Assembly: GCF_006345805.1 (NCBI RefSeq)
Contig: NW_021831286.1
Span: forward strand, 372,001-436,000
Source of the DNA: Octopus sinensis
Lineage: Eukaryota
Length of the DNA stretch: 64,000 bases
Direction of reading: 5' to 3'
In this document: in pieces, positions 1 through 64,000 of the stretch
Numbering within the stretch: position 1 is the first letter of the stretch
How the letters are laid out: the number at the start of each line of letters is the position of its first letter
Translations under genes and position numbers: made by a program
Notes under the pieces: generated by a model
Told to the model about the DNA's origin: nothing
The model's input: the letters and a program-made list of their open reading frames with translations, nothing else
The model's database searches: none

Positions 1-760
1 TCATAAACAAAAAATCTTAGTTCAAAAAACATGACCGCAAGCATTTAAATACTTAATCTTTTTTCCTCTTGCCTCATAGACTTAGGTCGTTATTGTGCAT
101 AAATTCAAAATCAATTAAACATTTCTTCTGCGGACTGATTTAAATTTTGTGCTAAGATTTACACATAAATTGCAGGCTTCATAATCCTATGAATAAAAAC
201 GACCCTGTCTACTCCTTTAGACAAAATACAGCCACACTTCCACCCCTAAATTTAACCGCGGGTATAATGTTCTCCGAATGATGTCTTTCACCGTGAAAAT
301 ATCTAACACTATTTCTTTTATTTGATGAAAATAACTTGAATTTTGTTTCATCAGAGAACATAATTTTTCTCAGATCTTCAGATGAGATCTCTAAATAATT
401 TTCAGCAAATAATTTTCTTTTTAACACGTTTACTTGTCTTAATAACAGTTCTTTACACAGTTTACGAATTTCTAGTTTGAGAGAATGTAAGGCGTTGTTT
501 ATTGTTGATCGAAAAAGTCGTACATTGTGCTCAGATTCAAAACAATTTTTAATTTCTTGTAAAGTAAAAAAATGATTTTTATCATATTGTGTCAATATTG
601 GGATTTTAATCGTCAGAGTAAGCTTTTCTGGACGACCGTTTATCGTTTTATTGTTTTTTATTGATAGAAGTGGCCAAAATTTGTGACCGCTAATTGACTC
701 TAGTCTTTCATATGACTGTAAATCGGTAAGTAGATGTTTATAAAAACGTTTCATAGGATA
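1..760 (-). mobile_element. Degenerate Tc1/mariner transposase
   Basis: ORF 209-754 has GRPEKLT, MFSDETKF (first catalytic D) and AVKFRGGSV motifs typical of Tc1; the rest is frameshifted. Confidence 0.8.
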
Positions 761-1099
761 TAGTTGATCTGGTAGTGTATTTTTTGTTAATAGAGTTTAT
801 ATTAGAAATAAAAAAATAATATTTAATTAATTTATTTTTCTTCAATTTATATTAATTAATATTTCTAAAATATTAAATTAAATGTTTGTCACGTTATGCT
901 AAGTTGGCTTATTTTTATTTTTAGATAAACCAGCCAGCCACTAATTTTGTAATTACTGGTCGTGGGTTTATCTTAAATTTTGATGTATGAAATTTCGATC
1001 AATTCATACTACATTGTTTAAACTATTTAAATATACCGTTTGACTGGATTAAATATTTCCAGTGGTGGGAATGTTTGAAACTAACAGAGCTGTATTTAA

Positions 1100-1725
1100 T
1101 TATTTTATTACTCTTAAAGAGTATTTTTCTTGCATGAGTTATTCACTGTCTTTTAGGCAATCAGAGCTATCACTTGCTGTTTGTAGTAATTCTTGTGGCA
1201 TGCGGAGAATACGAGGTCTGGGAATACTCCTCTGCCTGTTGTGCTTGGTTTTCACCTGGCCTTAATTTCCCCGCGATTCCTTCAGTCCAAAGGGACTGGG
1301 ACGAAATTTGTGAAAATACGAAAACTAACACCCTCAAGCAATCAAATCTGCTCGCATTGTTTCCCTAATGACGTGCTAGTTTTTCTAGCCTTATTTACGT
1401 AGAGTAACAGTGGCGGAGTGGATGGCCTAAAACCCAAATGACCTTGTCACTCCCATGGCAGGATAATCTGGTGACGTCTCTTGAAATCAATCGCATTCTT
1501 GTGCAGCAGAATTATTTCTGGCAACATGCCATATTTTGCACTCGATTTACTGTCTCGGCAAGCTTAACAGTTCTAAATAAGAGCGACGGGAGAATCAGGG
1601 CCATCGCTGTGTGTAACACATTCAGGAGGCTTGCTGCGAAAATCATTCTTAGCGATCTGAGCTCTCTCTCGGTTGCTGCCACTGGCCGGCGCTCTATCCG
1701 ATTGTTCATACAGCGATACAAATAA
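1100..1725 (+). mobile_element. Scrambled fragments of a CRE-like non-LTR retrotransposon
   Basis: LNKSDGRIRAIAVCNTFRRLAAK resembles the CRE-clade RT motif; FPAIPSVQRDWDEIC is echoed by the copy near 61260-61310. Confidence 0.6.
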
Positions 1726-1899
1726 AAAACGGAACAGCCAATTTCTCAATTTCTTTCTATATAATGCTTAATTCCTTTTAATAAAAAATCGAATTTCAAG
1801 CTATAATCTTAACTTTTGCCTTTTATAAAAATCCAAACGTCAAAGATTATAATATGTATTTAAACCAAATTTTTTTTAGACAAAATAAAAAAGAGAACA

Positions 1900-2290
1900 A
1901 TGGTAGTTCAAAATTTAGTATGACCCCCCTAAGCATTAATTGCGTCTAAAATTCTGTTCCGCATTGCTTCAACAAGGGATGTCGCATATTCTATTGAAAG
2001 ATCATTCCAAATATTTTTTAATTCCTCAAATAGGTCACTCTTTTTTTTTAATTCAGTCCCTTTTATTTTATGTTTCATGAAGGACCACACGTGCTCGATT
2101 GGATTCAAATCGGGACTTTGAGGAGGCCATTGTAATAACTCAATTCGGTGTTCATTAAAAAAATCTTTAGCCACCTTGCATGTGTGCTTTGGATCATTAT
2201 CTTGCTGATAAATTGGAGACCGGATTCCGGTAAAAGAAAAAGTCCAATTTATCATTTCTATAGAGAGGTAGAATATATTTAAAAATATTC
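1900..2290 (-). mobile_element. Tc1 transposase C-terminal fragment
   Basis: YQQDNDPKH and WPPQSPDLNPIEHVW (DD34E region). Confidence 0.9.
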
Positions 2291-2867
2291 CTTGTGCTCA
2301 TTCTTCAGAGGAATCAAAAATCCGTTAACGACACTGTGCTTATGTTTGAGATAAAAAACCTCGAAAGAAATCCCAACAACTCGGAAATTCCTTCAAAAAA
2401 TTCATTTTGCAAGTAACAAGACCTAAAAAACAATTTATGAATGTAACCATACCCAGAAAGGACTTGAGCGAATGGCCTTTGTAATCTCCCGGTTTAAATC
2501 CGATAGAGCATTTGGGGGCTTATATGAAAGTTCAAATTAGGCAAAAAATGAGAACATTCAGGTACTGAAGGAAAATCTATTAGATGTTTGGAATTATATT
2601 CCAACAAAAACACTTGAAAAATTAGTTGGGTTAATATAAAAAAGTTGCTGGAAAATCCATTCGGCAAAAGAGGGTTATTCTTCATATTAATCTCACAATA
2701 ACCAAATTTTATGCCAAGTCGTTGTTTTGTCCAAATTTCATAGACAAAATTTCAAAATTCAAATAATGAAATTAATGATTTTCAATTTTATCAGATTTTA
2801 AAATATATCGGAAGCAAAAATCAAATCATTCTTAGTATAATTTAAGCAAGTTAAGAATCACCAATAT

Positions 2868-3260
2868 TTATGTCGAGAGTGTATATTCTAAAAAAGTCTC
2901 AGTGCACGTAAAGTCCCACACGAGGCATTTCCAATTACTCCACGGAAAATAGTGACTCCATTTAAGCGTTTGCGTCTCCGCGGTCAATCCCAACAGATTC
3001 CAGTTCTGTTGGAATCCAGCAGCTTGTAACACATCCGAAATAATCTCGTTGATAGCTGAATGTCTGGAAACATAGCCAGCACTCCTTCTGAATAAAAGAA
3101 GGCTTAATCCTTCTGTATCGACTCTACTACCACATTGGCATTGGCTCCTAAAACAAATCACATTGTCATTTTTGAAGAAAGTTTTAGACTGGGAGAAAGG
3201 GAGAACATTAAGCCACGCACTACTTTCAGGTCTAGCAGCGGCTGAGTTGGGACACGATTC
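2868..3260 (-). mobile_element. CRE-like retrotransposon fragment (Zn knuckle + restriction-like endonuclease)
   Basis: CQCGSRVD...SAGYVSRHSAINEII...PW...CLVWDFTC; frameshifted. Confidence 0.7.
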
Positions 3261-3469
3261 CAGTTCTTGATGTGGTTTTTCGATCGGAGTTTTTCATATT
3301 GAAAATTTTAGATCACTTTTAATAAAAAAGTAATAATATATTTACTAGATATTTTATAAATAAAACTTTAACCAAGTTAATATATAAATAATAAAGTGTT
3401 TGTTGTGGTGCAAAGATAAATTTCAAAATATTTTTTATAATGATTATTGGATTGACCTAATTTAATTAA

Positions 3470-4961
3470 ATGTCAGAAATAGATCAATCATTATTGACTC
3501 CCCTCACAGAAACACAAGAAAGAAACGAACCCTCAAGTCCTTTGTCCAGATTTAACTCATCCTCTCCAACCCAGTCAGACCTAATGGAGTTTTGTCAGTT
3601 TGTCTTCAAGGGAGTACCCCTACGTACAGAAAATTATGGAAAAACGTGTGCAACCTTAGGATATTTGGGTTCAATTGATTTATCCTCCAATAATGACAAT
3701 TCAAATCTCGAAAAAGCGATTCTATTCACATTTAGCAGAAGAAAAGTCCAAGAAACAGTCGAATTGAAGATTTCTGGCGGAGGCCTTTCGCTGGTCTCCC
3801 CCGTTGGGTTTGCTTTGGCAGTATACCCCACCTCCTGTCTAATTTCCTTTGCATATTTCGGAATCCAAGTCCGCCATATTCTAATTGCAGTACTCCATGG
3901 AATTGGGAGTCCCAAAAAACCGATTGCTCATCTTTTTTTTGATACTTTTGATGATAAAAATCCGACTCCTTTTGTGCATTCGAACATGTTGGATCCCCTG
4001 ACTCGTCTTTTCCCTCATTCTGACACAGAAATTGCTGTTTTTTTAAGAAAAATGGGATTTATTATCCTGGAATCATCTCTGGATGAATATTCCGTGACTG
4101 AGTCTTCTTTGGTGGAGTCCGCGGACGAAATGCCTCCGTCTTCGTGGTGTCCCTCAAAGTTCCCGATTATGTACAACCGAGAAGCAGTGAGAGGAGTCCG
4201 CCTGTTGGATTCTGAGTCTGCCTCCTGGTCTTGTCCCACCAATTCTGTGGTATGTGCGAATATTGGCTTAATTAACTGATCAAAGTGAGTGTTAATATGA
4301 CAAGAATCTTTTGTGTGAATGGCAGTAATGAGGAATGGAGTTTCTTGTCATGTATTGTGCACTTGTTCTATTGTTTTAATGACTGGAATGTGTTATATAT
4401 AATACAGCTATTCGGTCTGGTGTAATGGGCTTAGGGCAGCGGTTGATTAGTGATGTATTTCTCTGCCACAAGCATATTGTTTATTTGTGATGTGTTTATT
4501 GTAGAAAGGGGAATCAGAACAGTCATTTCCTGGCCTGAGGACAGTATTGAGTGATAAAAGAATGTGCAAGTTGTTCAAGAACTATGCAGAAGGGGAGTTC
4601 AGTGGGGAAAATGTCATGTTTTGGAAGAGGGTTGAGAGATACAAGAAAATAGGCAATCCTGAGAAGGTAATTTGGCCTGTTCATTGGTCAGAGGAAGTTT
4701 GAGGCGATGAATATATTCAAGGAATTTATAGCTGAAGGATCCCCTTTCGATCTCAATCTGGTCCCCAAAATCAAGGCCGACATCGTGGCAGGTCTCAAAC
4801 AACCGAATGTGGAGATGTTTGACTCTGCCCAGGAAGAGATATTCGTTCTCATGAATGAAGACACTTTTTCGAGATTTCAGAATTCTGATTACGCTGGCAA
4901 GATAAGGCTGTTAAGTCGAGTTAATGGACAGACAAATTTTTCGGTAATTTTTGGGCTATAA
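3470..4961 (+). CDS. RGS-domain protein with N-terminal PTB/PH-like region (multi-exon)
   Basis: Spliced C-terminus reads LFKNYAEGEFSGENVMFW...IFKEFIAEGSPFDLNL...MFDSAQEEIFVLMNEDTFSRF (RGS box). N-terminal LGYLGSI...VELKIS resembles PTB. Exons at 4250-4500 are unresolved. Confidence 0.8.
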
Positions 4962-5514
4962 TTTTCCAGAATAAGACGTTCAAATTTAAGCGGAAAAATT
5001 AACTATATTAATTTATTTGAAATAAAAGTTAATTTGTGTTTGCTAGTTTTTTGAGTGCTTGTGTATCTTGGATTCCTCGGTGTAGTTCCTTTTGTCTTCT
5101 TTGATTTGCAGCTTCCATTATTTTTTGTCGTTTTTCGCTCTTTGAGTTATTGAAAAATTAGGCTTACGGGAGTATCAGTTTCGATTAGATTTTGTGAGTC
5201 ATTAATTGGACAACACAACATTGAACCCATTTTTATTTCTAACTGTTTTTACTTCAGACAATAAATATTATTAATTTTAAAGTTAGTTTAATTTATCACA
5301 TTCACTCAAAGGTACACGTACTTTTCTGGATGTTCGATGCTTTTAAGTTGACTCAAATAAAATATTGTTGTACGTACTAGTTTCATTTTTTCGTAAACTC
5401 ACCACTTGTGGGAAAAATCATGTACATTTTAGACTAAGTGACTTTTATCTACCATGTGAATTAGAGCCAGTTGTGCTCATTTTTAGATTTTTTACTTCTT
5501 ACAATGTTATATCT

Positions 5515-7320
5515 TGTCACAGTCCAGACGTGAGTCGCGCCGGACGTGAGTCACTTGGTCAGACTTTGGATATTTTTATATTTTCTATATAATAAAATCA
5601 TTCAAAAATCACAATTTCTTAATTAATATTATATATTATTGTATTTTATTTTTAAATTTTTCACGTTATCAAATGTTTCTAATTACACTATCACAAGAGG
5701 ATTTATTGAAGATAAAAACTTTTAAACAATTTGGATCATTTGATGACGGAATCAGTAGAAGAGAACGTTTTAGATTACGTAGGATTGCTAACCGAATACT
5801 TATTGAGGAAAATATAGCCTACATATACCAAAAGAATAAAAAAGTCAGATTATTCTGCATAGAAGAACAAGAGTTAAAGCTGAAATATATAGAAATATCA
5901 ATTTATTTAATTATGATTAGTGTGAACACAATTATGTACATTTTGGAAGAGATAAAATGTTTTTTATGCTTAAGGGAAAGATATATGGTGCAACTCGGGA
6001 AGAGATTAGCAAAATACTTGAAAAATGTGCTTATTGTCAGGTATTAGTTAAATTATTCGATTTCAGTCCAAAAAATTGCTAGCTATAAGGCCGGTTATCA
6101 CTCCTATTATTGCAAGAGGCCCAAGAGATAGATACATTGCTGATTTGATCGATTTAAGAAGATATTCCGAAATAAATAACAGCTTTAAATGGGTATTTAT
6201 TACGATTTATCCAGATTCTCGTTTTAATTGACTCTTTTTCAAAATATGGGGTTGTAGAACTTGCGAAAACCAAATGCGGCACAGAAATAGTGCCTATTAT
6301 TGAAAACATTTTTATGATGATTGGAGCTCCATTAATCTTGCAAACAGATAATGGAAAGGAGTTCAAAAACAATATGATGGAGGAAATGTGTACAAGGTTT
6401 GGAACTAAGCACATATGTGGAAGACCACGTGCCCCATGGATACAAGGTCAGGTAGAACGGTATATTTATTTTGTTAATTTTAAGATTTAACCAATCTATA
6501 AAACGATGGATCTCTTCTACAAGCGCTTCAAATGGAATGTTTGGAGAATATCATACAATTATTAAAAGAATTGTCTACGAATACAATAATTCTAAACATG
6601 ACACCACGAAGCATATTCCGTTTAATATTTTTATGGGAGGGGGATATGAAAAAAAACTAGATGATCAGATTATGCGGTCTTTATTTGCTTTTACTGATAA
6701 TTATGAAATTATTTTACGATAAGGAGAAAATGAATACGAAGAGGTAGATTTTGTGTATGAAGAAGGCGAAGAAGTGAATAGAATGCAAGAAGACGTACTG
6801 AACAATTTGCAAAGTGCGGGTGAAAAAATGAAAAAAAGGAGAAGATGGAGATTTGATGAAGAGGAAATATCAGTTGGAGATCACGCACTTTTACGGATGG
6901 ATCAGGATGTAAATGAAAACACAAGAAAATATCCTCTGTATGACCAGATAGATACATCTGCATACAGAGTGATAAAACAGGACGGAAACACATTGGACTT
7001 AGAAAATGAGGAGGGGGATATTATTGAGAAAGTACATTTTAGTTGGCTAAGGAAATTAAAAAAATAATTTTTAATATTTTAAAATTTTTTTTAAATAAAA
7101 AAAATTCAAGTTAATCGATAAAACGTTATGTCGGGTCAAAAATGCGTTATGTTTGTTTTTTGTGGGTGAATAATATGAACTTTTATCCAAAAAAAGACAT
7201 AAAAAACACTAATATGGTATAATTGGAGTAAGGTATATCTATTTAGTTATTTTTTATTTATTTTTATAAAATTTTAACAAGTGACTCACGTCCGGCGTGA
7301 CGCACGTCTGGACTGTGACA
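5515..7320 (+). mobile_element. Ginger-type DNA transposon (retroviral-like integrase), full length
   Basis: 43-bp TIRs TGTCACAGTCCAGACG... (5515-5557 / 7278-7320, 2 mismatches); 5-bp TSD TATCT. Spliced ORF 5673-7067 has an HHCC motif (H..HFGRDK..CAYC), DLIDL, LQTDNGKEF and QGQVER. Four tiny introns and one in-frame TAA at 6720. Confidence 0.9.
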
Positions 7321-8249
7321 TATCTTACTAGAATTATGATGTTTTATTTCATTTACCTCACTTTTACTATACTATGTCTTTTTGATATTCAGATCTATGC
7401 CTTTATAGTATTCTTCAATTTCAATCGTTAAAACGGACGTTTTTTTGTCTTTAATGCTAATTTATTAATTAACCCCCAAGCTTGCATAGCAAACCCAGCA
7501 CAAACAGTCATTGGCTGAAGACTATTCTATGGATGTTGGAATACGAATGTTGTGGGTTCAATTCCGAAGGAAGCTAGTGGTCAAGTCTTGTCACTGTTCT
7601 TACCCGTGAGGCGACGAGTCCATCTGGCACGACACAGATGTAGAAAGGGAACCTCCTACCTTCCCTTGATCACATTGCCAATGAAAAATCTTCATTATGT
7701 AAAACACTCCCGAAAACAAATGACGTGCAATGAGCGACGGCAGGAGGCTGACAAATGGGAACTGGGCGAACCAGATATTCCCCATCTCTCTTTGGATCCG
7801 GAAAGCTGTATTGAAGATTTGGAGGCTAATACTGATCGCCACAGACAGTTCCTTCTTTAATGCTAATAACCACCATATGTGTTAAAATTACTTCTCAATT
7901 AATAATAATAAGATTTACTATGTTCCAAACAGACAGTGAAATGAGCTGATAGTAAAACCATGACAGGCGTCATAAGTCTCCATAAAATATTAATTCACGT
8001 TAAAATAATTAAGTTAGCCCATATTAGGATGTTTGTTAAAGATGATGAAGAGTACAACTTACTGAAATCCATTCTTGGAGGATATTTCGAAAGTTAGAAA
8101 GTTTTGACTAAAAAAGGAAGCTAAAAATTTCATTCTTATTGACGGAAAGCTATATCTGCGAAGAATTAATTGACTTCAGCTTTTTATAGGTTTAACAAGC
8201 ACAGAAGAAATGAAAATCATTCCTAAGAAATTCACGAAACAAACCATCG

Positions 8250-10000
8250 TAGGCATAGGGCTCTGGATGCACCTTTGCAACTCGTAAATGAATGCAATAT
8301 ATGCAAGTTCGTATCGTGAAGCTAATTGGTTCGTCGCGGTATATACCGGCATTCTGGAATTCAAACTCTTCAGAACCTCCATAGGAGCGGCCCTGTAGGT
8401 TTTTACCATAAGACCAACGTTTTAATAATCTTTACGCTTTTAATTGAGCCTCCTCGATTTCCTTTTGTAGGTCCAAGATAACAGTGGTCCTCACGATGCG
8501 CAGCCGTAGGAGATGGATGATTCTAAGTATTAACGATAAATGCTTGTCAAAATCGGGTAATAATCACTTTGACATATTCTTAATAAGCTTTTCAGCACGT
8601 TCATTTTTTGAATTTCCGAAGTTAGTTATCTACATGTGGAGAGAAGCAGAGATGCATTTGAGAGTCACTCCAAAGACTGTCAGACTTCTGTTGAAGGGTC
8701 AGGGCACATTGTTCAGCTTCAAAGCGACTGTCTTCTTTCCCAATCATTTATTAAATGTAAAAAAAAGACGTAGATGATTTTGCAGCATCTACAACAAGAT
8801 ACTCCGTTGGACAGAAAACGTGACGTAGACTTTAGGTTTCCGAGGCACATCATACTCCTTTGTCCACTTAGGGAGTTTGTGATCCATAGTTTGAGCTTCC
8901 CTGAAGATTCTGTTTGAAATATTTTTCTTGATAGGATTTTCCTTAAGACAAAATCAAAGGTTTTGTGTATGTCGATGTAATAAAGCACTATTTTTAATTG
9001 TCTAGGTTTGTTTGTAAATCCAGAACGAAATCTCTTACTGTCTGTAAGTATGTAGATGTGGACTTTTCATTTTCGAGCCCACGTTGAAATGGCCTTTCCG
9101 GTAAAAATTCTTTTGTTTTTCCAAGTACCAACCTTCCCAGGATTTTTGACATGGAGCATAAAGGAGACACAGGTCTAAAGGATGCAGGGTCGTTTCTAGA
9201 TTTTCCAGGCTTTAGCCAGGTACCGAATAGCTTTTCACATTTCTCATGTTGTTTGATTTTGATTTACAGATGTAAGGACTCGGTTCCACTTTAAATTCTA
9301 GGTCCTTTGCTCTTTTATCTTTATTTCATTATTCAATATTATGATCCGGAGCTTTACATCTAATGTTATCCTGTTAGATTTCTTAAGATGATTTCTTTCA
9401 GTCCTCTGCCGACCAATTTAATTGATGTTTGAGTATAGATCTTGATCTTGCTTTTAAAATTATTTTTGTAAAATAGCTGATGGCCTTGTCCAGAGAACTA
9501 AAGCTGTCCAAATAACAATTCTTTAGTTTTGATTCTAAAATTTCTTGTAATTGTACCAATTGAGAACTCTTTCGGTGTTGACTTTCCTTTTGATGTTCAC
9601 CACAATCGGATTGTGGTCGCTTCTTGTTTTGCAGAAAACTAGCCAATCAATAATAGATAAGAGATGAAAAGCAAATTTGTAACATGCGGTGACATAGGCT
9701 TATCCGTCACTCTGATGGGAGTCCTTATGTTTCTCGCTAAATCATTCATTATTTTTGAAGAGTCCATTTAAGATAGTCAAAGTTTCTCTCTCATATCAGC
9801 CGACTGAGTTGACAGCCACAAAGGGATACTTTGCATTTAGATCCTCGATATGATGACTACATCGATGCATACCAGTTTAGATAAATTTGGCAATATATAA
9901 ATCTTTGGACAGGAACCAGGGGGTAGAATGTACATATTGGCGATCCATAGTCTCCTTTTTGTACTAAGCGAGATCCGATTATTTCTGAAACCTCATCAGC
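8250..10000 (-). mobile_element. Decayed LINE (EN+RT), related to the 54218-56428 element
   Basis: IDIHKTFDFV, WITNSLSGQ and KPGKSRNDPASFRPVSL-like motifs; many stops. Confidence 0.7.
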
Positions 10001-11049
10001 TCATTAGTGAGTTTAGCGTAGTTTTCTGAGTTCTCTGATTTCAATTTAATACCATTAATCTTTAGCTAGACAAGAAAGAGTGAATAAAGCAAACTCAAAG
10101 CCTGTGTTTAAACACAATCAAACGTCTCACACATTCATAGGTAAATTTGTGCTTTTATTTTTTGTAGGTGTTAATACGTTTCAGAAATATCGAGCCGGGC
10201 TACAAAAATACTGTAAAAGATATAGACGGAAAAGAAAACCTAGAAAATGTGCACAATACTGCTGAATTGACAGAGATAACGGAGATGCTGTCACTATTGT
10301 TACAAAATTGTCGAACAATTTTGTCAATGTTACAATTAGTGAAGGAATAGTGACGAAAGTTTATTTTAAACTCCTTAACAAATAATTAACAATAATTAAC
10401 GAATAAATCCAAATACTCAAAATTTCAAAAAATTTGTGGTCATACTATTTAATAGTATGACTCATTCTATTTGGAGTTATCCGTTAGTTAATGTTTGCTT
10501 TAAAATAATTGATTATTTTGTTTTTAACATTGATTTCATCTGCCATGGTTTTACCCTCCTTAAATTTTTGAAGGGTCTTAACATACTGTGTAGGATGTCG
10601 TATTTGTGAGTTATTGTAACTAGGAAGAAATATTCAATTAAAATTTTTTTATATTGCTATTTATGAATAGACAAATTCATAAATAACTTTTTGACCAATT
10701 TATCAATTTCCAAACCAAGGAGGCCAATATAGCATTTTAATTAATTGCTTAAAGTAAATTGATTGCTCAGTCTTGAATACTTTTAAATACAATTTTCTAT
10801 TTCTTCGTTAATATTTTTCAGTGCATCTTTTTTTATGAATTCTTAGGTTTCATATTCAGATTTTTATATTCTCCATCGTGGAAACTCATTAGCAACGTTA
10901 GAATATCTAACTTTAGTAGATTACGCTAAACAAGATTAATTAATTTCTTGTTAAAACTAGCACACTTAATATTTAAATTCGGCCTCTTCTCATATTATTA
11001 GGTTCAGTCAATTATAAAATAATTTAATTAAAACTCAACAAAAAATAAT

Positions 11050-11794
11050 CAAATTTATGTAGAATTGTCATAAACAGGATTCTTCTTGGTCACAATCCTC
11101 ACAGTCCGAGGTTCATTCGTGGCCTGAAAATACAAACAAATATAAACTTTCGAAGCAATAATCAACCGTTTTGGACCACTGGAAACAAACTGGAATTTGT
11201 CATGTTCTATCACTACTCAGACTCACATCAACCCCTTAAATTATTCGACTCAATGATTTGAACTGGCTTATTATTAGCCTCAAATGGAGTTAGTCCGTCC
11301 ATGTCGAACTCAGTCTGAGTTTGGGCGTCAGCAAAAGCACATTGAAAGTAAATTTGATCTCCATTTTCTATTTAAATATATATAGACGAGGACTGTTGAT
11401 TGTTGTGCTTAGTTTAACATTCTCGGGGAGAGAATTGTCAGAAAAAGAATCTGCCAGTTGGCGGTGTTCGTCTGGAATGACTTTTTCGGCCTCAAAGCTT
11501 GGCAAATAACACTCAAAATAGTCCGACAGTTGCCAGCTAAGAAATAGGTGTCAGTAGTTACATTGAGTGCTGATTTGGACTGGTAGAAGGTCGGCTGGCG
11601 ATTGCCTTTTTTATTTCTGAATTCAAACGCACATTGCTAATTCTTTACAGTTAGAATTGGGTTAAATACTTTAACTCGTTTTGTAGAATTTTGAGGATTT
11701 TTACTGATTCGAAGGTGAATGGGAGAATATTCAGATACAAATTGACCATATTCGAGAATGTTATGAGGGTATGTTCTCTATGGGTGAGGTTCAT
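11050..11794 (-). CDS. Hypothetical multi-exon gene
   Basis: GC-richer block between AT islands with plausible ~25-nt GT-AG introns; no recognisable domain; bounds approximate. Confidence 0.3.
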
Positions 11795-13345
11795 GTGCTA
11801 ATTCAATGATGACAAAGATATTTGGTAAAGGTACACAACAATATTCACAAATAAAAGTAGCTATTTATATAATGGTTTACCTTCTGTTTAAATAAATTTA
11901 TATTTGCAATAAAATTTATAATATTATTTTTTGTCACATTTTTTAAAATAATCACACTTTTATTATATAATTAATCAATATCATCAAAAACCCACAATTA
12001 TATACCGAAAATACAGTCAAAAGTAATTTATACGATTAATTCATTAAAAATAGAAAATATGAACCAAAACCATCTCTGTTCTACAATTGTACGTTCAAAT
12101 TTTATCTCAAAATCCAAGATTTTTGAAAACCGACAAAAATCCTTGGATGAACTCGTGTTATAACGTCCTAAAAACAATATAAATGGCAGAATTGAGCTCA
12201 TCGAATCTTGATCAGTCAAGTTCCCCGAAGAGCCCGTTCACATGAACGTAATATTCATGTTGATTCGATACAACCAATATTTTCAGTTAAATTTTTTGAC
12301 TTTTAATTTACCTAAGGCGGGGATTTCAGAATGGAAAACGACGACCAAATTTTAGTCATTTTCCTTAATGTGATAATTAATAGACTTATATGCCAATTAA
12401 AGAAATAGATTCATTTGAATTATTAAAAAATTAAATTTAGTACGTTTCCTGAAGGTTGAAATTAAAGTGAAAATTAATGAATCTCATAAGAAGATTTTTG
12501 TAATAAAAATATAATGACATTATTATCCAAATTCTTTAATCAGCCCATAATTCGAGATGCAAATATAATATTCTTTTCGTCACAAATAGATCAATAAGTT
12601 CTATTTTCATTTGCTTAAAAAATGAGTATCTGGTGATTCAAACAAAAATTGAAATCAAAAAATTATTGATTGACACTTTTATAGCTTAAATTTGAAGGAT
12701 CAAAGTAGAAAGCGCCAAGCAAAACCTTGGATTGAAGATATGATGGAAATAAAGGACATTTGAATAATCTCAAACATGCACCTTAAAGATAAATTTTAAT
12801 TAAACCTTGAATGATGATTACGAATGGCTTTAACGGTCAATATTTTCTAAAAGCAGAATATATTTTAATGGCTCTCTCATTTATCAGTTATTTAAATTCT
12901 CTTTGTAATGTCTCTAGAAAATCCGAACGATTAGTCATTCTATAATGCATTGTTTTCCTTGGAAATTATCAAGTCCCTCTTAAATAAGATTTAGAAAACC
13001 CATTTTCTACTAAGCTATCACCACAACGAATTATTAACCGCGACCTTTCTATTATGAGAGATTTTACTAATATCGAAATAGAAAAAGTGAGCCTGGAAAG
13101 AAGAGGGGTGGCATACGTTTGGACACAACAGAGGATAGCTATATGACACAATTCTACTTTCGCCCAAATAGACAATTAAGCAGTACAATATTGATTGAGC
13201 ATTAAGTGTGCGTTATGCTCAAAAATGAATGGGAAATGCACTAAAAACACAATTTGACATTCTGATAGTCAATCTCCACTTTGGGTTTAAATTTATTAAA
13301 GAATGTAATTCTGTGGGGTATAAAAATAGAACTAGTCAATATTTT

Positions 13346-14411
13346 TCACCTCCGTCTTCGATCATTATAGTACTGCCTAGTGAAAGGACCATCCACAGAC
13401 GAATCGTAAAACATTGGAAACATGCCATTAGAACGAGGAGGGAGATGTCGATATCCAGCAAAACCGAAATCCCTCAATATCGTAGACCCCTCATTCCAAT
13501 TATAAGCAATCGGTCCAACCCGTCTAATTCCCGGTCTAGAATAAAACCTACTGGTATATATTATATTAATACTGTGGAAAGGAATTGGAGTGCAATCGAC
13601 AGAGGTCAATTAAATAGTGCAGGTCTCTCCGACTGTCTGAAAATAAAACCGACATGAATTACCATGTTCATGTGGACGGGTTCTTCGGGGAACTTGACTG
13701 AGCCGTCTGTTATTAACTTGTACAACTCGGTCGATGAACGAACTAGGATATGACGCATAAATAAGCACCGTTTAGAATTGCCTAAAAATAATGTAAAAAA
13801 CCGACCTTTTCTCTGATTGAGTGACTTTAGACGGTCGGCTTTGAATTTTCCACCAACAAAATCGGCGACACGATCAATGTAATTATTGATAATGGCTGAA
13901 GGACAGTAGCCGGTAATGCAAGTCCTGCAGAGAGGACAACAGTTGGATTTGTCTAGCTGTGTCTGGGCAGACCACTCTTCAATGCAATTAAAGCAAAATG
14001 AATGAGAGCAATTTAGAGTGACAGCCTGTGGAAATTATGCAGTTTTAAATAACATCTATAATGATGGAGAGACAGATGCTACAGGACATTTCTTGTTCAA
14101 TGCCCTTAATGAGGAAATCGGACTTGGCACTTTGGTTAGTCGAGGGACTCGCCACGGCCGCAGTCAAATTTCGCTGCAAATCACATTTCTAAAATAATAG
14201 TCAAAGAATAAGACAGTTAGGGAACTTGTCTGTCAATGCTATCAACCTGACCGCATTACAAGAATAATTAATGACATGCTCCGCAGTGTAATGAGACTAC
14301 CTTAAGGCTAGCTTTCAGTCCATGTTTTTTCGATAGAATTTGTAGTCCCCTGTAGCTAAGTTTGAGAATGTCGCTTTTCTCGAATTCAACATGGTCGGCT
14401 ATGGAAGACAT
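13346..14411 (-). CDS. RING E3 ligase (RNF8-like RING) with N-terminal SAP/NuSAP-like motif
   Basis: Spliced EMSCSICLSIIIDAVTLNCSHSFCFNCIEEW...CPLCR; N-terminal LKLSYRGLQILSKKHGLKASLK; 22-28-nt introns. Confidence 0.75.
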
Positions 14412-15605
14412 TCCTAAGATGATAGATTAGGCTACTGCGTAAAATGCCTAAGTATTTAAGAAATATAGCACTGCAGCTCTAATCTCATTATGCTAAATAA
14501 TGCCCAATTCGAGTATTGAATTAAATAACGACAATGATAATACTTGAACTGCAAGTGCGTTTAAATTTTTGAATATTTATTGTATTTGAGCGTTTGACAT
14601 CCAGTTTGTATTTCTTATATTAATATTAAATTTAATAATAATATTTCTTTAAAAATTAGATGATAAATATTCATTAATATATTAATTTTTTAATTTCCAA
14701 TATCTCAGAAAATCAGTACACTTATTTAACTAATTAATATTACAAGATTAAAAAACCCTGAAATTGGCGATTTTAGGAGGTCGATTGTTACCACAAATTA
14801 AACAAAATACCGCAGATTATAATTCTGCCAATTATTCACCAATACCTTAATCTATCGACTTAAGAACTCGATATTTAATCATTATTCCAGCATTATAAAT
14901 TTGTGAATTTACGTATTGACTACTTATTTGGTCGGTAATGATTATTTCTTTGATGTACTTACTAACAGTACATGTGGTTGACTAACATGAATCTGCAAGT
15001 TTACAATCTAAAAATCAAAAACGATTCTTTTCGCTGTTTCTTTTTTTGACGAAGAATGGTTCTTATTCTAATCAAATTTTGACGATCAATCGAGTAACAA
15101 ATTGACCAATTTCTTTTATAATTGAATAAATTGGCTGTTAATTGAATAAAGACTCATTTTTGGAAACCTAAGGAGGCATCACTTAGCATGTTTATTGGAT
15201 TTTGAATTGCTGTTTAAAATAATGTTCTAACTAATAATCATTAATAATCCTAATATTTCATTTGATTATTCAAAACTTTCAAAAATAGATTCATTCCGTA
15301 CACGGTTCTATTAGTAATTAAAACTGTTGTTATTCACTAAAAATTTCGTGACTATTTGATTATCATTAAAATTGATGTGCCGGCGAGAATAATTTCGATT
15401 TTTATGAATCCACCTAAAAGTATTGAGCCCAATAGCCTAATTTTACCCACTAAATGGACTTTTATAATTGATATGATTAGAATTACTATCCAATATTACT
15501 CCAAATATATATCGAGTTTATCATTCTTTTATCCAAATTCTTGATCGATCGAACCAGTTTATTAATTAAAAACTGCCGTATTTTGCTAGCGCTTGTACTG
15601 TATTC

Positions 15606-16350
15606 ATGGATAAGCAGCATTCAGCTAATCAAAAGGAATTAGAAACTTTATCTATAAATGATTTGGTTTCTGTAAATATATATTTCAGAGTCTTCAAACC
15701 TCGTCAGTCTCGTCAGTTTGCTGCAGAATCTGCCAGAGTGGTGGGGAAAATGCAAGTCCTCTTGTCAACGTATGCAAATGTTTGGGCACGATCGGATTTG
15801 TACACGTTTCCTGTCTAAATGTAAAGGATCAGTCATAAGCCTAGATTTGGATTAAGGCTTCGAAAGGAAATCAATATGGAGACCTCGAAATAATACAAAG
15901 TCGACTTACATGTGAGATTTGCAATTCCCCGTTTTCCCTTAAAAGACGATTTGTTGGGGTTTTATTTAAATTTAAATTTCAGTTCAGAAATTTAAAGTTT
16001 GTTCATTTGACTTCTTTGGAGGTTTTTTATCATATTTTCTTTCTATTTAACTTTTTTGTAATGGCAGTATCATCTCTTGCGATGATAATTTGTTTTCTCA
16101 GCCCTGAAATCCGTGAATCTATTGGCAAAAGGGGGACAGAAATGACTTGTTTGGGGTGTGGAATTGTTTTTTTTGCATCATTTGGATTGCTCCTATTCAC
16201 AGAGTTTAAGTCCAAGGTCTCATTCCGTCAATATTTATGCAACTTTATTCTGAGCAATACTTATTACGATATACTTGATAAGACTTGATTTATTCTATTC
16301 ACTACTTGTACAAACAAGTCTAAAATTAACAAGCACGAGAGTTAATTGAC
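15606..16350 (+). CDS. MARCH-family RING-CH membrane E3 ligase
   Basis: CRICQ...VCKCLGTIGFVHVSCLNIWI...TCEIC followed by two TM helices; 3' end uncertain. Confidence 0.85.
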
Positions 16351-16656
16351 TAAATTAGCTTATTCTAACAAAATTTGTCGATATTGTGAACATTAGCATT
16401 CCGCTTTGACAAGAAATGGACCATTAACTAATTTTATTCGGTCAATTCATTCTACATGCAATTTAAGAACACAATTTCGTTCAATGAACGTGTTTCTAAA
16501 AAGATTTAGTAGCCAAAAATATTTTTTTGATAATTAGTATTAATTTAACTAAGAAAAGTATGCAAAGCCAGGCAGAATCCTGAATAATGGCCAGGCAGAA
16601 TCATTAAATAATGGAATAATTAACAATTTTAATTAATAGAATAACGTCATTACAAT

Positions 16657-17761
<1,105 letters not shown>

Positions 17762-18176
17762 ATTCGTTTCCGATTTGTTTTTTTGAGTAAAATTATTGTT
17801 TTTTAGTAGGCAATGTGTATCCAACTCGTCTGAATTATTTTTTTACCAATTTAACTTTTTATTGATAATTGAAAGAATTTATCACTCTTAAACAAATAGA
17901 ACGACAGCCAACATTTGTAACACATTTTAGAAATAAATTTGTGAATATAACAATCGTTTTTCCACAAATCATTTTAAATATAATCATTTTCGTAGATAAT
18001 TTTATCAAAATCTAATCACAGGCAATTTATTTATCTAAGTCTAAAACCACCTCTGATATAGGCACATTTATAAATATCTTATTTACTGTCCACTAAAACA
18101 TTGGAGAACATTGATATAAAATTAGGTATTAAATATAAAAAAAGAGGAAAAAAATAAATCAACATTAACAAACAAA

Positions 18177-18532
18177 TCATTCATTTTGTACAAAAGGGTT
18201 GGCAATCTCATCGAATCCATCAGAAGGGCAAATAAGCACAATTGCATTCCCACGACAGACAACAAGACCCAACTTTCTGACCTTTCCTGTCAACCGACCA
18301 GTGTCCTCTAAGTCCCTCAAATATTCGGTAGTATCATCCAAGACCAGGTTGAGGACATTGTCGTAGCCTTTTAAGATCCCAGTAACTAAAAAATAATATA
18401 ATTTAATGCCACCTTCCCGGCCTAATGTGAATTTAATTCGGACTGATTTGTCGACGTACCTGCTGAGGTCGATCACTGAATCTTTGCGTTTATCTTGACT
18501 CTATTTGGATAAATCGAGATACAACAAACCAT
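18177..18532 (-). CDS. LSM7: U6 snRNA-associated Sm-like protein LSm7
   Basis: DLSRYVDKSVRIKF.GREVTGILKGYD..LNLVLDD...LGLVVCRG...IANPF; 29- and 27-nt introns. Confidence 0.95.
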
Positions 18533-18741
18533 AACAAGATCAATGTGATTTTTATTTTTTTAATTTTGAATAAATGTTATTAAAAAATATAATTTATTAT
18601 TATATTAATTGATGAAAATTTATTAAATGATTAATATTAATAAAAATATTATAAATATTATTTTTTCCACTTTTTACTATTTATTTTAAAAATTATTTAA
18701 ATTTTTTTAAATAATAAAAAATAATAAATTATTTTTTAGCT
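18533..18741. promoter_or_regulatory. Very AT-rich divergent (bidirectional) promoter, LSM7/TSFM
   Basis: 209 bp of almost pure A/T between head-to-head ATGs. Confidence 0.6.
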
Positions 18742-19570
18742 ATGTTATCGTGTGTCTTTTCACGACACACAAAAAGAATTTTTTCTCAATCAAACTCACT
18801 CGATTCTTTAAAAAAATTACGAGAAAAAACAGGCTACAGCATTTCAGCTTGTAAAACAGCCCTCATAAATTCTAATTACGATTTTAACCAGGCAGAAAAT
18901 TGGATCGAATCCCAAGCACAAATAAAAGGCTGGGCAAAGACTCAAAAACAAATCCAATCAACTCAAGGATTGTTGGGACTCACACAAAACTCATCTGGAC
19001 TATATATACTCGAATTAAACTGCCAAAGTGACTTTGTGGCAAAGACAGCTACATTTCAGTCCCTTTTGATTCATCTTATGGAGTCATTTGTGTCTCGTTC
19101 TGATTCTTGTTTGTATAATCAGGATTTTGACCAGCTCATTTCTCCCCAAATTATTCGTCTCGGTGAGAATATAAAAGTAAAACAGACTTATTTTTTGCCC
19201 AAAATGAAGCATTCTGTTGGTATTTACACTCACGGTGGAGGTATATTTGATAAAGTAGTTTTCAGTTCTGGCGGAGGGAGTTGTCCTTCCACCGGGGACT
19301 GGAATGTCGAAATATGCGGGGATTGTGTGGTATGAAGAAGGGGATGGATATTTTCAGAGACCTGAGCAGTTGGGAAGGAATTTGGCTCAGCATGTAGTCG
19401 GGATGAGGCCAAGGAGGCTTGATTGTGGAAATGTGGATATTTCGGATTCCTTTTTGGGACAGAAATATCTCTTTGATGATGAGAAGACTGTTTTTGAATA
19501 TATTAATGATGTGGGTGTCAAGATTCTCGGTTTTAAGTATTTTGAAAGTGGAGGTTCTTCGTTTCCCTAA
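18742..19570 (+). CDS. TSFM: Mitochondrial elongation factor Ts
   Basis: LKKLREKTGYSISACKTAL, ELNCQSDFVAK, LGENI, GRNLAQHVVGMRP; a 22-nt intron near 19254 joins the two ORFs. Confidence 0.93.
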
Positions 19571-19779
19571 TTAGTTGAATGATTTACATTTTTCTCGTTG
19601 TTGAAATAATATTACATCTTAAATTTGTTCAGTCAGTTTATATATTTAGTTTTTATTTTTATGGACTATTTTAAAAGAATTTTTTGTTTTTCTAAGATTT
19701 TTGGCCAATGAAATTAAAAAAAGAATTTTCATAATAATAGTGAATGAGACTACAGTTTTATAATTTCGTAATTCACGTT

Positions 19780-20660
19780 TCAAACAGTTATGGAACGTGT
19801 CCATCTTGATAGAATACTTTTGGTTATAGAAATGAAGAAACATACAAAAATGAACATTATGATCAGATATATATAGTTTTCTACATGTTACTATTATATA
19901 AACTGTATATAATAATTTTTTCGATATGAATTGGAGTGTAATATATTTCCTTCTGTCCCTGAGGTAGTACAAATGTCAGGTTTAATGAAACATAGTTTTC
20001 TTTTAGGTTTAGGTTTGGAAAATAAACAAAATCTAAAATGAATTGAAATGAAAACTGTTTTCGACTTTCTTACAAATGTTGTAGTCCACAATGCACAAAC
20101 AGACAGATGTGAAATTATCACTTCTTGTTTTCAAGGATAAGTGAAGATGTTGATATCGATGAAACGCTTTTATTTCTAACAAAATGTTTTCAAAATCTAT
20201 TTTCAATTTGATTTAAATACCAAAAAATATTTTCTGGTTCTTTGTCCAAATCCAATATCTGAAAAAAAATTCAATATTCTGAAAGTTATAATTTATATTT
20301 GGACGCAATCTTGCGGTGTTTCGGTTATTTCTTATCTTTAAATTCTAATTAGATAAGATGGACCAGGTATATTATTTCACTTGATGTCTGCATAGATTTG
20401 TTCCTGACAAAAGTCACCGAATCCGATGAGTCAAAATCAAATCGTGAAAAAACAGCAGTCGGCAACTCTAGAGTAAACTTCAGAACTTAAACCTTGGTAC
20501 CAAATCAAAAAATTGTTTCCTCCGCAAGAATAGTTCATCGAATTGAATTTTTTCAGATTGTCTATAAAAGTGGAATTTAATACTAAAAAAATTATTTTAT
20601 CTAAACTACCTGTTGAGTTAAGGCAGGCTGGAGCATCGAGCACTGTTCCATTTGACAGAT
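19780..20660 (-). CDS. Hypothetical multi-exon gene with C-terminal TM helix (faint PIG-X resemblance)
   Basis: Fragments IHFRF, LTFVLPQG and hydrophobic YLIIMFIFVCFFISIT; the model could not be resolved. Confidence 0.25.
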
Positions 20661-21077
20661 ATATTGTTTCTAATAAAAATTTGAAATTTATTTATTAACC
20701 TTTACTAAAAACTTTTATAAAAAATATGAATAATATAAGCATTTTGATTATAGGCAGATAACGTTTAATTGATAAGAAAATAAATGTTATTTTATTTAAA
20801 AATCTCTTTTTCTTTACAAAAATAACAATCAAGTTTTAAAAATAAGTAAATTAATTCACGAAATAATTTAGTCAAAATATTGAGCCAGACTTTACGAATA
20901 TTTTGAGAATGCACGTATTAATCAAGATTCTATTAAAGTGCAGTCCATATAAAAAAACAGACCAAAAGTGTTAAACTTAATATGCCTCTTAAAGCAGAGA
21001 ATCACAAAATTAACCAAAGTGCGAAATTACTTGAAAAGCAATTAAAAAAGCAAAACGAAATTTACAGAAATGATAAA

Positions 21078-22596
21078 TCAAAGAATATTGTGACTACCCA
21101 TTTTTTTAGATCTGTCCATCTAAAAACATTCAAACTCACAGCCTAACTTTTGACTTATTTGAGCAAGTGATTGACCGAGTAGTCTACAATTATGAATATT
21201 AACACACAACCGAATGAAGAGAGAGGTGACTCGCAGCAGGAACCCGAGAAGGCAAGTTGTGGGACGCCTTCTTGAGAATTCTCTGCTCCTTACGACTCTT
21301 CCTTGTCTCCTCCAGAAGAATCCGCTCATTTTCCACAAAATCACGGAAATTCGTCTTCTGACCCTCCACAAACGCAATTAAATAAGAATCAGAAATGTCC
21401 TCGATCGAATACGACAAAATCTTGGCTTCCAATCGAGACAATTCCTTCTGAATCTTATTAGTCTGAGCTTGTTCCTTCAGCAAAATGCCCCCTCTGTTCT
21501 TTAAACGATCAGGGTCGGTAGATCTTTCATCAATTAGGATAAATTCTTCCCAATTCGTCTTCCATTTATTAACAAGTCCAGCCAAACTCGTAGCATTTTC
21601 CTTTATCTGTTTGACACGTGCCAATTTATCAAGAAGAAGATCTATTTCATCACTTTTTTGAATGTCCCCGACTGTGTAGTACTCCTCAATCTCAAAAAGC
21701 TTCACCAAATCATCCGATTCTGAGAGAATTGTCTCAAAAACACGTTCTTTCTGACTTTCCAACCGACACTTCAACCTTTCTAATAATCCAGACAGCCGAA
21801 AAATAATATTCTGAGACACTTTTCCTTCCACATCGATAGAAATATTTTCCACGCCACATCCAGCCAATTCTAACTTCCAATTGAGGTCCCAACATGCAGA
21901 AATAAGGTCTTGAATCCTCTCTTTTCTCGACAAAACCTCCTCTTCAAAACTCTGCAGACTTTCCAGACACTTTCTGAGGAATTGGGACGACAAAACCGGC
22001 GGATTTTCAACAAAAAACTCAGGAAGTGACACATCTTCAAGTTTGTTGACAAATTCACATATTTTTTGGAGATAAGACTGGTATATCGTCTCATTGGTCT
22101 CTACTTGAAGGGACAACTCGTCCACAAAGGCCTGGAGGTCGTTGATGTACTCAACTGACGGAATTCCGCCTGAATATTCACGGAATTGTTCTCTTTGGAG
22201 GATTTCGGTGTATTTTAGATGTTTTTCGTTTATTTTGTGAAAGTTGGACAGTCGGTGGTCTCTTTCTGTTTTCAGTCGCTCGTAGTATTCGTGGATGTGC
22301 TGGGATTGTTCGTATATCTTTGATTCTGGGTCCTCTGTGTAATCAAAGTCTATATTCAGATCTCTGGCGAGGGTCTCTGCCATAGATCTCATCTCTGACA
22401 TGTTATTCAGGAAGTTGGTCTTTTGATCGTTTTCGTTTTCGACAATCAGAACTAGTCGTGCTTTTAGATGGGCAAATAATCGAGACAATCTTTTATTTTG
22501 TTCGGCTTGGGGAAGTCCAATTGAATTCCAAATTTGATAGAGTTCTGAGATTATTTGTTTCGAGTTTAGCTCATCCTCAAAATTAAAGTCACACAT
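21078..22596 (-). CDS. PRC1: Protein regulator of cytokinesis 1 (MAP65/Ase1 family)
   Basis: ELYQIWNSIGL, coiled coil, DPDRLKNRGGILLKE signature; the last small exons are inferred. Confidence 0.9.
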
Positions 22597-22852
22597 CAAC
22601 AATGATATAATTGTATGGCTCCAATTTATTTTATAATAATAGAATTGGAATATTAATTAAAATTTAGATATAAATTATTAAAAAACACAAATTTACGAAA
22701 TCTTTAGAAATAATTTAATCATTTTTAATCTCTATGTTATTTTTAAAATTTATTTCTAAAATTAATTTATTATAATTTTTATAATTAAAAATAATATTAA
22801 TTAAAAAAATAATAATTTAAATAAGCAATAGTTAATCTAACAATTCTGTTCC
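22597..22852. promoter_or_regulatory. AT-rich divergent promoter, PRC1/PITP
   Basis: ~255 bp AT island between head-to-head starts. Confidence 0.55.
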
Positions 22853-23862
22853 ATGTTGATCAGAGAATAGTTTTAATATTAAAATAACATTTCTAGTCGA
22901 ATTCCACTGCCAATGACAGTAGAGGAGGTTGTAGCCTCCCCGAATAACCAATAGTACCAAGTAGCACAGCTCTACGTAGTCGCCGAAATCAGCAAATCTG
23001 AGACATATTCCGGAGAAGGTGTCGAAATCATCATAAACGAGCCCTTCAGTGATCCTAACAAACCAATATTTGACATATACGACTCTGGGCAGTACACCAA
23101 GAAGATATATCACCTCCAAAGGTACTTCTACCCTCCCAATCAAGTCGAGTCCCCTCCGTTGTGAAGGCTTTGGCTCCAAAGGGGTCACTTAGGTTGGAGG
23201 AGAATGCCTGGAATGCCTATCCTTACTGCAAAACCCTCATTTCTGTACAAATGGGGACTCATTTGGCAGAATCCTGAATATATGAAAGACAAGTTTCTCA
23301 TTTCCATCGAAACAATCCACCTTCCTGACCGCGGAGACACGGAAAACGTGATTTATAATAACATTGCAGGCACATAACCTGAGTCCTCAACTACTCAAGG
23401 CAAGGACTGTAGAAATGATTGATATTTGCCAAGAAAAGCCCAAAGTTGACAAAATCAGTTCATTTTAGAACTCTGAATTTGTCCCTTCTCAGTGGGAGTC
23501 GGTAAAGACTGGAAGGAGTCTAAATTCGGGGAAGGATTGGATGGTTTGTTGGTGAGTCTGAGTGTTAGAATAACGTGGAACCAATCATGTGTTGTTATAA
23601 ACTGGTGAAAGTTAATTTTGAGTTTTTTGGGCTGAGGACAGTGGTTGAGAAGTTGATTCAAGACGTGGGATTGGTATTTGATGGTTTAGTATGAAAAAAA
23701 CTTGTTTTGTCGGTTTCATAGCCAGTTGGTGTGTCAGATGGATTTGTGGCATGGAATGTCGATTGAGGAAATCCGTAGAATCGAGGAAAAAACGAGGGAT
23801 GAGCTTGTCAATGTTTGTTGTCGATTGTTCATTTTTAGTTGAGGAATAATTCTAATAGTTAA
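22853..23862 (+). CDS. PITPNA: Phosphatidylinositol transfer protein (class I); absent from the ORF track
   Basis: Removing nine 22-27-nt GT-AG introns gives [23 protein letters not shown]...GEGVE...[10 protein letters not shown]...[10 protein letters not shown]...MCCYKLV...[21 protein letters not shown]. Alpha versus beta cannot be distinguished. Confidence 0.93.
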
Positions 23863-24074
23863 TTTGATTGTATATTAACTTGAGAATTTTTGGATTTTAT
23901 TAGGAATTGTTTTATTTTTTCATTTAGTTACCATTTTTTGATATTTTAGGAGTACTTTATTGTGTATTCGGCTTTGACGTGATATTAAAGAATGAACTTT
24001 TGATTTTAAGCAAATTTAGCAACTAATTTATTGAAAACTTATTTAAACAACACATGGTAGTATCGAGCGTTCTA

Positions 24075-24712
24075 CACTTTTATAATCTGCTTCAAAATAG
24101 GTTAGTGACAGTCTGGCAATTAATCTTTAAAATTAGCTGGTTTATTAACGGATGTTAAAGACTTTCTGCTCTCAAAATTTCCTGTTTGAATGTGATATCA
24201 ACGACTAAAAACTAATATTCGATAATTAAAAACCACAGTAATAACCTGATTAATATCAGGCAAATTAACGTAATTCGACTATTTCGAATTTGTGTGATGA
24301 CGTGGCTGTGTCAAGTTCTTTGACTACCGGTGTTTATTGGAAATTCAACTTGGTATCTCTTCGGGCGTCGTGAGATTCAAAACTCTTTAGAAAAACACTC
24401 CGTAAACATATCTAAAAACGACCGCTGTCTATTTGGATAAATTAAAACCTACCGATTTCTACAAAAAATCAAAATAACTAATTAGTACCGCCTGGTTGCA
24501 CTACTTATTTTATAATCTGCTTCAAAATCTGCCAATGACAGTCAGGCAATTAATCTTTGAGATTAGCTGGGTTATCAAGCGGGTGTTAAAAGATTGAGTA
24601 TTTCTGCAATTTATTTTCTTAAAACCTCGGATGTGATATTAACGACTAAAACTAAGATCAGGATAATTAAAAACCACAATAATAATTTGAGTAATATCAG
24701 GCAAATTAACTT
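24075..24712. repeat. Diverged direct repeat, ~200 bp (24079-24270 / 24510-24710)
   Basis: Shared TTTATAATCTGCTTCAAAAT...GATAATTAAAAACCACA...TAATATCAGGCAAATTAAC; probably 3' UTRs of the adjacent RTE-like LINE. Confidence 0.65.
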
Positions 24713-25743
24713 ATTTCAACAATTTACAATTTTTGTTCCGAAGATCTCTGTAACTGGGAGAGTATTTCTTGGGCGTCCACGGAAACGAGGTCCCTCAGCT
24801 TCAAAATAGTCCTCCATAGCGGTGTTTGCCGTGTCTTCAAATCCATCCGATCTATCAGAATAGCTTCCACCTGCATGCTGTAATTTAGAGAGATATTGAT
24901 TTGCTTGATGTTCTGGTCTGAATTGTTTTACTGCTAAGCCTGAAATTGCCGAATCAAAAAGTCCGCATGTTCTAGAATTATAAAGGAGGATAGATTTCAT
25001 TAGTGAATTGTATAAGCAAATCCGTTTTATGTACTGAGTCTTTTTTACTTTAGCCAATCTTACTTTAGGTGGCGTAGTACGCTGTTTGCATGTTTTTTTG
25101 CATAACCACTTTTTGTCTGTTTCCAACCAGAAATACAAATTTCTTAACTTTTCTTCAATATTCGTCCAGATTAGACATATGTCTGACAAGTTTAGTCAAT
25201 TCTGTTTTTTCCACATTTACATTGAGGAACCACTCAGCAAGTTTATTTGGCATCACCTCCAATAGGCTTTCCAGAATATTTCAGTTGAAAAAAATGTCTC
25301 TCAATGCATCTTCCAGATATACGACAAACAGTATAGGAAAAAGCGAATCTCCTTAAAATGTTCCCAAAGTTGTTTCAAATGACTTTTCCCTGACCGATAG
25401 ATAGGTTTCTGATAGAGTACCCTATCATCCGGGTAGAAAATTTGTCAAAGAATTCTGTAAGGACATCAATCAATTTCTGACGATTGATCGAGTCAAAAGC
25501 TCTTGAATATCAATTACAAGAATGTTTGTCGCATTTTTTCTCACTTTTATGCTTAATTAGTTCTAGTCCTTATACTACTAGAGTTTTATCGTTTTTGAGC
25601 TTAGCGCAAGCTCTTTGACCTTCTTCAGAAGTTATTTCCAACTCCAATTTCCTGGGATGGTCAGTAAATACTGCAATTCCGTTGCTTTCTGATTTAAACA
25701 GTTTTTTGGCTGGCAATTAATTTTGCCGCAAAATCTGCAATTT

Positions 25744-28700
25744 GGGCTGACGGACAACTCGCCTACAGGCGAGTTGTCCTTGAACTCGCCAATAACAAGG
25801 ACGGACAACTCGCCTAGAAAGAAATGTATACTTGGGGTATTAAAATTTGTATTTCAATAGTCAAAATTTTGGACAACTATCTTTACAATAAGGATAGGGA
25901 CATTGACGAAAAATTGTCAATTGATATTTTATTATAGTTCAAATCGACGTTTTTTGTAAAAATAAAAATTGAAAAAATTCTATTTATGAAAAATTAATTT
26001 AAATTCTTCTTTTTGTTAAAATTTTTAATTAAATTAAATCCTAATAAATGGCTACAATTAAAAAGATATTAGGCCAAAGGAAGAGTGAGGTGGTATTTTG
26101 GACAACTATCTTTACAATAAGGATAGGGACATTGACGAAAAAAAGACGATATGGAGATGTCGGAAACGAACGTGTCGGGGGGCGTTAATTTTGGACGAGA
26201 ACAGCGAAGTCGTTGATAGAGTAGAGCAGTGGTTCTTAACCTTTTTTAAGTCAGCGCCCCCTTTTGACACAATTTCGAAGCTTCAAAATTTCAGCGCCCC
26301 CCTATTATTTAATTTATTTTTTTTCAATTATAGATTTATTTGGCAATTTTTTCGCCAATTGTTTCATTTTAATATTTTCGAATATTACTTATTATTTTTT
26401 TAGAATTAAAAAGGGTATTCACAAACCAAACTTTTTTATATAAAAAAATTTAGTGACTGCCTGTGCTTGATGGGAATTGTCAATCGTTTTATGTCAGCTT
26501 CAATAGTCGACAGACTTAGTCTCAAATCTCCTCTATTCACAATTTGTAATTTATTTCTTTTTTTGGTCAAAATATTAGAGACTGCACTAAATCCTCTTTC
26601 AACTAGATATGTTGAAGGAAATGCTATTATAAGTGTTTCAATTTCATTCCACAATAAAGGATATTTTTTTCTATGAGTAACCCAGAATTGTTGATATCCA
26701 TATTTGTTGAAAATGACTTTAGCTTCAAAGTCATATTTCAGATTTAATAAATTTTCTGTTATTTCTTGAGATAAATTAACGTTTTCAGTTTCAAATGGAT
26801 TTATATACCAATCAAAAAATTTTAAATTTTCTAAATCTTCAAAGCGGATTTTCATGTCATCTTTTAACATTTTTAGATGCAAGCAAAAGCATTCACAGTC
26901 AGAATCCGTTAATTTTTCGACCTAATAAATATTATTACAAAAAATAACCCCAAATTTTTGTAGATTTGGAAAATTAATAAAAATCTTTTTCTTAATATTG
27001 TTTTCATAAAGTTGTAATTTTTCAATAAAAGGCATAATAATCCTTTTACATTTATTAAATTGATATTGTTTCCTTGCAAGCTAATATTTACTTGGTTGAT
27101 TTTATAAAAAATATCAGCTAGATAAGCTATATCAGCTTTCAATAAAATCAACTTACTAAAATGATTAAGGAATAATTACCTAAAATTCTCTGCTCATGTA
27201 ACTGACAAAATTCTAAGATTGAATCATACAATTCAAAAAATCGACACAAACAGTTTCCTTTTGAAAGCCATCTAACATGGGTATGCAAAAGAAGTCGTTC
27301 ATAATGCTCATCGTTTTGTTCACAAATATGTCGAAATATTCTCGAATTCAATGGGTGCATTTTAATACGATTTATTGCACATATGACAACATTTAGTGAT
27401 TCATTCAGCCTCTCACTTAAATTTTTCGCAGCTAAATGCTGTCTGTGAATGACGCAATGGATTGTAAAAATATTCGGTACTTTTTCCTTCATATATGCCA
27501 AAACCCACGATGATGAACTCCAACCATCGCAGGTGCCCCATCTGTTGAACAAGCAAAAATATTGCTAAGGGGTATTTCATGTTTCAAAAAATATTGTTCA
27601 ACAGTTTTGAAAATTGTTAATCCTCTTGTATCGAGTTCAAGGTGTTCAGAAAATAAAAATCTTCTTGAATTACATCATTTTGATTAATATAACGTACGTA
27701 AACTAATAAAAGTGCAACACTATCGTTGAATGTCGATTCATCAATCTGAATTGAAAATTTTGTTGTTCTTAAAAATGCACATAGGGTTTCTTCGATATCA
27801 AATGCCATTTCATCAATTCTGGAAGAAACAGAACTATTACTCAAAGGAATTGATGAAATTATTTGTTCAGAATCACAATCAACCATTGAATTTAACACTT
27901 CTTTGATAGCTGGTAATATTAATGACTCTCCAATAGTATGAGGTTTTCCTGATTTCGCTATCAATTGCGATATTTGTATGATGCTAATAGCCTTTTTCAA
28001 GCATCTTCGAATTTTTTGTAAATAGTTGATTAATCATAAGACGATTTTCATAATTATATTTCAGATTAGAAAAATAATTGATATCCGCATCAAGTTTGTC
28101 AGGATGACAAATCTTAAGATGATTTAGCATTCTTGAAGGCTTCATTCCTTCATTTGTAAAGACCTTTTTACACATAAGACACATTGGAAGTGAATTGTTA
28201 TGGTCGTAGGGTATCACTCCAAACTTTAGGTATTCATCCGAATATATACGTCGTTTTACTTTTTTATCAGACATCTATAAAATATAATTAAAATATTTAT
28301 TAAAAAGTTCTAAAATATTAAATACAATTAACAAATATTTATAAATATTATCAGTGAATAATTTTTTTACGTACACACAAGACAATTTGAATTTAGAATT
28401 AATAGAAAAGCACGTGATAATGATTTACAAAAACTAATAAAATATTTATAATAATTAAAAAAAATTAAAATTCCAGCGCCCCCCTAATATGTTCCAGCGC
28501 CCCCAGGGGGGCGCCAGCGCCCCCGTTAAGAATCACTGGAGTAGAGCATAATCATCATCCAGAAGATGATAACTCAATCAAACTCCTCGAGGCTAAGCTG
28601 AACTGCGGAAAAAAGCAGCCGAGTCAATGGATAGGCCACTAAATGTTGTTGTGAATACAGTAGCGGCCTATTCAGCAGAAGTCAAAGGGAATCTCCCAAA

Positions 28701-28943
28701 GACACAATCAATGGCTAAGACTGTGACTCGAGTCAGAACAGAAGCATGCAAGTAACAGCTGTTACGAGATCTGATATTCCTGATGGCTGTAAAAAAAACA
28801 AACGTGGTGAAACGTTTTTTCGCAAAGATTCTGGAATCAATGACGTTAAACCCGACACGTCATTTTTGCTTCTGATTTTCAGCTTTGTTTTCTAAAAAAG
28901 TCGAAAATTTGGATTGTTGATGGAACATTTAAAAGTGTCCCAA
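25744..28943 (+). mobile_element. Mutator-like element (FLYWCH + MULE), 3'-truncated, split by a hAT
   Basis: Left end GGGCTGACGGACAACTCGCC with AACTCGCC repeats. ORF from 26048 reads YLYNKD...IWRCRKRTCRG | HNH (FLYWCH), then WIVDGTFKSVP. Confidence 0.85.
26227..28538 (-). mobile_element. hAT (Buster/Charlie, ZBED5/SCAND3-like) transposon, near full length
   Basis: TIRs CAGTGGTTCTTAAC / GTTAAGAATCACTG; 8-bp TSD GAGTAGAG (nnnTAnnn). BED finger, FSIQIDEST, HCVIHRQHL, VRWLSKG, FPSTYLVERGFS. Frameshifts fall mostly in homopolymers. Confidence 0.95.
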
Positions 28944-30120
28944 TGATAGAGTACCCTATCATCCGGTAGAAAATTTGTCAAAGAATTCTGTAAGGACATC
29001 AATCAATTCTGACGATTGATCGAGTCAAAAGCTCTTGAATATCAATTACAAGAATGTTTGTCGCATTTTTTCTCACTTTTATGCTTAATTAGTTCTAGTC
29101 CTTATACTACTAGAGTTTTATCGTTTTTGAGCTTAGCGCAAGCTCTTTGACCTTCTTCAGAAGTTATTTCCAACTCCAATTTCCTGGGATGGTCAGTAAA
29201 TACTGCAATTCCGTTGCTTTCTGATTTAAACAGTTTTTTGGCTGGCAATTAATTTTGCCGCAAAATCTGCAATTTGTCTTCTATTTTCGTCTTTTAGTAC
29301 CCTCCATTATCCTCAGAACTGTATCTCTGTCTCGTTCATTTACAAAAAGAAACGCAATTTTTGATTATCTTTTTGATGTTTGTTCTTTCGCGGCCAAGAT
29401 TCTTTTAGATGTAGTAGCCAAATATATTCTTCTTTCTTCATAAGGAGTGATATCTCAGTTGTTCAGCTGACAATTTTGTGTATAGTTGTCTGTCCGTTGC
29501 TCCTCGTATTTTTTCAGAGCTTTAGAATTTGTTGACTTATTTGACGCTTGTTGACATGACCGTCGAGTTTTCTCCTCCTGTAAATATCACATGTCTCTTT
29601 GGTATTTGTTTTGTTTCTGTTTAGATGTTTATTCGATAAAATTCCAGCCATTTCGTGATTACTGTCAATAATTGACATCCCATTGCATCGGTAAAAAATT
29701 GTCTGTCTTTAAATCGACCGATTATATAATCAATCTGGTTGTATATGTTTATAAATTCGCAGCAAAAATTCTTTCTACACCATTTCCATGTGGTTGAATG
29801 TGTATTAGGCTGCATAAATGCGATTTTACATATGAATAATCCGTTTTCATTACAAAAATTGACTTTTCAATTTTCCCGCAACACTCCGTATTCCTCGTTC
29901 CTTTTTTCCGTGAAGGTTTCATTCAATTTTGTTTTTATTTCCATGTTAGAGTTAATGTCGTCAGTGATGACAGTTATTGAAGAGTGTACAAGTTCAAAAT
30001 AAAATTCAGAAAGATAGTTTTTAGGTGAATTTAAATGTGATAAATTTCAAAAAATGTAATAATTTTGTACTTTTTATTGTATAAATAAATGTATTTATTT
30101 TTGTAATAAATTTTAATGCA

Positions 30121-30867
30121 ATGGAGCCACCTGATAATTTAAAATGTTTCTACTTTGACCACACAATTGACGGTAAATACCCAAAATATACATTACCCAA
30201 AGGAGTAGAAAGTGTCCCCTCCATGCTGAAAGAAAACCTCAACAAAATTAAAGAATTTGACCTACAAGTGGAGAGTAATCACTAAACTAACAAATCAGCC
30301 ATTCTAAGTGAAATCCGTAAAGAAACGGAAGAACTGCTCTCAAAAATGAGTGACCTGTCCGAAGAGAAGAAGAATAAAGCAATCGACCAAATAAACAGCA
30401 AATACAACAAAGCAATCAAAATATCCGACAAAAAAGTATCACTCTCCAAAAAAACATACGAAAAAGTAATTTATATATATATTGTTGGTGGATAAACATA
30501 TAATCCAACTCGATCAGGATTTAGTCAAGTTTGAAGGCCTTTTGAACACTTCTGAGACAATTCGCCCCTCTGAGAAAGAGCACGTGAATGAGAGTGGTGG
30601 GGGACCCTTAAAGTGGATTGTGTAAAAGTAGTTAAGGAAGGACCTCAAATCCACGCCTGACTATTTGGACATGCCAGTGGATCCCAACGAGCCGACTTAC
30701 TGTGACTGTCATCAGGTGTCGTATGGGGAGATGATTGGCTGTGATAACCCTGAGGTAGTCACGTTTCTTTAGTTTAGTGTCCCGTTGAGTGGTTTCATTT
30801 TGCCTGTGTTGGACTGACTACTAAACCCAGAGGCAAGTGGTTTTGTTCCAGGTGTTCTAAAAAGTGA
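30121..30867 (+). CDS. ING4: Inhibitor of growth protein 4/5 (PHD finger); absent from the ORF track
   Basis: Spliced ...[20 protein letters not shown]...[55 protein letters not shown]; five introns. Confidence 0.93.
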
Positions 30868-31000
30868 TTTTCTGTTTATTTCTTGCTGTTTACTTTAGTT
30901 TTATTAAGTGTCCACATCAACCTAGTAATGATTGAAACATTTTATTTTAAATTTATTAAAAAGGATTTAAAAAATTAATGTTTATTTATAAAAAAAATAA

Positions 31001-31623
31001 TTATTTAATCATTTTATGTAAAAGAAGACGGTTTGTATTCTTCCGAGTTGACTTGGCCTTCCTTAGAGTACAGAGTGTTGGAGGCTGGTGGACAACTTCG
31101 CCAAACTCAACCTTGTCTATCTAATGTCATCAATTTAATTACACCAGAAAAAATTTCTCTTTTTATTTCCGAATATTTTTTATCGATATTTTTAATATCT
31201 TTTTTAAATTTATTTTTGTTTTTTATATATTCTGTTTTATTCTTGCTAACCCAAATAAGAATAAAATGTACGTTTTCCCTTTTGTTCGTTTCTTGCTCAT
31301 AATGTCAATGTGTGTCTAATAAAATTAAAATTACCCAAACCTGAATTTTATTTTCCATTTCTACACAATCTTTATAAAGTTCAAGTTCCTCGTCCGACTC
31401 CAATAAAACGGGAGAAGGCTTATTTATTTCTAGTTATTAGAAATAGTCACTGTGCCTTTCTTTTCCACGTTTTTATGTTTGGTGAAAGCTCTGGGTTCCA
31501 TGTTTTTACGCATTTCATTGAGTTTTTGGGGTATCTTTTGATCTATTTTAAGTTATTTTTTAAATAATATTTGCCAATATTCTGAATATTATTTATTTGC
31601 TTCCGTTTTGTTTTTTTAGCCAT
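31001..31623 (-). CDS. CCDC137: Coiled-coil domain-containing protein 137-like; absent from the ORF track
   Basis: Spliced K-rich protein with QKIPQKL and DKVEFGEVVHQPPTL; five tiny introns, the first being GC-AG. Confidence 0.75.
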
Positions 31624-32768
31624 GACGCCACACCAAACTTTGAGACACGTTTTATTAATTTTATTAATAAATATTGATAAATTTAATATTATTTTATTAA
31701 AAATAAACTAATTAAAAACACGGCAACCTACCCTGTGTCGCTATTGGGAAGAGAGATGGAGTGGCCTTCATTGTTTAAAACAGGGGTGTCAAACATACGG
31801 CCCTCAGCGTATTTTGGCAAACATAAGTGCGTTCTGATTTAATGGCTATCATACAATTTTTCGTAGGTATTAAGTTGTCTATTACCAAGAAGGTCCAATG
31901 CGTGTTTCAAAGCTAAATGAATTGCGAAAAAATTAATTTGGGTTACAGACTCATTTCACAAAAAGTCATGTACTCCAACGCCCACTTGTTTAAAGATATT
32001 TCATTAGCAAGAAATACTGTTGCCGAACATATTAATGAAATGGCATTGAATTTAAACACCAATTAAATTCTGATTTGTTAAAATTCGAATATTTTTCAAT
32101 CGATGAAACAGTCGTTGGAATTGCACAATTAGCAATCTTTGTTAGAGCCTGTGATTCAGATTTTAATATTTATGAAGAATTTCTCGAACTCAAAGATATT
32201 AAAGATGGAAAATACCATTAGTTTGGTCAACCACCGGCAGTTTAGTAAACTGCTGACAGATATTAATAATCAGTTCAGCGACATTCCTTTTTATGCTCCA
32301 GTCCGCTGGTTATCACTTCACAAAGTTGTTAAATGATTTTATTTGTTGAGATCGGAAATAATTTTATTTGTTGAGATGAAAGGGCAAAACACAGACGAAA
32401 TGAAAAGTCAATCTTGATCAAAGATTTGGCATTTGCAGTGGATATTACCACATATATGAACGACCTTAATTTAGAATTGCAGGGTAAAGACAAGCTCATA
32501 ACTCAGTTATCAGATCACATCAAGTGTTCTATTTCGAAAATAAAATTTCAGCTATTAAATGAAGATTTATTTCATTTTCCTACGTGCTAAGACCTCAGGA
32601 GTACTGTTGATGAACATAATGTAATGAATTTTTGTCTGAACTACACGAATAGCTCACCCTGACATCTCAAAAATTATATTTTAAAAGATTTCATCCTCTC
32701 GAAGCAGCTCTCACCAAAATTAAAGGGCGATGATTGAATAATTTAGTTTCTCTTATTTTGGTTATTAG

Positions 32769-34375
32769 TAGGGCAATTTGTTTCTAGCACTTAAAAAAAA
32801 TTTTTAGCGCTAAATCTAGCATTTATAATTAAAAAAAATTAGCACTTAAAATGATCAAATCTAGCATTTAAAATTGTAAAATCTACAACTTAAAATAATA
32901 AAAATTTATTTATTTAAAAACCAAGAGCACCGTCAGGCCAGAAAACAAGATTAATTAGGTGATTCCGACATTCCCAAACACTACGCATCCTCTTTCTGTG
33001 TTCGATATGATCCCCAGGCCGCCAAAATAATAAAAATAACATTTAAATTTTATCTCCGTTAATTTCAACTTAATATCGGGATTATTTACATGATGTTAGC
33101 ATTTGATACTAAAACTCTATCTGACTGAAATGCGTTAACAATTTCACAAATAATATTTCGCTGCTTTAAACCAACTTCCCCATCTGCATAAATTAAGAAA
33201 AAGAATACCTAGTAATTATGACATCAGGTGGGTATCCAACATCCTTGAACAAATTACGACGTCTTCGGTTTTTTACTGTGGCAGCTTTAATGCTTGCAAT
33301 TAAGCCATCTATTTCCGGCTATGCAGACTTTATACGTAAAACCGTATTGTGTAACAAATGAGAAACACAAGTCACATGATGCATGTTGTTATACATGACC
33401 ATTAAAGTTTTACCGCCTATTTATTTAGATACTTTTATATCACCAGAAATCATATAAGGAGCGGCATCTGAGATTAACAGATAAAATTGTCACAATAATC
33501 TTCATTTCTCTAATGACGTCATCTATTATTTGGCAGATGATAGCAGCATTGGCACGATTTTCCAGTGGTTTGCATTCAACCAAATAGGATTTTGTTGGAA
33601 GCGAATGCTTCCAATTAGAATCACTACAAAACTTTTCCTTCGGATATCTGTTTCATCAATTAAAAAATAAACTTTAATACGTTAATAATTTTGTCAACTC
33701 ATTTATCTTTTTTTTGGCAAGAAATTTAACCGTAGTTCTGCATGAAAATTCGGACGGAGTGTAAATGTTAAATGTTTTAAACATTTTTTTGATCGAATCA
33801 TTTTTTAATTTGTATAGCGGATGTTTGCTTGTACAAAAGCTTCCGTGATCGTTTCTTTAACCGAATCTACTTTGATTAATTCAGTTAATGTTGTTTGAAC
33901 TGAATCACATGAATGACCTACAATTACATTTATACGCATATTGTTCTGATGTTTTAAAGAAGAACGATGAGAATCGACTGAAAATTTTTTTGCACAGTTG
34001 ACTTTGGATAAACAAGAGAACAAAATAGAAGGCCATCGTCAGCAATACAGAACTCATCTTTGAATTCTGAGACTATACGCTTGGCTTTCTTAAGCAACGA
34101 ACACTTGGTTTTGGCATCACTCAAAATACTATATAGCCTGTTAAATTATTTTATTTAAATTAATTTATTATCATTTTATGGGTGGCATTAAAAAAATTTA
34201 AATGCAATTTAAATTAGCATTAAAAAAAAATTAGCATTTAAAATTACAAATAGCATTTATAGCATTTATAATGTATGTTTTTTTTAACAAAATTAAAAAA
34301 TAATTATTCCAATTCAATTTTATATTAAAAAAATATAAAAAGTAAAAATAGCATTTTAGCACTTAAATTGCCCTG
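32769..34375 (-). mobile_element. Nested hAT of the CGGBP1/hAT19-like group
   Basis: Ends TAGGGCAATTT / AAATTGCCCTG; many TAGCAYT subterminal repeats; LIDETD, LISDAAPYM, HVTCVSHLLHN, PPDVIITRWGSW. No TSD found. Confidence 0.8.
32906..33023 (-). mobile_element. 118-bp 5'-truncated LINE insertion
   Basis: Ends ...VGIT* + CGGTGCTCTTGG + (TAAA)n; 14-bp TSD AAAATAATAAAAAT. Confidence 0.75.
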
Positions 34376-35859
34376 TAAAATTTTTTTTGTATTTTTAAAT
34401 CGTGTTTGTTAATGTCACGTGCTTCTTCTGGAATAAAAAAGAAACGGTGCTGGAAAGATGAACGGAGAGTGTTTCAAAATAAATGGGAACTTGTCTGTTT
34501 TTGCACACATTGTTTGATATTTAACAAGTTTATTGCTATATCGAAAGAATACAACCTAAAGAGGCATTATCAATCTAATCATCTATCATACAATTATTTC
34601 GAAGGTATTAAGTTGTCTATTAACCAAGAAGGTCAAATGCGTGTTTCAAAGTTAAATGAATTGCGAAAAAATTAATCTGGGTTACAGACTCATTTCACAA
34701 AAAGTCATGTACTCCATTAGTCACTGCAAGCTATGAAATCAGCAGAATGCTTGCAGTAAATGGAAAATCATATTGTGATGGTGATTTCATCAATGCCTTG
34801 TAAAAACAGCGAATATTATTTGTCCAGACAACGCCCACATGTTTAAAGATATTTTATTAGCAAGAAATACTGTTGTCGAACACATCAATGAAATGGTACC
34901 AATGCACGATACTACTACAAGTAAAGATATCTTTATAAAACTACTACAAATTCTCTTTGAATATGGGTTTGATTTGAAGAAGCTTGTATGTTTATGCACT
35001 GCTCCGAATATGGTTGGACGACATGCTGGCGTTGCCGCTAAATTGCGAGCTGAAATAGAAAAGGTAAATCCCGGGTCATCATTTGCTCATTTTCATTGTA
35101 TTATTCATCATCAGCAATATTTGTCTTCAAAGATATTAAAAATGGAAAATACCATTATTTTGGTCAACCACCGGCATTTTAGTAAACTGCTGACAGATAT
35201 TAATAATCAGTTTAGCGACATTCCTTTTTATACTTCAGTCCGCTGGTTATCACATCACAACCACACCTATGAACGAACTTAATTTAGAATTGCAGGGCAA
35301 AGACAAGCTCGTAACTCAGTTGTTAGATCATATCAAGTGTTTTATTTCGAAAATAAAATTTCAGCTATTAAATGAAGTTTTATCTCATTTTCCTACGTGC
35401 TAAGAGCTCAGGAGTACTGTTGATGCACATAATGTTATGAATTTTTGTATGAACTACACGAATAGCTCAGCATGACATCTCAAACATTATATTTTAAAAA
35501 AGATGTCAATCCTCTGGAAGCAGCTCTCACCAAAATTAAAGGGCGATGATTGAATAATTTAGTTTCTCTTATTTTGGTTATTCGTCATAATAAATATCAG
35601 AATTAATCTTCCCTTAATGAGAAATTATAATAAATGCGGCCCTCGAAGCGAAATGAGTTTGACACCCCTGGTTTAAAATAACAAAGCATTTGTTATTGAA
35701 TTAATGATCGATAATACTAATCCACAATCGCATTAAATATCATCAAGTGTATTTCCCAATAACTATTGTCAAGGATGATAAAATTGACAAAGTCTATTAT
35801 AAATCTCAATGTTGAAACCGCCACTCTTTCGTTTCCAAATCGAACTACCGCTCCAGGAA

Positions 35860-36290
35860 CATCACAGTCCTCAGGGGGGTGTCACAAAAGTCCTGTCTTA
35901 GTCACCTTCTTTTTAATTTGGTAAAGAGCAGTTTCCCTGTGCCCCCGACCCGTAGACAACTTTACTCCTATACGCAGATGACGGTGATAAAGGAGTGGTG
36001 CGTCAGTAAGCAGCTTTACTAGCAATAGACAAATCCGCTTACTTATTAATCAACATAAGAAAGTCACCAGATCAGAGGGCCGAGCCCCTAGTTGAAATTG
36101 ATCCACCCAGGTGTATACTCTACCTAAGACTTACAATCGACGCTAATCCGGGTTACTACCTGCATGTCAAGAAGAAGAGAGCGAAAGGCATCGCGGCTCT
36201 CCGTCTCTTAATGAGCATGCATCCGAAGCCAAGTACCTTCCTCTTTGTCTTCCACACAAGAGTGTAGAGGAGGTCCTACAAGTTATATAG
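35860..36290 (+). mobile_element. LINE RT remnant
   Basis: LLLYADD and YLRLTID motifs; decayed. Confidence 0.5.
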
Positions 36291-36446
36291 TCAACAATTA
36301 CAGGGGACAGTTTTCCTGAAAAAACCCGGTCGATTGGTTCCACCCACGTGGAGATCTGGCATATTTAATTTACATTTTCATAGTACACCTCACATCGTAA
36401 GACCACATTATGAATTTCAAGAAACACTAAAACTGATGCACTACAT

Positions 36447-37417
36447 CAGGTGTTCTCAACCGGGGGCGAAAATTAGGTCAAAGTGGGCGATAATATATTT
36501 AGTAAAATATTCGATTTATATTCAAAATAGCACGCTGTTTTTACATCTAAGATGTTTTTCGCTCAAATAAGAAAAGTCGTCATTATCAAAACGAATATTT
36601 TAAATATTCGTTTATTCAAAGTGCTGAATTTACAAAACAGCCTTATTGTCTGAGAATAAAAAAACTAGTAAAATAGAGAAGTTAACTAATAAAATGTCAT
36701 AAAATGTCACGGCCGATTGAATATTTTCAAACGTTAAAATACAATTTTGAAAACAAGAAAACGATCAAATCTTTATTCACAAAACCAGTACATGATAGTT
36801 ATTTAACATTTATGTAGTTGTGGGTGCGCAGATCGCTTCTTATAAAATTGCTGAAATTACGGCGAAAACTTCCAGTTCTCATACTATCGCAGAAAATGTA
36901 ACAATTCCATCACTAGAAGTAATAATATCGGGTGTAATAAGATGCTTCTAAAATTATTAAAAAAATGATTCGATTCGTCGGAGAATTGATGAAATGGGTG
37001 ATCAAGTAAAATTCTTATTGAAAGACTGAAGAGAAGTAAGTTTTCTTTACAAATTGATGAAAGCGTCATTGTAAATAGTAAAGGTGTTTTAATAAGATTT
37101 GTAAGGTTATTTTCGAATTTTTAATACAATTTAGTTGTTTGTCGAATTATTGGAAACCTGTACAACTGGAATGTCAATATATTCCGTAGTCCAAGAAGAG
37201 ATAATTGAAATATAATGTAGAATATATTCAGAGATTTCAACAGGATGGTGTCTCTAAATTTTGGCAATAAAAAGATCTACAAATGAAATTTCCAAATTTA
37301 TGGAAGGAAATGAGAAATGTACTATTGACATTCCCACAAAAATTTTAAATTGTATGTGGACAAGGAGGCGATAAAATATCTGAGGGGGCGATGAACAAAA
37401 AAGTTTGAGAATGCTTG
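36447..37417 (+). mobile_element. Old internally deleted Buster-type hAT
   Basis: Ends CAGGTGTTCTCAAC / TTTGAGAATGCTTG; TSD CACTACAT / CACCACAT (7/8); RRIDEM and FSLQIDES remnants. Confidence 0.75.
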
Positions 37418-37865
37418 CACCACATAATGGGGGATTTCAACTCAAAAGTAGGTGATTTTCCACATACGAATTTTTGGTTGGGGGGAAAGAAATGATGCTG
37501 TGGACCGCCTAATCTAATTTTGTCAGGAAAATGGATTTAAAATAGCTAATTGTTCAAGCAGCACAACAATTTGTTTTCTGACTAGATTGATGTAAAGAAT
37601 GCGTTCGATTCAATTGATCACGACTTTCGGTATCAAATTTTAGAAAACAAACTCAGGCGGGAAAATTCGTCCCCATGACTGACAAATAAATATTTTGTTA
37701 TTTCCCAGAATATAATCGTCGATTTGTGACTTAATTAATAAATAATTCCAATGGCCGTGCACTACGAGTCCTGGCGATCAGGAAACCTACGTTTGTTAAT
37801 AGAAGCACTCAAATAAATGAAAATCGTAGAACAAAATTCATAAACAAAAATAAGCAAAAAAGTGA

Positions 37866-39425
37866 CTAAGCGTGCTTTTCCAGATAAATGAGGAACAGAC
37901 ACAGAATTTCCACATTTCTCTCAAACGAATTGTGTGGAATATTGCCCGAATCCTCGACTCCGCGGCAGTATTTATTCCACATGGCAACCAAAGTGGTATT
38001 AGGAAAACTGATCACCAAAGGAATCTTCGAAATTTCCAAACGAGAAAACCCATTTAACTCAAGAAAATCAACATTGCGATACAAGTCGACCGAGTGGACT
38101 TGTTTATCACGACAATGCCTTTTAAACAAAAGCAACTACAACTCCAAAAACACGACCAACCGACTCATTCGTCATTTTGAGCGAATTTATAAATATTCTA
38201 AGCTTCCCAAACAACTTGAAACTAAAGTTGCCAGTCAACTGGACTATTCCTCTCCCTCGAAAATAGACAATTCGATTCAGTGGAAGACTGTCAAATCCTT
38301 TACTCTGAAATTAGACAGAAATATGCCTGTAGGATCTCCCAGCTCTCAATCAGACTGTCGGCCTTGGAAGACAGACTTTTCGGACAGGCCAATGCTTCCT
38401 TATAGGAATATCCCAAAGCCCTCACAACTGACGCACTCTTCAAAACTGTCATTTTAACAAAACTCGAATGGTCCATGTCATGATAGAGACTAAACTACAC
38501 ACATGACAGTAAAAATACAACATTTTTAGAATCACATTCGAAAACCATTCCTAGGAGGACATCCAATGTCAAATCCATGTATTTTGTCACTCCTGTCCGA
38601 CTAAAAGTCTCCAAATCATCGGACATGTCCTGAGCCGAGAATTTGAACTCTTTTCCAATATGTTTTGCCATAAACAACGCCCTTCGTTTCCTCGTAGCAA
38701 TACAATCAAGCATTTGCTGGAAATAAGTCTGAAAATCCAACCGGACTGGATCGGGACCAACAAAGAGAGTCCTCAATCACCGAATCCACGTCCCCTCCGA
38801 GTGACTCAATCAATTTGACCTTCGAAGCAACCGCATGTGCTGTACACCCAGTCAATGTCGGAGTCCGATAACAAAATTCCAAAGCAAGTGAATAACTCTC
38901 GAACTTATAAATCTAAAATTAGTCAAAAAGTGACTTTTTGGATTTCTCTGGCCAGTTGGAACAGTTTGATGAGTGTCCGACAGTCTTCATAGACCAAATC
39001 AGCACTATATATGCTGTGGACGTGTGGGTCCACCATCATGATGAGTCTCGTCGATATGGCAGGCAGACCAAATGTCTTTACTGTGTCTATTCGTTGTTTC
39101 AATTCAGGAATAGTCAGATTAAACAGAGAGTGCATGGAGTGACAGGAATGGAGTGATTCGGATAGGAATTCTGGGAAATCGAGGAGATTTATGTAATTTT
39201 TTATTTTTGGGAGATAATATCGGACCACTGTGTCTGGAGTCTTTACTTGTCTAATACATAGACTGTCCCCAAAACGTTCACATAGCTTAAGGCTTGGATA
39301 GAAGTGAGAAAATTTACTTGGTCGTAAAGAGAATTTGTTCGACAATCCACAGTGGAGAATATCCTCGACTGAACCGACACTGAAAATTGTCCAATTTTAC
39401 TCGCTAGATTGAGAAGAGCCTTCAT
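37866..39425 (-). CDS. mTERF-family-like mitochondrial protein (multi-exon)
   Basis: Transit-peptide-like N-terminus; repeats such as ELKQRIDTVKTFGL and NVDFLELNGFSRLEISKIPLVISF. Confidence 0.5.
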
Positions 39426-39599
39426 TCAGTACCGCATAACAAAAGACACATGAATAGTAAATGTATTTAAATTATTAATTTTTAATAAATGTCAGTAATG
39501 AATTTGAGCTTTATAATTTTATTTCCTTGAAGGATTCTGCTTCTTTGATTTCTTAGCTCTCTTTTATTTTCCGGACAACAATTTTCGATTTTCAGGCGG

Positions 39600-41880
39600 A
39601 TGTTTCTTGGCTGAATTCCCCTAAAATTGGGAATTTATAGACGTTACTACGGAGAAAACAGAACCAATTTTGAGCAAATGGTCTCTCAATGTCAATGAAG
39701 ATAAACAGAATTAACCCCTATTGAACGAATTCCTACCCTCGTGGAGGAACACTAGAAAACTCGGATCTGCCGACTCAAAAGATATTACACGACGGAAAAT
39801 ATTAGCCATAATAGCATTTTAAAAATTACAAATTCATGCGAATATGAAGCTGTTTATTTTCATTAATCACTATTGAACGAATTCCTACCCTCGTGGAGGA
39901 ACACCAGGACTGAAAATATTGGCCATAATAGCATTTTAAAAATTACAAATTCATGCAAAGATGTGGCTCATATAACTCATTTGTCCGACCAGTACTCATT
40001 GATAAAGAAATGCATAAAACAACTCTCTTTACAGAGACCAAATAAGAAAACTCTGATAATTTTTGGCAAAAGAAAGTTCCGAACAAAAAATTATACATGC
40101 TGACTGGATGATGTTTAGTGAAATGATAAATCAGCAATAATACAGACTGGAATTAACTCAGGTAATGAATAAAAAAGTGCAACAATATTGAATTTGAGAA
40201 AATGACTGACATTTCTATAAATGTAGGTTCCCCCTACTCGGAGCCTGACGCTAATTCATCAGCGACTTTGGAATAGTATTAGTTCAACTTTTCAAATTTA
40301 TGTGACTTTTAACAAACAAGATAATTGCTGTTTCCATTTACGATATTTTTTCAAAAAGGATATTTAATTTAAATATTTAGCGCAAACAAAACCATAGTTT
40401 GACTAAGTTGATTAAGTAAATATGATTTAAGATTTCAATGTAAAGAAAGCAAAACTGCTCAGAAACTCTACATGCCCTCCAACCAACAGGAACGATCGTC
40501 CAAACGTTCAAAAGGAACGTCAAGTCACGCTCAAGCAATGCAGAGTATAGAACATCATCACAGCTTTGTGTAAGAACAATTTTGATGAACGTTCTTTCAA
40601 GGCAAACTTTAGAAATGATCCCTAGAAGTATAGCCTTACAATTGCCAATTTTGGAAATTTCAAGTTATTCACGTCTTTTAGTTAAAATATATAAATTATT
40701 TTGAAGGGTTAATAAATGATAATTATTTTCCAACTTACTAATAACCATTTTATTTATAAATATTGATACTAAAGGAATATTTTAAATAATTGTTTATTTA
40801 ATGTACTGGTAGACATCATTATTATATAGCATTATCGGAAAATCATAAATTTAATTAAGTTTGCCTTTGCCACAGCCAGTATTCTCACACACATCCGTTT
40901 CCATGCCCCCCTGTTCTTTGTTATAGTTTGTAATGAATCGAGATCGTCCCCACTTTTCAGTCTTTTGTTTACTCCTGTGAAGTCTTCGTTTAACGCAGTA
41001 GGTAGAGTGACTCTAGGTCTTCCACGGAAAGCTCCTTTGGATCATGGTAAATTTTAGAATAATTGGCGTCATCTATTTTCATTACAGAGTCCGAGAGCTC
41101 TCAGCAATGCTTCGACTGAATAACAGCAGGGCAGCGGGTTATAATAATATTTGGGAGAGTTGTTGAAATACGCACCGACCAATCTTTCAGAAAGTATAAC
41201 TCTTATATTCAATGATATATTCATTGTCCAATTGAGCTCGCGATAAGAGTTCCTCTGCAAAAACAATTGAAAATCTCAGATCAACATTGAATCGTATATC
41301 AAAATCAATTGATCAATACCTGTCCGAGATTATCTCAGCAATGTTTCCACAAGTAGGATACGTCATCACCCGTATTATTCATCGTATATCTGGAGGCAAC
41401 ATTAAGAGATCTAAGAGAACAAATCGGAAGTCTGGACGATTCCTAAAAAGAACGTATTTAAGCGGATAATGTCGATTTTATCGCTAAAAATCGGGAATTT
41501 ATAGACGCTATTGCAGAGAAAACAAAAACTATTTTGAGCAAATGGTCTGTCGAAGTCAATAAAGATAAACAGAATTAACCCCTATTAAACGTATGCCTAC
41601 CCGCGTAGAGAAGTGGAGGAACACCAAAACTCGGATCTGGGGACTTAGAAGATATTACAGAACGGAAAATCTTAGCCACAATAGCACTCAATTACAAATT
41701 CACTCGAAGATGTGCCTTATATAACTTATTAGTCCGACCAGTCCTCGTGTACAATTCATATACTTGGGAAACGCAAAGAAAGACATGGAACAACTCTTTA
41801 CAGAGACCAACTAAGAAAACTCTTTGCTGGATGTGTACGAATAAGTCTGGATGTTATTTAAGCTCGTTGGCGTCTCTTTG
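39600..41880. mobile_element. Cluster of RTE-like LINE fragments (three related copies at ~39620, ~39875, ~41300, plus an antisense 3' piece at ~41000)
   Basis: Repeated ILSKWSLNVNEDK...WRNTRKLGS...RRKILAIIAF; SPVLFIVYLE; FRGRPRVTL. Confidence 0.7.
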
Positions 41881-42244
41881 CTCATATTTTACGGATGAAT
41901 GAAGAAACACCTTGCAATGCCATGGAAGAATTTTTCTGTCATAATGAATATCCAACTTATAAAGACGTCCACGAGGATGTCTTTCCAAGACACTTGCTGG
42001 GGTCGATTGAGGACGCTGACAATATGGACGAAGCCAGAAGCCGAAAAAGGCAACAGATGGAAAAGACTAACCACAAGAATAGTTAAGAACATTGCACAAA
42101 AGCTGTTTATTGATAACGCAAACATCAACTAACTTATGTTTTGCACTTTTTGACATCTAATATGTAATCCTATTAACTCTAAACGACAAATTAACACATA
42201 AAATAAATAATTAAAAATCATTCTTAAAACTGATATATCTTTTA

Positions 42245-43288
42245 TCAATATTCCACATTGAGAAAACGTCTTGTATTATCCGACATTCGAATAGCGTTGA
42301 TAACAGCACTAGTATTGCCCATATCAATAAAATTAGGAATGTTCTCATTTGCCTGGTAAGTAATTTTGCGTTGTTCTTCATTATATATAAACATGTCATA
42401 TAAAGAGTTGGTCATATTCGATAAACACAAATTGAATTCTTCCGAGTCAGTTCGAACACACCGTCTGCTCAGACACGTTTCTTCACTTTCCCCATAAATC
42501 CACCGGAAAAGATTATTTCCACGAAGAGATAAATACCCACGTGACCCCGAAACTATAAACTCCAGATTTGACACTTTCGACTCCAAAAAAGCAGAAATTG
42601 TGACAAAAACGTGAAGATCAGTGTCCATAACCATCTCAAACGTCGCCATCGTGTCAGAATGGACAACTTTTTGTCTCAACAGACTTCCGAATACTTTGAC
42701 AGGTTTCCCGGCAATAATATAGCCAACAATATCGATGATATGACTAGCATGTATATTAAGGACTCCTCCACCCATGGATGTCTCACATTTCCAGTCATAT
42801 CGAGAATTACTCACAAAGGTGTGACAACTGAGGGTGACTCGAATATAAAGAGGGTCCCCCACATCGTCCAAGTGATCTCTGAGGAGAGTGATGGAGTCGT
42901 CAAATCGGTAGGGATTGAAGGGCATGGAGAGTAGTTGAGGGTAGTACTCCCCTGCCTCCATTATACCACTCATTTCCAGTCGGTCAGGACTCGCACAAAA
43001 ATTACAAATCACGTGTTTGCCTATACTGACTGCTCTGGTTGAGATGGGGATTAGAAAGTGAGGGGCAGTGAAGACTATGATTAGATCAATGTCTTTTCTT
43101 ATTATTACTTCGTCGTAGTCGTCGGAGTAGAATGGAATTGACAATTTCTGGGCCAGGTTTGAGGCAGTTGCCAAGTCTTTGTCCCACAGGGCAGTGATCG
43201 AAAAATGTTTGGAACGCAATATATTTATTAAATATGTCGTGAATGATTCAATTCCGAATATTCCAACCATTATTTTGTACTTCTTCAT
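42245..43288 (-). CDS. GFOD1: Glucose-fructose oxidoreductase domain-containing protein (GFOD1/2), intronless
   Basis: Gfo/Idh/MocA fold: VGIFG, IGKHVIC, YYPQLLS, YDWKCETSMGGGVL. Confidence 0.85.
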   Translation of the reverse strand: MKKYKIMVGIFGIESFTTYLINILRSKHFSITALWDKDLATASNLAQKLSIPFYSDDYDEVIIRKDIDLIIVFTAPHFLIPISTRAVSIGKHVICNFCASPDRLEMSGIMEAGEYYPQLLSMPFNPYRFDDSITLLRDHLDDVGDPLYIRVTLSCHTFVSNSRYDWKCETSMGGGVLNIHASHIIDIVGYIIAGKPVKVFGSLLRQKVVHSDTMATFEMVMDTDLHVFVTISAFLESKVSNLEFIVSGSRGYLSLRGNNLFRWIYGESEETCLSRRCVRTDSEEFNLCLSNMTNSLYDMFIYNEEQRKITYQANENIPNFIDMGNTSAVINAIRMSDNTRRFLNVEY

Positions 43289-43519
43289 GTTATCCACAAG
43301 AACTTGTTAATAATACAAAAATTTATTTTATTTAAAAATAATAAAAATATTTTTTATTCAATAGTTAAAAATTTAAATATTAAATACTGTGAATTAAAAT
43401 ATAATTTAATACTTGAGTGTTTCTATAATTTCTAAATATAAATGACACTCTTATTAAAGATAATAAATTTTTGTAATATAATTATTTTTATTTTATTAAT
43501 CAAAAAAGTGGATCAATAT

Positions 43520-43880
43520 AAATAATCATATAAGAGATTATTCAAAATTCATATGGTTGTTGTGGTGTATTTACAGTTAGGATTTTTTTGACGGATTAAA
43601 CATCAATACTATAACTCTCCCGAATCCCAATCCAGAAATAATCTACCAAGTTTTCATCTAACTATTTATTATTCTAGCACGTGTTTAAACGATGTCTGGT
43701 ACAAGAAACAAAAGATTCAGGTATTATTATTTTTTATGGCCAGAGATCCCTCCATTTACTCTTGGTAACGTGACTGACTATTCTGATTATTTTTCGTCAG
43801 TATTTTTCGACTTTAACATTTATAGATAAACCCGAAGAAACGATGTGATACCAGTGAGATATTTTCTTTGCATAAAAGAG
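43520..43880 (+). CDS. Small hypothetical multi-exon gene
   Basis: Several short GT-AG introns linking open exons; no homology recognised. Confidence 0.3.
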
Positions 43881-44640
43881 TAAGAAGATAATCTTTTTGT
43901 TTAAAATGTTATTTAAATTAAAAATATTTCTTTTTTTATTTAATTTAAAATATGTGAAAATTTGAATGTTGTCCCTGTTTTTTATAGCTAATATTTTAAA
44001 TGGAATTTTAATAGAAATATTAAACGGATGTCTGATTAAATGATAAAATAGATTTAAAAAAATAATAAATTTAAGAAATTATCATTTCTCTACAAATATT
44101 ATGTCGCGAGGGGAGAATAAAACCGAGCCGTGAGTGAAACCATGTCAATGCTTGTCAAAAATAAGATAATTAAATATTTTTAAAAAGTAAACATTAACTA
44201 ATTATTTGTAAATATCTTTTCGAAGCGTTTAGAATCCACCTTCCTCACTATTTCCTCACTATCTTTAATATTGACAAAAATGTTGAAAATTTTCAACAGT
44301 AGGAATTGAAGGGCATTGTTGAAAATTTTCCTTTCAGAATTAGCGAATGATTAATTCCATAATCCTTCGGAATACGAATTTTTCAACTAATTATAAATTG
44401 GATACATTCTCTTTAATGTTAAATTCGTAAAAATTTCTTCTAATTTGTTGCCCACTTCTCTTGCGCGTTTGTTCAGAATGTTCTTGGTAGATGCATATTT
44501 TGAATATATGTCTTCTACATGCATTAAACAAGAAAAATGATCATTTTGATTCTTAAATCACAATAATAACTAATAAACTTTAAAACTTTCAAAATCAATC
44601 AAATCAACTTGAAACCTTTCATTAAATAAATCAGCGAATA

Positions 44641-46463
44641 CAGTCGGACCTCGTTATGAGCCAGACCTCGGGTATGATCCATACTCGCTTTATGATACAA
44701 ACTCTATTTTTGAGCCACGTTTTTTGAAACTGCTTTTTTCCTAAGGGGTTTGTAAAAATCAATTAAAAATAGACCTCGTTATGAGCCATCTAAAAATTGC
44801 TATAAACTAAATATTTTGTAATATAATTATTTTTATTTTATATATTTTATCGTTTATTTTAAAGAATTTTTTCCTTGTCACGTTGTTATCTTTGTTGAAG
44901 TATTTTCCACTGTTCTATGTTTTCTAGATGCCTAAAATGAAAATTGATCACGAAAAAAAACTCGAAATAGCCCAATATATTAATCGGAACCTGCTTTCAG
45001 AGCGCAGAATTGCGGAAATTTTCAAAGTTAGCAGGGCTACATTTTCACGTATAAAAAAAGATTTCCCTTTTCTTGATAATGGAACTATTTATTCTGATTT
45101 ATCCGAGCAAACTAGTGATTCTGAAAAGCTTAAAAATCTCGATCTTAAAGTTTTCGAAAATTTTTCACAAATTGCGACTTGAAAAAGTTCCCTTATCTGG
45201 ACCGACCATTAAGAAAATTGGGTCGATGGTCGCTTCAAAATTATCATTGAATAATTTCAAATCGTCTAATGGTTGGCTTCAAAGATTCAAGAAACGACAT
45301 AATTTACAATACAAAACATTGTGTGGTGGAAAGGGTTCCGCAGATACATCTATGCTCCCTCATTTTTTCCAAGAATTAGATACAAAAGTTGTTTATTATG
45401 GTAAAGAAAATGTATTTAATTGCGACGAAACTGCACTTTATTTCAAAAATACACCAACTAAGTCATTTGTACAATGTGGTGAAAATTCGTTTGGTTTTAA
45501 GCAGCACAAGGAAAGGGTTAGCCTGCTTTTATGCTGCAGTTATCTTGGAGAGAAACTGGAGCCTTTAATTATCGGCAAATATCGAAACCCTCGGTGCTTA
45601 AAACAATTCAATCCTGATGTTTTTAACGTCATGTACTCTTCTTCTAAAAATTCGTGGATGACAACTGAAATTTTTAAAAGCTGGGTTTTTTAATTAAATA
45701 CCAGAATGCTTTCTGAAAACCGAAAAATATTAATGTTGTTGGATAATGCTAGTTTTCATAGACTATCCGATTATTCAAACATTGAATTTTTATATTTACC
45801 TAAAAACACTACATCGTTAGTTCAGCCATTGGATATGGGCATAATTAAAGCACTGAAGACAAATTACAGTAATTTATTTATCGAATTCGTATGCATTTGT
45901 GAAAATAGAAGCAATTTTTTGGAAGCAATCAAAAGTCTCAATTTACGGAATGTGATGCAACTAATTTCTGAAGCCTGGGCCAATGTAACTTCAAATCAAA
46001 TTCAAAATTGTTGGAAAAAAATTTTTGAGTGTAGATGGGAGGAAACAATAAATATCAATTCGAAGATTCATACGGACGTGACAGAAATGGTGAACGAAGT
46101 CTTTGTCGAAGAATTGCTTGTAAGCGAAATAAATTTTTATAATGGGCCTGAATCAACAGACATCATAGATCCACTGACTCTTATTAATAATATGGAGGAA
46201 AATATATGCAAACTTTCTCCAGAATTATTAAATGATTTTTACGCCCTAAGGAAAAAAATAATGATTAATTTACGGGATAAAAATCGTTTTGGAGAAAAGA
46301 TTACGCATTATTTCAAAAAATTATAACTTATGAACTGTTTCTATCTGTTTTTGTGAACTATTTTTTACTTAAAGTACTGTTAATTAGGATTATTAGCGAA
46401 CCTCGGTTTATGATACAACCTCGGTTTATGAGCCACCAAGTGGCTCAAACCGAGGTTCGACTG
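44641..46463 (+). mobile_element. Tigger/pogo transposon, full length
   Basis: TA TSD; TIRs CAGTCG(G/A)ACCTCG...TGAGCCA; CCTCGGTTTATGA subterminal repeats; SNGWLQRFKKRH, FNCDETAL, LLDNASFH, QPLDMGII. One frameshift and one in-frame TAA. Confidence 0.95.
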
Positions 46464-47180
46464 TATATGGCTTTAATTGTAATACTGTTTCGGTGGCACA
46501 GCAAACTTGCATATATTGCTCTTACTTATTACTTGTTTTGCTTGATTACAAAAAATCTCCTTCTGCAAAATGCATTCAGATCATTATGCCCACAATGGTT
46601 TGTTTCGGTGATTTCTTAGCAATGATCTTCATTTCCTTTGTGTTTGTTAAAGATACGAAATAAATGTTAGGAAGACTAAGAATGTGACATACCTTCATAA
46701 AACCATTAAAACTTAATTTCAGATCAACACGACAGCTTTAAACATACTCCAGGTCACTAAGATTAAAGCCTTAATGAAAGCCTATCCATTCCTCTGAGAA
46801 ATAAGTAGGAAAGTATTGTGCCAGAATTTAAGCATGGAGTAAATTTTAATATTTGATATTGTTAACCACGGAACACCTATAGTCGATAATTAATGCAGTA
46901 GAAATATTAATTTTTAATACTTGTACTAATTTTCTCTCTTAAACTTTATTTTTTATTTGTCAAAGATTGTTTTTTATTGTTTGGAAAATTATAAATCTCT
47001 TATCAACCTGGTCCACGTTTTTTGTTGTTGATTAGCACGTAAAGGACCTATAGAAATGAGAGAATAGTACAAGACTAGTGATTGGAATTAAATAATTAAT
47101 TTTTGATAAAATGATTTTATTTATAATTTTTTTAATTTTTAAAATTTAATACATTTTTGCGGTTATATTTATCTCTGTGG

Positions 47181-47551
47181 ATGAATTCTGATTTGGGTGC
47201 CACTTCCAGGAATATTAGTAACTTCGATCAATGCCAACTCATGGGCGGTAATCTGTCAGAGGTGGACGATGAGCACGGAAATAAAATCCATATATGTCAC
47301 ATGGAGGACACTGGAGAGGTCTACTACACTGCACAAGTCAACAACAGTCCTCTAGAAAACATGAAAAGTTATTTGCTCAATCATATGAACCAAAAATTCC
47401 AAAATGTTTTAACTTTCTTTTATTTTTTTAGTTGTCTGGGATTGTCGAAAAGAACAGCCAGGAAATAGACAAATTGACCAGAATTGTTGAATCTCTGAAG
47501 GACAAACTCAATTTAAATTCTTTGCCTGATGACCCTCGCTTCACCGACTAG
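47181..47551 (+). CDS. Small two-exon coiled-coil protein (weak HSBP1 resemblance)
   Basis: A 26-nt intron joins LLNHMNQKFQN | LSGIVEKNSQEIDKLTRIVESLKDKL. Confidence 0.55.
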
Positions 47552-48048
47552 GAACTCAATTCATTTTCACAACTTATTAGTTTTAGTCGTATTCTGAGTT
47601 TAATAGAACTTGCTGTTTTTATTTAATTAATACATTGATAATTCAGGGTTTAGAAACAATAATTCAGTAGTGATATTTTTTAGAAAATTGTGGAAATATT
47701 TTTTGTACTATAATAGTGGAATGTTATCACAATTTGATGATAACAATAAAAATGTGGAGAATTTTTTAGACAAATTTTTTTTTCATAGTAATTTGAATGA
47801 TGTGACACATGTTATTGGAAATGTTTATTGTTAGTTTTAGACGTCACTAAAAATATTTTGAAGATAGCTTGTCTTGAAAAATTATTTCTACAATTAGTTT
47901 TGAAAAATGAGATTATTTTTTTGGATTATTGTTTTCGATAGTGGATCTACAAAATGAGATTTGATTAACTCGAAATTGACGATTTAGTCCTGTTTTAATT
48001 GAAAAAGAGTTTTTAAGAATTTAACTTTTTAATTTTGTGTTAGAATGA

Positions 48049-49984
48049 TTATAATTTAGAACTTTCAATTTGGTTTGACCCTGTTCGATATCCCTCTCGG
48101 TGGCCTACAGGGGGCTTCCAGTCTGGACTTTTGAAAGCATTTTTCTATAAAATATAATTTTTATATCTTCATACATAGCCTTTACAGAACATATATCCAA
48201 CTGCATATGCAGCAGTTACAATTATTGGAAATGCGCCAATGAGCACTTCTAAAACTTTTCCTGCGTTTGTAGTCGAGCTTGCACTGTATTTGTGGTTTGG
48301 AAAATCCGAAATGAGAATTATCTGAATTTAAATTTGTAATTTTAATACCAAAAGACAGACTGGACTAACAAATACCCAGCATATAATCCAAAAATAATTC
48401 GTTTGTTTGCCCATCATAAATTTCAAGTCTTTCAAAAAATTGGAAACACCTAAAAAATAAAAGCATAATCCACTACCATAAATGTACATGACGCCAAAAA
48501 TTTCCAAAAATCCAATCCACAAAAATGTACTAGCAACCGCAAAGTCGACTGTATCACTCAAAAACTGTCCACCCTGCCGCATTGACCTAAAATCAAATCT
48601 TAACCTGATAAGTTAGCGGAATTCCCAATATGAAGAATAAAAAGCAAATTCCCCCTCTGAATGCGACACTCCATTTTCTCTCTAATTCGGGAAGCATTTT
48701 TTCAAGACCGTCGAGAACTCCTTCGCATATAGTCAACTATTTGTTAGAAAATGAGTTTAACCATAGATCCAAATCCCAAGAGCGTCATCATCAGGAAGAA
48801 CAGAACTGACCAAAATTGTGGCGTGGAAAGCGTAGACAACCCAACAGGATAAGCAATGAATGCAAGACCAAAGCCTAACGTAAATTCGACAAGGAAACCG
48901 CTTTTGACGACTTGGTCTACAGATTTGCCGGAAGTGTGGGCTAAATATCCCATGACTGAAAAGACTGCAAATCCAACATAAAACGAGGAGAGGCAGTTTA
49001 AAACAGGAACTAAAATTGAATCGCGAAGTGCTGAATTAGTGAATTTGTTGTGACTGGCCAGAGTGATGATTCCTCCATAACAAACGGCTATCGAAAAGAA
49101 AATCTGAGACGAGGCTGCTTTCCAGACCTATTAATTACGAATAAATGTCAACAGATGGATCCTTTAGTTTGCTTATTTCAGGTTTCAAATAAAAAGTGAC
49201 CCCCTGTAGTGACCCTGGTAGAGTGGATCCTCGAATAACCAGAATAGTGATCATTAAATATGGGAAAATGGCAGTGATGTACGACACCTACCCTCAAACT
49301 GTGTCACTACCTTTCCCATGGATTTTATTGATAACGAGAGACTCAAAAAAACACAAAGCCAGGCCACAAAATTGGTCCAAAGCATATTAGGTTGAATATT
49401 CCCAAAATCTCCTAACTGTCCAGTTTTGTTCAAAACTTTGTTGCTTTAATTCGTTTAAAATAATTACTTTAAAAACTGTTCCGCTGCTTCTGCCGGAGTG
49501 GTGACTACAAAGTCAGTGGCTAGAGGACATTACTGTTTAAGGTGCTGTTAGTTACTGTCCACGGAAGAACTCTGTAGCACGAAAAATAAATGTACTGAAT
49601 GCAGATCGACACAATCACATTGTAGTAAGTCCCGATTACTGTAGAAATGAATATATAACTCATTCCAACACCTAAGGAATATGTATGAGTCAATAAACCT
49701 CTAAATAATGGTGCCACATTCCAAACTTTGACGAAATCAAGACCTGAAAATTGTCCCAACAACATTTCTAGATAAAAAATAGGAATTCCGAGTATTATCA
49801 TGCTTATAAAATAAGGAATCAGGAATGCTCCTATTAGCAGTAATGTGTCCAACTAACCGCCTCCGTTTGAGTAGCACAAATAAGGAAATCTCCACACGTT
49901 TCCAAGTCCAACTGCAAATGAAAGTAGTGCCATGAAAAATTCAATTTGTTTAGACCAAAATACTCGTTTTCTGTCATTGCTCAT
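48049..49984 (-). CDS. SLC6 sodium:neurotransmitter/amino-acid symporter
   Basis: [59 protein letters not shown]; at least 11 tiny introns. Confidence 0.95.
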
Positions 49985-50488
49985 TTTTCCGTAATGCTTT
50001 TGAGAATTCTCGTCAATGTAATTTATATTGTTAATGATTGAAAGGACAATTAAAACCACTGGGCGAGTCAACGAGCATTAATGTTTGGATTCCAAACTAA
50101 GGCGTGGCATGTAATAAATTAGCATAACCTCTCACTTATTTAAAAGTACAGTTCTGTCCATTTAAGGTAATTCACATGATAAAAAATCATTTTATGATCA
50201 ATAAAGTCCTTTCTGTAAAATTCAAACAAATTTATGAACGGGAACTAAACATTTGAACTCCGTCAGGATAGTCCGACAGTCAGCCTTGTTCTCTTTACAG
50301 GCAATTTATCAAAGCAATTTTTCAAAGCAATTTTTAACTGAATTGGGCAAGATTTATGCCCATTAAAAAACAGAAATGTGACCTAACCTACTCTTTGAAT
50401 TATCGTGATATTGTTTAGAAAACAAATCATCAGGTTAATTAGTTTGTTTACTTACATTACATTAATTATTTAATTAATTTTAATTTAA

Positions 50489-52771
50489 ATGGAAACTAGT
50501 GATGTGTGTGCACTTTCGAGTGATCCGATTATAGCACCACGAAGACCAAATAATATCAAAAGATTATCAAATTCAATAATTGATAAAATAGCCGCAGGAG
50601 AGGTTATACAACGTCCTTGTAATGCAGTTAAAGAACTGCTAGAAAACAGGTTTACTGCTCATTAAGCAGATCAAAGTGTCGACTCTGGAGCCACATCTAT
50701 AACCATAGTCATCAAAGAGGGCGGTCTTAAGCTAATAAAAATAACCGACAACGGAAGTGGCATACAATTCAATGACATGCCAATTGTATGTGAAAGATTC
50801 ACCACCAGCAAAATAAGCCAACTCGAAGACCTCCTGAATCTGGGAACGTTGGGATTCCGCGGAGAAGCCCTTTCTAGTGTTAGTCAGGTGGCCCACGTGA
50901 CTGTCATTTCCCGCACAGCAACCGCGGAAAGTGCTTATCGGTAGGGGAGGAAATTAGTTTTGGCAGAGGGGAGTATTTGGAGGGAAAATTATGTGGAAAA
51001 GTCAACATTTGCGCGGGAAATCTCGGGACATCGATTATTGTTGAAAATAGGCTAAATAGAATAGGTTGAGGACCTGTTTTTTAATGTCCCCATGAGACTG
51101 AAGATTTTACGGAATTCCGCGGAAGAGTTCAACAAGATTTACTCATTTGTGTCAAAGTAAGGACTGTTAACTCACACAGATATGCCATTCTGCACTCCGA
51201 ACTGGCTATTTGTCTGAAAAAGGTGTGTTGTGCATTAATCCTAGAACGATGAGACAGTCCTGCAAACTCCCGGTGAAAGTACCGTCCTCGACAACCTGGG
51301 ACTTGTATTTGGAACCTCCACGTTGAAAGATTTGACTCCCGTGAGTGGAGGACCGTCTGAGGAGTCATCCATTTCGGAGACCAAATTTACATTTTCTGGC
51401 TATTTTGCCAACACAAGTTATTCTGGGCGTAAAAATATAAAAATATTTTTTGTCAATTCTCGTTTGGTGGAGATCCCCAAATTGAGGAGACTGATTGACG
51501 ACTTTTACGCCCCCTTACTAACAAAAAAGTCATTTCCCTTTGTCTACTGCTCGTTTGACGTTTAATTCTGACTTTTCAGAATTCACGTGTCCAGACACTG
51601 TGTGGACGTGAATGTACATCCATGCAAAGAAAACGTTCAGTTCCTGTTTGAAGACGAAATTCTGAACGAAATCAAACAAGCCATGGAAACAGAACTCATT
51701 CACGGCGAACAAGCGGCTTCAAGGCTCTTCTTCACTCAAAAACCATCCAAAGTATTCAGCTCTCGTATTTTGTGTTTATTGATGAATGTAGCTCTCATCA
51801 ACCGTTCGTCCAATTCCCAAATATTTGACCGTTCTGACTGTCGGTCTACCAAACTGGATGGTTTCGTGTCCTTAAACAAGTCAACTTCGAGTTTGCCGAC
51901 GTTTCCTGTCATAAAAACGCAATTTCCGTCCGTAAAACGAAAAATGAATCAACCCAGTCCCCAGGAACCCCCGAAACCACGATTGGAAACAAACAAGATT
52001 CAAGTTGATGAAGAAGACTGTCCTACTGAATTGTCGAGTGTTATTGAACTGCAGAATGAATTCAAAAATCAAAGAGAGAAGGGTGGGGTGTACTGTAACA
52101 CTGTAGATCTAACTGAGGTGATTAGTTCATGCACGTTTGTGGGCACTGTTAATGAGAAATATTCTCTTATTCAGCATAAAGAGTCGTTGGTTATGCTGGA
52201 AATGAGGGTTCTCAGTAGAAATCTGTTCTATCAACTTATTTTGGATAATTTTGGGGATTTTGAGTCCTTTAATATTCCAGTTTATTGTGGATTGTACACT
52301 CTTTAGAATCCTCCCCTCATTTCCCATTTGACCATCGACGACGCAGAGGACGTCAGTCAATTGCTGAGTGAAAAGTCCGCAATGTTGCTTGATTATTTTT
52401 CTGTGCAAATTGACGAAGGGAAACTGCTAACTTTGCCTGTTCTCATCCCCTCGTACACTCCTCCAATGAAACTGCTGCCCGTGTTTGTGAGGAACATGGC
52501 GAGAGAGGTCTTGGATGTGGAATATTAGTAGGTTGATTGGCAGAATGAGAAGCAGTGCTTTTCCTCGATTGCTTCTGTTTTTGCTGATTTTTATGCACTG
52601 TCTAATGCTCAAGATTACACGTCTGAGAATTTTGATATTGCACATTGCGTTGAGTTCTGTCTACTTCCTTATTTGAGAAGGAAATTCGTGCCTGGCGGAT
52701 CGGAGATAAGGGCTGCCTTTACCATGTTGACTCAGCTCTCTGATCTGTACAAGCAATTTGAACGCTGTTGA
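50489..52771 (+). CDS. MLH1: DNA mismatch repair protein MLH1
   Basis: [51 protein letters not shown]-terminal LYKQFERC*; about 10 introns of 22-27 nt. Confidence 0.97.
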
Positions 52772-52840
52772 GTTTTGTTTTGCTGGTTTGTTGTTGTTGA
52801 AATTTAAAGTTTTTATGCCTTTTGGTTCAAAGTTTGTTAA

Positions 52841-54200
52841 TTAATTTGTTTTTATTATTATTAGCACTTTCACGAGAGCCATAATGTTTATATGTGCAGC
52901 AAAATATATCAGAGAACTAATTAAATTGCTCCAAGTTCTCCTGTTCCTAGGTAGGTTCCTCAGAGAGTCACCAAATGCCAATGTTTTCTTCACGGTTTTC
53001 AGATTATTTTGTAAAACGATCGGCAAGGTAGTTCTCAATCTTCCACGAAAGCGTCTTACATTAGAGGAGGGGTAGTAATATTCCATTGGGATGTTTTGGG
53101 GGGATATCGGGTCTAACCTCACGAGGTATCCAAAAAGTCTCCAACAATAGCTAATGATCTCGCGACTTATTGGCGTAGAGTCACACTTATTGTACAGTTC
53201 GCTCCGCGTGATGCCTCTGTCTGTTTTACATTTTCCTGAGTAGGTTTTTCCAACTCTCAAAAGGAGATAGAAAGATTTCGCCCACTGTTAGACTCGATTC
53301 GTAATAAATTATTCTAGCACTTCATCCATTTGTTCATGTTAACCAAGTCACGGGCTTTTGATATATCCATTTCCAGAATGTGGCTCACATTACAATATCT
53401 TTGATGTGTTGCACATCTCCATCTGTGACTCCATACTCTATCAACTGTTAATATTTCTTCTCTTAACCCGCTTAGGTATTCATAGGCTGGTCCTTTTATT
53501 AGTTTCAATATACAATGTTAGCTAAGACTTTCCGTGGAGAATTTGATAATATAATTTGTCGTAAGTTTTTAATCGGTCCTTCGGGTTTATTGGGTTTTGG
53601 TATAGGTATTAGTAATCCCGTTTTCAGGGGTAAAGTTGAGTTAGTTAAAAACATTTCATTTAGCAGTGTAGCGATTTTTTCGAAAAAGAGTCGGCCATAT
53701 TTTAATAATTCTGGGTTTATCGTATTTTGTCTATTGCTTTTGTTATTTTGTAGTTTTTACATGCTGTTTTGACTTCCAAAATTGTAATTGGTTCTTTCAG
53801 GGGTCTAGGCTTTCCATTGAATGGGGGATTGCTGTAGTCACATTAAAAAATTTTAAAAATATGTTGCAAGTACCTCCTAATGATTATTCGTTCCTTTCGG
53901 TTTGCGTGTCGTAGTAAACAAACGGCCATATACATTTGTGAATTATATTTTAGTTTGAATACTTCATTGATTTTGCGAAGCAGTTCTTGGTGGAGTGTCT
54001 TCAGTCTCCTGATTTTTCAACAAATTTGGTTCCTCTGTACCTGAAGGGCTTTTTTCCTGTTATAGTCTTTTTAGTTTAGTTTTTTGTATGATTTTTTTAA
54101 TCCGATGCTAATTCTGTATGTATCGTATGTACTAGGTACTGGCTTGCTGCTTTGTTTATTATGTAATTTGTGCAATCCCATGAAATTGGTGTTTTGGCAC
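52841..54200 (-). mobile_element. Decayed RTE-like LINE
   Basis: LIPIPKPNKP...NLRQI, MDISKA, WRLFGY, FRGRLRTTLP. Confidence 0.7.
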
Positions 54201-54217
54201 CATTTAAGTTTTATTTA

Positions 54218-56428
54218 TTTATTAACTCCAAGATCACCGAGAAAGATAGGTCAGAACTAACTAATTAGGTGATCCCTGCCTCCAACAACAGCCGTACTCT
54301 CCTTGCATGATCTTCTGATGACCCGACCGTAATCCGGAAACGCCTTCTCTTCCTTCTGCAGAGGAACTCAATTGGAGTGCATTTCTTTATAACCGACCGA
54401 AATTCCTCTGCATGGGCCACCTTTTCCTTGAGTGGGTTACCCAGTTCCTTGCAGAAACGTAGGAAACCCTGTCCATTCTTCTGCGTCGCCTCCTCGGAAG
54501 CAAGGCTGCCAACTGAGGTGTCAGTGTGGAGCATAATCTTCCTTCTGAGTGAGTTCAAACGTTCCGCTTTCGAACAAGCAATTGCAAACCTCCAGGCTGT
54601 GCAGGCATACTCAACCGTCGGGGCAATCACTTGTTGGTATACCTTGCTGACACAATCTTCCAGGGGGAAGGGACTCTTCTTTAACAGAGTTCCACTTCCG
54701 AAGACCTTTTGCTAGGGCCTCCTCCACGTGACTTGAGAACGTCATTTAGGAGTCGAAAACTACGCCAAGGATCTTCTGAGTACGCGAAGAGGGAATAGGT
54801 TTGTCTCCAATGAATAGTTCCAGTTCATTCTTGAATCTTCTATCAGTAGTAAAAAGGGTGAATTGGGATTTAGATGCAGACACACACAACATGTTAGCAG
54901 ATAGCCAATCACATACACGGTTGAGGTGTGACTGGACCATTGCGACAGCCACAGAAGGAGATTTATCTCTTGCAGCGATAATCAGGTCGTCCGCATGAGA
55001 TAAGAACATAATGTCCGGGTCATTAGTAGTGGGTAGGTCATGTAGAAATAGGTTAAAAAGGAGGGGAGATAAAGGGGAGCCTTGTGGGACACCATTAGGC
55101 AGTAGTCTTGATCTTGAAGTAGTATTGTCAATACGGACCCTTCCGCGTCGGCCAGTTAAGAAATTTTCCAACCACAGTTTTATGTTCGGATGTAAGTTCG
55201 AATCAAATATCTTCCGCGTTAGAAGTTTCCTCGGGACAGAATCAAAAGCCTTTTGTATATCAATGGCCGTCCGTAGGTGTGTTCCCATGTTGAAACCGTC
55301 AGTAATAAACTGGGAGACAGAACACAAGTGGGTCGTTGTGGAACGGTCTGGTCTAAAACCGTGCTGGAATTCTGGCAGTTGTAGAACAGGAGAGATTCGC
55401 GTTAATACGAGCTTTTCCAGTACTTTCGATAAGATACAAGTTATTGAGATTGGGCGGTATGAAGAGGGGGCATCCTTTGGTTTCCCAGGCTTTAGAATAG
55501 GCGTAATTAGGGAGTTTTTCCATATATTAGGAATCGTACGTAAGTTGATGGAGTCGTTATATAGTCTTGATAGTACGGTCTGTGCCCGGGGTCCCAGGTG
55601 TTTGAGGTGAACAGCACAGATCCCGTCGGGGCCACAAGCACGGGTGGGACGTAGGGATTTAATAGCCTTGTCAACATCATCCGGTGTGAAGAAGGTGGAA
55701 TACGGTTCTGGTCGTGGTCCGAGCCGTTCAGTATGTGGAGTGCGAGAGAAGTTTTTATGGCTGATCGATACATAGTACTTCATAATCTTGTTTGCAAGTT
55801 TGCGAGCGGGTTCCGAGGAATTGTGGGCAACGGCCTCAGTTCCTCCGTCCTCCTCGCCGATAAGGCAATTGATCCTTCTTAGCGTTTTCCAGAAGGTGGC
55901 GCAGGAATTTCTGTGACATAATCGTCCAACGAGACGACTCCACTTGAGTCCGTTATTAGTCCGGATCAGTTCAGAAATTTTGATATTCAACGAACGTATA
56001 GTATGATATGAGTCATTGGACTTGTTTTTCTTCAGGGCATCCCGTTCTTTGATAAGTGATAGGATTTGTGATGATAATCTTGGATTGAACTTCTTGTATG
56101 AAGCGACGGGTATAAATAATTTATCAGCTTGCAAAATGATAGTAGACAGGATCTTGGCCGTCCTTTCCACCGTGCAATTTTCCATAGAGAGATCGAGCAG
56201 GCAGTCGTCCACATACAGCCCGAAACCATGCCAGTTAGCCTTCGAGTAATTTTTGAACTTCGTGGGGCGGCGCGTTGGACAGAAAGGCCTTCTAAGTGTC
56301 AGTACAATGGGGTTATGGTCGCTCGAGAAGCCATAACGAACATTCCACGAGATATATCCAGCCAAGGATGGAGTGCAGAGAAACAGGTCCGGGGATGTTG
56401 GGCTGTCTCTTCTACGGGCTGTCTCTTC
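54218..56428 (-). mobile_element. 5'-truncated Jockey/I-like LINE (APE end + RT), inactivated
   Basis: SSDHNPI, YRPISI, QHGFRP, DIQKAFDSV, GVPQGSPLSP; YADD reads HADD; stop at 54746; (TAAA)n tail; ~13-bp TSD TAAGTTTTATTTA. Confidence 0.92.
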
Positions 56429-56609
56429 TAAGTTTTATTTACAGACAAATAAACTACTTTAAAAAGTTTATTGATTGGGGCAAATAACCATCAGGAACAA
56501 AAATATTATTTCGAAACATTTTTTCATTTATCATTAATTTATAATTTTTTTTTTGTTTTTTTTTTAATTTGTTTATAAAATTTAAATCCAGGAAATATTG
56601 TATTCTGAT

Positions 56610-57336
56610 CATTTTATCATACGCTGACGATATCGTAATTGCTACCTGGAGCCGTGAGGTGAACACGGCGAGTACAAAACTGCAGAACCACCTTAACAAT
56701 CTCGAAAGTTGGCTCTCGCTAAACCGACTATCAACGAGTTCGGAAAAATCGGTTACCACGCTTATGACCTCAGCAAGGAAGCTTGGGAAAACGGTGGTGG
56801 ACCTGTACCTAAATAACATGGAAATCCCGTTTCAAAAATCTCAGAAAATCCTCGGGGTGACTTACGACAGTCATATGTGTTTCTCTCAACAAGTCGATAA
56901 TATTACTACGAGGTGCATGAAGAAACTGAACATCTTGAAAGTGTTTCTTCGTAAATGCAGACAGTGTATCAGCTTCCCCGCACGACAAGCCTTATACCGG
57001 CAATTCATCGAACCCTCCCTTAGCTATGCTTGTGAGGCGTGGGGAGGGTTTATCAGTGGAACGAACCGCGCTAAAATCGAGAAAACTCAAGATCGCTTCC
57101 GAAAAGCACTGCAGGGACCGAACGAATATCTACTCATCGCCCCATTTAATGAAATCTTGAGAAGAAACCTCGGGGTTACAGGGCCAAAAACGCCACCACC
57201 GCGCCCTCACAGAAATTGTGCCGGGACAAGGGAGGAGCACCGGGCAAAGTTGAGGACCCTCCTCAGAGAAGCCGGGATCACCTGATTAATTAGTTTTATG
57301 TTTTGGACGGTGATCTTGGTTCTAATAATAATAATA
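56610..57336 (+). mobile_element. 5'-truncated LINE of a related family
   Basis: SYADDI, KILGVTYDS, ...EAGIT*, (TAA)n tail; TSD ATTGTATTCTGAT / ATTGTAGTCTGAT. Confidence 0.88.
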
Positions 57337-57577
57337 ATTGTAGTCTGATTATTCAGATTCTATTTAAAGAGTTCGGTTTTTCTTACTTTTAATACTACTT
57401 AGATTCACTACTTCGATTGTCAAAACTATATTTGATAAACCCACAAATCTATCAAAAATTTCAAAAATAATAGTCTTTCTAGTATAAAGCCAGTGAGTAT
57501 AAAAAATAGTCAATTCCACAAAAGTCTTGACAGAAATCAAATCCAAAAAACATTAAAAAAATTAATCCAAGTAAAAA

Positions 57578-58232
57578 CTAAATAATCTCGACGACAACAG
57601 TGTTAGCAATCGAGTCATGCAAGCCTCTGAATGAAGAATTAAAAACCACACTCACGAACGTAAAAACAGACATCAAATGCTTAAAAAAACCTCTTAGCAA
57701 AAGAACTCCAATTCTGAGCTTAGCCTTCTCAAAATCATCGAGAACATAAACGTCCATTTCATTTATTTTGAACATAAATAGGGAATCGCATGGGACCACA
57801 GAGAGATTGAATATCTTCTTACCAAGTGCCCCGCAATCAAAGGGGCCATGTTTGAAACACGGAGACAACAAGATTAGCACCTCAACTAGACAACGGGAAA
57901 AAGAAGAAAACATCCATATTAACAGATAATCCTGAATTATAAAACTATATTTATATAAGGAAAACAACTCGGGGAAATCAAATGAGATATAAATCGAAAA
58001 ATATAAAGCCATATAAGAAAACAACGAGTCGATCACTTCAGCACATAATCTTTTCCATAGTGTAGGAATTTTAATTATGTCTAAGTGTAAATAGCTAATT
58101 TGGCCAACACATATCATGTCGTGGAACATTCTCTTTTCTAGAGAAGTAAAAAATATAATTTTGGTACATTTTATTGGAAAGTTCGTAGTTGGTGTACCAG
58201 TGCTCAAATTCTTTGGCAAAAATATTTGTCAT
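57578..58232 (-). CDS. FAM8A1: FAM8A1-like RDD-domain membrane protein
   Basis: IPTLWKRLCAEVID, GALGKKIFNLSVV, LLRGFFK, RGLHDSIANTVVVE; 5' exons inferred. Confidence 0.75.
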
Positions 58233-58449
58233 TAATATAACAAAAATAGACCACGTAATTACTGTTTATTAATCAATTATTAAACAAAATTATAATTTAT
58301 CTCACCACTTAAAAATAATAAGTTTGTCTGGTTTTTACTACAACAAATATAGAAAGAATTTCAAAACGTGTCGCACAAACGGGACCTTTGTTAATTTACA
58401 TTCTTTGGTTTTGTGAACGTTCTTTTAATAATATTTTAATTAAACCAAT

Positions 58450-59050
58450 AATGGAAATGTCACTTATTCACTTTTGCAAGAAGAATGACCCAAAGTTGTT
58501 TTCCACATATATATGACTATAGACAAGATTATCTACCAGTCAATAAAAAGCATAACAAAAAAATGAATCTTAATATTGTGTTCAAATGTTAAATAGAATA
58601 TTACATAGTTTTTGGCAAAAAAACTTTTTAGCAATTTAAAGAATGGAAAGATCCAAAAGATATAAGCATGTGAGGTGATTTGTTTATATGAAATGGATAC
58701 AAGTCCTTTTCCAAGTTTTCATCTACAAGTTATTAATTTCAGAACTTCATCCTCCAGAATACAATTATTTTTGTTTCCAAAAACTTCCAGATATTTTTAC
58801 CCGTCTTTGAGTTGTGTGCCAAAGTCGGACACGGCAGACTTTCTTACAATGCTATCAAGCCCAGCCATTCAAAGAAAGAATCGACTTTTCTTATCATACT
58901 GTGACCATCCACCTCGAGGTATTTGAACAAATCTAGGCTCTACAGCATTTATGTAGTTCACGTTACAGACGCTCTACATGCCAATCCTATCTTACTTTTC
59001 TCCAGTTTTGTATACCTCTGTAGACATTCCGGGAAATTATAATCAAAGTC
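58450..59050 (+). mobile_element. Possible Penelope-like RT remnant
   Basis: Faint TYMTIDKIIYQ and RYRRST..LLFSS resemblance; heavily decayed. Confidence 0.25.
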
Positions 59051-60689
59051 GACACATATCCTGCAGATTTATCTTGCATACTAGTTATGGTATATATAAA
59101 ATCTGCATCAGAGATCTGAGGAGGTTTTTCAACCGAATTGTCGAACAATGATTTTTAGTTTTTTAATACCCTATTGAAAAATCATTATGAAAGCTCTTCA
59201 CAAGTTCGATATTTTTTATATGTTCTTAAAAAATAATACAAACTCAGAACGCTTAATGTTGTATTAATATTTTAGAGCAATCTAACTTAAAGATAATATC
59301 GCCAGTGAAATGATTTTTATCGAAGTTAGTCTACTTTTTTTCATAAACAATAATTGACACCATCTTCAACCAATTTTTTTATACTAGAAATTCAAAAAAA
59401 CCAAATGTCAATCTTCACCAGTGATAGATTGTTTTGCCTCAAAGGATGGCCATTCTATGGAATAGCCTGCTCCTTTCGCCGCTGTCAAAGGTTTTGGAGG
59501 GGATTCGTGCGCAAATCTCCGAAAATGAAGCACATGCACACTCATCAATGACAGCAGTGGTTTCAATGGTAAGGGGTTAAAAGAAAAATATTTCGGAGGA
59601 GAGCATATTTTTTGATCTTTGAATTCTTGACCCTAAAAGAGGCGGAACTCAAATGTCGCCGCCGAGTGGGGCGTGTAGGTGTCTGAGAAGGTTGTGATTT
59701 ATACATGCCACTTTCCACACAGGCGCGTAGTGAGGATTTGAAGGTCTGCCGATTTAGCCTTGAAAGCAGAGGCCACACCCTTGTCGGGAATCGGCAATAC
59801 TCAAATTAATTAATTCCTCTATTATCTGGGATTAACTATAATCATTGTTTACAAATGTTTTTTGAAACGGAAATTTTAAGTATAAATTAATCTCGATTCG
59901 TCGCCAATTCCTTTTATTCGCCATCTTTATAACTCACATTTTTGTTGAAAAAAATGACATTTTTACTGAGAAAATTCCATCGCTCCCCAAATTCGTTTAC
60001 TTTTCACGTTTCAATAATAAAAAATTAAAATTTATTATTAAAAAATATACTGCTGGTGGGTTTAAAAAATCGAAGACTTTAAACAAATTATCTCTTCAAA
60101 AATGAATATGATCCTGAAATGTTTACGAAAAAGCGCATTTTACGGTGAAGGAAATATTGAATGCTATACAAATTAACGCTGAAAGATGGAGTCTTATTTT
60201 TTATCCTGCCTGGGGAAAAGTGTCAGTAGATACAATATTAATGTTTTCAGCACGCCGTATGGGAAAAAAGCATTTAGTAACCTACTAAGGGAGACCATAA
60301 AAGAATTTCGAAGAAATTATAGATAGATTAATGCTATCAAATCCCATAAAAGAAGAGTTTATAGACTGTACGTACTCCGAAAATGACTTCATGACTTTCT
60401 TTAAAACAGTAAGGATAAAAATGACTATTTACAAAGCACATTTACTGAAGATTGTGAGAGAAACAAATTTATTATACATCGAGATGCGATAGAAAGTGTT
60501 TTGGACCTCAAAAATATTTTTCAAATAACGACAATTTTGATGTGAATATGTTATGCTTGATAGTTTAATAAAAATGCTGATAATATGGAGAAACGATCTG
60601 CAAAAAACTTTAAATGATAACTTTACTTAAAATTTTGGTTTTTGAATAGTTGCATCATATATTTATTTAAATGTTCATGGGAAATTAAA

Positions 60690-61900
60690 CGAATTGTTAA
60701 AAATTTCTAACGGTTTTGAAGGCAAGGAGGAAACTCAAAAGAGTCCGGAATATTCTTTTTAACTCTTCGGCCTTAGAATTTGGGGAACACGTGTTGCTGC
60801 AAGTCTTGGATAGACTTGACAAAAGAGTCGACGCAGGTGGCTTCCCAAACTAGGGACTTGCCCTCCATGAAAGGAAAGGCCGTCATTCCGTCGGGGTGCT
60901 TGCCGTCGCTTCAAAAAAGCCGACTAAATCCTTGTGGAAGGAAAACCAGCCGACTCTAGAGGCCTCCTGACAACGTCATTGAGTTGGAGAATTCTACCGG
61001 CACTCTTCTTACACGAAAAGTCGTGCAAACTGTTCGACGAAATTGTAGACCCGCACTGGCAAAGTTGAGACTGGTAAATGTCCATGCCCAAGCGTAAACA
61101 GATACCGATCCGTAAGGATTCATCTTCTAGTAGTAATCCCATGCTGATGATAGAGAGTGGTTTGAGCTAGTCTCCATTATGCGGATGACAAGCGCAGCTT
61201 AGTGAGACCAGCTGGAGTTGATCCCATTTTGAACAAAGTTTGCGTCATTTAAGCAAAATATTTCGTCCCAACCCCTTTGGACTTAAGGAATCGTGGGAAA
61301 ACTAAGGCCAAATGAGCACCAAGCACGGCAGGCAGAGGAGTATTTTGAGCGCTTGATAAATTCAAGAGAGGGAAGTAGAACTAAGCAAACAAAATTCCTG
61401 GAAGGTAGCAGGGTAGGGCCAGGTCCACACAAGAGCGTATCTCGATCCCTTTCGAAACGTGTGGGTAGGCTGGCAAGGATAAAACCGTCTCCAATGAGCT
61501 TCGAAATAAAATGAAGAAAGATTTGTGGACGAGATTGTCGATATTGGATAATGAATCAGTGGCAACGAAACACGGGGAAGACCGGAGAATGTAAATCAGT
61601 CTGAGAACGAAAAGCAAGTATTTCAATAGGAAAAACGCTAGATGTGAGCCAAGCCCACGAATCCGTTTAGTAAGCAGTTTAATTTCGTCCCATTTAAACA
61701 ATATGGCTTTCACTATGCCATCGAAGGAAATTAGAGTGCCCAAGATAACTTGATTGCTCGTAAGTTTAAGCCTAAACTCATCGATGAAGCTGCAGAGAGA
61801 GGAGAATGTGTGGCAAAGAGTGGCGGGGAAAGAGAAATATTACAAGTTCGCATCTTATACAACATAAAGCAAAGTTCCATAAATCGTGAAAAGTTTCGGA
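60690..61900 (-). mobile_element. CRE-like retrotransposon 3' half
   Basis: LRIGICLRLG..CQCG..H..SCKKSAG..LNDVVRR..DGKHPDGMT..GKSLVWEATCVDS. Confidence 0.8.
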
Positions 61901-62139
61901 ACTGTAACCATCAATTGGGAAATTATAGTTTTTTAATATATTATATCTATAAGAGTTTACTTGAAAATGTTGGAGTGAAAGATTGAGTAAACATTCAATA
62001 TTATTACATTTATAAATGTAACTGTCGACTTAACTACTTTTTGACGAAATTGAAATTATTATTACAACATATTAAATAACAATCATTGCACAACAATTAA
62101 AACAAAAAATATAATCAAAAATTTCAAAAAAATAAACTA

Positions 62140-63007
62140 TTAGAATCTCTTGAATGTAGGTTTATAAATATCAATTAGTTCAGGATAGGGGATATCATCA
62201 GACTTGAATTTTTCCTGCACAATATTCAAAGTATCATAAAGTGACATTAAATCACTTTCATGATAAATTTTAAAATAATCATCAATCTCCTTAACCAATA
62301 AGAACGCCAACTAATGATACCCACACGCATTAGACCTTAGGCAATGATGTTGTGAAAGGAATGAGAAAAGAATTAAATCTTTCATCATCTTTCACGATCA
62401 AGTAGACCATGATCTTCTGAATTAGTTCCATCAATTTCGGATTCTTCTCACACATTTCTGATAAATATGAATGTACAAAGTCTATTGCTTCCTCAACTCG
62501 ATCGCCGCTGACAATATCGACCAATTCACGTATCTAACCAAACTTAACACCAAATTACCATTAGAGAATATAATAATTCCCTTTTTGCATGCACCACGCT
62601 CGGAAAATATTTTACCATATCTAAACGAGCCCCCGAAAAGTCTGCACTGAGAATTTTCTTTGCGATCAACTCGACGTTTCTCGCCAAGTGGGACTGTTGA
62701 GGTACTTTTTTGGGAATGCCAGCTTCCTGTATGAATAGTTTATTTGTGTCATATAAGCCAACTAAATTACATGTGGCATATCATGTACTGGAGGTAAAAT
62801 AATTAAAAATAAGATTGTTTATTTCTTTATCATTGCCGCCTTTTTTTACATTTGTAATCCATTTATCGTAAATTCTTGAGGAACAGACTCTTTTTATATA
62901 CTTTTTATGACCTTGATGGGATACGGGATTTCCAAGTCTGGAATAAATTTAACAGAGTACACAAGTATTCTAGGATCATCTTGAATGGTCTCTCGAAAAC
63001 GTCTCAT
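62140..63007 (-). CDS. GID8/TWA1-like LisH-CTLH protein
   Basis: INNLIFNYF..GLYDTNKLFIQEAGI (LisH); ELVDIVSGDRVEEAIDFVHSYL (CTLH/CRA); start uncertain. Confidence 0.7.
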
Positions 63008-63158
63008 TTTTAGTCGAGTCACCTCAAAAATCAACACTTGACATGCATATTATTTATTAACTTTTTTGATTAACCAGCTTAAATATTTTGATTTTTTCAA
63101 ACTTATATTTAATTAAAAATACTAAAAACATGTCTTCAAAAAGAGAAAGATTAAAAAA

Positions 63159-63934
63159 TCAAACAAAATTATAATAGCGGAAACTCCCCATGTATTTTTT
63201 TGAATCAGATCTCGGAGGGACATGTACAACCGCACTCCGTCTCTGCCAATGAACAGACTCGGCATTATCAAGTGAATTAGGCCGAGAACGTCCAACAGGG
63301 TTACAAAGTTTATGTTTATCAACTCGGTATGCATATATAAGTAAAATAGTACTAAGAAGAACGAGGAATTCCCCAACAACGACAAGAATGAATGACCAGG
63401 AAATGTAATTCCACTGTGAGCCAGGGAGTGCAGTGACTGAGTTATAATGACTAAAAATAATGATGACACTCAAAAGGGCGAGCACTGCAAAATAAGACAG
63501 ACCACTCACAGGTCAAAGTCAAGACAGCCCCACTGGCAATGAGACGACTCGAGGACTTGTTTTTTGAGGGAAGGGCCACAACGAGGGAGAGCAACTGGAG
63601 AAGGAGGGACAGAATTTCCATCCATTGCACGACATAGAGCCAGGCTATTGTTATTATTGACATATGGAACGACAGAAATGCATTGATTAAAATTACTTGG
63701 CAAAAGTGATGACAAATTATTAGTTCCTACAGTTGTGGAGTGACACCCGTCCAACATTTCGGGACTGTTGGTCGGGAAGTATTGGTGGAAACACATCTGC
63801 CACAGTCCGAGGCGAAGAAACCCTGTTTTTTGGCCATATTTGTTCTCAATCCAGAAAGGAGTGAAAGCACCGATTATATTGCAGACAATACTTAGAGCAA
63901 TAGACAATAATGATAGTTTTCTAATTAAATTCAT
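63159..63934 (-). CDS. Invertebrate-type claudin / PMP22-family tetraspan protein
   Basis: AFTPFW, FLRLGLWQMCF...DGCH, four TM segments, YISWSFILVVVG. Confidence 0.85.
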
Positions 63935-64000
63935 TGGCCAAATAATAAAATGTATTTTAATTTTGCAAATAGGTCAACCAAATAATAATAAATTTTAAGT

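What the first reader, a model, noticed from the sequence alone, without database searches (positions are those of the whole stretch)
26227..35670. Three different hAT families also carry ~25-nt introns: tiny-intron colonisation of the mobilome
Seen: Buster element, GT-AG segments 27156-27179 (24 nt; needs one extra G to keep frame) and 26922-26948 (27). hAT19-like element, 33184-33208 (25 nt, splitting the conserved TR|W) and 33417-33443 (27). SPIN-like element, 34605-34631 (27, in frame, weaker). Known: Buster/SPIN transposase ORFs are usually uninterrupted. Inference: introns are being gained de novo in transposases, either because almost any AT-rich GT..AG ~25-mer is spliceable or because splicing helps TE transcripts pass host surveillance or export. 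This would be a tractable system for intron birth.
Basis: partly seen in the sequence, partly recalled or inferred. Interest (0 to 1): 0.75.

Follow-up and report, generated by a model that had tools for sequence, protein, structure and literature searches.

The report
Parasite transposons inherit tiny gained introns
Three cut-and-paste transposon families here carry 23-28-base GT-AG inserts that their outside relatives lack; these are likely spliced introns of the tiny size normal for the likely owner of this DNA, a dicyemid parasite assembled along with its octopus host, and they were likely gained rarely and long ago and then inherited, which would make them a natural record of how introns arise.

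Summary
All five segments are at the stated coordinates. The 'extra G' is unnecessary: the window copy lacks a T present in 13 of 14 copies.

Removing them gives a 592-aa Buster and, with two further segments, a 458-aa hAT transposase of homologue length. The in-frame, stop-free SPIN segment is the weakest case. Splicing was not observed.

The contig likely belongs to a dicyemid inside an octopus-labelled assembly. Host genes have 22-29-nt introns, and a second, long-intron MLH1 sits on a chromosome. The tiny size is therefore a known trait.

Gain is likely but mostly old. Hat positions 141 and 222 are shared by 7 of 7 families that are only 37-61% identical, and position 62 by 6 of 7. Two other hAT radiations on such contigs are almost intron-free, as are outside and chromosomal relatives.

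'Any GT..AG 25-mer is spliceable' fails: 344 such pairs lie inside intact coding frames. A splicing benefit is unsupported.

The scan reported this theme before on other DNA of this genome (at least ten notes). New variant of a known kind; interest 0.5.

The parts
26227..28538 (-). Buster-group hAT element of a very young family, inserted in a MULE/FLYWCH-like fragment (label recalled); 8-bp target duplication at 26219-26226 and 28539-28546
   Evidence: 7 of 14 near-full copies have 0 substitutions from the majority; perfect 8-bp TSD in 11 of 14
26450..28274 (-). Buster transposase gene, three predicted exons, 592 aa in the intact copy L006; the window copy has single-base losses
27156..27179 (-). 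predicted intron B1, 24 nt, phase 2, residue 366, in-frame TAA
   Evidence: 76 of 91 homologues match the spliced length, none the unspliced; present in 14 of 14 copies
26922..26948 (-). predicted intron B2, 27 nt, phase 0, residue 435, ends in an in-frame TAG
   Evidence: present in 14 of 14 copies; variable loop, homologue lengths -6 to +8, none +9
31781..35670 (+). composite of two deleted SPIN/GTF2IRD2-like copies with a hAT between them, bounded by SPIN-like inverted repeats and an 8-bp duplication (31773-31780, 35671-35678)
31867..31892 (+). second copy of the SPIN segment (26 nt) in the first deleted SPIN copy
34605..34631 (+). candidate intron S1, 27 nt, phase 1, in frame, no stop, AAG acceptor, GAAGGT repeated at both junctions
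   Evidence: 9-residue insertion against P0122; empty site with one GAAGGT in chromosomal relative L327; present in 30 of 30 copies, 20 nt long in 7
32769..34375 (-). internally deleted copy of a small hAT (458-aa transposase, DUF659-like), inverted repeats starting TAGGGCAATTT; family copies have 8-bp TSDs
33184..33208 (-). predicted intron d, 25 nt, phase 2, residue 291 (TR|W); found only in this family
   Evidence: 29 of 29 homologues match the spliced length; absent from the other families
33417..33443 (-). predicted intron c, 27 nt, phase 1, residue 222, in-frame TAA; position shared by 7 of 7 families of one clade
33662..33680 (-). remnant of predicted intron b (28 nt in the family, phase 2, residue 141); position shared by 7 of 7 families
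33918..33935 (-). predicted intron a (23 nt in the family, 18 here, phase 1, residue 62); position shared by 6 of 7 families (one not covered)
50489..52772 (+). host MLH1 gene with nine predicted 22-27-nt introns (context: shows the organism's intron size)
   Evidence: 686-aa open frame after removal; second MLH1 on contig C1, 59% identical, shares a boundary but has long introns
16657..17713 (-). host cyclin-dependent kinase gene (part) with seven predicted 22-28-nt introns (context)
   Evidence: open kinase frame after removal
18177..18532 (-). host LSm7-like gene (name recalled) with predicted 29- and 27-nt introns, the latter in frame and stop-free like S1 (context)

Best explanation
Three hAT transposon families carry 23-28-nt GT-AG inserts absent from outside relatives; these are likely ordinary spliceosomal introns of a likely dicyemid parasite, likely gained rarely inside that lineage and then inherited as the families split. 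Shown: the inserts, their fit to homologue length, the same size class in neighbouring host genes, two organisms in the assembly, and positions shared across deeply diverged families. Inferred: an intron-free element entered the parasite lineage. A short AT-rich piece inserted into the coding sequence, probably during repair of a DNA break and mostly after a G or AG. In most animals such an insert would kill the element, but a spliceosome that accepts 22-30-nt introns with little more than GT and YAG removes it, so the element stays active. Because these elements copy as DNA, the intron is passed on. The most deeply branched hAT lineage carries 3-4 introns; two shallower radiations carry 0-1.
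For: Homologue-length tests. In-frame stops or frameshifts in 6 of the 7 segments. Host genes with 18 introns of 22-29 nt. A second MLH1 and a second Pax6-like gene with long introns elsewhere in the assembly. A Pax6 (best PDB match PAX6) on contig C9061 with tiny introns in phases 0, 1, 0, as described for Dicyema Pax6 (PMC2222250); contig C12762 holds both a tiny-intron Pax gene and a 95%-identical copy of the window's hAT. Close copies lie on small contigs: the only chromosomal match is one weak 66-base hit among 46, 44 and 42 matches. Relatives lack the introns: 0 of 63, 0 of 77 and 0 of 77 metagenome loci at residues 141, 222, 291; the chromosomal hAT rows nearest in the trees; 15 chromosomal Buster-like loci; the SPIN empty site in L327. 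Intron-bearing hAT families form one side of a branch in three trees.
Against: No transcript evidence was obtained. Support for the intron-bearing clade is weak (SH 89; 72/86; 80/83) and its stem is short for three gains, which leaves an older origin open. The metagenome search favours uninterrupted matches and I allowed introns only up to 250 nt; 4 of 60 loci had a 33-nt in-frame call within two residues of position 62 (phase 0, distant subfamily). Whether the outside proteins come from DNA or spliced RNA is mostly unknown. No source sequence was found: the tandem-duplication test was negative (1 of 37 at p<0.05), and mean junction repeats are like those of host introns (1.76 against 1.50 nt). 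A chromosomal intron-free Buster (L147) nests between two families sharing intron 195.2, so loss or parallel gain also occurs. The dicyemid assignment is indirect; no dicyemid sequence was compared.
Confidence: 0.7

Rival explanations
1. The hAT introns at 62/141/222 are ancestral: an unsampled transposon subfamily already had normal-length introns there, and they shrank with the rest of the parasite's introns, as host-gene introns did.
For: Three positions appear together on a short, weakly supported stem, and crown families are as far apart (37-45%) as from outside homologues. The host MLH1 shares a boundary with the chromosomal MLH1. Intron loss dominated in plant CACTA transposases (PMC4158355, abstract and discussion part 1). 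The metagenome search is biased to uninterrupted genes.
Against: No outside locus has an intron at 141, 222 or 291, three close ones having both inverted repeats. No outside row falls inside the clade. It does not explain the family-specific introns 291.2, 326.0, 88.1, B1, B2 and S1.
Confidence: 0.17
2. Gain is ongoing and fast because nearly any AT-rich GT..AG 25-mer is spliced, or because splicing helps transposon RNA pass surveillance or export.
For: AT-rich YAG-ended cryptic pairs are scarce in coding frames: 7 observed against 13.8 in codon shuffles (p about 0.04), and 2 against 6.5 in intron-free families. Transposon introns are more AT-rich (0.86) than host ones (0.71).
Against: No precise presence/absence among copies. 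344 unspliced GT..AG pairs. Intron density of 0.5-2.9 per kb is below that of host genes (4.4-8 per kb here; about 5.4 from PMC6736024 Table 1). Intron-free families are multi-copy with whole frames. All segments are net insertions, not exon sequence turned intron.
Confidence: 0.08
3. The SPIN segment alone is a translated 9-residue insertion (IKLLINQEG) and not an intron.
For: In frame, no stop, uncommon AAG acceptor (4 of 37), and conserved at 21 of 23 bases in a sister family 77-79% identical.
Against: Exact GT..AG ends at host-typical length; a host gene has a like in-frame, stop-free 27-nt intron; the 20-nt variant keeps G(T/C)..AG ends in 7 of 7 copies, though those copies are defective; two other hAT families 79% identical keep their tiny introns equally conserved.
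Confidence: 0.25
4. The segments are assembly errors or decay of dead copies.
For: The assembly has many homopolymer indels.
Against: Same segments in all copies covering them; a copy with 0 differences from the family majority gives a full 592-aa frame; the same codon positions recur with unrelated sequences in other families.
Confidence: 0.01

Closest known systems
Dicyemid and myxobolid ultra-short spliceosomal introns (PMC13644364, parts 1-2 of 3 read; PMC6543705, PMC2222250, PMC6736024, passages)
   Same: GT-AG, 22-30 nt, reduced splice signals; Dicyema median 27 bp; D. japonicum lives in octopus renal sacs and its genome is 49% repeats.
   Different: Those papers describe host genes, with ancestral positions where examined; the passages seen do not mention introns in transposases. 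Here the positions are absent from outside homologues.
BuT2, hAT Tip group of Drosophila (PMC3942097, passages)
   Same: hAT transposase split by introns, several near the host's short size (about 60 nt by the listed exon coordinates), splice sites conserved between species.
   Different: Another hAT group; introns of normal animal size; no map of gains across families in the passages seen.
Intron gain and loss in plant CACTA and mariner-like transposases (PMC4158355, abstract and discussion part 1)
   Same: Intron positions shared by transposon clades and inherited; occasional gain; cites the idea that introns hinder horizontal transfer.
   Different: Loss prevails there from an intron-bearing ancestor; here the sampled outgroups are intron-free.
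Daphnia neointrons from staggered double-strand breaks (PMC4202315, abstract and outline only)
   Same: AT-rich inserts without an evident source; parallel gains at one site are common there.
   Different: Daphnia gains are recent and polymorphic with clear repeats; these are fixed within families and repeats are at most suggestive (6 nt at B1 and S1).
Introners (PMC9860276, PMC12130899, search listings only)
   Same: Link between transposons and intron gain.
   Different: Introners are mobile introns with many similar copies; these introns are unrelated to each other and sit inside the transposase.

Membership tests
hAT superfamily, Buster group (element 26227-28538) | short terminal inverted repeats and 8-bp target duplication (PMC3942097) | tested here: met
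   CAGTG ends; perfect 8-bp TSD in 11 of 14 copies
hAT superfamily, Buster group (element 26227-28538) | central TA in the target site (recalled) | tested here: met
   9 of 11 perfect TSDs; two rows share flanks
hAT superfamily, Buster group (element 26227-28538) | transposase related to Buster/ZBED8/SCAND3-like proteins | tested here: met
   915 homologues, 51-62% identity among those listed, apart from the identical record P0001; nested with P0003 and P0005
SPIN/GTF2IRD2-like hAT (element 31781-35670) | transposase related to GTF2IRD2-like / SPIN-DOC-like proteins; 8-bp TSD | tested here: met
SPIN family in the strict sense (Space Invaders) | high identity to the SPIN consensus | not tested
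   no reference sequence at hand
hAT superfamily (element 32769-34375) | inverted repeats, 8-bp TSD, hAT-type transposase | tested here: met
   TIRs and TSDs in family copies; homologues match DUF659 below its cut-off; no PDB hAT match for P0243
hAT19 group | clustering with reference hAT19 transposases | not tested
Dicyemid-type ultra-short spliceosomal introns | GT-AG ends, about 30 nt or less, removal restores a conserved frame | tested here: met
Dicyemid-type ultra-short spliceosomal introns | removed from the mRNA | not testable with these tools
Dicyemid-type ultra-short spliceosomal introns | owner is a dicyemid | tested here: inconclusive
   tiny-intron bilaterian (Pax6) in an assembly whose proteins are labelled Octopus sinensis; likely, about 0.9, but no direct sequence comparison
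Introners | similar intron sequences at unrelated sites | tested here: not met
   the 37 introns printed are mutually unlike except between near families; same-position pairs score no higher than different-position pairs (5.1 against 5.6); not searched genome-wide

The most novel reading that the evidence does not exclude
In this parasite, DNA transposons work as an intron clock and a trap: each intron-free invader slowly gains 23-31-nt introns in step with its residence time (0-1 in shallow radiations, 3-4 in the deepest), and once gained these introns, unspliceable by ordinary animal spliceosomes, lock the element to the parasite and block transfer to the host unless they are lost, as the intron-free chromosomal Buster nested among intron-bearing families may show.
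Probability: 0.3. Interest if true: 0.75.

Novelty: new variant of a known kind. Interest (0 to 1): 0.5.

Why it matters
How new spliceosomal introns arise is still open. Transposase families with intron-free outgroups give gains whose direction and order can be read on a tree, and a young, apparently intact Buster element with two such introns allows direct tests. If tiny introns stop elements from working in other animals, they would be a simple barrier to horizontal transfer between a parasite and its host. In practice, these genes are annotated as octopus proteins with truncated or mis-joined models, a warning for users of that annotation. The components are known (tiny dicyemid introns; introns in hAT and CACTA transposases), and the scan has noted the theme repeatedly, which caps the surprise.

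Tried and rejected
No RNA holder was listed for the region, so no reads were laid; this says nothing on expression.

A search for a full-length, near-identical spliced protein of the hAT family returned one 50%-identical protein. Cluster members of the Buster and SPIN models did not span the junctions informatively.

Tandem duplication of flanking exon as intron source: negative. Intronisation of existing exon sequence: rejected for five segments because homologues have the spliced length.

Stop-codon reassignment: rejected, because homologues lack the residues, three hAT segments shift the frame, and host genes end at standard stops.

Outside protein fragments ending at TR(291) looked like an intron signal, but 4 end before the first Trp and 3 before the second, which fits nonsense changes at Trp. 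The 20-nt SPIN subfamily as proof of splicing: rejected, since these copies share a stop and large deletions.

Dicyemid-specific primers were not in the passages read. A myxozoan or protist owner is disfavoured by Pax6 (bilaterian-limited per PMC2222250).

The first host-intron feature table had one of 18 introns mis-set; it was corrected, but the AT and repeat means quoted come. The mixture-model tree did not finish (one search gives the quick tree); no AU test was run.

In-print searches for introns in dicyemid transposons and in Buster transposases listed nothing on point. Supplements of PMC6736024 and PMC13644364 were not read and may bear on this; Ogino et al. 2010 was seen only as cited.
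Full report
OBSERVATION. The five segments are in the window as described, each GT..AG. Own-genome searches gave 46, 44 and 42 matches for the Buster, small-hAT and SPIN-like elements; the only one on a chromosome-scale contig is a 66-base, 80% hit (only the best 40 candidates were scored each time). Fourteen near-full Buster copies show that the window copy lacks a T just before the 24-nt segment (13 of 14 have it), so no extra G is needed. Copy L006 has no difference from the majority and gives 592 aa after removal of the 24- and 27-nt segments. The family is very young: 7 of 14 copies have no substitution and 11 of 14 have a perfect 8-bp target duplication, 9 of them with central TA.

INSERTION TESTS. 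For B1, 76 of 91 full-length homologues have exactly the spliced length between anchors, 9 have one more, 5 fewer, 1 has an internal duplication, and none has the unspliced length. B2 lies in a variable loop (-6 to +8, none +9) and rests on its in-frame TAG. The small hAT has four segments (23, 28, 27, 25 nt at residues 62, 141, 222, 291). Removal gives 458 aa against 453-472 in 29 homologues, and for the last three all 29 match the spliced length; the first lies in a variable loop. The majority sequence ends in a probable homopolymer frameshift near the C-terminus. S1 is a clean 9-residue insertion against P0122 (67% identity, no gaps when removed); 59 of 60 homologues are within 0 to +2 of the spliced length and the other is unrelated at that place. 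S1 is in 30 of 30 copies, shortened to 20 nt in 7. No copy covering a junction lacks its segment precisely.

WHOSE DNA. Near-identical proteins are labelled Octopus sinensis by their source, but the window is gene-dense. Its MLH1, CDK and LSm7-like genes read through only after removal of 18 GT-AG segments of 22-29 nt. A second MLH1, 59% identical, lies on contig C1; it shares an exon boundary but has long introns. A Pax search found long-intron genes on chromosomes and on one microsatellite-rich small contig, and tiny-intron genes on other small contigs. L227 is Pax6 by its best PDB match, has a homeodomain, and its paired- and homeodomain introns have phases 0, 1, 0 as in Dicyema Pax6 (PMC2222250 passages). 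Contig C12762 carries both a tiny-intron Pax gene and a 95%-identical copy of the window's hAT. Among 51 animal genomes only myxobolids and Dicyema japonicum have such introns (PMC13644364), and D. japonicum was collected from this octopus species (PMC6736024). A dicyemid owner is therefore likely (about 0.9, inferred), and intron size is its known trait.

HISTORY OF THE hAT INTRONS. I fetched 60 loci chosen by hand from 150 matches to the small hAT and aligned them, with the family majority, to a profile by a spliced aligner. GT-AG gave 98 calls piled on four positions (222.1 x28, 141.2 x22, 351.1 x15, 62.1 x14); four decoy signals gave 30-58 calls, at most 8 on one position, and lower scores. 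Seven families, 37-61% identical, share 141.2 and 222.1, and six share 62.1 (one copy does not reach it; one call slides to 63). Their intron sequences are no more alike than introns at different sites. Further introns are confined to sub-branches: 351.1, 326.0, 88.1, and 291.2 in the window's family alone. Six other families on small contigs form two well-supported radiations with no intron, except one 31-nt candidate at 145.0. The intron-bearing families form one side of a branch in three trees with weak support (SH 89; SH 72/bootstrap 86; bootstrap 80/SH 83), with no outside row inside; two intron-free chromosomal copies are nearest or among the nearest. These trees used 16-31 of the 61 genome rows. 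Among 80 metagenome loci, 0 of 63, 0 of 77 and 0 of 77 spanning residues 141, 222 and 291 have an intron of 17-250 nt. Four of 60 have a 33-nt in-frame call near 62 in another phase, and 1 of 62 has a call near 351; three close loci have both inverted repeats. That search favours uninterrupted genes.

BUSTER AND SPIN RELATIVES. Two other Buster families on small contigs have introns at 110.1+195.2 and 92.1+195.2; the window's family has 366.2+435.0 only. None of 15 chromosomal loci has a tiny intron; one has three adjacent 37-42-nt calls that mark an insertion. The window's family nests with outside proteins lacking both inserts, and an intron-free chromosomal family nests between the two 195.2 families, which needs a loss or a parallel gain (quick tree). 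For S1, a chromosomal relative 70% identical in DNA shows the empty site with a single GAAGGT, which flanks S1 on both sides; a sister family on small contigs carries the homologous insert. Four of those six bases are forced by an AG|GT site and the splice signals, so this only suggests a duplicated target.

The spliced frames of 13 families (17,775 nt) hold 344 GT..AG pairs of 21-31 nt, 15-22 per kb in the three families here, which must be kept. Only 7 end in YAG and are at least 80% AT, against 29 of 37 transposon introns and 2 of 18 host introns; codon shuffles give 13.8 (p about 0.04). So 'any GT..AG' fails, the narrow AT-rich class may indeed be avoided, and AT richness is not required in host genes. 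Density is 1.1, 2.9 and about 0.5 introns per kb in the three transposases, against 4.4-8 in the three host genes and about 5.4 in D. japonicum. Intron-free families with whole frames of 448-619 aa and several copies occur on the same kind of contigs, so introns are not needed for success; a benefit is untested.

MECHANISM. Most likely (0.7): rare insertion of short AT-rich DNA, mostly after G (24 of 37, not independent) or AG, tolerated because this spliceosome removes 22-30-nt introns, then inherited because the elements copy as DNA. Break repair is the inferred source, by analogy to Daphnia (PMC4202315, abstract); no source sequence was found. The main rival for the three shared hAT positions is shrinkage of older introns (0.17). 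S1 may be translated (0.25, independent of the rest).

COMPARISON AND VERDICT. Introns in hAT (BuT2, PMC3942097) and CACTA transposases (PMC4158355) and tiny dicyemid introns are known. That Buster and SPIN frames are usually uninterrupted is recalled, and agrees with the intact frames on chromosomes. My searches found no paper on introns in dicyemid transposons. The scan's earlier notes report the same theme in other pieces of this genome; my reading was recorded before I saw them. New variant of a known kind; interest 0.5.

Noticed in passing
L147 = G000:C2:145863000-145866400: An intron-free, decayed Buster copy on a chromosome-scale contig nests (SH 97/99) between two small-contig families sharing intron 195.2: parasite-host transfer with intron loss, or parallel gain.
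   Followed up: partly
L327 = G000:C10:45005300-45007900 and L328 = G000:C6:65233000-65235600: Chromosomal SPIN-like copies 66-71% identical in DNA to the parasite family, far closer than other families in the assembly (48-53%): possible old exchange between host and parasite.
   Followed up: partly
window 31781-35670: Two differently deleted SPIN-like copies and an inverted hAT share one pair of outer inverted repeats and one 8-bp duplication; the hAT copy lacks its own target duplication, suggesting an adjacent deletion or nested rearrangement.
   Followed up: partly
window 25475-25744 and 29007-29276: A perfect 270-bp direct repeat brackets the MULE-like fragment that holds the Buster element; 25849-25898 also recurs at 26089-26138.
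   Followed up: no
L228 = G000:C12762:386988-390383, L232 (C8591), L237 (C9300): Further divergent Pax genes with tiny introns on small contigs, one Pax6-like with a homeodomain; more than the single Pax6 described for Dicyema in the passages read.
   Followed up: no
window 54746-56434 (-), 45055-46326 (+): A 562-aa reverse-transcriptase frame without interruption and a Tigger/pogo-like frame (label recalled) broken only by one stop: natural intron-free controls.
   Followed up: no
window 42245-43306 (-), 21199-22656 (-), 18718-19570 (+): Long uninterrupted host frames (oxidoreductase-, PRC1- and EF-Ts-like; names recalled), so intron density varies widely among host genes.
   Followed up: no
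window 30119-30870 (+): ING-like PHD-finger gene with several apparent 22-30-nt introns.
   Followed up: no
L209 = G000:C12463:178100-180600: One hAT copy shows a local duplication at intron 222.1 giving two adjacent intron-like segments of 33 and 17 nt.
   Followed up: no
P0001, P0391, P0392, P0121, P0393, P0394: Public gene models of these elements are labelled as octopus proteins and are cut at, or jump over, the tiny introns.
   Followed up: partly
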